Origin: Flavobacteriales bacterium | GTDB taxonomy: Bacteria > Bacteroidota > Bacteroidia > Flavobacteriales_G > JALEGO01 | Length of the DNA stretch: 39,739 bases | Assembly (NCBI GenBank): GCA_022763165.1 | Contig: JALEGO010000631.1 | Coordinates: forward strand, 1-39,739 | Direction: 5' to 3' | Part shown: in pieces, positions 1 to 39,739 of the stretch | How positions within the stretch are numbered: position 1 is the first letter of the stretch | Layout of the letters: every line of letters begins with the position of its first letter | The notes under the pieces: generated by a model | Seen by the model: only the letters and a program-made list of their open reading frames with translations | Told to the model about the DNA's origin: nothing | The model's database searches: none | Translations under genes and position numbers: made by a program

Positions 1-50
1 GATCTCCGGATTTCACAAAGTAGGGAGATTCTGAAATAAATTCAGAATGA
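1..50. repeat. Partial palindromic REP-like intergenic element truncated at window start
   Basis: Perfect hairpin ATTCTGAA-ataaa-TTCAGAAT at 28-48; GATCTC (1-6) can pair with GAGATT (25-30), suggesting the left arm lies outside the window. Confidence 0.45.
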
Positions 51-82
51 TAACAATCAGGCTTTTGGGACAGCTTTTCTTC

Positions 83-2371
83 TTAAAGCTTCACAAGCTT
101 TTTGAAAACATTTACTTTATCACCTGAAAGACGTATAAAGTAATTCCCTGGATCTAGGTTTTGAAGATCAATTTCCCCTTGAAGTGTTGTTTGCATCTCC
201 ATGATCAATTGTCCTGTTACATCTAGAATTTCAGCATTTACTTTTGATGAAATGGGAGCCGCCAAAAAAATTCGATCATACGTTGGATTTGGGTAAAGCT
301 TTACCTCAACATCTTGTGCAGCGTCTTTGGTATGTACAGGCACGTTATTTCCTAAGGCTTGCTTTGGTGCCTTGTAAGTCACTTTTACCCATACCTTCTG
401 ACCAGAGTTATTAATACTAGCGTTCCTAATCTTGATTTTATAATTGGCAGCTACCGTAACGTTGTAATTTAGAACCAAATGGCCCACACCCGTAATTGAA
501 TCTAGACTGACATCATTATCATCAAGGATCAACAACTTAATCGATTGAGTGCTATCAGCTGGGTATAAATCAATCTGAACTAGCCCTGTATCAGAATGAA
601 CTTTTCCCACATACCTGTAATCCAAACTGTTGGTGGGTAATGCACCACCCTGTTGTAAGGACCAGGGATGAGAGTCCCCTAAATCATTGGCCATTTCCCA
701 TTCTTGAGTTGTAAGTTTTGGATTCGGATTGAACCCACCTGTAATTCCCGCTGGTCCCCAAATAGAATAACCTCTTCTCATATTGCTTCCATCACATGGA
801 GGAGTATGTATTTCTACCCAACCTGAATTATTGACATAAATATCATTTGAATTGGCTCCTGAATAATCATGAAGCTGTGTTCCTGGGGCAAAGTCAGTTT
901 GAATCCAGGCATTTTGCCAAGTGCTCCAATTATCATTTGCACTGATTATGGCTTTCCCAGATCTCTCAATGATAAGATGATCTGGATCTTGATGTCTTAC
1001 TTTGTAGGCTCCATTTTTGAAATTAAGCTTTTGATGACACCAAATAATATTGGCCAAGGCATCCCGGATAGGTAGATCTGTATGATTTGTTGGCCAATGA
1101 GAGTACCTATTTCCATTTGACAAATTGAAAAGATCCTCCATAAAAATCATAGGAGATCCATCAACCGCAAATGCAATCGCATGGGCTGCTTCGGATCTGG
1201 GATCAAAAGGATCTATATGTGGCGCCAGTTCATCCCCGGTATTCCATCCAATATAATTGCCATTTGCATCAAATTGCGGTCTAAAAGTATCGTGATTATT
1301 TACAAAAGCTACAGTTCTTTGCCTGTTGCCCTGCTGCAAGTTTGGAATGTTTCCGATATCATAGAAACCCGAGCCTTGTGTCATTCCATACAATCCATCC
1401 CTAAGCCCAAAATCAAACGTTCCAGCTCTATTCTGGACAGCACTCACCCAATTGTCTAGATCACTTCCTCCACCGACATATTCTCCAACCGCATACATTT
1501 GAGTACCTCCAGATGCAAATCCCGCATTATTCTGGGCATTCCATAGAAGATCTTCTACTACATAAGTCGGGAAGTGTTTAACAGCATCAAAACGATAACC
1601 ATCTACTCCAGTTTGTTTTTTGAACCAAACAAACCAATTTCGTGCCTCATCCAGCATGTAATTTTGATTTTGATTTGGGTTATAGCAATTCACGCAAGAG
1701 CTTTGGCCATAGGCATTGGATTCATAAGAAACATCTGGGCCCCAATAAACACTGTTCAGATCATTGCTGCAGCATGCATTGAATTGATTAGGATAGAAGT
1801 TTTGCCAATTCTTTGGCCACCTTCCTTTTCGGTTCAGGTAATGAAAAGCACTAGTGCTATCCGCTGGACTATCAAATGACACATATCTGAAATTCTTATA
1901 ACCACTTGTAGTCCAATCGTTATAATTATTCAGAGCATAAAGGTCTTGTCCTCCAGCACCTGTTTGACTTCCAGCATTGTCAACATGATTTAAAACAATA
2001 TCCTGAATTACCTCAATACCATTTGCATGAAGAATTGCGATCATTTTGAGTAAATCATCTTTATTTCCAACTCTGGTTTTGGTTTCTCCTTTCTGATACT
2101 TATCGCCTAGATCATAATGATCAAATGGTGAGTAACCCACTGAATTGACACCTGTATTCTTGTATGTTGGGGGAATCCAAACAGCGTCTACTCCTAAATC
2201 TCTCAATCTCGGAGCCAAATCAGATAAGTAATTCGCCCATCCGTCTGGATAATTATTATTCCAATAATCCCACCAAAATCCTTGGAGTACGACCTTTCCG
2301 TTCCATGGGTTTTGAGCTTGGGTAAGAGAAATGAAGATTAGGCTGAATAAGATTAATATTTGTCGTTTCAT
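83..2371 (-). CDS. Secreted GH13 alpha-amylase-family enzyme with T9SS type A C-terminal domain
   Basis: GH13 conserved regions DIVLNH, GYRFDAVKH, VGEY, FVNNHD; signal peptide from ATG 2371 (MKRQILILF...AQ); C-terminal YPNPT...GNYFIRL...KKLVK. Confidence 0.9.
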   Translation of the reverse strand: MKRQILILFSLIFISLTQAQNPWNGKVVLQGFWWDYWNNNYPDGWANYLSDLAPRLRDLGVDAVWIPPTYKNTGVNSVGYSPFDHYDLGDKYQKGETKTRVGNKDDLLKMIAILHANGIEVIQDIVLNHVDNAGSQTGAGGQDLYALNNYNDWTTSGYKNFRYVSFDSPADSTSAFHYLNRKGRWPKNWQNFYPNQFNACCSNDLNSVYWGPDVSYESNAYGQSSCVNCYNPNQNQNYMLDEARNWFVWFKKQTGVDGYRFDAVKHFPTYVVEDLLWNAQNNAGFASGGTQMYAVGEYVGGGSDLDNWVSAVQNRAGTFDFGLRDGLYGMTQGSGFYDIGNIPNLQQGNRQRTVAFVNNHDTFRPQFDANGNYIGWNTGDELAPHIDPFDPRSEAAHAIAFAVDGSPMIFMEDLFNLSNGNRYSHWPTNHTDLPIRDALANIIWCHQKLNFKNGAYKVRHQDPDHLIIERSGKAIISANDNWSTWQNAWIQTDFAPGTQLHDYSGANSNDIYVNNSGWVEIHTPPCDGSNMRRGYSIWGPAGITGGFNPNPKLTTQEWEMANDLGDSHPWSLQQGGALPTNSLDYRYVGKVHSDTGLVQIDLYPADSTQSIKLLILDDNDVSLDSITGVGHLVLNYNVTVAANYKIKIRNASINNSGQKVWVKVTYKAPKQALGNNVPVHTKDAAQDVEVKLYPNPTYDRIFLAAPISSKVNAEILDVTGQLIMEMQTTLQGEIDLQNLDPGNYFIRLSGDKVNVFKKLVKL

Positions 2372-2482
2372 GATGAAGTATTGAAAGAAACCGTTCAAAT
2401 TTAACTACAACTCTTCAAAACATGTCACAAATAATTCATTTTTTCATGAATTATGGCTCACTTCTACAAGCTCAGTCCGAAA

Positions 2483-3739
2483 TTATTTGATCTCGCAAGT
2501 TTTAGACAATTGCGGTAAATGCGGTAAATAGTCATCAAGTTTTGCTTTTCTGTTGAAGTGCAATGGAGTCAGAATCAGTTTTTCTAATTGCACCATTTGA
2601 TCAATTTCTTTTGGGAAGTCCCAAAAAATATTGTTGGAAATGTTCAGGCTCTTCAAGCTAGGTATTTTCAAAAATCGCTTGGGAATGGCCTTGATATAAT
2701 TATGCTCCATGTTCAAGGACACCAAATGCTTAAATTTTAAAATGCTAATAGGAATATTCTCAAATCGGCAATTGGAAACATTGATGTGCTTGATTGTTTT
2801 GACATGGTCAAAACAGATTTCTGGAAGTTTGGATATGTTCGTTCCGCTAAAATCGAATGAATCACCTTTCAGGTATTGTTTTAATAAAATCTCTTGGTCG
2901 TTTTTATTTAAGTGCTTGAATAAGTAGGTAATACCTAAGCCGTATTTTTCATGAAAGAATCTTGCGATTTTCACACCATCAAAACTTGAATATCTAGTCT
3001 CTTGATCAATTCGCTTATCTAATTCTTTATCGTCCATTCTGGGAGAAAACAGACGACTCTTACCTTTTAAATAACCTCTATCATCTATTGGAATTCTATT
3101 CCACAACAATTCTTTTGCCTTAGCTATTGTGCTTTTTTCAGAAGCGCATTTATAAGCTATAAATACAATTTCAAAGAAAGACTTTGGAACGCCCCCTGAG
3201 GACAACATTTCTAGTGCAATTTTGATATTGGATTCATCAAGACTAAGAATGAGATCGTTAATTCTTTCAATGTCTAAATCGTTCTGCTTTTCGGCTTCAA
3301 CTATCCATGGCTTCTCTGTTTTGTCCAAAAACGCCATTAGATCTTGCTCACTAATAAAGGTTACCTCATGATGCTCCAAATTTTTGGTGGTTTTTGGATT
3401 AGTAGCCAGCATGACATGGGTAGTTGAGGCAGAAACCCGGTTGGACATTTTTACTCCTGCATTTTTCAATCTGTTTTTGATGTCCGTTAGCTTAAAGGTA
3501 GGTTTACCAACAATTACCAATTCTGTTTCAGATGAAATAGGATTTTCAGAAAGTGCTGGTTTACTAAATTTTTTCTTGAGATTTATAATGGCTTCATTTC
3601 TCAAAAAAAGGTGATACCCCGGAGCCTCAGACCAGTGCAAGGAAAGGGCATGAATCCATTCGTCTCTGGTAAAACCATTCCTCAACTCTTTGTTGTATGC
3701 AGCGTCCCAGTATTTACTTCTTTCTCTTTTTTTGGTCAT
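2483..3739 (-). CDS. BRCT-like domain plus C-terminal leucine-rich-repeat protein
   Basis: LVIVGK...IKNRLKNAGVKMSNRVSASTTHVML resembles BRCT; LxxLNxxxNxxxxxP repeats at the C terminus; no signal peptide. Confidence 0.7.
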   Translation of the reverse strand: MTKKRERSKYWDAAYNKELRNGFTRDEWIHALSLHWSEAPGYHLFLRNEAIINLKKKFSKPALSENPISSETELVIVGKPTFKLTDIKNRLKNAGVKMSNRVSASTTHVMLATNPKTTKNLEHHEVTFISEQDLMAFLDKTEKPWIVEAEKQNDLDIERINDLILSLDESNIKIALEMLSSGGVPKSFFEIVFIAYKCASEKSTIAKAKELLWNRIPIDDRGYLKGKSRLFSPRMDDKELDKRIDQETRYSSFDGVKIARFFHEKYGLGITYLFKHLNKNDQEILLKQYLKGDSFDFSGTNISKLPEICFDHVKTIKHINVSNCRFENIPISILKFKHLVSLNMEHNYIKAIPKRFLKIPSLKSLNISNNIFWDFPKEIDQMVQLEKLILTPLHFNRKAKLDDYLPHLPQLSKTCEIK

Positions 3740-3852
3740 TCTATCACTGAATCGATATATTAATTCGAAACATTAAATATACCAACTCTGTGAATATTAA
3801 AAAGGCCAAACTGAAGTTGATTCTTTAAAAAAACGAAAAAAGAATGAATCTT

Positions 3853-4809
3853 TCATTCCACTGCAATAGAATCTATTACATAGCTCTGTCCAGCAAAAAC
3901 CCCTATTCCATTTTCAATATTAGAATATACCTGAACCGGTTGTGCAAAAGGGTTGTCAACTGTATTCCAATATTTATTCAAGGACTCCTTATAGAGGTAA
4001 AGCTCCTTTGAGATGGAACTTAGTATAACATAAATCATCTCCTTTTTAAAGTTTGAAGCATAGCTTGTATCATTGGAAAAGTGCCACATACTGAGATTGA
4101 TATCCAATGTAGTTTCCCTTCCATTAAAATTCAAATCTGTAAAATTCAACCCTTGATCTCCAAAATACCACCCCTTCTCAAAAACATCTTCTCCCTGAGA
4201 GTTCTGCAAATCAAAATCTGTTGTGTGCATATCAAGAATTGTCTCATAACCTAAGGTTGAATCTAAAACGATCTGATTACCTTGATCATCCCAAATACTC
4301 TCATATTGTGTATACCTAGAAATGAAAGTAATATTATAATAATTCTCATCTTCTGGATCATTCAAACCAATAGAGATGTTTTTCAAAATCTCTCCTTCAA
4401 CGGAGACCGAACCAGTATCGATCTTACTTATCTCTATGGGCGTAGGTAATGCAGCTGAAGTCTCAATCAATGGAAAACCATCTGTCTCAATCCTCAAAGT
4501 ATACCTCTCGTTTAGTTTGGGGAATGCTGTCAATGAGCGATAGATACCATTTGTGAAGTACGAAAGGTCAATTTCATTTCCTTGATCAGAAACGATTTTG
4601 ACATTTGCATTGTCCACCCAAGCATACTGTGAAGTATCAAGAAGGTGTTTGCTTTTCGATACTTGAATCGACCACAAACTATCTTGCTTGAAGACGCCAT
4701 TTACGGCTATTTTAGGCTCTGATTCTTCAACATCAATTGGTATTTCTTTTTCACAAGAAAAAAAACTGAAGCAAATAACAAAAATGGTTGCTAAACAAAC
4801 TTTTGGCAT
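3853..4809 (-). CDS. DUF4249-like surface lipoprotein
   Basis: Lipobox FFS-C followed by EKE; DPEDENYY; C-terminal PVQVYSNIENGIGVFAG. Confidence 0.85.
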   Translation of the reverse strand: MPKVCLATIFVICFSFFSCEKEIPIDVEESEPKIAVNGVFKQDSLWSIQVSKSKHLLDTSQYAWVDNANVKIVSDQGNEIDLSYFTNGIYRSLTAFPKLNERYTLRIETDGFPLIETSAALPTPIEISKIDTGSVSVEGEILKNISIGLNDPEDENYYNITFISRYTQYESIWDDQGNQIVLDSTLGYETILDMHTTDFDLQNSQGEDVFEKGWYFGDQGLNFTDLNFNGRETTLDINLSMWHFSNDTSYASNFKKEMIYVILSSISKELYLYKESLNKYWNTVDNPFAQPVQVYSNIENGIGVFAGQSYVIDSIAVE

Positions 4810-4880
4810 GACATCGTAAAATTACGAATACAACGTCTAATTTTAAAAAAACTTATGTCATTCCACTGAATGATGCCTGG

Positions 4881-5861
4881 CTATTTGTTTATCTTGATTG
4901 AATCTGACACTGAACTATATCCCGCAAAAACGCCCAAACCATTGTGAATATTCGAATATACCTTAACTGGCTGCGCAGTAGGATCTCCTTTCGATGATAC
5001 TTGTTTGTCAAGTGTTGTATTGTATAAAAAATAGTCCTCTGAAAGAAAATTCATCGCATAAAACAGATAAGAATCTACTAATATCCCTCCTGTATTATCC
5101 AAAAACTGGCTTACATCATCTGGGTCCATCTCGAACTCCAAGGTCACGAATTGACCATCAAAAAATTCATCGGTGAAGTAGACGCCTTTGATGGAAGGAT
5201 ACCAATTCTGGCCCTTATCAACGGAAAACCCCGAATTCAAACGGACAATGGAATTTAAATCTGGGTCATTCACATACAAAGTAGGTACAGGAATTATTCC
5301 ATATGAGGTGTCAGAAAGACCATTCTCCAGGATATCGCTAACTTCACCAAGTATGTTCAAATAATAGAAAGAAATGTTGTAATAATTATCTTCTCCGGGT
5401 GGGTCTTGAAAACTCAAGTAGACACGATAACGTTCAGTTCCATCTGAACTTACATATGTTTCTTGACGCACATCAGTTAATTTTGGTTGAACAGGCACTT
5501 TATTAGTTGCCGACATAGAATTTCCATCAGGATCTTTAACGGAGATATAATACTCCACTCCGGGTCTTGGAGTTGAAAATTTTGAATAATAGAGTCCGTT
5601 TCCTTTGTTCAAAAGTCTCTCGGACCAACCAAAACCATTACTAATAGTAACTTCAGCATCATCCATTGTTACATTATCTTCATTAGATAACACACTTTTC
5701 GTTTGACTGATTTCCACATTCCATGGATGGTCGCTACTAAAAACACTGTTGACAACGGTTCTAGGAGGAATTTTATCTCCTTCAAAATCAAGTTCTTTTT
5801 GACAAGAACAAATAAAGATGAGCGGCAGCAAAATTGATGATATGACTGAAAGTTTGTTCAT
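4881..5861 (-). CDS. DUF4249-like surface lipoprotein (paralog)
   Basis: Lipobox ICS-C followed by QKE; DPPGEDNYY; PVKVYSNIHNGLGVFAG; 3 bp downstream of the TonB receptor. Confidence 0.85.
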   Translation of the reverse strand: MNKLSVISSILLPLIFICSCQKELDFEGDKIPPRTVVNSVFSSDHPWNVEISQTKSVLSNEDNVTMDDAEVTISNGFGWSERLLNKGNGLYYSKFSTPRPGVEYYISVKDPDGNSMSATNKVPVQPKLTDVRQETYVSSDGTERYRVYLSFQDPPGEDNYYNISFYYLNILGEVSDILENGLSDTSYGIIPVPTLYVNDPDLNSIVRLNSGFSVDKGQNWYPSIKGVYFTDEFFDGQFVTLEFEMDPDDVSQFLDNTGGILVDSYLFYAMNFLSEDYFLYNTTLDKQVSSKGDPTAQPVKVYSNIHNGLGVFAGYSSVSDSIKINK

Positions 5862-5864
5862 AGT

Positions 5865-8318
5865 TTAGAATTTGAATTTGTATGAAATGAATGGTATTAT
5901 TGGGAAAAGGCTGATCTGCTTCAATACCCTTTCATCTTGATCATTATATCCAAAAAATAGGTAAAAAGGATTCTGTCTGCTGTATACATTATATACACCA
6001 ACGCTGAGCGTCTCTTCGTATTTATCGCGAATCATATTGAAATTAACTGATAAGTCCAACCTATGGTAATCGGGCATTCTATAACCATTTCTTGATTGGA
6101 TGTATTCCACTTCACTTGTGCTAAAATAATTGGTCAGTTGGGATCCAAATGGACCTGTTGTATTGGCAGCCAGATATGTGGATACAGGCAGTGTCACTGC
6201 ATTTCCTGTACCGTATACCCACACAAGGCCAAGATCCATGCTTCTCTTGAAAGTCTTTAAGTCTCCAGTGGATTTGGACTTGATAACCTTGTCTGATCGG
6301 TTCACTTGGTAAGTGAGGGCTAAACCAATATCATGTCTTCTATCAAACTTGTAGGGAAAAGTCTGACCAAAATTTACATTTTCAAATTGTCTATTAGTCC
6401 AGGACAAAGTATAACCTATCCATCCGGATAATTTACCAAACTTCTTTTGAAGAAGTATTTCTGCACCATATGAATCGCCTTGCCCGATTTCTACTTTTTC
6501 CTGCCAATCTGTGCTTTGTGTAAAAAATGAAGCTCCATCTTTATACTCAATAAGGTTGTTCATTTGTTTGTAGTACCCTTCAATGCTTAGCTCATATTCA
6601 TCATTAATTGTCTTCGCAATGCCTATAGCGATTTGATCCGCGGTCATTGGAGGAATCGTATCGGTCACAGGCACCCACAAATCAGTAGGTAAACCTATTG
6701 TGGTGTTAGTTAATAAATGAATGTATTGTGCCATTCTGGAGTAGGAAGCCTTTAAAGACAAATCTTCCGTTAGCAAATAATTCATTGCTATTCTTGGCTG
6801 AGGATTGAAATATGTGGATCCCTTTACATTGAATGCCGATAGGTGAATTCCGATATTCGTTTTCAATCGTGCTCCAATTTTTATGTCATCCTCGACAAAA
6901 AAACCCATCTCATGTGCATAAATATTGCTCGACCCAAAGGAAGTGTCAATATTAAACTGAGATTCGGTATTTGAAAACTGGCTGGTGGTCACACCGGGTT
7001 CAAAAGCATGATAGATTTCTTGGAGTCCAATCTTAATGTAATGATTAGGATTTGGAATGTAGTCAAACTGAATACTTCCCGCCACATCATTAATGCCAGA
7101 ATAATATTCATACAAAAAGTCTTCATTTTCCACTCCGGTTGGAGTTGTAACGGAAGATCGTTGTTCATTACCAATAACAAACTGGTACTTACTGTAAGTC
7201 AGGGTGGTGTTCATGAATAATTTCTTATTGATAATAGAATTCCACCTCAATGCGGTCGTGATATTCCCCCATTTTAGCTTGGAGTCTGCGATGTCCTTTC
7301 GTTCCTGACCACCAAGACCATAAGTATCTTCATATTTACTATATGCTTTATCATCACCAGTGTAAGCACTCAGATATAATCGGTTTTTATCCGAAAACTT
7401 GTGATTAATCTTGGCGTTCAAATCATAAAAAAAGTAACCGCCATCTATCTTCTCATCACCTTGATTTGCCAATCCAATAAATGGCTTAGACAAAACATCA
7501 ATATAAGTCCTTCTCCCAGAAATAATGAATGAAGTTTTATCCTTCCATATAGGTCCTTCAAGCGCAAGTTTAGATGACACTAAACCTATTGATCCGCTAC
7601 CTTTAAATTCTTTCATATTGCCCTCTTTCATCCGGATATCGAGTACAGAAGACAATCTTCCGCCATATCGGGCTGGAAAACCTCCCTTGACTAATTCCAC
7701 TGACTTAACGGCATCAGGGTTGAAAACAGAAAAGAATCCAAAAAGGTGATTTGCATTGTAAACTGGGACTCCATCTAAGAGAATAAGATTCTGATCAGGT
7801 CCTCCGCCTCTGACATAAAGCCCACTAGTCCCTTCAGAACCCGATTGCACACCAGGCAACAGTTGAACCATCTTAATAATATCCCTCTCTCCCATGAAAG
7901 TCGGCAATACTTCAATTTGTTTCATTGGTATTTTGATCGTACTCATTTGAGTATTTTCATGGATCTTCTCAGATTTGGTGGCGGAAATCTCGACTTCCTT
8001 TAAATTCATAGAGGCACCCATGGGCATATTCAACTGAACATCCTTGGTCAAGTCCACCTTCATTTTGATGGGCTGGAAACCAACAAAGGACACAATAATG
8101 CTATAACTGCCCTCAGGAAGTGTGAGACTATAAAATCCATAAATATTTGATGTTGTTCCAGTCATACTTTCTTCATCATATATATTAGCCCCAATGAGTT
8201 TCTCTCCAGATTTTGCATCCTCTATATACCCACTGATCGTATACTTCTCCTGGGTATAACCAAAGGAGATATTTAATATCATAAGTATGAGTACAAGTTT
8301 TTTTCTGAGGCCTTTCAT
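5865..8318 (-). CDS. TonB-dependent receptor with N-terminal CarboxypepD_reg-like domain
   Basis: ISGYIEDAKSGEKLIGANI; plug LPGVQ...YVRGGGPDQNLILLDG, KGGFPARYGGRLSSVLDI; C-terminal Phe (YKFKF). Confidence 0.92.
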   Translation of the reverse strand: MKGLRKKLVLILMILNISFGYTQEKYTISGYIEDAKSGEKLIGANIYDEESMTGTTSNIYGFYSLTLPEGSYSIIVSFVGFQPIKMKVDLTKDVQLNMPMGASMNLKEVEISATKSEKIHENTQMSTIKIPMKQIEVLPTFMGERDIIKMVQLLPGVQSGSEGTSGLYVRGGGPDQNLILLDGVPVYNANHLFGFFSVFNPDAVKSVELVKGGFPARYGGRLSSVLDIRMKEGNMKEFKGSGSIGLVSSKLALEGPIWKDKTSFIISGRRTYIDVLSKPFIGLANQGDEKIDGGYFFYDLNAKINHKFSDKNRLYLSAYTGDDKAYSKYEDTYGLGGQERKDIADSKLKWGNITTALRWNSIINKKLFMNTTLTYSKYQFVIGNEQRSSVTTPTGVENEDFLYEYYSGINDVAGSIQFDYIPNPNHYIKIGLQEIYHAFEPGVTTSQFSNTESQFNIDTSFGSSNIYAHEMGFFVEDDIKIGARLKTNIGIHLSAFNVKGSTYFNPQPRIAMNYLLTEDLSLKASYSRMAQYIHLLTNTTIGLPTDLWVPVTDTIPPMTADQIAIGIAKTINDEYELSIEGYYKQMNNLIEYKDGASFFTQSTDWQEKVEIGQGDSYGAEILLQKKFGKLSGWIGYTLSWTNRQFENVNFGQTFPYKFDRRHDIGLALTYQVNRSDKVIKSKSTGDLKTFKRSMDLGLVWVYGTGNAVTLPVSTYLAANTTGPFGSQLTNYFSTSEVEYIQSRNGYRMPDYHRLDLSVNFNMIRDKYEETLSVGVYNVYSRQNPFYLFFGYNDQDERVLKQISLFPIIPFISYKFKF

Positions 8319-8639
8319 ATTGCTGTTTTCAGAAGGTAACAGTTGAATTTGCTAAATATTGTACGTCAGGATTTTACTAAAGGTTACAACATTTTAGAAT
8401 AAGATTTTAACAACTGTTGATATAAATGAAGTACTCAATATAATTTACGAAAAATTCACGAAAAAGAGAAGATAATTTTGAATATATTAACAAAATGAAA
8501 TTTAACATACACTGAAACGTTATTCCATTTATGCCTTAATAAACCAACTAAACTTTTGATTTAATATTCAAACCCAGAATCTAATTTTACTTTTTTATTA
8601 AAAAAACCAATTATTGCTTTTTCAGGTAGAAAATTGTAT

Positions 8640-8647
8640 TACTTTTG
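8640..8647 (+). promoter_or_regulatory. Bacteroidota sigma-A -7 element for the C10 protease
   Basis: TACTTTTG matches TAnnTTTG, ending 23 nt before ATG 8671. Confidence 0.55.
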
Positions 8648-8670
8648 CACTCCGAAAAGAACATTATGTC

Positions 8671-11316
8671 ATGAAAAAGTCATTAAAAGCCTTATTTCTT
8701 CTTGCACTATTAAGCATCAATTTGGTGCACGCAAGTAACGTACCAACGAGCGATGTCCTCAAAATAAGTGAGAACTATTATGCTAATGTCTCACCTACCC
8801 GAAACACTTCGTTTGTTGGGAACATTGCATTGACAATTTTTGAGAAGCAATCTCGATCAAATAACAGTCCATTGTTCCATGTTGTGAATGTAAATAATGA
8901 TGGGTTTGTGGTTGTGGCTGCTGATAATGAAGTTAAACCTATTCTGGGCTATTCAACAAATGGTCAATTCGATCCAAATAACATTCCTGTTCAATTGCAA
9001 GATTTGATCAATTCATGGCAAGAAGGTATTGAGCGTGAAATCAAAGACGCTATTCCGGCAAGCACCTATACAAGTAACCTTTGGACTCAAGCACTTCAAG
9101 GGTCCTTCTCAGGTTCTAGAAGTGGATCTGTAGCTCCTTTAACAACCACTACATGGAACCAATGGCCTCGTTATAATAAATTCTGCCCAGGAGGAGCTCC
9201 TACTGGCTGCGTTGCTACTGCCGTTGCGCAAATTATGAAATACCACAACCACCCTCCTCAAGGTTCTGGATCCCATTCTTATACACACCCTGATTACGGA
9301 ACGCTTTCTGCAAATTTCGGAGCTACGAGTTACGACTGGAGTGTTATGCCAAACAAATTGACTTCTTCGAGCTCTCAAAACGAAATAGATGAAGTAGCAA
9401 AAGTAAATTATCATATCGGTGTGAGTTTGGATATGGATTATGGACCAAATGGAAGCGCAACTTACAGCTACAAAGTAAGAAACGCCTTAAAAGATCACTT
9501 CAATTACAAAAACTCAGTTTCTTTAAAGTATCGTTACAGCTATTCTCTTTCAAGCTGGAAGAACATGCTTAAAAATGAATTGGATAACAACAGAGTTGTT
9601 TACCACTCCGGCTTTTGTCCTGATCCAGCTGCAGGACACGCCTTTGTGATTGACGGGTATGACACCAATGACATGTTTCATGTCAACTGGGGTTGGGGAG
9701 GCTCTTACAACGGTTATTTTGAAATCAATAACTTAAACCCTGGATCAACATACACATGGAATCAATCACAAAAAGCGATCATTGGCATTGAACCTATTCA
9801 AATGACACTTGATTTGAAACTTGCAGATGAAACACTTTATCATAGGGACACAACATATAATGATACAACATTGGTTTGGGATACGGTATTGTTACAATTC
9901 GACACTGTTTTAAACCCAATTACAGAGCACTTAGACACCTTTTCTTTTGACACAAGTATTGTAGACACTTTGGGATTGGTACAAGATTTTTCACTTACCA
10001 CGACAATTGGCAATTGGGGAAACATCTTTTATAACGGAAGATTTATGGCAGCAATCTGTGATTTAAATAATGTAATCATTGACACTGTTGAAATTTCTGA
10101 CACAGTGGGTATATCAGCCTACGATTACATGACCATTGTTTTTGAATCAAAGGCCAAATCATTGATGCCTGGAGATTATAAATTCTCAATCTTCTGGGAT
10201 GACAATGGCAGTTGGCAGCTAATTGACCAAGATTACTATTATAATGGAATACATTTTTACAACAATGGTGGTCAAACTGAACCTGAAGGTATATTGTCAT
10301 TTGGTTCTATTTCCATCAACCCAGACCCAATCTATGCGGATACTGCTTTTCAGGTAGAAATAATAGTCAAGAATAATCAAAACACGTCTTGGACAGGTTT
10401 GGTTTCTGCAGATTTTCACGAACTCAATGGAGACTGGTTAGATGAAATTGGGCATGTCAGCCGAACGTATCAACCATACGAAATAGATACTATCGTATTC
10501 AACGCCCCAGCTACAGATCTAGATCTTGGAGGATATCTAATAGGTATTTGGAACCAAGAACAAGGTTCAAATTGGGAAATGGTTAAAGAGGGATATTTCA
10601 AAAACAATAGGGAAGTACAAATCGTAGAAAAGGAATTTGCACTTGTACCTGATTCATACGAGGACAATAACAGCCCTCAAAATGCATATGATTTCTACAC
10701 CACTAGCTTATTCAACAACAACGCTGCGCTGATTTATACAAACAGTACTAACATTCATAATGAGCTTGATCAGGATTACTTCCGAGTAAATTTTGAGGCT
10801 GGATATACATATGAAATCACTCCAATCCTATTTGATGCTAGCGCACCAAACGCTCCAAAGGATTACACCCTTGAGGCGGTATTCTCATATGGTGTCAACA
10901 CGAACCCGACACTTCAGTATTATGATAATGAGGAGGTGGGAAGTATATCAATTGATGGAGACGGGTTTGTCTCATTTCATGTACAACCTTACTTCCAAAA
11001 TGCAATGGGAACATATAATCTTCAATTCCAAATCACAAGAACACCTAATTTCACTAATGATCTTTCAGCCGTGAACAGTTCCGAAAGTGTGAACATTTAC
11101 CCCAATCCAAATAACGGTCAATTTACCATTGCAAATATTTCCCAATGGAATTCAGCAAGTATCTTTGACGCTAATGGCAAATTGGTTTATACATTTGCCA
11201 ATCTTAAAAATGAATTGATTGAGGTGAATCTTTCAGACAAACTAAATAAAGGAATCTATTCGATCCGACTGGAATCTGAAGATAAAGTTTACAACGAAAG
11301 GTTTATCATAAAATAA
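8671..11316 (+). CDS. C10 (streptopain/SpeB-like) cysteine protease with propeptide, Ig-like domains and T9SS type A CTD
   Basis: PTGCVATAVAQIM (catalytic Cys), GHAFVIDGY (His), HVNWGWGG; propeptide GFVVVAADN..PILGYS; signal peptide from ATG 8671; YPNPNNG CTD. Confidence 0.92.
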   Translation: MKKSLKALFLLALLSINLVHASNVPTSDVLKISENYYANVSPTRNTSFVGNIALTIFEKQSRSNNSPLFHVVNVNNDGFVVVAADNEVKPILGYSTNGQFDPNNIPVQLQDLINSWQEGIEREIKDAIPASTYTSNLWTQALQGSFSGSRSGSVAPLTTTTWNQWPRYNKFCPGGAPTGCVATAVAQIMKYHNHPPQGSGSHSYTHPDYGTLSANFGATSYDWSVMPNKLTSSSSQNEIDEVAKVNYHIGVSLDMDYGPNGSATYSYKVRNALKDHFNYKNSVSLKYRYSYSLSSWKNMLKNELDNNRVVYHSGFCPDPAAGHAFVIDGYDTNDMFHVNWGWGGSYNGYFEINNLNPGSTYTWNQSQKAIIGIEPIQMTLDLKLADETLYHRDTTYNDTTLVWDTVLLQFDTVLNPITEHLDTFSFDTSIVDTLGLVQDFSLTTTIGNWGNIFYNGRFMAAICDLNNVIIDTVEISDTVGISAYDYMTIVFESKAKSLMPGDYKFSIFWDDNGSWQLIDQDYYYNGIHFYNNGGQTEPEGILSFGSISINPDPIYADTAFQVEIIVKNNQNTSWTGLVSADFHELNGDWLDEIGHVSRTYQPYEIDTIVFNAPATDLDLGGYLIGIWNQEQGSNWEMVKEGYFKNNREVQIVEKEFALVPDSYEDNNSPQNAYDFYTTSLFNNNAALIYTNSTNIHNELDQDYFRVNFEAGYTYEITPILFDASAPNAPKDYTLEAVFSYGVNTNPTLQYYDNEEVGSISIDGDGFVSFHVQPYFQNAMGTYNLQFQITRTPNFTNDLSAVNSSESVNIYPNPNNGQFTIANISQWNSASIFDANGKLVYTFANLKNELIEVNLSDKLNKGIYSIRLESEDKVYNERFIIK

Positions 11317-11345
11317 AGAGGGAATTTTTCCCTCTTTTCTTTTTC
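11315..11345 (+). terminator. Intrinsic terminator after the C10 protease
   Basis: AAAGAGGGAA-ttt-TTCCCTCTTT stem followed by T-rich tract. Confidence 0.7.
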
Positions 11346-11377
11346 CATCCTAACCTAGTTTGCTGAAAGTCGATTAA

Positions 11378-12898
11378 TCAATTGACAATCTCGATTCTCC
11401 TTAAGACAGGCAACTCACCGAATTGTTCTATTTTGATAAAATATAGGCCTGAGGCAAGTTGATGATTCAACCGAGCATAATTATTTTTTAATTGTCTTTT
11501 AAACTTCAATTGACCTTGAAGATCAAAGATTTCCACTAAGCCCAATTCATGACCAGCAGTAATGTTGATGAAACCACTGCTAGGATTAGGGAAAATGTTA
11601 AACCTTTCTGAATGGTATGCGTCTATGTTTACCGTTGAACACTCTGAGCCAGCCCCTATCCACACAACTGAATCGAGAAAAGCGCAGCCTGCAGAGTCAA
11701 CAATAGTTGCGACCAAGACCGGACTACTCTGACTACCAGTATACAGAGACCAAACGGAGTCAGAGTGAGACAAAACAGTATCTGGCCACCAAGAAATTGA
11801 ATATGGGTGGCGATTGCCAATGATTTGAGTTGAAATGAAAGGCTGATTAGCTGTAGAATCGCAACCTGTCTGAACTTGGATACTAGGAGGGATAGGCGCT
11901 GGAACAAATATCGAGTCAATTTTCACACATCCATTTCCATCAGTAACGGTTAAATAATACATTATCTCTGTACAAAATCCTATAGGGTTTGAAATAGTCG
12001 CAGAGGTTAAACACCCGCTTGGAGACCAATTATAAATATAAGGGGCGACACCATTTGAAGCTGTTGGGTTTCCACCAAGGATAAAAGTACCGCCCGTACA
12101 TAGAACATCGCCAGGATCCAGTTGAACATTGCAATTGGAAATCAAAGAATCACAGTTTTGAGGAATTGGCCAATCCCAACCCACTATAGTATCTTGAATG
12201 GAAAAGCCAGAAACTGCTGAGAATTGAGCATCACAAATTGATGAGTTGAACAAAAAAGTCCAAGACCTATTAAAAAAGCAACCATTTAGACAGTCTCCCC
12301 AACCCAACTTAAAAGTTAACTGATTTCCATTGATTTGAATCTCATTATCTTCACCGAAATAAGGATTTGTGGTGCAATAAACAACTCCTGAAACCGTATC
12401 CAGCATACTTACCAATGCAGACACGTTTACCGTATCATTTAGGTCTATTACATGAAATGCTCCAGAAGCAGAAGCGAATATATTATAATTAAAAAAAGAT
12501 AAAAGACTATCCACAAAAGCATTACCACTTTGATTTCCTGCCAACAAGTTTTGAACCCATGCCTGATTCGTATCAAACTTTATCGTCAATTGGTGCAATA
12601 CAATATCAGGACGGTCGTGTATACAATATATCGCAAAGACAGAGTCTCTTTCAGGAGAAGGCAAATTATAAATGCTCGTTAAAGCATCCCAAACATGATT
12701 TTCAATCCAACTTGGTATAAAGATTGAGTCCTGAAGACCAATTTGGTTCATGTAATCTACTGAGATACTTTTGACATCAGCTTGGTAATTGGATAGTATA
12801 AAACCTGGAATGGTGCAACTTGTTTGAGCGTTAATTTCAGCCAACGAAATATTAAAAAAGATCAAAAAGATACATGGTCGAATGAGGTGAAAGTTCAT
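11378..12898 (-). CDS. Uncharacterised T9SS type A cargo protein
   Basis: Signal peptide; GWGDCLNGC motif; LGGNPTA..G.APY.YNWSP repeat shared with the next gene; FPNPSSG CTD. Confidence 0.8.
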   Translation of the reverse strand: MNFHLIRPCIFLIFFNISLAEINAQTSCTIPGFILSNYQADVKSISVDYMNQIGLQDSIFIPSWIENHVWDALTSIYNLPSPERDSVFAIYCIHDRPDIVLHQLTIKFDTNQAWVQNLLAGNQSGNAFVDSLLSFFNYNIFASASGAFHVIDLNDTVNVSALVSMLDTVSGVVYCTTNPYFGEDNEIQINGNQLTFKLGWGDCLNGCFFNRSWTFLFNSSICDAQFSAVSGFSIQDTIVGWDWPIPQNCDSLISNCNVQLDPGDVLCTGGTFILGGNPTASNGVAPYIYNWSPSGCLTSATISNPIGFCTEIMYYLTVTDGNGCVKIDSIFVPAPIPPSIQVQTGCDSTANQPFISTQIIGNRHPYSISWWPDTVLSHSDSVWSLYTGSQSSPVLVATIVDSAGCAFLDSVVWIGAGSECSTVNIDAYHSERFNIFPNPSSGFINITAGHELGLVEIFDLQGQLKFKRQLKNNYARLNHQLASGLYFIKIEQFGELPVLRRIEIVN

Positions 12899-13013
12899 AA
12901 ATGAAAATTTGCTTGTTAAGGAATTTGAATTGGCTCTAATTTATTGCAATATCTATTGTTTCTAAAATAAACTAGAGGACACTTTTAGGGTCAGCCACGA
13001 GAAATCTAATATT

Positions 13014-15893
13014 CTAATCAAGTATTTCAATCCTCTTAACAATAGGCTGATCCTTATCTTGACCTACAATTTTCAAGAAATAGATACCTGCTGGAAGCGA
13101 ACTATTCAAAACAACATTCTTGGACATCAATTGGCTTTGATACTCAATTTGACCTAGCGCATTGACAATTTCCAAACTAGTGATAAAATCACTTGACTGG
13201 ATATTGATTTGCCCTTTGCTTGGGTTGGGGTAAACCGAGATGAAAGGTTTGTTCAGTTGATCATTTTCTCCACCTTCAAGAATAATAATGCTTTTATTGT
13301 TAGTACCTACTTGTAAAGGATAGCCACTTTCATTATTTGCAGAATGCACCACTATCTCCAAGCTTAAAGTGTCTACAACAATCTCAGAAGCTCCAGTTAA
13401 GTCATCCGCTGTTACAATTTCTAAGGCTCCTATTTGACCATTTCCCGCACTCGCAATTTGATCTGTTTTGGTAATCGCTATATCAATCTTGCCTTGAGCT
13501 GTGAAATTGGTATCCACATCTATTCTTGTGGATGGAGAACCAATCCAAGAAGTAGTATAGCTCAATGTCATGTTGCTGGTGTCGACCAAATCGTTATTGT
13601 AAAGAATAGAGAAGGCCAAACCATAAATACTATCAGCCGGCAAAGTGTTCGTACCAAGATGGATGGGTATAATCAACGATTGATTTTCACCTACTGTATC
13701 AAAATTTGGCCAATCAAAAAACAATACTGGATCAGTAGCACTTGCTAAATCATCGGTTTTATTATGTGTAAGGCCATAGTTCAACAAGACTGCATTGAGA
13801 TCATTAAGATCGACCAGTCCATCCCCATTACAATCAGCATGTTTTTGATTCAAGCCGCTGAGGAATTGACCAGACCAATCTCCAGCAGCTTGTGGAAGCC
13901 AATTGACTGATGCATTAGGGCGAGTCAAACCTGCACTATTGTAAGCAACACCAATATTCAACACATCAACAATATCCGCTACACCATCAGAATTCGCATC
14001 TCCTGGCCACACGGAGTCCAAAGGAACAGTGCACACCTCAATAGAGTCGACATCAAAACAGCCATGAAGAGTATCTTGAACAGTCAAGGTATATACTATG
14101 GTATCTGAAGGACAAGAAATTGGATTTGCAATAGAATCATCATTCAAATCAATGTCTGGAGACCAAGTATAAGTAGTGTTTGGCAAAGTATTGAAGGGAC
14201 CAATCTGAACACAACCACCAATACTTACGCAAGCATCAGGTCCAGCATCAGCCTGAATATTATAACATTCAATATAAATGGAATCCACATCAACACAGCC
14301 ATTATCATCGGTTACGCTAAGAACATAAGTTGTATCACAAGCAAACCCAATTGGATTCCCAATAGTAGCGTCATTTAGCAGTGAGGCTGGAGACCATGCG
14401 AAATTATATGGGGGTGTACCTCCAATAGCTGGATTGAGCCCTCCGAGAACGAATGTTCCAGGACAAATAGTATCATCTGCGCCTGCATCAGCTTGCAGTG
14501 AGGTCGCACAGGACACGTAAATACTATCAGTTCCTGTACAGCCATTGGCATCTGTCACACTCACGGTGTACATTGTATCACAGCCGGATGTAATTGGATT
14601 TGCAGTGTTCACGTTAGTTAAGGACCATGATGGCGTCCAGAGGTAAGAGTACGGAACCACTCCACCAACAGCAGTAGGGCTTCCTCCAAGTTGTACAGTT
14701 CCACCAGAACATACATTTGGGGAACCTGCATCCACCGTAATTCCAGAAACGTGGACAAAGTAACTTTTTGACGTATGCCCAACATAAGGACAGACAGAAT
14801 CACTTACCGTTAATGTAAATGATAGAGTAGTGTCATTTGCTGGTGCAGTAAACGAAATATCTACCAAAGCAGAATTACCACTGTAGTTTACATTGAAATT
14901 GGCACCTTGTATTCCGCCATCCCAAATCACTCCTATATTATCAGGATCTGGATCGCTTACGCCAATAGTTAAATTAACCTGAGAATTGGCACAAACTGCA
15001 GTATCAACATTTGAAAAATTCGAATATGAAGTATCAACTCCAGACAAAACTGGGGAGGCATTCACACAATTAATGATAAAATACACCATATCTCTTCGAA
15101 TGAAACCAATTTTCTGCCCATTTCGGTACTCCTCCACCTCCACGGCCATATTGGATACCACCAAATTGTTTGATGTAAAGCAGACCAAACCCGTCAAGGA
15201 ATCAATGCTAAAATTACTAGCACTGTTAGCAGCGATAGGTGAGCTAGTCGAATGACCAGGTGTATAGGAAATTGGTGTGTTTAACGCTGTCAGAGATGGC
15301 ACTACTTTGTAAACTAAAGAATCTCCATCAACATCAAATGCTTTCAAGTTGAGGCAGTTTTGAACAATTCTGCAATTGATAATATCCGGATCTTGCAAAA
15401 AGCTTGGAGAGTTATTGCATATATTATTATCAATCACAACGTTCAAATATGTATTCTGAGACTGCGGATTATTAATATTTGTTATCGATGGTAGCCTACA
15501 ACAATTGGAATATTCAACCAACCAATCGTTTGAGACACCACTCAATACTATCGTATCTTTAAAAGTATTTTTAATCGTTCCTGGATATGCAGATCCCAAA
15601 TTTGAACAAACCGTGGTCACCGCTGTACATGTTTTTGTGATTTCCATGGTATCTGTAAGGTAGAGATAGACATTGTTTGAAACACCCAAGCTACTTGAAG
15701 AAACTGAAACCAGTTGGCTATCGGCCAGAAAAGTGGCAGAGCACTCCCAGTAAAGATCTAAGGTGATTTCGTACGTGTTGCTTCCTAAACACCGATAAGT
15801 CATTTCACCTCCATTGAGATGTGACGCATGAACATTGAATGATACTATTAAACAAATTGCGCTAAGAATGTGAATTAGTCTAGTCATAAACAT
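13014..15893 (-). CDS. T9SS cargo: Cys-rich N-terminal domain, beta-sandwich repeats, dockerin-like and cohesin-like domains, type A CTD
   Basis: ASHLNGGEMTYRC start; three DAG...Y.W.P repeats; GDANSDGVADIVD and ADCNGDGLVDLND Ca-binding pair; YGLAFSILYN cohesin-like segment; YPNPSKG. Confidence 0.82.
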   Translation of the reverse strand: MFMTRLIHILSAICLIVSFNVHASHLNGGEMTYRCLGSNTYEITLDLYWECSATFLADSQLVSVSSSSLGVSNNVYLYLTDTMEITKTCTAVTTVCSNLGSAYPGTIKNTFKDTIVLSGVSNDWLVEYSNCCRLPSITNINNPQSQNTYLNVVIDNNICNNSPSFLQDPDIINCRIVQNCLNLKAFDVDGDSLVYKVVPSLTALNTPISYTPGHSTSSPIAANSASNFSIDSLTGLVCFTSNNLVVSNMAVEVEEYRNGQKIGFIRRDMVYFIINCVNASPVLSGVDTSYSNFSNVDTAVCANSQVNLTIGVSDPDPDNIGVIWDGGIQGANFNVNYSGNSALVDISFTAPANDTTLSFTLTVSDSVCPYVGHTSKSYFVHVSGITVDAGSPNVCSGGTVQLGGSPTAVGGVVPYSYLWTPSWSLTNVNTANPITSGCDTMYTVSVTDANGCTGTDSIYVSCATSLQADAGADDTICPGTFVLGGLNPAIGGTPPYNFAWSPASLLNDATIGNPIGFACDTTYVLSVTDDNGCVDVDSIYIECYNIQADAGPDACVSIGGCVQIGPFNTLPNTTYTWSPDIDLNDDSIANPISCPSDTIVYTLTVQDTLHGCFDVDSIEVCTVPLDSVWPGDANSDGVADIVDVLNIGVAYNSAGLTRPNASVNWLPQAAGDWSGQFLSGLNQKHADCNGDGLVDLNDLNAVLLNYGLTHNKTDDLASATDPVLFFDWPNFDTVGENQSLIIPIHLGTNTLPADSIYGLAFSILYNNDLVDTSNMTLSYTTSWIGSPSTRIDVDTNFTAQGKIDIAITKTDQIASAGNGQIGALEIVTADDLTGASEIVVDTLSLEIVVHSANNESGYPLQVGTNNKSIIILEGGENDQLNKPFISVYPNPSKGQINIQSSDFITSLEIVNALGQIEYQSQLMSKNVVLNSSLPAGIYFLKIVGQDKDQPIVKRIEILD

Positions 15894-16027
15894 ATACTCG
15901 TTGGTTACAATACAAATATTCGAAATCTATGCTTTCCAAAAAAATACAATTACTTTAATTTGTGGGTTATTATAACTAAATTTAAATATCTAATTAATTA
16001 TTATATAGTTTTTTATACTTAAAATTT

Positions 16028-17422
16028 GTGGATCATATTATATTCGAACATATTAGAAAATTTGACAAAAAAGATTGGAAGTCTTTCAAAACATTTGTTT
16101 CATCACCTTACTTTAACAAAAACAAGAGAATCGTACAATATGTCGAATTCCTGGCTTTAAACCCAAGTTTAAATGACAAAAATGCACTTTTTCGTGCTGC
16201 ATTTCCTGAAAGAAAACATTATAACGATTCAAGTTTAAGATCCATTCACAGCGAAATCCTTCAGCTCATTCTGAAGTTTTATCAAATTGAAAAACTGAAT
16301 GACTCAGATAAAGCGACATCATTAGATATTCTTGTACAAAAGGATCAGTTTAGAACTTACCAATTGATCAAAAACCGATGGCTGAAGCGCTCCGAGAATG
16401 GACTGCAAGATGAAAAATTCTTTCGCTCAAAATTAGAAATGAGCAAGATTCACTATGAATTCTTAAGCAGGAAAGAACAAAGGAAAAGCGAGGTTCTCGA
16501 TCAGGCGTTGTTAGATGTCAACTACAACTTAGACCAGCTCTATTTAGTAGAAAAACTACAATTGCTTGCCGAAATGCAAAATAGAGGCATCTCAGAAAAT
16601 GAGTCCATTACTCTTCTTGAACTCAAGACTATTCTCAACAAACCCATCAACAGAAACAATCAATTCATCCAAATTTTCACTGAAATCCTGACACTTTTAA
16701 GCGATCACGCTGAAAAATCATTTTTTGGGGTTTACGAACTCATCAAAAAGGAAAATCAAAAATTCTCAAAAAAGGAATTAAAGGATATGTTTGAATACAT
16801 TCAAAACTTTTGTATCCGAAAAATCAATCAATGAAATGATCATTTTTTGGAAGAACTGTACAAAATCTACAAATACCAACTTGAAGAAGAAATCAACGTA
16901 GAGAATAACAAAATGAGAATTAGTGACTTTAAGAATATTGCCACATTAGGAATTAGACTTAAAGATTTAGATTGGGTAAGGCATTTTACAAACGAACATA
17001 AAGACAAACTCGACCTGAGGTATCAACAAAGTGCTGAGGCCTACAATTTGGCAAGAATCGATTTTTACAAAGAAGAATACAGCGCTGCTCGAAAAAAATT
17101 AGTCAATGTTGAATATGCAGATATTCATTATGAACTTGGAAGCAGAGCCTTACTTATAAAAATCTATTTTGAAACTACGGATTCAGAATTGATGCTACAG
17201 AACCTAAATTCATTGAAGCTTTTTGTCAGAAGATCAAGATTAATCTCCGATTATCAAAAAAGAATCTATTTAAACTTCTTGAAATGCATTCACAAAATGA
17301 ACCGACTCATTGATGGCGATAAAAGAGTCACCGAAACGCTCGACCATTTGATATATGAAGACAAAGCCATTGCAGACTATACTTGGGTTCGCAAGAAGTA
17401 TGAAGAAATAAAAAGCCTCTGA
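16028..17422 (+). pseudogene. Winged-helix/TPR-like putative regulator interrupted by in-frame TGA at 16832-16834 (ORFs 16028..16834 and 16847..17422)
   Basis: Both ORFs share one frame; read-through gives 464 aa colinear with the paralog at 19324..20694 (NFCIRKINQ*NDHFLEELY vs NFCVKQINANNTKYYVELF). Confidence 0.8.
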
Positions 17423-17441
17423 TTACTCAGAGGCTCTTTTA
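17411..17441. terminator. Probable bidirectional intrinsic terminator
   Basis: AGCCTCTGA-ttac-TCAGAGGCT stem flanked by A-run and T-run between convergent genes. Confidence 0.7.
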
Positions 17442-17489
17442 ACCTATTGCTTTATTAGATTGATTTAAATCATTTAAACCAAGTAGACT

Positions 17490-19181
17490 TTATCTCTTTA
17501 CAACACGATGATGCAAAGTATTCGACCCACTACTGATCTCCAAGAAATAAAGACCCGCATCCACTTCCTCAAGATTGCAAACACCTTGATTCATATATTC
17601 TGATCTCTTTACAACCTTACCATTTAGATCCATTAAAGACCAGCTAAAAGTTTCTTGCGATGCAATATTTAGAACACCACTTGTCGGATTTGGAAAAACT
17701 TTAAAGAGCGCTTCAACATTAGAACTCAAACTAAGTGGCGCACCTTCCTGCGAAACAGTAACAGAATCAGAGACTACATTAACATCAACCACACTTTCAT
17801 CAGCGCGGATCAGCTTAACATTGGTTATGGTGAATTTTAAACTCTCATAGATATTCGTTTTACCAGCGATATCGTCTGTAGTAAAAATGTCAATCTCAGC
17901 AATTTCACCGAAACCTGATTTGTTTACTTTATCAGTTCTGGTCAAAGCTATGTCTAATTGACCATCCTGGTACAGATTCTTATCAAGAGCAATCATATCA
18001 TTGGCGTTAGAAATATTTCCCAGCCAAGAATTCCCATAACTCACAGCAACTGATGATGAATCCACCAAAGCCGGATCATAACTCAAACTGAAGGCTATTC
18101 CATACACGCTATCCGCAGGCAACACAGACTCTCCAAGTTTTACTTTTATATTTACCCAGCTATTGGTATCTACGGTATCCGGAGATGCTTCAAGAATCAA
18201 ATTCACCGCATTCTGATGAAAAGCCGGAGCATCACCTTTAAACCATGTTTTTCCATAATTCAATAAAATCGCCTGTGCATCTAAAACATTTATCGTTCCA
18301 TTACCATCGCAATCCCCATGCTTCTTGCTATAACCATTCGCAAAAGGACCATTTTGATTCCAAATTCCACTCTGCGAGTATTGGCCAACCCAATTCAAAC
18401 TCGCATTTGGTCTCGGCCAATTTTGATAACTGCTTTCCCCATAAGCAACACCTATATTCAGCAAGTCAAAAACGTTGGCCACCTTATCAACATTACAGTC
18501 TCCCGGAAACACAGAGTCATGCGGAAGTATGTGAGTAAATAAATTCAGGCAACCGTTACTATCGTATATATGATACTCATTACACCCCGGCCCTAGATAT
18601 TGTATGTAAACCGTATCGTTGGCAGATGTCACTGATTGATTGCCCTGTTGAAAACCATTACAATCTTCAACAAAAACAACATACCCAGGAGCCCCTCCTG
18701 TCAAACCCAATGTGATATCACCACCATAAGGGGTATGATATGGGTTATAGTCAATGACATCTATTGTTAGAGGGTTTGAACACCCAGAATTCCCTTGAAC
18801 TGCGAACAACACTAACACCGTGTCGATCACAAAAAACCCATTAATGGAATCCCCATAACAGTATTCATAAAATATAGAATCCAAACCCACAAAGCCAGTA
18901 GGAGGAGTATATTGAAATTCCCAAGGCGCCAAGTTCACAAGAGCACCACCCTCTGCTGTAATATTTGCACCATTGCTGGACCAAATAGAGCAGGCGGCCG
19001 CAGAGGATGTATCATCATTCAATCCAATATTTACATTTATAGGTGTATTCATTTGAGTAATGAAGTGGTCATCGCCACTCCATGTAGCATTAGCATTCTT
19101 AGCAAATAGAACTATCATTAATGCCCATACTAAAGTGAGTAATTGTTTTCTCATAACTAATTTATTAAACGTTGTTTTCAT
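17490..19181 (-). CDS. T9SS cargo: Ig-like domain, dockerin-like and cohesin-like domains, type A CTD (start 19181 or 19154)
   Basis: Signal peptide MRKQLL...ANA; GDCNVDKVANVFD and GDCDGNGTINVLD; YGIAFSLSYDP cohesin-like segment; FPNPTSG. Confidence 0.82.
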   Translation of the reverse strand: MKTTFNKLVMRKQLLTLVWALMIVLFAKNANATWSGDDHFITQMNTPINVNIGLNDDTSSAAACSIWSSNGANITAEGGALVNLAPWEFQYTPPTGFVGLDSIFYEYCYGDSINGFFVIDTVLVLFAVQGNSGCSNPLTIDVIDYNPYHTPYGGDITLGLTGGAPGYVVFVEDCNGFQQGNQSVTSANDTVYIQYLGPGCNEYHIYDSNGCLNLFTHILPHDSVFPGDCNVDKVANVFDLLNIGVAYGESSYQNWPRPNASLNWVGQYSQSGIWNQNGPFANGYSKKHGDCDGNGTINVLDAQAILLNYGKTWFKGDAPAFHQNAVNLILEASPDTVDTNSWVNIKVKLGESVLPADSVYGIAFSLSYDPALVDSSSVAVSYGNSWLGNISNANDMIALDKNLYQDGQLDIALTRTDKVNKSGFGEIAEIDIFTTDDIAGKTNIYESLKFTITNVKLIRADESVVDVNVVSDSVTVSQEGAPLSLSSNVEALFKVFPNPTSGVLNIASQETFSWSLMDLNGKVVKRSEYMNQGVCNLEEVDAGLYFLEISSGSNTLHHRVVKR

Positions 19182-19311
19182 TTTTTGGAAGCTTTTCACT
19201 CTACAAATATTTACATACTCTAGCTGCAAAAAAATTACAAATTTTAATATATGTGTCTTAAATATTTCAAATAAAAAATCATTAATATTTGAATTACAAT
19301 ATTTTATGTTC

Positions 19312-19319
19312 TAATTTTG
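19312..19319 (+). promoter_or_regulatory. Bacteroidota -7 element immediately before TTG start
   Basis: TAATTTTG ends 4 nt before start 19324. Confidence 0.5.
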
Positions 19320-19323
19320 TATC

Positions 19324-20694
19324 TTGAAAAATTCCAATTTATATAGTTTATTATCCAGTTTCAATAAAGAAACCTGCAAAAAATTTCAAGATTTCTTAAA
19401 ATCTCCCTACCTAAACACGAATAACAAAGCCACACAATTATTCGAGCTCTATCTCAAAACACCAGAAAAGAAACTAGAAAAACCCTTCCTGCACAACAAA
19501 CTCTATCCGAATGAAGATTTTAAGGATGACAAACTACGTTTAGTCATTAGCCGTCTATACAATCTAGCTTTAGAATTCCTCAGATTAGAGGGATTCAGAC
19601 GAACAAAAACCTCTCAACATCTCCTGCTGCACGAACTAAATCTTTTAAATCAATATAAGATCTTTGACCAACAATATCGTAAAGCCAACAACACGAGTCT
19701 TCTTGAAACCCTACAACTAGAAGAAGCAAACTTCTACCTGGCAACAAAAATTAACCCAAGACAATCCACAAACAACCTACAGGAACTTAGCAACTCCATT
19801 GATGATTACTTCCTGTTTCAAAAACTTAAGTATTCCTGTGAACTGTACAACAGAAAACAAATTCTAGATAAAGAATATGACTTTTCATTTCTAGAAAACA
19901 TCTTACAATATTTACACAATCACCCCCCAAAATATCCTCCAACCTATTTATACTATCAACTTCTCAAACTCATCAGAGCGAATGAAGAACCTCAATTCTT
20001 CCTGATCAAAAAGTTACTCCAAACCCAATCCAAAGAAGTTCACAAAAAGGAATTAAAGAATATGTACGTGTTCTTGATGAACTTTTGCGTAAAACAGATC
20101 AACGCCAATAACACCAAATACTACGTTGAGCTTTTTGACATATATAAATCACTGATTAAAAATGAGATTATTATTGAAGAAGAAACCATAGGCCTGGGAG
20201 ACTTTAAAAATATAGCGACTGTTGGACTGAGACTGAAAGAACTGGACTGGGTGCAAGAATTCACAGAACAATACACATCATATTTAAATGAACAGCATCA
20301 AGAAAGCGCAAAATCTTATAACCTTGCGCGAATATGTTTTGTCAGATCAAATTATAAAGATGCTCTAAAACTGCTCCGAAACGTTGATTACAGCGATGTG
20401 TATTTTGAGTTAGGCTCCAGAGTGCTTTTGCTTAAAGTTTACTATGAACAGGAGGATATCGATCTGTTTCCCGCTCAAATGCAGTCATTGAGAACCTATT
20501 TATCCAGATCAAATGAAGTTTCCGATTATCAGAAAAGCCTTTATCTTAATTTTCTCAGATTAATAAAGAAACTGTTTCGGTTTAAAGGAGGTAATAAAAG
20601 AGGCCTAAAAGAATTTAAGGAAGAACTTAAACAAACAAGTAACGTGGTGGACCTTGAGTGGATTAAAGAGAAAGCCATGGAATTTAATTTTTGA
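19324..20694 (+). CDS. Uncharacterised ~456-aa helical protein, putative wHTH+TPR transcription regulator
   Basis: FL.SPY.N N-terminal motif; FLHNKLYPNEDFKDDKLRLVISRL resembles an OmpR/SARP recognition helix; C-terminal YNLARI.F...Y..A TPR-like helices; no signal or TM segment. Confidence 0.75.
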   Translation: MKNSNLYSLLSSFNKETCKKFQDFLKSPYLNTNNKATQLFELYLKTPEKKLEKPFLHNKLYPNEDFKDDKLRLVISRLYNLALEFLRLEGFRRTKTSQHLLLHELNLLNQYKIFDQQYRKANNTSLLETLQLEEANFYLATKINPRQSTNNLQELSNSIDDYFLFQKLKYSCELYNRKQILDKEYDFSFLENILQYLHNHPPKYPPTYLYYQLLKLIRANEEPQFFLIKKLLQTQSKEVHKKELKNMYVFLMNFCVKQINANNTKYYVELFDIYKSLIKNEIIIEEETIGLGDFKNIATVGLRLKELDWVQEFTEQYTSYLNEQHQESAKSYNLARICFVRSNYKDALKLLRNVDYSDVYFELGSRVLLLKVYYEQEDIDLFPAQMQSLRTYLSRSNEVSDYQKSLYLNFLRLIKKLFRFKGGNKRGLKEFKEELKQTSNVVDLEWIKEKAMEFNF

Positions 20695-20696
20695 AG

Positions 20697-20811
20697 CTAT
20701 TCCCGCTTTCCGCTATATCTCTGATTTAGAAAGACTATATTTTAAAAAAATCAACATCCAAGACGCGAATGCTCTTTCTAAATCAGAGGATGCCGCCTCA
20801 ATCGGGGCTAA
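20697..20811 (-). ncRNA. Flavo-1-like structured RNA / intergenic repeat
   Basis: Minus strand reads TAGCCCCGATTGAGGCGGCATCC...GATATAGCGGAAAGCGGGA, matching my recollection of the Flavo-1 motif; perfect 16-bp inner stem CTCTGATTTAGAAAGA / TCTTTCTAAATCAGAG. Confidence 0.6.
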
Positions 20812-20859
20812 GACAGTGGTTTAAGTGGAAAGAATATGAATGCTATCCACTAAAAAGTA

Positions 20860-20867
20860 TAATTTCG
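20860..20867 (+). promoter_or_regulatory. -7-like element for glyQS
   Basis: TAATTTCG ends 4 nt before ATG 20872. Confidence 0.45.
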
Positions 20868-20871
20868 CATC

Positions 20872-22434
20872 ATGGCAGAAGATCTTTTGAAAAAAATCAT
20901 TGCTCATGCCAAGGAGTATGGCTTTGTTTTTCCATCCAGTGAAATATATGACGGATTAGGTGCGGTATACGACTATGGACAGAACGGGGTAGAATTGAAA
21001 AATAACATCAAGCAGTACTGGTGGAAATCTATGGTTCAAATGCACGAAAACATTGTTGGCTTAGATTCCGCCATATTCATGCATCCAAAAATTTGGAAAG
21101 CATCTGGCCATGTTGACGCATTCAACGATCCTTTGATTGACAATAAAGACTCCAAAAAACGATATAGAGCCGATGTACTTATTGAAGATCATATTGCTAA
21201 AATCGAGGGGAAAATCAACAAGGAAGTCAATAAAGCCTCCAAAAGATTTGGAGAGTCATTTGATAAACAACAATTTATACAAACCAATGGTAGAGTGTTA
21301 GGTTATCAAGAGAAAATTGACAAGATTAATGAACAGTTCAAATCCGCTCTTGAAAATGATGATTTAGCAGGCATTAAAAATTTAATAGAGGAACTCGAAA
21401 TTGCCTGTCCAATTTCCGGCTCTCGCAATTGGACGGATGTGAGACAGTTTAACCTTATGTTCTCCACTGAACTTGGTTCCGTTTCTGATGATAGCAACAA
21501 AATATACTTGAGACCAGAGACAGCGCAAGGTATTTTTGTAAACTACATCAACGTGCAAAAGACCGGCAGAATGAAGATCCCTTTTGGCATCGCCCAAATA
21601 GGAAAAGCGTTTAGAAATGAAATTGTAGCCCGACAATTCGTTTTCAGAATGCGTGAATTCGAGCAAATGGAAATGCAATTTTTTGTAAAGCCTGGCACTC
21701 AGAAGCAATGGTATGACACCTGGAAAGAACGAAGATTGAAATGGCATCAAGCTTTGGGTTTCGGATCAGAAGCATACCGTTTTCATGACCACCTTAAGCC
21801 AGCACATTATGCAGATGCAGCTTGCGATATCGAATTTGATTTTCCAATGGGCTTCAAAGAACTCGAAGGAATCCATTCTCGAACAGATTTTGACCTGAGC
21901 AAACATGAAGAATTCTCTGGCAAGAAATTGCAATTCTTCGATCCGGAAGAAAACAAAAACTATGTCCCTTATGTTGTTGAAACTTCGATAGGTCTGGATA
22001 GAACTTTTCTAGCTGTTTTGGGCAAATCTTATCAGGAAGAAACACTTGAGGATGGATCACAAAGAGTTGTCCTTAAAATTCCTCCTTTTTTAAGTCCTAT
22101 AAAGGCAGCCATATTGCCTTTAGTCAAAAAAGACGGATTGCCTGACATTGCTCGGAAAATCATGGATGATCTAAAATTCGATTTCAATTGCTTTTACGAA
22201 GAAAAAGACGCAATTGGTAAGCGTTATCGAAGACAAGATGCTATAGGAACTCCTTTCTGCATTACTGTAGACCATGATACCACTTCAGACAATACGGTAA
22301 CGCTTAGATTTAGAGATTCTATGGAACAGGAACGCGTTTCTATTGACAGTTTGGTTCAGAGAATCAAAAAGGAAACCTCCATGACTGAAGCATTAAAAAA
22401 AGTAGAATCCAATACGGCACAAGCTTTAGTCTAG
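20872..22434 (+). CDS. glyQS: Glycine--tRNA ligase (alpha2 type)
   Basis: YLRPETAQGIF, GKAFRNEI..RQFVFRMREFEQME, ELEGIHSRTDFDL, IGKRYRRQDAIGTP. Confidence 0.97.
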   Translation: MAEDLLKKIIAHAKEYGFVFPSSEIYDGLGAVYDYGQNGVELKNNIKQYWWKSMVQMHENIVGLDSAIFMHPKIWKASGHVDAFNDPLIDNKDSKKRYRADVLIEDHIAKIEGKINKEVNKASKRFGESFDKQQFIQTNGRVLGYQEKIDKINEQFKSALENDDLAGIKNLIEELEIACPISGSRNWTDVRQFNLMFSTELGSVSDDSNKIYLRPETAQGIFVNYINVQKTGRMKIPFGIAQIGKAFRNEIVARQFVFRMREFEQMEMQFFVKPGTQKQWYDTWKERRLKWHQALGFGSEAYRFHDHLKPAHYADAACDIEFDFPMGFKELEGIHSRTDFDLSKHEEFSGKKLQFFDPEENKNYVPYVVETSIGLDRTFLAVLGKSYQEETLEDGSQRVVLKIPPFLSPIKAAILPLVKKDGLPDIARKIMDDLKFDFNCFYEEKDAIGKRYRRQDAIGTPFCITVDHDTTSDNTVTLRFRDSMEQERVSIDSLVQRIKKETSMTEALKKVESNTAQALV

Positions 22435-22438
22435 CACT

Positions 22439-24556
22439 TCAATTATAGAATCGTTTATTTTTGGCTGCCATTTCCACTAGGGACTTCGGTGGAGCGAATC
22501 GATCTCCGTATTTATCCGAAAGGATTTTAGCGTTTTCACAAAACTCTCTTACACCAATAGTATCAATGTACGAAAACACACCTCCATAGTAAGGAGGAAA
22601 GCCCCAAGCGAATATCGAACCAATATCGCCTTCTTCAGTGGTATTTAACACGCCTTCTTCCAAACACCTAACAGCTTCAAGGCATTGTATGAATAAAAAG
22701 CGTTTCTTGATTTCCTCATTAGAAACATTGTGCTTTTTAAGCGGAAAATACTCTTTCAATTTTGGCCAGAGGTACTTCCTCCCAGATTCCGGGTACTCAT
22801 AAAATCCCGCACCATTTTTCTTACCCAAGCGATCAATATCATCAACGAATTTTCTAATAATCCTTGCAGGGGCATTATCAATTGCCTCACCAAGATCTAA
22901 TTCCGTCTGATCTAAGATCTTTTTTAATAAACCTAAGTTCAACTCATCAATAATCGCCAAAGGTCCAACTGGATATCCAGCTTGAATACCTAAATTTTCA
23001 ATTAACGCTGGTGAAACACCTTCATCCAATAGATACAAAGCTTCATAGGGATAGGTTTTAAAAACCCTTGTCGTGTAAAAACCCCGGCTGTCATTGACAA
23101 CAATTGGAACCTTTTTAAGCTGCCTGATATAGTCCAAACTCTTAACCAAAGTATGCTCCGAAGTTTCACTCCCTTTGATAACCTCAACCAACTTCATTTT
23201 ATCCACCGGAGAAAAGAAGTGAATCCCAATAAAGTTCTGAGGATTAGACATACTTTTAGATAGTCCAGAAATTGGAAGAGTAGATGTATTTGAAGCCAAA
23301 ATACCCTCAGAAGTCAAAAAAGGTTCTGAGGCTCTTATTACAGCATCTTTTATTTCACGAACTTCAGGTACCGCCTCCACAATAAGATCACAACCTTCTA
23401 AATCTGAATCTTCTTGGGTGATTTTGATATTATCCAAAATAGCCTGCGCACCGCCAGCACTTAACCTTCCTTTTTTGACCTTTCGATCAAGCAACTGCTG
23501 ACTATATGATTTACCCCTTTCAAGAATCTCTTTCGAAACATCTTTTAAGACCACCTCAATACCTCTAAGGGCAGACGCATAGGCTATTCCCGCTCCCATC
23601 ATACCAGCACCCAAAACACCTACCTTTTTCACATGAGACTCGGGCACATCTGCTGGCCGATACTTACCCTTTTCAATATCATTTAAATTCCAGAATAAAC
23701 TTCTAATCATGTTATTACAAGCTGGATCCAACTTGCACTTCACAAAATAGTTCCTTTCGATAATAGTGGCTTTATCAAAAGGCAATTGCAACCCTTCATA
23801 AATAGCTGAAAGTAAGTATTTTGGAGCATTATAATTTCCTTTAGTTTTCTTAAGAATCATTCCTGACGCACCACCAAACTGCATAACATTTTTGGGGTTA
23901 TTCACTCCTCCCCCCGGAACCTTGAATCCTTTCTTATCCCATGGTTTTTGAGCATCTCCGGAGGATAACCAAACCTTGGCACGTTCAATCAAAACTTCAC
24001 TGTTCTCCGCCAACTCATCAACCAAACCCAAATCCAAGGCCTTTCTTGGACGAAATTTTTTCCCTTCTAATAAGAGCGGCAAGGAGGCTTGAATTCCAAT
24101 CATTCGAGGTAATCTTTGAGAACCTCCAGCAGCAGGAAACAACCCTAGCAGTATCTCAGGAAGTCCAACTTCTATTCTATTGTCATCGATGATAATCCGA
24201 TAATGACATGCCAAAGCCAGTTCATAACCACCCCCTAAAGCAGTACCATTAATCGCAGCAACAAAGGGTTTACCACCTGTTTCGATTCTTCTATATAGAT
24301 TCTGTAGTCGAGCTGTGGCATCATTTATAGATTCAGCATCATTCAATTTGTATAACAAATTCACGTCAGCTCCTACAACGAAATCCTTTTTCTTTGAAGT
24401 AATCACGGCACCCTTGATTTCATCATTTTTAATGACTTCATCAATCTCAGATTCCAGCGCTGAAATGGACTTATCGTTCAACATATTGAATGGGTAATTC
24501 ACCATATTGATTGAAAGCACTGCCCATCCATTTTCATCAATGATCGATTCTGTCAT
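22439..24556 (-). CDS. fadB: Fatty acid oxidation complex alpha subunit (enoyl-CoA hydratase / 3-hydroxyacyl-CoA dehydrogenase)
   Basis: GGGYELALACH, GLPE, GAGMMGAG Rossmann, ASNTSTLPI, HFFSPV; likely start MTESII at 24556, 2 nt after the thiolase stop. Confidence 0.9.
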   Translation of the reverse strand: MTESIIDENGWAVLSINMVNYPFNMLNDKSISALESEIDEVIKNDEIKGAVITSKKKDFVVGADVNLLYKLNDAESINDATARLQNLYRRIETGGKPFVAAINGTALGGGYELALACHYRIIIDDNRIEVGLPEILLGLFPAAGGSQRLPRMIGIQASLPLLLEGKKFRPRKALDLGLVDELAENSEVLIERAKVWLSSGDAQKPWDKKGFKVPGGGVNNPKNVMQFGGASGMILKKTKGNYNAPKYLLSAIYEGLQLPFDKATIIERNYFVKCKLDPACNNMIRSLFWNLNDIEKGKYRPADVPESHVKKVGVLGAGMMGAGIAYASALRGIEVVLKDVSKEILERGKSYSQQLLDRKVKKGRLSAGGAQAILDNIKITQEDSDLEGCDLIVEAVPEVREIKDAVIRASEPFLTSEGILASNTSTLPISGLSKSMSNPQNFIGIHFFSPVDKMKLVEVIKGSETSEHTLVKSLDYIRQLKKVPIVVNDSRGFYTTRVFKTYPYEALYLLDEGVSPALIENLGIQAGYPVGPLAIIDELNLGLLKKILDQTELDLGEAIDNAPARIIRKFVDDIDRLGKKNGAGFYEYPESGRKYLWPKLKEYFPLKKHNVSNEEIKKRFLFIQCLEAVRCLEEGVLNTTEEGDIGSIFAWGFPPYYGGVFSYIDTIGVREFCENAKILSDKYGDRFAPPKSLVEMAAKNKRFYN

Positions 24557-24558
24557 AT

Positions 24559-25764
24559 TTACACTCTTTCTATGATTGTCGCAACTCCCATACCTCCGCC
24601 AACACAAAGCGTTGCCAGCCCTGTACTTTTGTCTGTTCTTTCCATTTCATCGAGCAAGGTTCCTATAATCATACAACCTGTTGCTCCTAAAGGATGCCCC
24701 ATAGCAATAGCTCCCCCGTTAACATTCACAATTGAATGATCAACTTTCAAATCATCCATAAACCTTAGTGGCACCACGGCAAAAGCTTCATTGACTTCAA
24801 ATAAATCAATATCCGAAACGGTCATTTTTGCTTTTTTCAATGCTTTCTTTGATGCGGGAGCAGGCCCAATAAGCATAATTGTAGGTTCGGTTCCCACTAC
24901 TCCCCATGATTTAATTCTAGCCCTCGGCTTTAAGCCAAGTTTCACACCAACTTCCTGAGAGCCAAGCAAAGCTAAACTTGCTCCATCCACAATTCCTGAA
25001 GAGTTACCGGCATGATGTACATGACGAATACCTTCAATCTCAGGATACTTCAACAGTGCTATATTATCAAATCCACCAGTTACTCCCATCATTTCAAAAG
25101 ATGGGTTTAGTTTGGATAAAGTTTCTGGAGTTGTCTCGGGTCTTATTGTTTCATCTTTGATTAACACATCTAGGCCATTGATATCCTTAACTGGCACGAT
25201 AGAGTTTTGAAAACGCTTTTCTTGCCAGGCTAGAGCTGCTCTGTAATGAGATGTAGATGCGAATTGATCTAGATCAGATCTAGAATAACCATCTTTGCTG
25301 GCAATAAGATCTGCTGCAATCCCTTGAGGAACAAATTTGGTGTCCATTATGAAATCAGGATTGTAAATTGCCCCACCATCAGATCCGATCTTGACCCTGG
25401 ACATGGATTCAACACCACCAGCAATAATCAAATCTTCTTGACCAGACATAATTTGTGCCGCAGCAAAATTTATTGCTTCTAAGCCGGAACTACAGAACCT
25501 GTTAAGCGTAACTCCTGCTACAGAATGCGAATACCCAGCTGCCATTGCTGCGAGTTTGGCAATATCAGCACCTTGATCTCCGATTTGCGTCACACAGCCA
25601 ACCACAATATCCTCAACTTCTCGAGTATCAAGTTCATTTCTCTCTTCTATTGCATGAAGGAGGGTAGTTAAAAGATGAATCGGCCTAACTTCATGAAGAC
25701 TTCCATCAGGCTTACCTTTTCCACGTGGTGTTCTGACAGCATCATAAATATATGCTTCTTGCAT
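24559..25764 (-). CDS. fadA: Acetyl-CoA C-acyltransferase (thiolase)
   Basis: NRFCSSGL, NEAFA, GHPLGATG, CVGGGMG. Confidence 0.93.
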   Translation of the reverse strand: MQEAYIYDAVRTPRGKGKPDGSLHEVRPIHLLTTLLHAIEERNELDTREVEDIVVGCVTQIGDQGADIAKLAAMAAGYSHSVAGVTLNRFCSSGLEAINFAAAQIMSGQEDLIIAGGVESMSRVKIGSDGGAIYNPDFIMDTKFVPQGIAADLIASKDGYSRSDLDQFASTSHYRAALAWQEKRFQNSIVPVKDINGLDVLIKDETIRPETTPETLSKLNPSFEMMGVTGGFDNIALLKYPEIEGIRHVHHAGNSSGIVDGASLALLGSQEVGVKLGLKPRARIKSWGVVGTEPTIMLIGPAPASKKALKKAKMTVSDIDLFEVNEAFAVVPLRFMDDLKVDHSIVNVNGGAIAMGHPLGATGCMIIGTLLDEMERTDKSTGLATLCVGGGMGVATIIERV

Positions 25765-25779
25765 TTACATCATTTTTGA

Positions 25780-25787
25780 CAAAGTTA
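25780..25787 (-). promoter_or_regulatory. -7 element for fadAB
   Basis: Minus-strand TAACTTTG upstream of ATG 25764. Confidence 0.55.
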
Positions 25788-25856
25788 AATTAACTACTCC
25801 GTCTAAAAACATTTTAAAACTTAAGTATTCTTTAAAGTCTTCCGGTGATATCAATT

Positions 25857-26283
25857 TTACAACTGTAACAGGGCACCTGAATTCCAGTTTCCCTTGAGCA
25901 ATTCTGTAAACGAATTTGAAATATTGACAACGGATTTTTCTTCCAAATCACTAAATGGCACTTGTTTGACCCGAGGTGAATCCCCACTGTGTTTAAAATC
26001 AAATATATAGCACTCTCCGCCCCCCATTCGATCCGAACCCAAATACTTTTTGGTCGTTCAGCCATTTTTGAATTTCGTAGTCGTCATTCAATTGTTTTAT
26101 TTCTTCCAATTTCCAAACGCTCAAATATTCTCCGTTTTTCAGAAACCCTTCTCCTCCATTTGAGAAGCGGAAAAATTCCAAAAAGTCTAGCGGTAAGGTT
26201 AATTCAAAATTCTCGCAAATTGAAGTAATTTCTTTCAGTTCTAAACCAGGGTGATAATGCCAACCTTCTGGAAGTGGTCTCAT
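25857..26283 (-). pseudogene. SMI1/KNR4 (SUKH) family protein with +1 frameshift in a G6 run
   Basis: LPLDFLEFFRFSNGGEG; FGSNGG continues as GECYIFD in another frame; removing one base at 26020-26025 gives a 141-aa ORF. Confidence 0.75.
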
Positions 26284-26341
26284 TATTGATACTTAAATGT
26301 TCTGGGACAAGGAAAGGGATCTTGACTGCGCTTCCAATGAA

Positions 26342-27703
26342 TTATTTAATCGCGATTCTCTTTGAAACAACTTCATGACCAACTTCAATCCTGGCAAAAT
26401 AAGTTCCCGAGTTTAAACCGCTTACATCTATATTATGTTTGGGGTTATAATATGCGATATCCGATTTTTCGTAAACTACTTTACCAGACAAGTCAAAAAG
26501 CTGAACTTGAATCATTCGATCTGCCTGATAGCTCCCTATGTCAAGAGTCAGCACATCACCAGTAACAGGCACAGGATACATCGTCAAGTTATCTTTTAAG
26601 CTGCTAGCCTTAGCCAAGTTAGTTTCGCTTAGCGCATGATCACCTATCTCTATAACTTCAGAAGAAGTATTTAGGCATCCATTCCCATCGATAATAGTTA
26701 GGCTTAACTCATAAGCTCCATCCTCATCATAGGAGTGATTGTAAATATTCTGATTTGCATAATTACCATCTCCAAAATCCCAAAGTCGATCAACCTCAAT
26801 CGGGGAATTGTCTTCAATATGAACCCCGTGCTCGTTTGTGGACAGTGTCATTTCTATTTTCGGAGGAGCGATCACCTTAATAGTGAACTCTTTGTTATTC
26901 AAGCAATTTTGATCATCAGAATAAGTTACGACATGCTCACCCGGACCAGCAAGCTTAGGATCAAAAATACCCTTGTGACGCTCTACAATACCCTTACCAA
27001 ACCAAATTCCACCATCTCCATCCTGAGACAGCACAATTGGATAATCGTTTGAACAAAATGACCTTTCAACCTTTATTTTCGTTGCGTTAGGTACAACACT
27101 CAAAGAAACCTCTTGGTATTCGCTAAAACAATAGTCACTATTCACCAAATACAGTTTGTACTTACCTTCATCGTATTCACCAACATCTAAAGCTTTAGAA
27201 TTCCCAAGTGGTTTTTTCAATTTTTTGTCTGCAAACCACATTACCTTCTCCGACAAATTCATTGATTCCAAATTAAGCTCATTACCCTCACACACCGTAA
27301 GCGATTCGGAGTATTTCGGCTTATCTGGACGCTCAAGTATTTCCACATATTTGAACGATGTATCACGGATTCCGGAAGAATTCGTAACCACCAATTCCAC
27401 TATATAAATTCCAGGATTGTGATAGGTATAGGTCGGATTTCTCTTGGTTGAAAACCCCAAACCATCTCCAAAGCTCCACGAGCAATTTTGGAACTTACCA
27501 ATCCTAAATTTGCTTTCTTGAACAAAAGCTACTTCCTGACCTACACATGCATTTTGAAATGTAAAATCCGCATGTAATGGTTTAGCCAAAAACTGCTGTA
27601 GCTTCAACCTAGAATGTGAAGTACTGACAGAACTTTGAGCTAAAATAGCGCCTGATAGCATGAAACAAATAAAGGACGATAATAAAAGTTGAGATCTTTG
27701 CAT
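26342..27703 (-). CDS. PKD-domain T9SS type A cargo protein
   Basis: Two WSFGDG/WDFGDG PKD repeats; FDPKLAGPGEH Ig-like segment; YPVPV...GTYF CTD. Confidence 0.85.
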   Translation of the reverse strand: MQRSQLLLSSFICFMLSGAILAQSSVSTSHSRLKLQQFLAKPLHADFTFQNACVGQEVAFVQESKFRIGKFQNCSWSFGDGLGFSTKRNPTYTYHNPGIYIVELVVTNSSGIRDTSFKYVEILERPDKPKYSESLTVCEGNELNLESMNLSEKVMWFADKKLKKPLGNSKALDVGEYDEGKYKLYLVNSDYCFSEYQEVSLSVVPNATKIKVERSFCSNDYPIVLSQDGDGGIWFGKGIVERHKGIFDPKLAGPGEHVVTYSDDQNCLNNKEFTIKVIAPPKIEMTLSTNEHGVHIEDNSPIEVDRLWDFGDGNYANQNIYNHSYDEDGAYELSLTIIDGNGCLNTSSEVIEIGDHALSETNLAKASSLKDNLTMYPVPVTGDVLTLDIGSYQADRMIQVQLFDLSGKVVYEKSDIAYYNPKHNIDVSGLNSGTYFARIEVGHEVVSKRIAIK

Positions 27704-27778
27704 ATATAAAATTTGATTCTAAAAAGGCGGCAAACAAAAAGAGAAATCAAACTAATATACGCAAATAATTGAAAAAGG

Positions 27779-28342
27779 TTACTTATTGTTATGTAAACTC
27801 ATGGTTCTGGCGACACCTATGGTAACAAAACTTTGAATCATTTTGATTGTGTGATCTAATCGTTCAGACAGCTCAACAGACTCAATATTAGACCATTGAC
27901 TCAAAACGTAGTTAACTTGTTGACCTTTTGAGAAGTCATTTCCAACCCCAAATCGAATTCTAGAATAAGCTTGTGAATTAAGTGTAGCTTCGATATCCTT
28001 TAGCCCATTATGCCCACCAGCACTTCCTTTGGCGCGCATTCTAATTTTACCGAAGGGCAATGCAATATCATCTGTGATCACCAACAAGCGTTCTAATGGA
28101 ATTTTCTCTTTTTGCATCCAATAATTCACCGCTTTCCCACTCAAGTTCATATAGGTATTAGGCTTGAGCAATACCATTGTTCTACCCTTGTGTTTCAGTT
28201 GACAGATATCACCAAGTTTTTCAGTCTTGAATGATTCATCCTGATCCTTGTAAAGAGCATCAAGCACCTTAAAGCCTATATTGTGACGTGTATTTTCATA
28301 CTCGGCACCTGGATTACCAAGGCCCACAATTAGATATTTCAT
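27779..28342 (-). CDS. pth: Peptidyl-tRNA hydrolase
   Basis: LIVGLGNPG..Y..TRHNIGF, KPNTYMNLSG, GGHNGL. Confidence 0.97.
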   Translation of the reverse strand: MKYLIVGLGNPGAEYENTRHNIGFKVLDALYKDQDESFKTEKLGDICQLKHKGRTMVLLKPNTYMNLSGKAVNYWMQKEKIPLERLLVITDDIALPFGKIRMRAKGSAGGHNGLKDIEATLNSQAYSRIRFGVGNDFSKGQQVNYVLSQWSNIESVELSERLDHTIKMIQSFVTIGVARTMSLHNNK

Positions 28343-28398
28343 GACCCTAAGCTAATAGATTGTTTTGAAAAAGATCTCATGAAGAGACTTTTTATGCA

Positions 28399-28430
28399 TA
28401 AAAAAACTGGATATTTTTCAATATCCAGTT
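28399..28430 (-). terminator. Intrinsic terminator after rplY
   Basis: AACTGGATATT-tttc-AATATCCAGTT stem with A-run (U-tail on minus strand). Confidence 0.7.
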
Positions 28431-28453
28431 CATACAATTTTATTTGAGATAGA

Positions 28454-29098
28454 TTACTCTGCTGCTGCCTCTGCAGGAGCTTCAGCTTTTGCTTCTCCTC
28501 CTTCAGCTGCTCCTTCAGCCTCTTCTTCTTCCTCTTCATCTTCATCGACAGCTCCTCTGGCAGTTTTAACCATCACAACTACGTTTCTTGGATCAACAGT
28601 ATATTCAAGACCTGCGAATGACAAATCTCCAATTCTTACAGCATGACCAATTCTAAGCTTTGTAATATCAATTTCGATGGCATCAGGAAAGTCCTTTGGC
28701 AAACCGATTACACCAACTTTTCTCATACTCAAGGCGAGCTTACCTCCATTTCGAACACCAATTGAATTTCCTTTCAAAACTACTGGCAAGTTTACTTGAA
28801 CTTTTCTATCATCAGCCAAAGCAAGAAAATCTACGTGCAAAGCTTTATCCGTAACAGGATGAAATTGGTAATCCGTTGCTACTGCATCATATTTAGATCC
28901 ATCTAAATCTAACGTTACTCTGTATACATTGGAAGTATATATGATCTTTCTCAATTCCAACTCTTGAATTGAAAAATGAACGTTTTCTCCGCCTGGCTGC
29001 ACCAATACGCAAGGAATTTGACCATTTCTTCGCAATTCTTTAGCACCTTTGGAATTAACTTCTTTTCTTAAACTCCCTTTTAACTCAATAGTTTTCAT
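28454..29098 (-). CDS. rplY: 50S ribosomal protein L25/Ctc
   Basis: LRRNGQIPCVL, QFHPVTD...HVDF, acidic tail; prs-rplY-pth synteny. Confidence 0.96.
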   Translation of the reverse strand: MKTIELKGSLRKEVNSKGAKELRRNGQIPCVLVQPGGENVHFSIQELELRKIIYTSNVYRVTLDLDGSKYDAVATDYQFHPVTDKALHVDFLALADDRKVQVNLPVVLKGNSIGVRNGGKLALSMRKVGVIGLPKDFPDAIEIDITKLRIGHAVRIGDLSFAGLEYTVDPRNVVVMVKTARGAVDEDEEEEEEAEGAAEGGEAKAEAPAEAAAE

Positions 29099-29108
29099 AA
29101 TTCTTGCC

Positions 29109-30041
29109 TTAAACTATAAAATGTGAACTTATAGATTCGTAATTAATAACTTTTTCCATCACATTAGCGAACAAATCAGCAACGGAAATCACTTTTATCT
29201 TTGGATTTTCTTCCTTTAAAGGAATGGTGTCTGTGACAACCAGTTCCGTAATGTCGGAATTTTTAATTCTTTCATGGGCAGGACCTGAAAGTACTGCATG
29301 TGTGCAAATAGCACGAACACTTTCGGCCCCCATTGATATCATCAAATCTGAAGCCTTTGTCAAAGTACCAGCGGTATCGACAATATCATCAATCAATACA
29401 ACATTCTTACCCGCTACATCACCAATCACAGTCATGTCAGATACCTCGTTAGCTTTCTTTCTTTGTTTATAACAAATGGCCATCTCAGCGTCTAAAAACT
29501 TTGCATATGCATTAGCCCTTTTAGTACCACCAGTGTCTGGAGCACCAATAACTAAATTTGGTAGTAGAAGACTTTTAACGTACGGAATAAATATGGAAGA
29601 TGCATATAAGTGATCCACAGGCACCTCAAAAAAGCCCTGAATTTGATCAGCATGTAAATCCATAGTCATTATTCTCGTCACACCAGCTGCGGAAAGCAAA
29701 TTAGCAACTAGTTTCGCACCTATTGCCACTCTTGGCTTGTCCTTACGGTCCTGACGTGCAAACCCAAAATAAGGTATTACCGCTGTTATTTTTCTAGCAC
29801 TGGCTCGCTTAGCAGCATCTACCATTAATAATAGCTCCATCAAATTGTCAGTTGGAGCGAATGTCGACTGAACAATGAAAACATCAGCACCACGCACGGT
29901 CTCTTCAAACGAAGCTTGAAATTCACCATCGCTGAATTCCAAAATTGTTACATCACCCAGATTACCGCCAAATGCGACAGCTATGGAATGTGCCAATCCC
30001 TTGCTTGCTCTACCTGCGAATATTTTAACTTGTGAAGACAA
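29109..30041 (-). CDS. prs: Ribose-phosphate pyrophosphokinase (TTG start)
   Basis: FSDGE, PYFGFARQDRK, DLHADQIQGFF, IDDIVDTAGT. Confidence 0.97.
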   Translation of the reverse strand: MSSQVKIFAGRASKGLAHSIAVAFGGNLGDVTILEFSDGEFQASFEETVRGADVFIVQSTFAPTDNLMELLLMVDAAKRASARKITAVIPYFGFARQDRKDKPRVAIGAKLVANLLSAAGVTRIMTMDLHADQIQGFFEVPVDHLYASSIFIPYVKSLLLPNLVIGAPDTGGTKRANAYAKFLDAEMAICYKQRKKANEVSDMTVIGDVAGKNVVLIDDIVDTAGTLTKASDLMISMGAESVRAICTHAVLSGPAHERIKNSDITELVVTDTIPLKEENPKIKVISVADLFANVMEKVINYESISSHFIV

Positions 30042-30058
30042 AACCTTAAAATGGGGTG

Positions 30059-30066
30059 CAAATGTA
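30059..30066 (-). promoter_or_regulatory. -7 element for the prs operon
   Basis: Minus-strand TACATTTG. Confidence 0.55.
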
Positions 30067-30151
30067 CATAAAAAGAACCAATCATCACAGTAATTTTGTC
30101 TGATTTAGGAAATAAATCTGCTTTTACCTTTTTTGAATCACAATGTATGCT

Positions 30152-30159
30152 TAACTTTG
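30152..30159 (+). promoter_or_regulatory. -7 element for tRNA-Leu
   Basis: TAACTTTG ends 14 nt before the tRNA 5' end. Confidence 0.6.
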
Positions 30160-30173
30160 CAAATCTTAAAAAT

Positions 30174-30255
30174 GCCCAGGTGGCGGAATTGGTAGACGCG
30201 CTGGTCTCAAACACCAGTTCCTTCGGGAGTGCCGGTTCGACCCCGGCCCTGGGTA
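30174..30255 (+). tRNA. tRNA-Leu(CAA), CCA not encoded
   Basis: Acceptor GCCCAGG/CCTGGGT+A; anticodon arm CTGGT-CTCAAAC-ACCAG; long variable arm; GGTTCGA T-loop. Confidence 0.96.
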
Positions 30256-30260
30256 CTTTT

Positions 30261-30593
30261 TTACACTATATTCTTTTCCAATAAAGCTTTATCAATTATC
30301 TGTTCCTGATAGCCATTTATTGAGTAGCCTATAATTCTATCAAGCTCCCTTTCATAATGCTCATTTTTTAACCAGAAAATCTGACCATGTCTGGAAATTC
30401 GCTCCAATTTGATTAAATCGAACTCATCATTGATATCCACCAAATCCTCATTAATAAGAATGAGCTTCCCACTCCCAGATAATAGTTCTGGGTTTAAAGT
30501 GAATGATCTAAACACCGTTAGGTTAGAGTCCTTTGGTAATGCATCCTCGAAATGTGTAATCCTTTTTTCAAAATTGTCGATAAGAATAATCAT
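30261..30593 (-). CDS. Hypothetical protein, possibly a degenerate receiver-like domain
   Basis: 110 aa; IILIDN and LILINEDL strands spaced like REC beta1/beta3; 52 bp downstream of the PLP-GNAT gene on the same strand. Confidence 0.5.
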   Translation of the reverse strand: MIILIDNFEKRITHFEDALPKDSNLTVFRSFTLNPELLSGSGKLILINEDLVDINDEFDLIKLERISRHGQIFWLKNEHYERELDRIIGYSINGYQEQIIDKALLEKNIV

Positions 30594-30645
30594 TTGTAAT
30601 GTTGTTTTCTTATCGATACGAAGGACAGAAGCGGATGTTATAGGA

Positions 30646-33069
30646 CTATTTACTTAATTTCATAGGTCTAGATACTTCTTTAATGCTTAGATTCTCAAGA
30701 TACTCAAAATTAAATTGGTCTTGGATCTGCATGAAAGCAAAAGATCGCTTCTGCTCACAATTCAATTTTCGCTTTTCAATATCAGCGGCAAATCCAAAAT
30801 TAATTAGTGGAATGTTAAGATCATTCGCTCTATTTATCAATTGATAAAGTGCCTGTCGATATACACCAAGGTCCTGGTAATTATAATCCAACCCAATAAT
30901 CATTGGATTGTAAGTGCCTTCACTTTTTTGTGAGAAAACGCATCCTACAATGCTTCCACCAACCTTCAAGGTCATAACATCCCAGGTCGTGTCCTCTAAA
31001 ATGTTTTGAAAAAGGCTTTTGGGTAAATCGAAAGTATTGATCAGATAACTCTTACTTTTGACGTTAAGATATAACTTATAAAGCTTATCTAAATCTCCTT
31101 CTTTAGTCGCATTGAATTCGACCTCATATTGTTCTATGTGCTTTAAAATGTGTTTTCTAAAATGCTTCCTAGACCGATAGGTGAGGCTTTCAATGAATTC
31201 TTCGATTGATTTAAAATGAAAATTTGCCAAGTAATGACTCTCCGGCATTTCATTTTTCACATACCCATAAGCAAAGAACAACTCATCCGTAAACGAGTCC
31301 TCCGGCAAATCCCGGATAATGATATTCTTTATTTTATTTTCTGAGGCGAAACTACTCAACCTATCCAGAAAGATTTTTAACCCTTCTTTCCAACCGTTGT
31401 TATTCTTGTTTAAATAAAGATGATTCCCTTCAGTAAGTTGAGTTCCAACCATCAACGCTTCTGAAGTCAAAAAGAGAGCATCCTTTTTTCTCTTCTCTTC
31501 AATCAAAACAGACTTTTCATGCGATGCAAACATGTCATCTTTCTGAAGAGAAATGGTGCAAGGCGCGGCTAAAACAATTTCTTTTGAATCAATATCACGG
31601 ATTACAAAGTATTTCCAGCGCCATTGGTCCTGTATTTCTTTGGCTTCCGAATTAAATGATTTCTCCAACAACCTCAGTCCATCGTAGTCAAATGAACCTC
31701 GATTCCCAAACATTTGATTCCATTCTGATTTACCAATCTGCTTGCAGCTTTCAAAAGTTTCGAGCTCTAAGTTGCCAATCTTTTGAATATTTGAGGCTCT
31801 TGAATCGTTGTATTTTTTCAAATGTCTTCCAAAAGCTTTCCAAATTTTATCTACAGTATACTTTTCCTCATTAATTACTTGATGAAAAATTCTGTGCAAA
31901 ACATTCAGCATACCTTCTATATCACTTTTTGAAATATGTCTGGTAATCGTGAATCTTATTCCTGTGTTATGAATTGATACTCCTGGAAATATACCATAAT
32001 TCACGTAATACCCTTCCTGCTTCATCAATTGAATAATTCTCCATCCAATTTTAGGAAGGCTAACGCCTATGAAAAAAATTGGAGTCTTATTTTTGGCGAT
32101 TAATGGTAACCCCAACTTTTCAATTTGCTCATTGCAAAAATCAATTTTCGACTCCAGTTCATCTTGCATTTTTGAAATTTCACTCGATAGGTGAATTCTC
32201 GAACTTGCTAATATAGAACCAAGCGTTCCAGGCTGTATGGGACCTGAGGTAATCATTGTGGATGAACACCTCCGAACTTGTTCCGCTATTTTTTTATCAT
32301 GAAATACCATAACCCCACCTCCACAAGCAAAGCCCTTTGCTAAAGATGTGGCTAAAACAAGTCGCTCGCTAATTTGCCATTTGTCTAGGACATAACCTCT
32401 TCCATGTTTCCCAAAAACACTCATGCCATGCGCATCATCGGCATATATATACAAGTTTTGATACTTTTCTGTGAGAAATTGCAATTCTGCCATGGGCGCA
32501 TAGTCTCCAAACATTGAATAAACGCCATCAATCATATACCACACTCTTCTCTTATGACCAAGTTGCTTAAGTTTATCTTCTAGAGCATCTAAATCATTAT
32601 GCCTAAGGAGTTCTACATGCACATTTCTACTTTTCACAAGGTTCACAGCAGTTTGAACCGATAAATGAACTCTATGATCCATAATTACGGCATCTTCTTC
32701 TGTTACAATGGCAGGGATACTTCCAACATGAGCAAGGGTAGTGGTTGGCGCTAAAAATGTTGCACCCCCAAAAATCTTATCAAAATTTTGTTCTATTTCA
32801 TCGTAAATAGGTAAGGAGATGTAAGCTCTAGAAGCCGAAAATTGACTACCGTACTTCCGAAGTGCTTCAACTCCACCTTCTGTCAATCTAGTGTCCAACT
32901 CTAGCCCTAAGTAGCTGCAAGAACCGAAATTTAACATTTCTTGCTGTTCTATTGATATCAAATTTCCTTTCAGCGGCTGATCATCCAAATGCATGTAAAG
33001 AGCTCCTTCTTTCTTTGATGTGAGCATTACATTATCTAAGGTGTTTAAAAATGTGCTATAGTTCTTCAT
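30646..33069 (-). CDS. Alpha-oxoamine synthase-family (BioF/CqsA/SPT-like) PLP enzyme fused to a C-terminal GNAT/FemAB-like domain
   Basis: NFGSCSYLGL, RHNDL, DGVYSMFGD, DDAHG, TSLAKGF..GG (PLP Lys), GIRFTIT; C-terminal EEFIESL..RSRKHFRK, GLDY....GVYRQ, INFG..A..EKRKL. Confidence 0.85.
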   Translation of the reverse strand: MKNYSTFLNTLDNVMLTSKKEGALYMHLDDQPLKGNLISIEQQEMLNFGSCSYLGLELDTRLTEGGVEALRKYGSQFSASRAYISLPIYDEIEQNFDKIFGGATFLAPTTTLAHVGSIPAIVTEEDAVIMDHRVHLSVQTAVNLVKSRNVHVELLRHNDLDALEDKLKQLGHKRRVWYMIDGVYSMFGDYAPMAELQFLTEKYQNLYIYADDAHGMSVFGKHGRGYVLDKWQISERLVLATSLAKGFACGGGVMVFHDKKIAEQVRRCSSTMITSGPIQPGTLGSILASSRIHLSSEISKMQDELESKIDFCNEQIEKLGLPLIAKNKTPIFFIGVSLPKIGWRIIQLMKQEGYYVNYGIFPGVSIHNTGIRFTITRHISKSDIEGMLNVLHRIFHQVINEEKYTVDKIWKAFGRHLKKYNDSRASNIQKIGNLELETFESCKQIGKSEWNQMFGNRGSFDYDGLRLLEKSFNSEAKEIQDQWRWKYFVIRDIDSKEIVLAAPCTISLQKDDMFASHEKSVLIEEKRKKDALFLTSEALMVGTQLTEGNHLYLNKNNNGWKEGLKIFLDRLSSFASENKIKNIIIRDLPEDSFTDELFFAYGYVKNEMPESHYLANFHFKSIEEFIESLTYRSRKHFRKHILKHIEQYEVEFNATKEGDLDKLYKLYLNVKSKSYLINTFDLPKSLFQNILEDTTWDVMTLKVGGSIVGCVFSQKSEGTYNPMIIGLDYNYQDLGVYRQALYQLINRANDLNIPLINFGFAADIEKRKLNCEQKRSFAFMQIQDQFNFEYLENLSIKEVSRPMKLSK

Positions 33070-33173
33070 AATAAGATTTTGATAAGTTTGTAAAATTACG
33101 GTTGAATTTGGGGTTGTTCATTTAGGAAAAAAACAGTGATTCTTTAAAATTTGTAAGTATAAACACCTAATGC

Positions 33174-33551
33174 ATGGAGAGCGAGTTTGCTAAGTATACT
33201 TTGGAAAAAGGAGTATTGGTTGTAACGTTTAAGCCTATAGTGGTTGACTTAAAAGCGGCAAAAGATATTGTGGCAAAGAGATTGGAGTTTTCAAATAATA
33301 AAACTCTTCCTGGGCTTGCTGATGTAAGACTTATGAAATCTTTTGAGCGAGATGCTAGAACGTACCTCCAAGGGCCCGCTGGAAAGCAAGGCCTAAATGC
33401 TGCAGCATTATTGACAGAATCTGCATTCACCACATACATCGCCAACTTTTTTTTAAAAGTGTCTTATAAAAAAGATAAAGATCTGCCCAGCATGGTATTC
33501 AACGATAAAGACAAAGCTATAGACTGGTTACAAGAATTTAGAAATGACTAG
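33174..33551 (+). CDS. SpoIIAA/STAS-SEC14-like small protein
   Basis: 125 aa; LADVR...ERDARTYL, AAALL, C-terminal VFNDKDKAIDWL; overlaps the kinase start by 8 nt. Confidence 0.75.
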   Translation: MESEFAKYTLEKGVLVVTFKPIVVDLKAAKDIVAKRLEFSNNKTLPGLADVRLMKSFERDARTYLQGPAGKQGLNAAALLTESAFTTYIANFFLKVSYKKDKDLPSMVFNDKDKAIDWLQEFRND

Positions 33552-34740
33552 AGCAAAACAAGTAATTCCCCAATCACAAATTGACGAGATAAGTAACTTA
33601 TTGCTTGAGTATTCTACGGGGAATTATTCCTATCAAGGAAAAATATCTCCAGAATTCGATGAGATTGACAGCATAATAGAGGCAGTTAATATGCTCGGAC
33701 AGGAACTTGATGCCACCACAGTTTCACGAGATTACTTCATGAGTATTTTTAATGCATCATCAGACTTTTTTGTGGTAGTAAATGATGATGGCCAAATTGA
33801 AAATGGCAACACTTCGATATGCGATCTTTTTAAACTAGATCAGGAAGACTTCAAGGAAAAGGTGACTGTTCAAACTATGTTTAATGATGACTTTTGGACC
33901 AAGGCTCTCAATTCCCTCAAGCGAGGACAAGGGTATTCTTCCGAAACGACACTTTATGCTGATTCAAAAAAAATCCCAGTTGAGATAAGGTGTTCTGTGA
34001 TCTTAAATTCATACGATAAAGTTGATGGATACCTAATAATTGCACAAGACATAACCGAACGCAAAAATACTGAAAGACTTATTTTACGAAAGACTTTCGA
34101 AGCTCAACAATCAGAGCAAAAACGAGTCTCACAGGATCTTCACGATTCAATTGGGCAGCAATTGTCGGCATTAAACCTAATGATTTCCAACTTAAAGCAT
34201 TTTATTAATACAGACCAAAACGCAAAAGACTTATATCATACATGTCTAGAAATTCTAAAAGATACCATCCAACAACTCCGTGAAATATCATTTGATCTGA
34301 TGCCAAGCGCTTTAGAGAAAAATGGTCTTTCAATTACCATAGAGCAACTTGTAAAGAAGCTTCAAAAGCAAAAAGAGATTCAATTTATCTTCGTGAAATC
34401 CGGCACTGAAGGAAACTTAAAGGCTGAGCTGAAACAGGCCGTTTACCGGATTATTCAAGAGTTTATCAATAACAGCTTGAAACATTCTAAGGCAAATTCC
34501 GTAAGAACCGAAATACACTTCAAAAAAGATAAGATGGTGGTCTTTGCTCAAGATGATGGAGTAGGCTTTGATATCGCCAAACTTCCTGATGGAAGTGGAC
34601 TGAACAACTTCTTCTCAAGAGTAAAAGCTTTTGGCGGAAATATGAACTTAGAGAGCGCTATTAACGAAGGCACAAGACTGACCATGGAATTTGAAACCGA
34701 TAATAGTGAAAAAGGAGATGAGAATTCTTTTAGTGGATGA
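33544..34740 (+). CDS. Soluble HAMP-PAS HisKA_3 sensor histidine kinase
   Basis: GNYS...DEIDSIIEAVNML (HAMP-like); PAS ending QDITERK; RVSQDLHDSIGQ; QEFINNSLKH, DDGVGFD, GSGL; no TM segment. Confidence 0.9.
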   Translation: MTRAKQVIPQSQIDEISNLLLEYSTGNYSYQGKISPEFDEIDSIIEAVNMLGQELDATTVSRDYFMSIFNASSDFFVVVNDDGQIENGNTSICDLFKLDQEDFKEKVTVQTMFNDDFWTKALNSLKRGQGYSSETTLYADSKKIPVEIRCSVILNSYDKVDGYLIIAQDITERKNTERLILRKTFEAQQSEQKRVSQDLHDSIGQQLSALNLMISNLKHFINTDQNAKDLYHTCLEILKDTIQQLREISFDLMPSALEKNGLSITIEQLVKKLQKQKEIQFIFVKSGTEGNLKAELKQAVYRIIQEFINNSLKHSKANSVRTEIHFKKDKMVVFAQDDGVGFDIAKLPDGSGLNNFFSRVKAFGGNMNLESAINEGTRLTMEFETDNSEKGDENSFSG

Positions 34741-35359
34741 CCACAAATTAATGAGAGACGGTATAAGATACACTTTAAATCTTCAAGATAAGATTAAAGT
34801 AAAAATCGATGAAGCTGAGGATGGGGATTATGCACTGGGCATGGTTGACCTCTTTGACTACGACATCGTATTGATGGATATCAACATGCCCGTCCTGAAT
34901 GGCATTGAAACAACCAAGAAAATAACCAAGAAGAATAAAACGTGCAAAATCATTGCACTTTCTATGCATAACGAGGATTCGCTCATCAGAAATATGATGG
35001 ATGCGGGTGCCTCTGGGTACCTTCTTAAAAATACGGGTTCTGAGGAATTGGTTAAGGCTTTACTCACTGTTTATGGAGGAAACAATTACTACAGCAACGA
35101 AGTAGCTCTAACCCTCTTAGATACAAACGGAGAAAAGAAAGCACCCAGTTCAGATAAATCCGTATTAACGAAAAGAGAAGCTGAGATTCTTAAACTAATC
35201 GCTGAGGAATGGACCAATGAAGAGATAGCTGATATGCTCCATCTTAGTAAAAGGACTGTTGATGCTCATCGTTATAATATGTTGACCAAATTAAATCTAA
35301 AAAATACCGCAGGTCTTGTCAAATATGCCATTTTCAATGGAATCCTAAACAAAGACTGA
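34718..35359 (+). CDS. NarL/LuxR-family response regulator
   Basis: MRILLVDDH, LMDINMP, YLLKN; LTKRE..IL..IA....NEEIA..L.LS.RTV HTH. Confidence 0.95.
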   Translation: MRILLVDDHKLMRDGIRYTLNLQDKIKVKIDEAEDGDYALGMVDLFDYDIVLMDINMPVLNGIETTKKITKKNKTCKIIALSMHNEDSLIRNMMDAGASGYLLKNTGSEELVKALLTVYGGNNYYSNEVALTLLDTNGEKKAPSSDKSVLTKREAEILKLIAEEWTNEEIADMLHLSKRTVDAHRYNMLTKLNLKNTAGLVKYAIFNGILNKD

Positions 35360-35423
35360 AACTCCTACGTACGTTTAATTACTTAATTTTCGGGGCAATT
35401 AGTCCATGAGTTTTTATTTCTGC

Positions 35424-35431
35424 TATTTTTG
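35424..35431 (+). promoter_or_regulatory. -7 element for the adhesin gene
   Basis: TATTTTTG upstream of ATG 35463. Confidence 0.5.
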
Positions 35432-35462
35432 CATAGTCTGTTGAAATAAATTTTCATAAGTA

Positions 35463-38400
35463 ATGAATCGAATTTTTATTGGCATCATTTTTATGATGAC
35501 AACCTTTTCCGTAAATCTTTATTCCCAAGATTTTGATTTAGACGGAGTCCCTGACGCAATTGATGTGGACGATGATAATGATGGTTTGTGTGATTCTGTG
35601 GAACTTTCCTCTGCATTTGTCAATTATGTGAGAAACTGCGATGCTCCTGTTTCAGGAACACATCGCATAGGACCGACCCAATTTGTTTTTAACAACTACG
35701 GTCCTGGGGTTCCTATCGACAGTGGTGGCTCGGGTTCTAGCACATGTCCTGGAAGTACAGGTTGGAGGCAATTCAGATGTAGAACTGATCTTGGAGGATC
35801 GCATTACATATTATATTCTTTCCTCCCAGGCGGTGATAGTCTGAGCTTTACAACAGATATCTCTGGAACCTTATGTCACGGTTTTGAAGTGACCTTAGCC
35901 GATATCGATAGAGATGATGGCCTTTATTTTGTTGCATACTCCGGAGGCTCCATTATCTCAGCTGATAGTATCTGGAAGGGACCTGGAATCAAAGATTCTT
36001 TAAACTTTTACTGGGACACAACAGGCTCCAGTGGATCTTTTACTGATTCATTATTTCAAACACGTTGGTACTTTAACAGTGGCACCTGTGTTGACTCTAT
36101 TCAAATGAAGTTTTATTCAAATAAAACTACTTGCCAAACCAGTGTAAATAATCTTCTGAGATTTAGGAGTATGGTTCTAGATTCTGATGGAGATGGATTA
36201 TCGGATCAATTTGATACTGATGCTGATGGAGATGGATGTTATGATGTGCTAGAGGCTTTTTTAGACCCTGCTCTTGATTTGGATGGAGATGGAATTGCAG
36301 GTGATGGGATTGAAACTGTCGATGGAAGTGGGCTTCCTACTATTATGGGTGGTTCATGCCAAGCTGTCAATTCATTTACCTACAGAGATAGCAATATTAT
36401 ATCCTCAGCATGTGATACTATACTACCTGGAAATGAACTCCTTAATATTAATGAAGATAACAGTGGTTCTGTTGCAGTATTAGCGAACAATAGCGATATC
36501 AATGGAGACTCAATGTTCGTAACAGTTGTAAATCCAACAACTGCTGCAGGCGCATCAGCCGTTTTCCAAATCGCTGATAGTACTATTTTATATACTCCTG
36601 TTGGAAATTTTTGTGGGCAAGATGAAGTATACTATGAAGTTTGTGACAGTACGATTCCCGTATTGTGTATAGTAGATACCATCTTTGTGAATGTTGCTTG
36701 TGTCAATGATACTCCTACAGGTGGCAACGAGAATTCTGCAACTTTAGAGGACTTTGTATCAGGCAATGTCAATCTTCTTTCCAATAATGCTGATGTTGAC
36801 AATGACTCTTTAGTTCTTGTAATCAACCCTATTTCGCCTAACGGTGGAACGATCTCTTCTCCTTCAGCTGGTGTGATTGTATACAACCCTACTCCCAACT
36901 GGGACGGAATCGACACCATCATTTACCAAGTCTGTGATACTGTGACCCCCGCTCTATGTGTTACGGATACCTTGTTTATGACTGTTATTCCAAATAATGA
37001 TCAACCACAAATTAATAATGATAGTGCAGTAGTATCAGAAGATAATACCATCATAATCGATCCATTAATTAACGATTCAGATTCAAACGATGTTTTAGGA
37101 GGAATTGACAGTACTTCTGTGGATACTATCCCCTCTACTGGGCCATTCAACGGTATGGTTTCTATTGATCCTGTGACGGGCCAACTGACATATACACCCA
37201 ATTTAAATTTTAATGGCTTAGATAGCTTCAGAATTGAAGTTTGTGATACTGGTTATCCATTGCCTGCCTTGTGCAGAAATTCACTGGTTTATATCGAGGT
37301 CCTACCATTGCCAGACCCTCCTATGAGCGCACCAGAATATGTCACCATTGATGAGGATAGCAGCCTTACTTCATTTGATGTTTTGTCAAATAACATTGAT
37401 CCAGAAGGCGATTCTATCATTGCAGGTGCATATCCGGGAACCTCTACACAAGGTTTTCCTGTCGGTCAGAATCCTGATGGAACTTTGGACTATTCACCCC
37501 CAAGCAATTGGTATGGAATGGATACGATTGTCATAAATGTTTGCGATACAACTGGTCTTTGCAACACTGACACCGTATTCATTACGGTTACTCCTGTAAA
37601 TGATGCTCCCATTACGACTAATGATACTTTATTCATTATTCAAAGTGGTGATACTCTAAATGCGTGCGTTAGTTTTAGCGATCCTGACCTGCCTGAAGAT
37701 AGCCTTGTTTGCAATGTAATAAGTGGTCCAATTAATGGCACTTGGACAAGTACTTCCTTCGATTGCTTTTCTTATATTCCAGATTCTGGATGGATAGGAA
37801 ATGACACGATAACAAAGGTTATTTGTGACACCGCTGGACTGTGCGATACTAGTATCATTGTAATATCGTCACAATTAAATCCTATACTTCCTCCAAGCAT
37901 TTCGGATGATAGCGTTTCTATGAACGAAGATGATACGCTGTCTTACTGTTTGACGATTACTGATCCCAATCTTCCGAATGACAGTGTTTACATAAGTTCA
38001 ATCGGTAATCCAAATAATGGCATAACGGACAGTATCAGCCCATATTGCATTAACTATATCCCAAATACCAATTGGTTTGGTTTAGACACAATAATGTTTG
38101 TGGCTTGTGATACTTCTGGACAATGCGATACAGCATGGCTTATTGTAAATGTCCTGAATGTCTCAGATGCTCCTGTGAATGGAAATGAAAATATTACGAT
38201 TGATGAAGACAGTGTAATATCTTCATTAGATTTAACAATCAACAATTCAGACCCAGACGGAGATTCAATTCTTGTCAATTTGCCAATTACTTCTTCTGCG
38301 GGCTCTAACATTGTTATCAATGCAGATGGCACCATTGGTTATACACCTCCTACAAACTTCCATGGCATGGATACGGTCTGGTACATGGTTTGCGACACCA

Positions 38401-39739
38401 CCATTCCACAACAATGTGTACAAGACACTTTGTTCATTACTTTGAACCCTGTTAATGATCTTCCAATAGTTAATAATGATTCTGTTTGGGTAGATGAAGA
38501 CGGTCAGATGGTGTTTAACCCATTGACCAATGATACTGATTCAAATGACGTTCTAGGAGGAATTAATATTTCATCCTTAGATACAGTTCCTGGTTCAGGA
38601 CCATTCAATGGCAACATCTCAATTGATCCAGCAACTGGAGATATTACCTACATTCCAAATGCTAACTTTAATGGCCTAGATAGCTTCCAAGTAATAGTAT
38701 GCGATACCGGCTTTCCTCAACCACCACTATGCGATACATCTTGGACGATCATTGTGGTGAATTCTATTAATGATATTCCAGTAGCATTGAACGATACGAA
38801 TCAAGTTGACTACAATGGATCCACAACTATTGATGTTCTTAACAATGATACAGATGACGATGGAGATTCATTGAGCGTATCCATTTTTGGCAATCCTATT
38901 AATGGAACAGCCACCATTGTAAATGGCATGATTACATATAGTCCCGACTCTGGGTTCTGTGGTTGGGATGTGTTCTTATATCTTGCATGCGATGCTAGTG
39001 ATTGTGACACTGCACTTGTTTTAGTGGAAGTAGTTCCTGCAGACACCGATGGAGACGGCATCGTAGATCACATAGATGGATTCTCTGATTTTGATGGAGA
39101 CGGCCTAGCAAATTATCTTGACACTGATAGTGACAATGATGGAATCTCTGACGCCATAGAAGGTCCTGGTGATTTATCAGATATCTGCAATCAAGTTCTA
39201 GCTGACACTGATGGTGATCTCTCTCCAGACTATCTAGACAATGATAGTGATGGAGATGGTTTAGGCGATCAGTTGGAGGTTACAGATTCAATCTTAGACA
39301 CAGATGGCGATGGGCTCCTTGATTTCAGAGACCCTGACAGTGACAATGACGGCATTGGCGATTTGGCTGAATATGATGCAGATGAAAATGGTGTTGTTGA
39401 TGATTGTGATAATGATGGAACACCAGATTGGCTAGACGCTGATGAATGCACAGTTCAAGAATTAGTGATTCCGGAAGCCTTCTCACCTGATGGTGATGGG
39501 AAAAATGATCTTTTAGAATTCCCAGGCTTATCGAATTTCGAGTCTAACTCTCTTTTAATCTTTAATCGATGGGGAAATAAAGTATTTGAAGCATCGCCCT
39601 ATAACAATGATTGGGATGCGATTTCTAGTGGAAATCTCAACACCGGTTCTGGGAAGGTGCCTGCAGGAACCTATTATTATGTCTTGGATTTAGGAGATGG
39701 AAGTGATCCCAAGTCAGGATATATTTATATAAGTTATTA
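35463..39739 (+). CDS. Large (~1425 aa) adhesin-like protein: Ca-binding DxDxDG repeats, tandem ~95-aa Ig/cadherin-like repeats, T9SS type B (gliding-motility-associated) CTD; stop codon cut by window end
   Basis: ATG 35463 after in-frame TAA 35457; MNRIFIGIIF signal; VNDAP/EDxx/YxP repeats; ends IPEAFSPDGDGKND...IFNRWG...GTYYY...GYIYISY then TA- at the edge, in frame with the start. Confidence 0.88.
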   Translation, partial: MNRIFIGIIFMMTTFSVNLYSQDFDLDGVPDAIDVDDDNDGLCDSVELSSAFVNYVRNCDAPVSGTHRIGPTQFVFNNYGPGVPIDSGGSGSSTCPGSTGWRQFRCRTDLGGSHYILYSFLPGGDSLSFTTDISGTLCHGFEVTLADIDRDDGLYFVAYSGGSIISADSIWKGPGIKDSLNFYWDTTGSSGSFTDSLFQTRWYFNSGTCVDSIQMKFYSNKTTCQTSVNNLLRFRSMVLDSDGDGLSDQFDTDADGDGCYDVLEAFLDPALDLDGDGIAGDGIETVDGSGLPTIMGGSCQAVNSFTYRDSNIISSACDTILPGNELLNINEDNSGSVAVLANNSDINGDSMFVTVVNPTTAAGASAVFQIADSTILYTPVGNFCGQDEVYYEVCDSTIPVLCIVDTIFVNVACVNDTPTGGNENSATLEDFVSGNVNLLSNNADVDNDSLVLVINPISPNGGTISSPSAGVIVYNPTPNWDGIDTIIYQVCDTVTPALCVTDTLFMTVIPNNDQPQINNDSAVVSEDNTIIIDPLINDSDSNDVLGGIDSTSVDTIPSTGPFNGMVSIDPVTGQLTYTPNLNFNGLDSFRIEVCDTGYPLPALCRNSLVYIEVLPLPDPPMSAPEYVTIDEDSSLTSFDVLSNNIDPEGDSIIAGAYPGTSTQGFPVGQNPDGTLDYSPPSNWYGMDTIVINVCDTTGLCNTDTVFITVTPVNDAPITTNDTLFIIQSGDTLNACVSFSDPDLPEDSLVCNVISGPINGTWTSTSFDCFSYIPDSGWIGNDTITKVICDTAGLCDTSIIVISSQLNPILPPSISDDSVSMNEDDTLSYCLTITDPNLPNDSVYISSIGNPNNGITDSISPYCINYIPNTNWFGLDTIMFVACDTSGQCDTAWLIVNVLNVSDAPVNGNENITIDEDSVISSLDLTINNSDPDGDSILVNLPITSSAGSNIVINADGTIGYTPPTNFHGMDTVWYMVCDTTIPQQCVQDTLFITLNPVNDLPIVNNDSVWVDEDGQMVFNPLTNDTDSNDVLGGINISSLDTVPGSGPFNGNISIDPATGDITYIPNANFNGLDSFQVIVCDTGFPQPPLCDTSWTIIVVNSINDIPVALNDTNQVDYNGSTTIDVLNNDTDDDGDSLSVSIFGNPINGTATIVNGMITYSPDSGFCGWDVFLYLACDASDCDTALVLVEVVPADTDGDGIVDHIDGFSDFDGDGLANYLDTDSDNDGISDAIEGPGDLSDICNQVLADTDGDLSPDYLDNDSDGDGLGDQLEVTDSILDTDGDGLLDFRDPDSDNDGIGDLAEYDADENGVVDDCDNDGTPDWLDADECTVQELVIPEAFSPDGDGKNDLLEFPGLSNFESNSLLIFNRWGNKVFEASPYNNDWDAISSGNLNTGSGKVPAGTYYYVLDLGDGSDPKSGYIYISY

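Follow-up and report, generated by a model that had tools for sequence, protein, structure and literature searches.

Two T9SS cargo genes on the minus strand each stand head-to-head with a plus-strand gene for a ~460-aa helical protein in the window (the whole stretch of 39,739 nt of Flavobacteriales DNA that we analysed), and the pairing recurs in other genomes. We label the helical-protein genes HEL; HEL1 pairs with cargoA and HEL2 with cargoB. Their near-constant head-to-head placement suggests that each HEL controls its neighbour, and the best reading, to which we give a probability of about 50%, is that HEL proteins act in the cytoplasm as one-component regulators, each dedicated to the secreted-protein gene opposite its own. 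T9SS cargo is the principal set of surface and secreted tools in Bacteroidota, comprising adhesins, enzymes and gliding proteins; to our knowledge, T9SS regulation has been described just at the level of the whole secretion machinery, not cargo gene by cargo gene. The HEL family, very large and without a Pfam or NCBIfam model, is tied one-to-one to single cargo genes, and these often encode a dockerin and a cohesin within the same polypeptide. If the HEL proteins are dedicated regulators, they would represent a new class of one-component switches and a handle on the choice of surface display in marine and soil Bacteroidota, as well as offering dozens of regulator–promoter pairs per genome, possibly orthogonal, for Bacteroidota genetics.

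Two divergent cargo–HEL pairs in the window

The ORF map bears out the order given in the original prediction, a leftward cargo gene followed by a rightward HEL gene, twice in tandem. CargoA (13014-15893, minus strand) encodes a secreted protein of 959 aa and faces HEL1 (16028-17422, plus strand; 464 codons). The longest frame of cargoB (17490-19229, minus strand) gives 579 aa from the first TTG (19229), and the likelier start is the ATG at 19181 (17490-19181, 563 aa). It faces HEL2 (19324-20694, plus strand), an intact gene for a cytoplasmic, all-helical protein of 456 aa without a hydrophobic segment. A recent tandem duplication is not the origin of the two pairs: each has closer relatives on other contigs. 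The claimed paralogy of HEL1 and HEL2 is likewise borne out: the two align over their full length (30% identity, 139/457 columns, E 2e-73), and the motifs that had been quoted are visible in the alignment.

HEL1 is not one open frame in this assembly. This corrects the earlier account, which overlooked an in-frame TGA (16832-16834, plus strand) that breaks the gene into ORFs of 268 and 191 aa. The codon falls in a nearly invariant Gly column of the family (position 262 of HEL2), and one low-depth contig of another run (X2) reads GGA, with a G at 16832. In the window, TGA works as a normal stop codon and terminates 8 of the 23 ORFs. The interrupted frame of HEL1 weighs against the reading as a dedicated regulator.

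Alignment of cargoA with cargoB is restricted to the C-terminal ~360 residues (35% identity, E 2e-55), and none was obtained between their N-terminal parts, in agreement with the common C-terminal end and differing N-termini that had been claimed. In cargoA, a signal-peptide-like segment is followed by ~620 aa of variable N-terminal sequence, which gave weak Ig/PKD/SprB-like matches, and then by a dockerin/cohesin-like module (13380-14027, minus strand) and a T9SS type A sorting domain (13050-13235, minus strand; residues 887-948). CargoB runs from a signal-peptide-like N-terminus through a weak Big_9 match to the module (17715-18539, minus strand), in which two EF-hand-like Ca-binding loops precede a cohesin-like region, and ends with the sorting domain (17502-17699, minus strand). 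PF18962 scores 40.6 bits in cargoA (E 3.2e-10) and 46.6 bits in cargoB (E 4.2e-12), both above the curated cut-off of 27, and TIGR04183 scores 40.3 bits (E 2.3e-10) and 41.8 bits (E 7.8e-11), both above its cut-off of 23. By this sorting domain, both proteins are predicted T9SS type A cargo.

A tblastn search with the cargoB module finds that of cargoA at 43% identity (E 4.8e-48). The label 'dockerin-cohesin' used originally falls short for the window copies alone, which stay under the gathering scores of both Pfam Cohesin (PF00963; E 0.0013-0.012, 16.3-19.3 bits, gathering score 24.1) and Dockerin_1 (PF00404; E 0.24-0.28, ~12 bits, gathering score 22.9). It is better supported across the 18 module copies of the genome, where Cohesin matches 10 (best E 2.3e-7) and Dockerin_1 nine (best E 1.7e-5). 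In the PDB, the module profile matched EF-hand proteins, the best at E 3.8e-5, as well as the ScaH dockerin (8ajy, E 8.4e-5).

Size, spread and gene context of the HEL family

As many as 7,798 cluster representatives match HEL at E <= 1e-3, and 1,837 do so at E <= 1e-30. HEL2 hit no family in Pfam or NCBIfam, nor did either piece of HEL1 in Pfam except for a chance-level FNG match, and the HEL profile found no convincing match in the PDB (best E 0.38). Members occur in several families of Bacteroidota and in Ignavibacteriota. Cultured strains are represented by at least Lewinella cohaerens DSM 23179 (locus L141); the question is therefore open to direct testing. The genome studied here has 16 HEL paralogs, 28-42% identical to one another at the protein level, and many of them are located on short contigs.

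Opposite 14 of these 16 paralogs lies a divergent gene whose start is signal-peptide-like; of the remaining two, one has an ORF of 195 aa opposite it and the other is truncated where its contig ends. In 13 other genomes, a divergent upstream ORF was present at 40/43 HEL genes versus 74/245 control genes on the same loci, and it carried a CTD or the module at 24/43 versus 0/245, comparisons for which Fisher P-values overstate the case because paralogs and related genomes are not independent. Among the best 80 loci of species-representative genomes, 72/76 HEL genes had a divergent neighbour (controls, 63/290), with a CTD or the module in 61/76 (controls, 0/290) and the module in 47/76. Control genes on the same loci thus show ordinary divergence rates of 22-30%. 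Asked whether the homologs sit in random gene context, these counts (40/43 and 72/76 divergent) give a clearly non-random answer, and the uncharacterised cassette family proposed at the outset is a real pairing that is kept far beyond the window.

The partners themselves vary. Elsewhere, they have unrelated N-terminal parts and range from ~265 to ~1,950 aa; 19/43 HEL genes of the 13-genome set are without a divergent CTD/module partner, and just 9/43 partners contain the module. In this genome, the module is present in 10/10 complete partner genes and in two contig-cut ones, one broken inside the module and the other with its module on contig C802, the apparent continuation. T9SS genes nearby that have no HEL have no module either. 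Three or four module-bearing genes of this genome are without a HEL neighbour, which counts against a dedicated regulator. A point missing from the original prediction is that the association of HEL is with secreted proteins generally, many partners elsewhere being without the dockerin/cohesin module.

Over 11 pairs, HEL distances and module distances are correlated (r = 0.53, reached by 41 of 10,000 Mantel permutations), and HEL and the cargo module have diverged together, a point in favour of a dedicated regulator. Such a correlation is also expected if pairs were copied as units, and many copies do lie on short contigs of one genome. Nevertheless, we think it very improbable that the two genes lack a functional link and are paired just because a segment holding both was duplicated time and again. 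The copies in this genome have kept the arrangement even though their proteins share no more than 28-42% identity, it is found across several Bacteroidota families in partners of unrelated N-termini and a wide span of sizes, and control genes on the same loci diverge at just 22-30%. If each HEL is instead a dedicated regulator, a cell with 16 pairs in its genome could select among many surface proteins for display, and these would differ in their N-termini atop a common dockerin/cohesin/CTD stalk.

Structure models of HEL and comparison with known systems

The AlphaFold model of HEL (pLDDT 94.4) consists of a small N-terminal helical domain and a TPR superhelix. In HEL2, these correspond to residues 1-93 (19324-19602, plus strand), a small helical bundle that is HTH-like by fold only, and to residues 94-456 (19603-20691, plus strand). 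Modelled separately, the N-terminal domain is again a helical bundle (pLDDT 91.2), without beta strands. Neither a signal peptide nor a membrane segment was found in HEL. Across the family, the N-terminal domain is mildly basic (net charge +3.2 per ~96 aa; TPR part, +0.6 per 100 aa), and the most conserved stretch, residues 281-380, lies in the TPR region (41% mean pairwise identity versus 24-25% in the N-terminal part).

Going by entry titles, sigma factors and the DNA-binding domains of transcription regulators account for 42 of the best 50 structural analogues of the N-terminal domain. The matches include sigma region 4 and OmpR-type and LuxR-type DNA-binding domains; examples from VIA are sigma-H (3mzy; Z 6.5, rmsd 2.2 Å, 69 aligned) and SigR region 4 (Z 6.3), and all Z-scores (4.7-6.5) lie under the tool's stated noise level of 7-8, no row reaching Z 8. 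Foldseek found nothing with this domain (best E 1.7), hhalign of its profile against 24 sigma region 4 sequences of the same genome gave a probability of 1.2%, and a PF08281 search of the genome hit 32 places, no HEL gene among them. The DNA-binding fold that had been anticipated is therefore borne out in part, by the confident helical bundle and its HTH- and sigma-like analogues; Z-scores below noise and the empty Foldseek, Pfam, PDB and hhalign searches weigh on the other side. At the level of fold, region 4 of sigma-70 (ECF) factors provides the best analogues of HEL residues ~10-93 (3mzy, Z 6.5; 5fgm, 6.3; 4cxf, 6.1; 2h27, 5.7). Unlike sigma factors, HEL is without region 2 and is mostly a TPR domain, which sigma factors do not have. 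As a sequence homolog of Sigma70_r4/r4_2, HEL is ruled out by the PF08281 and hhalign results.

SARP/AfsR-type activators combine an OmpR-type DNA-binding domain with a helical BTAD, adjoin their target genes and bind direct repeats near -35. HEL resembles them in the succession of a putative DNA-binding domain and a helical-repeat domain and in its position beside the genes it would control, and the AfsR entries 8hvr and 8jke are in the match list of its N-terminal domain (Z 4.8 each). It differs in belonging to another phylum and in having an N-terminal model without beta strands, hence without a wing. Membership of the SARPs by sequence is ruled out by these missing strands and by the lack of a Pfam Trans_reg_C/BTAD match. 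Within Bacteroidota, the PorX/PorY two-component system and SigP are known global regulators of the T9SS secretion machinery; like them, HEL would concern the expression of T9SS-related genes, but it is a multicopy family, with a separate member next to each cargo gene.

For the TPR part, the top VIA matches are RapI (4i1a, Z 14.4), Rap phi105 (13.5), Rap pLS20 (13.2) and RapH (13.1), followed by NprR (11.9), PlcR (11.1) and AimR (10.3) over HEL residues ~94/127-456; a Z of 14.4 equals the typical best chance score (~14) for helical models. With HEL, the best Foldseek hits were generic TPR proteins (E 3.2e-3). The RRNPP receptors (Rap, NprR, PlcR, PrgX and AimR, of Firmicutes, their phages and plasmids) share with HEL a cytoplasmic location, a similar size and a small N-terminal helical/HTH domain ahead of a TPR superhelix; they are the best structural matches to the TPR part, though at chance-level scores for helical folds, and an AimR cluster is among the nearest named ESM Atlas clusters, with a weak score of 0.76. 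In contrast to the receptors, HEL occurs in Bacteroidota and Ignavibacteriota, shows no sequence similarity to them (0 Pfam families), has an N-terminal domain that in the models is closer to sigma region 4 than to an XRE-type HTH, and is partnered by a large T9SS cargo gene. No neighbouring propeptide gene was recognised; the spacers and the region after HEL2 hold mechanical ORFs of 20-57 aa only, none with an evident signal peptide, and the gap from HEL1 to the end of cargoB is 67 nt only. We consider it doubtful that HEL is a Gram-negative counterpart of the RRNPP type (in Bacteroidota/Ignavibacteriota) without a propeptide gene of its own, which would sense an export or surface-assembly cue of its neighbour, e.g. 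a peptide freed when the T9SS sorting domain is cleaved, and feed back on the shared spacer. Were this true, the 16 cassettes would form a self-monitoring switchboard that selects among the dockerin/cohesin-bearing surface proteins for display.

Scaffolds for binding proteins and peptides are typically built as TPR superhelices, and the matches extend to secretion chaperones and assembly factors, namely the N-terminal domain of EccA1 (4f3v, Z 10.3), PilF/PilW and a type III needle chaperone complex (2uwj, Z 10.2). Rather than binding DNA, HEL could be a cytoplasmic protein-binding factor (TPR chaperone, targeting adaptor or quality control) that, ahead of export, holds the large cargo precursor or connects it with the Sec or modification machinery. 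Its co-divergence with the cargo module and its highest conservation in the TPR region (residues 281-380), not in the N-terminal part, also fit such a role, which we nonetheless regard as unlikely. A dedicated chaperone as a rule shares a transcript with its substrate, whereas HEL pairs are divergent (40/43 and 72/76); T9SS cargo passes the inner membrane unfolded via Sec; and across genomes the sole domain common to the partners is the export signal, with 19/43 HEL genes of the 13-genome set having no divergent CTD/module partner and the module confined to 9/43. 

For the favoured reading, a dedicated regulator, we picture an N-terminal domain that would bind spacer DNA and a TPR domain to which a ligand or a protein would bring the signal; HEL occupancy would then raise or lower the transcription of the cargo gene and, in all likelihood, that of its own gene as well.

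Promoter-like elements and motifs in the shared spacers

The short common spacers bear oriented, cassette-specific motifs. Spacer A (15894-16027) separates the divergent start codons of cargoA and HEL1 by 134 nt; spacer B (19182-19323) measures 142 nt if cargoB begins at 19181. On the minus strand, spacer A has a promoter-like block that is conserved at cargo genes, TGTATTTTTTTG (15948-15937) and AATATTTGTA (15920-15911), the latter 19 nt ahead of the cargoA ATG. The promoter-like elements of spacer B on this strand are TGTAATTTTTTTG (19239-19227) and AATATTTGTA (19211-19202), and TAATTTTG is found on the plus strand, 13 nt upstream of the HEL2 start. A composite promoter-like pattern, built from the same spacers on which it was counted, has 11 sites in the 5.5-Mb genome, eight of them at cassettes; elsewhere, it occurs in cargo orientation in 6/106 HEL spacers, in the other orientation in 0/106 and in controls in 0/438. 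The cargo promoters of this genome look like good Bacteroidota promoters, complete without an activator. The specific claim that HEL is an activator gains no support either way, as such promoters would suit a repressor equally.

No spacer motif is common to all lineages, and the palindromes in the spacers do not exceed those of shuffled sequences in length (the observed sum was reached by 82/300 shuffles); both points weigh against a dedicated regulator. The motif TATCGG[AT] occurs in HEL orientation in 27/106 spacers and in the opposite orientation in 2/106, compared with 20/416 controls with both strands counted; TATCGG is present in just 1/14 spacers of this genome. An RNA element within the leader of HEL would be compatible with this strand bias too (27/106 versus 2/106), and the structure searches also matched PPR proteins, both mitoribosomal ones and a designer PPR (5iww, Z 10.8). 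There is a slim chance, then, that HEL acts post-transcriptionally, as a PPR/TPR-like RNA-binding protein on the 5′ leader of the cargo mRNA or its own. However, PPR matches score no better than generic TPR proteins, and where two copies of the motif are present, the cargo-proximal one would precede any HEL transcript starting near HEL. At least two direct copies, 65-182 nt apart, are found in 8/106 HEL spacers, a parallel to the direct repeats bound by SARPs.

Divergent gene pairs in the window

The ORF map placed four genes of alternating orientation between positions 13014 and 20694. Two of them, cargoA (13014-15893, - strand; 959 aa) and cargoB (17490-19229, - strand, taken as the longest open frame), encode secreted T9SS proteins, and each lies head-to-head with a gene for a ~460-aa cytoplasmic all-helical protein of the family termed HEL here, HEL1 (16028-17422, + strand) and HEL2 (19324-20694, + strand; 456 aa) respectively. 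The original prediction had taken the two helical proteins for paralogs and had the cargo genes differ in all but their ends, and both statements held. HEL1 and HEL2 can be aligned over their full length (30% identity, 139/457 columns, E 2e-73) and carry the motifs quoted there, while the common part of cargoA and cargoB is confined to the C-terminal ~360 residues (35% identity, E 2e-55), the rest being unaligned. Both cargo proteins end in a type A T9SS sorting domain (CTD) that scores over the curated cut-offs of Pfam and NCBIfam, and the N-terminus of each is a hydrophobic segment resembling a signal peptide; HEL1 and HEL2 lack a hydrophobic segment (maximum 19-residue Kyte-Doolittle means 0.89 and 0.54). 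Because a promoter-like block upstream of cargoB falls within its longest open frame, translation is likely to start at ATG 19181, which gives a spacer, i.e. the DNA between the divergent start codons, of 142 nt.

The cargo genes belong to a run of four consecutive T9SS cargo genes. The first of these (8614-11316, + strand) encodes a 900-aa secreted protease whose streptopain-like Peptidase_C10 domain (E 1.9e-63) is accompanied by a propeptide matching Inhibitor_I69 (E 1.1e-17) and by a T9SS sorting domain. The second (11378-12898, - strand) encodes a 506-aa T9SS cargo lacking both the dockerin/cohesin-like module of cargoA and cargoB and a HEL partner; by eye, its translation has Cys-rich repeats (GG..LGGNPTA..G..PY.Y.W.P) in common with the middle of cargoA.

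The HEL1 gene contains an in-frame stop, TGA at 16832-16834, that the original prediction had not recorded. TGA is the normal terminator of 8 of the 23 ORFs in the window, both HEL genes among them; recoding was therefore ruled out, and the stop is a nonsense allele or an error rather than a sign of an alternative genetic code. Alignments put it at a nearly invariant Gly column of the family, and GGA to TGA is a one-base change. In sequencing run X2, one 151-base contig has G at 16832, restoring GGA, at a depth of 2, and below depth 5 such a difference may itself be an error. Run X1 accounts for 95% of the sampled words and is perhaps the source sample; there the aligned contigs stop at 16796 and restart exactly at 16833, a break that fits a branching variant site but falls short of proof. 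The stop is thus either a very recent nonsense allele coexisting with an intact one or an assembly or read error. A second broken or polymorphic family member, with a single internal TAA, was seen in another genome (G079, C1:304267-305664; locus L034/L067).

Recurrence of the pair and its cargo module

The source genome (5.5 Mb, 809 contigs, 86% complete) has 16 HEL paralogs with 28-42% identity to HEL2, and ORF maps showed a divergent facing gene with a signal-peptide-like start at 14 of them. On contig C284 the facing ORF has 195 aa and a large T9SS gene lies downstream; contig C7 ends 354 nt past the HEL start, with the promoter pattern of the cassette (HEL plus facing cargo) still there and pointing outward. 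All ten complete partner genes carry the module, as do two partners cut by contig ends, one cut within the module and the other, on C549, with its module on C802. C549 and C802 appear to join inside one cargo gene, judging from the peptide TQPYAPQYM, with which a truncated cargo gene on C549 (1-1267, - strand, at the contig start) closes and another on C802 (9951-11096, - strand, at the contig end) opens. As a separate observation, two long proteins of this genome (C439:8409-10262 and C381:463-2352) have C-termini that by eye look like LuxR-type HTH domains; the C439 gene lies directly 3' of a HEL gene.

The module begins with two EF-hand-like Ca-binding loops (PGDANxDG..., DCNGDG...), followed by a beta-rich region. 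Taken singly, the modules of cargoA and cargoB score under the Pfam thresholds, but among 18 aligned copies from the source genome Cohesin was matched in 10 (best E 2.3e-7) and Dockerin_1 in 9 (best E 1.7e-5), and a profile search of the PDB returned EF-hands from E 3.8e-5 and the ScaH dockerin at 8.4e-5. For the family as a whole, it would be fair to speak of a chain that carries a dockerin and a cohesin and, after them, the CTD. By tblastn, the genome holds 20 module copies, eight of which do not adjoin a HEL gene: four lose their 5' side to contig ends, one stands in tandem behind another module gene, and three, the most divergent copies (on C226, C176 and C381), have ordinary neighbours. 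Neither of the neighbouring T9SS genes (8614-11316, 11378-12898) has the module, nor does the large one on C284.

Searched against representatives of clusters formed at 50% identity, HEL2 had 7,798 matches with E <= 1e-3, of which 1,837 reached E <= 1e-30. None of 33 word-indexed relatives has a Pfam domain, and their names are 'hypothetical' apart from one 'TPR repeat protein'. Of 301 genomes sampled evenly across the phylum, 14, the source genome counted, had a match at E <= 1e-10; positive genomes cluster in few families, e.g. f7 (5/5) and f9 (3/3). No description of the family or of the pair was found in the literature, judged by titles and the starts of abstracts.

The original prediction had expected homologs to lie divergent from T9SS cargo genes, and their context proved to be non-random in two independent samples. 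The first drew on the remaining 13 positive genomes and comprised 37 of their loci, on which ORFs were mapped and HEL, module and CTD were detected by purpose-built HMMs; the CTD model being home-made, CTD counts are lower bounds. The upstream ORF was divergent at 40 of 43 HEL genes, against 74 of 245 control genes from the same loci (>= 150 aa, non-HEL, upstream neighbour not HEL); the facing ORF had a CTD or module in at least 24 cases and a signal-peptide-like start in 29, while no control neighbour (0/245) had a CTD or module. At one of the three exceptions to divergence, locus L052, the upstream ORF is a spurious small frame overlapping a module-bearing cargo gene. For the second sample, species-representative genomes were scanned with a pattern from a 12-sequence alignment; 350 stretches matched, of which 330 coded for relatives, and the 80 top-ranking loci were retained. 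By title these derive from Saprospiraceae, Lewinella, Chitinophagales, Vicingaceae, Flavobacteriales, Sphingobacteriales and Phaeodactylibacter. Lewinella cohaerens DSM 23179, a cultured strain, has a cassette on locus L141. On the 80 loci lie 81 HEL genes coding for 300 aa or more, or 76 after removal of five without an upstream ORF on the locus. Among these best-scoring loci, 72/76 HEL genes were divergent, and the neighbour had a CTD or module in at least 61/76, a module in 47/76 and a signal-peptide-like start in 58/76; of the controls 63/290 were divergent and 0/290 had a CTD or module neighbour. The effect is large and consistent, although P-values for the pairing are not to be taken literally, since kin and paralogs are non-independent.

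The gene pair is certainly real, and a functional link between HEL and its facing gene is very likely. Mere co-duplication of the two genes, by which they would travel together without acting together, we consider highly improbable. HEL distances follow partner-module distances (11 pairs, r = 0.53; matched by 41 of 10,000 permutations), a correlation that would also arise if the two genes were copied as a unit, and the nearest relatives of each window pair lie elsewhere, not in the other window pair. Partners vary in length from ~265 to ~1,950 aa, and lipoprotein-like ones lacking a CTD occur among them; as a general rule, therefore, a HEL gene faces a gene for a secreted protein, and the dockerin/cohesin/CTD type is the commonest partner among close relatives of the window HEL genes. 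On locus L070 of genome G079, three HEL genes within 7.4 kb (1037-8398) each face a separate gene for a small (288-624 aa) secreted or lipoprotein-like protein, so that tandem cassette arrays like that in the window recur in another genome. Fused, longer forms of HEL were absent from 6,154 candidates of 799-2,280 aa, which is weak evidence.

Predicted fold of HEL

The best single reading, to which we give a probability of about 0.5, is that HEL is a dedicated transcription regulator. In its favour are the short spacer that the two divergent genes share, the HTH-like N-terminus, the receptor-like TPR part and the cassette-specific motifs. The AlphaFold2 model of HEL2 (75-sequence alignment) is all-helical, with 23 helices, pLDDT 94.4 and pTM 0.87. 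Foldseek matched the whole model to generic TPR proteins only (best E 3.2e-3). With VIA-align, run against 48,161 chains, the top match was RapI (Z 14.4, rmsd 5.2 Å, 289 residues aligned), where the best chance match of a helical protein is typically ~14; the Rap proteins of phage phi105 (13.5) and pLS20 (13.2) and RapH (13.1) followed, and then NprR (11.9), PlcR (11.1) and AimR (10.3), alongside generic TPR proteins at 10-12. The likeness of the model to Rap-type receptors may thus be called a resemblance, not a demonstration. No sequence test places HEL in the RRNPP, SARP or sigma families, though it may work like an RRNPP or SARP regulator.

The DNA-binding fold called for by the original prediction is partly supported: 42 of the 50 best structural analogues of the N-terminal domain are by title sigma factors or regulator DNA-binding domains, but no Z reaches 8, tool noise being 7-8. 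Modelled alone (46 sequences), residues 1-126 gave a pLDDT of 91.2 and no Foldseek match. Residues ~10-93 matched sigma-H (3mzy; Z 6.5, rmsd 2.2 Å, 69 aligned), region 4 of SigR (6.3), CnrH (6.1), SigW (5.8) and sigma-E region 4 on DNA (5.7), all under the noise; other analogues were DNA-binding domains of the OmpR, LuxR, ToxR and Fur types. Searches of Pfam, NCBIfam and the PDB by sequence or profile, and hhalign against sigma region 4, detected no HTH or known family. The N-terminal domain is mildly basic throughout the family. Together with residues 94-190 it is the most variable part among paralogs (24-25% identity), and residues 281-380 are the best conserved (41%). A variable N-terminal part with a conserved distal TPR would suit, without proving, regulators with differing DNA targets and a common effector surface.

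A TPR protein may also act as a protein-binding chaperone or adaptor, a role that we regard as unlikely for HEL; complex prediction of HEL2 with the cargoB module gave no answer (score 0.00) and counts neither way.

Spacers and candidate cis-elements

In the source genome, seven of the 14 spacers and the truncated C7 copy have a common block ahead of the cargo start, composed of TGTAWTTTTTTTG, a gap of 15-19 nt and AATATTTGTA(A/T)TGT; in both window copies the second element precedes the ATG by about 19-22 nt. The Bacteroidota promoter consensus is -33 TTTG / -7 TAnnTTTG, and the block reads like an extended form of it. The composite pattern occurs at 11 sites in the 5.5 Mb of the source genome, eight of them at cassettes, a count that is partly circular because the pattern was built from these very sequences. 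Half-motifs elsewhere in this genome (C310, C526, C708, C2, C303, C329, C615 and C684) were in no case at a HEL or module gene. In HEL spacers of other genomes, the composite pattern was present in 6/106 in the cargo orientation and 0/106 in the other, with 0/438 in controls.

An unbiased k-mer comparison of the same spacers yielded CCGATAAA, found in 21/106 versus 1/438 controls; read in the HEL orientation, this motif is TTTATCGGA(T/A)T. Its form TATCGG[AT] occurred in 27/106 spacers in the HEL orientation and in 2/106 in the opposite one (controls 20/416, both strands counted). Eight spacers have at least two direct copies, 65-182 nt apart (99-101 nt in four), one near each gene; only 1 of the 14 source-genome spacers contains the motif. 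Oriented cis-elements specific to the cassettes thus exist and differ among lineages; they could be operators, promoter elements or elements of a leader RNA. The last of these would fit HEL as an RNA-binding post-transcriptional regulator, which seems to us a rather improbable reading.

Palindromic operators were rejected for the 14 source-genome spacers: their longest inverted repeats have a summed arm length of 88, which compares with a dinucleotide-shuffle mean of 85.0 and was reached by 82 of 300 shuffles. One spacer, on locus L051 of genome G167, is unusually long, with 887 nt between HEL and a gene for a 1,486-aa module-bearing protein. A ~17-nt unit (GTTACCGACACCTAAAC) recurs several times in it, in some cases paired with its reverse complement, as if a small element of repeat or hairpin type had been inserted into the cassette spacer.
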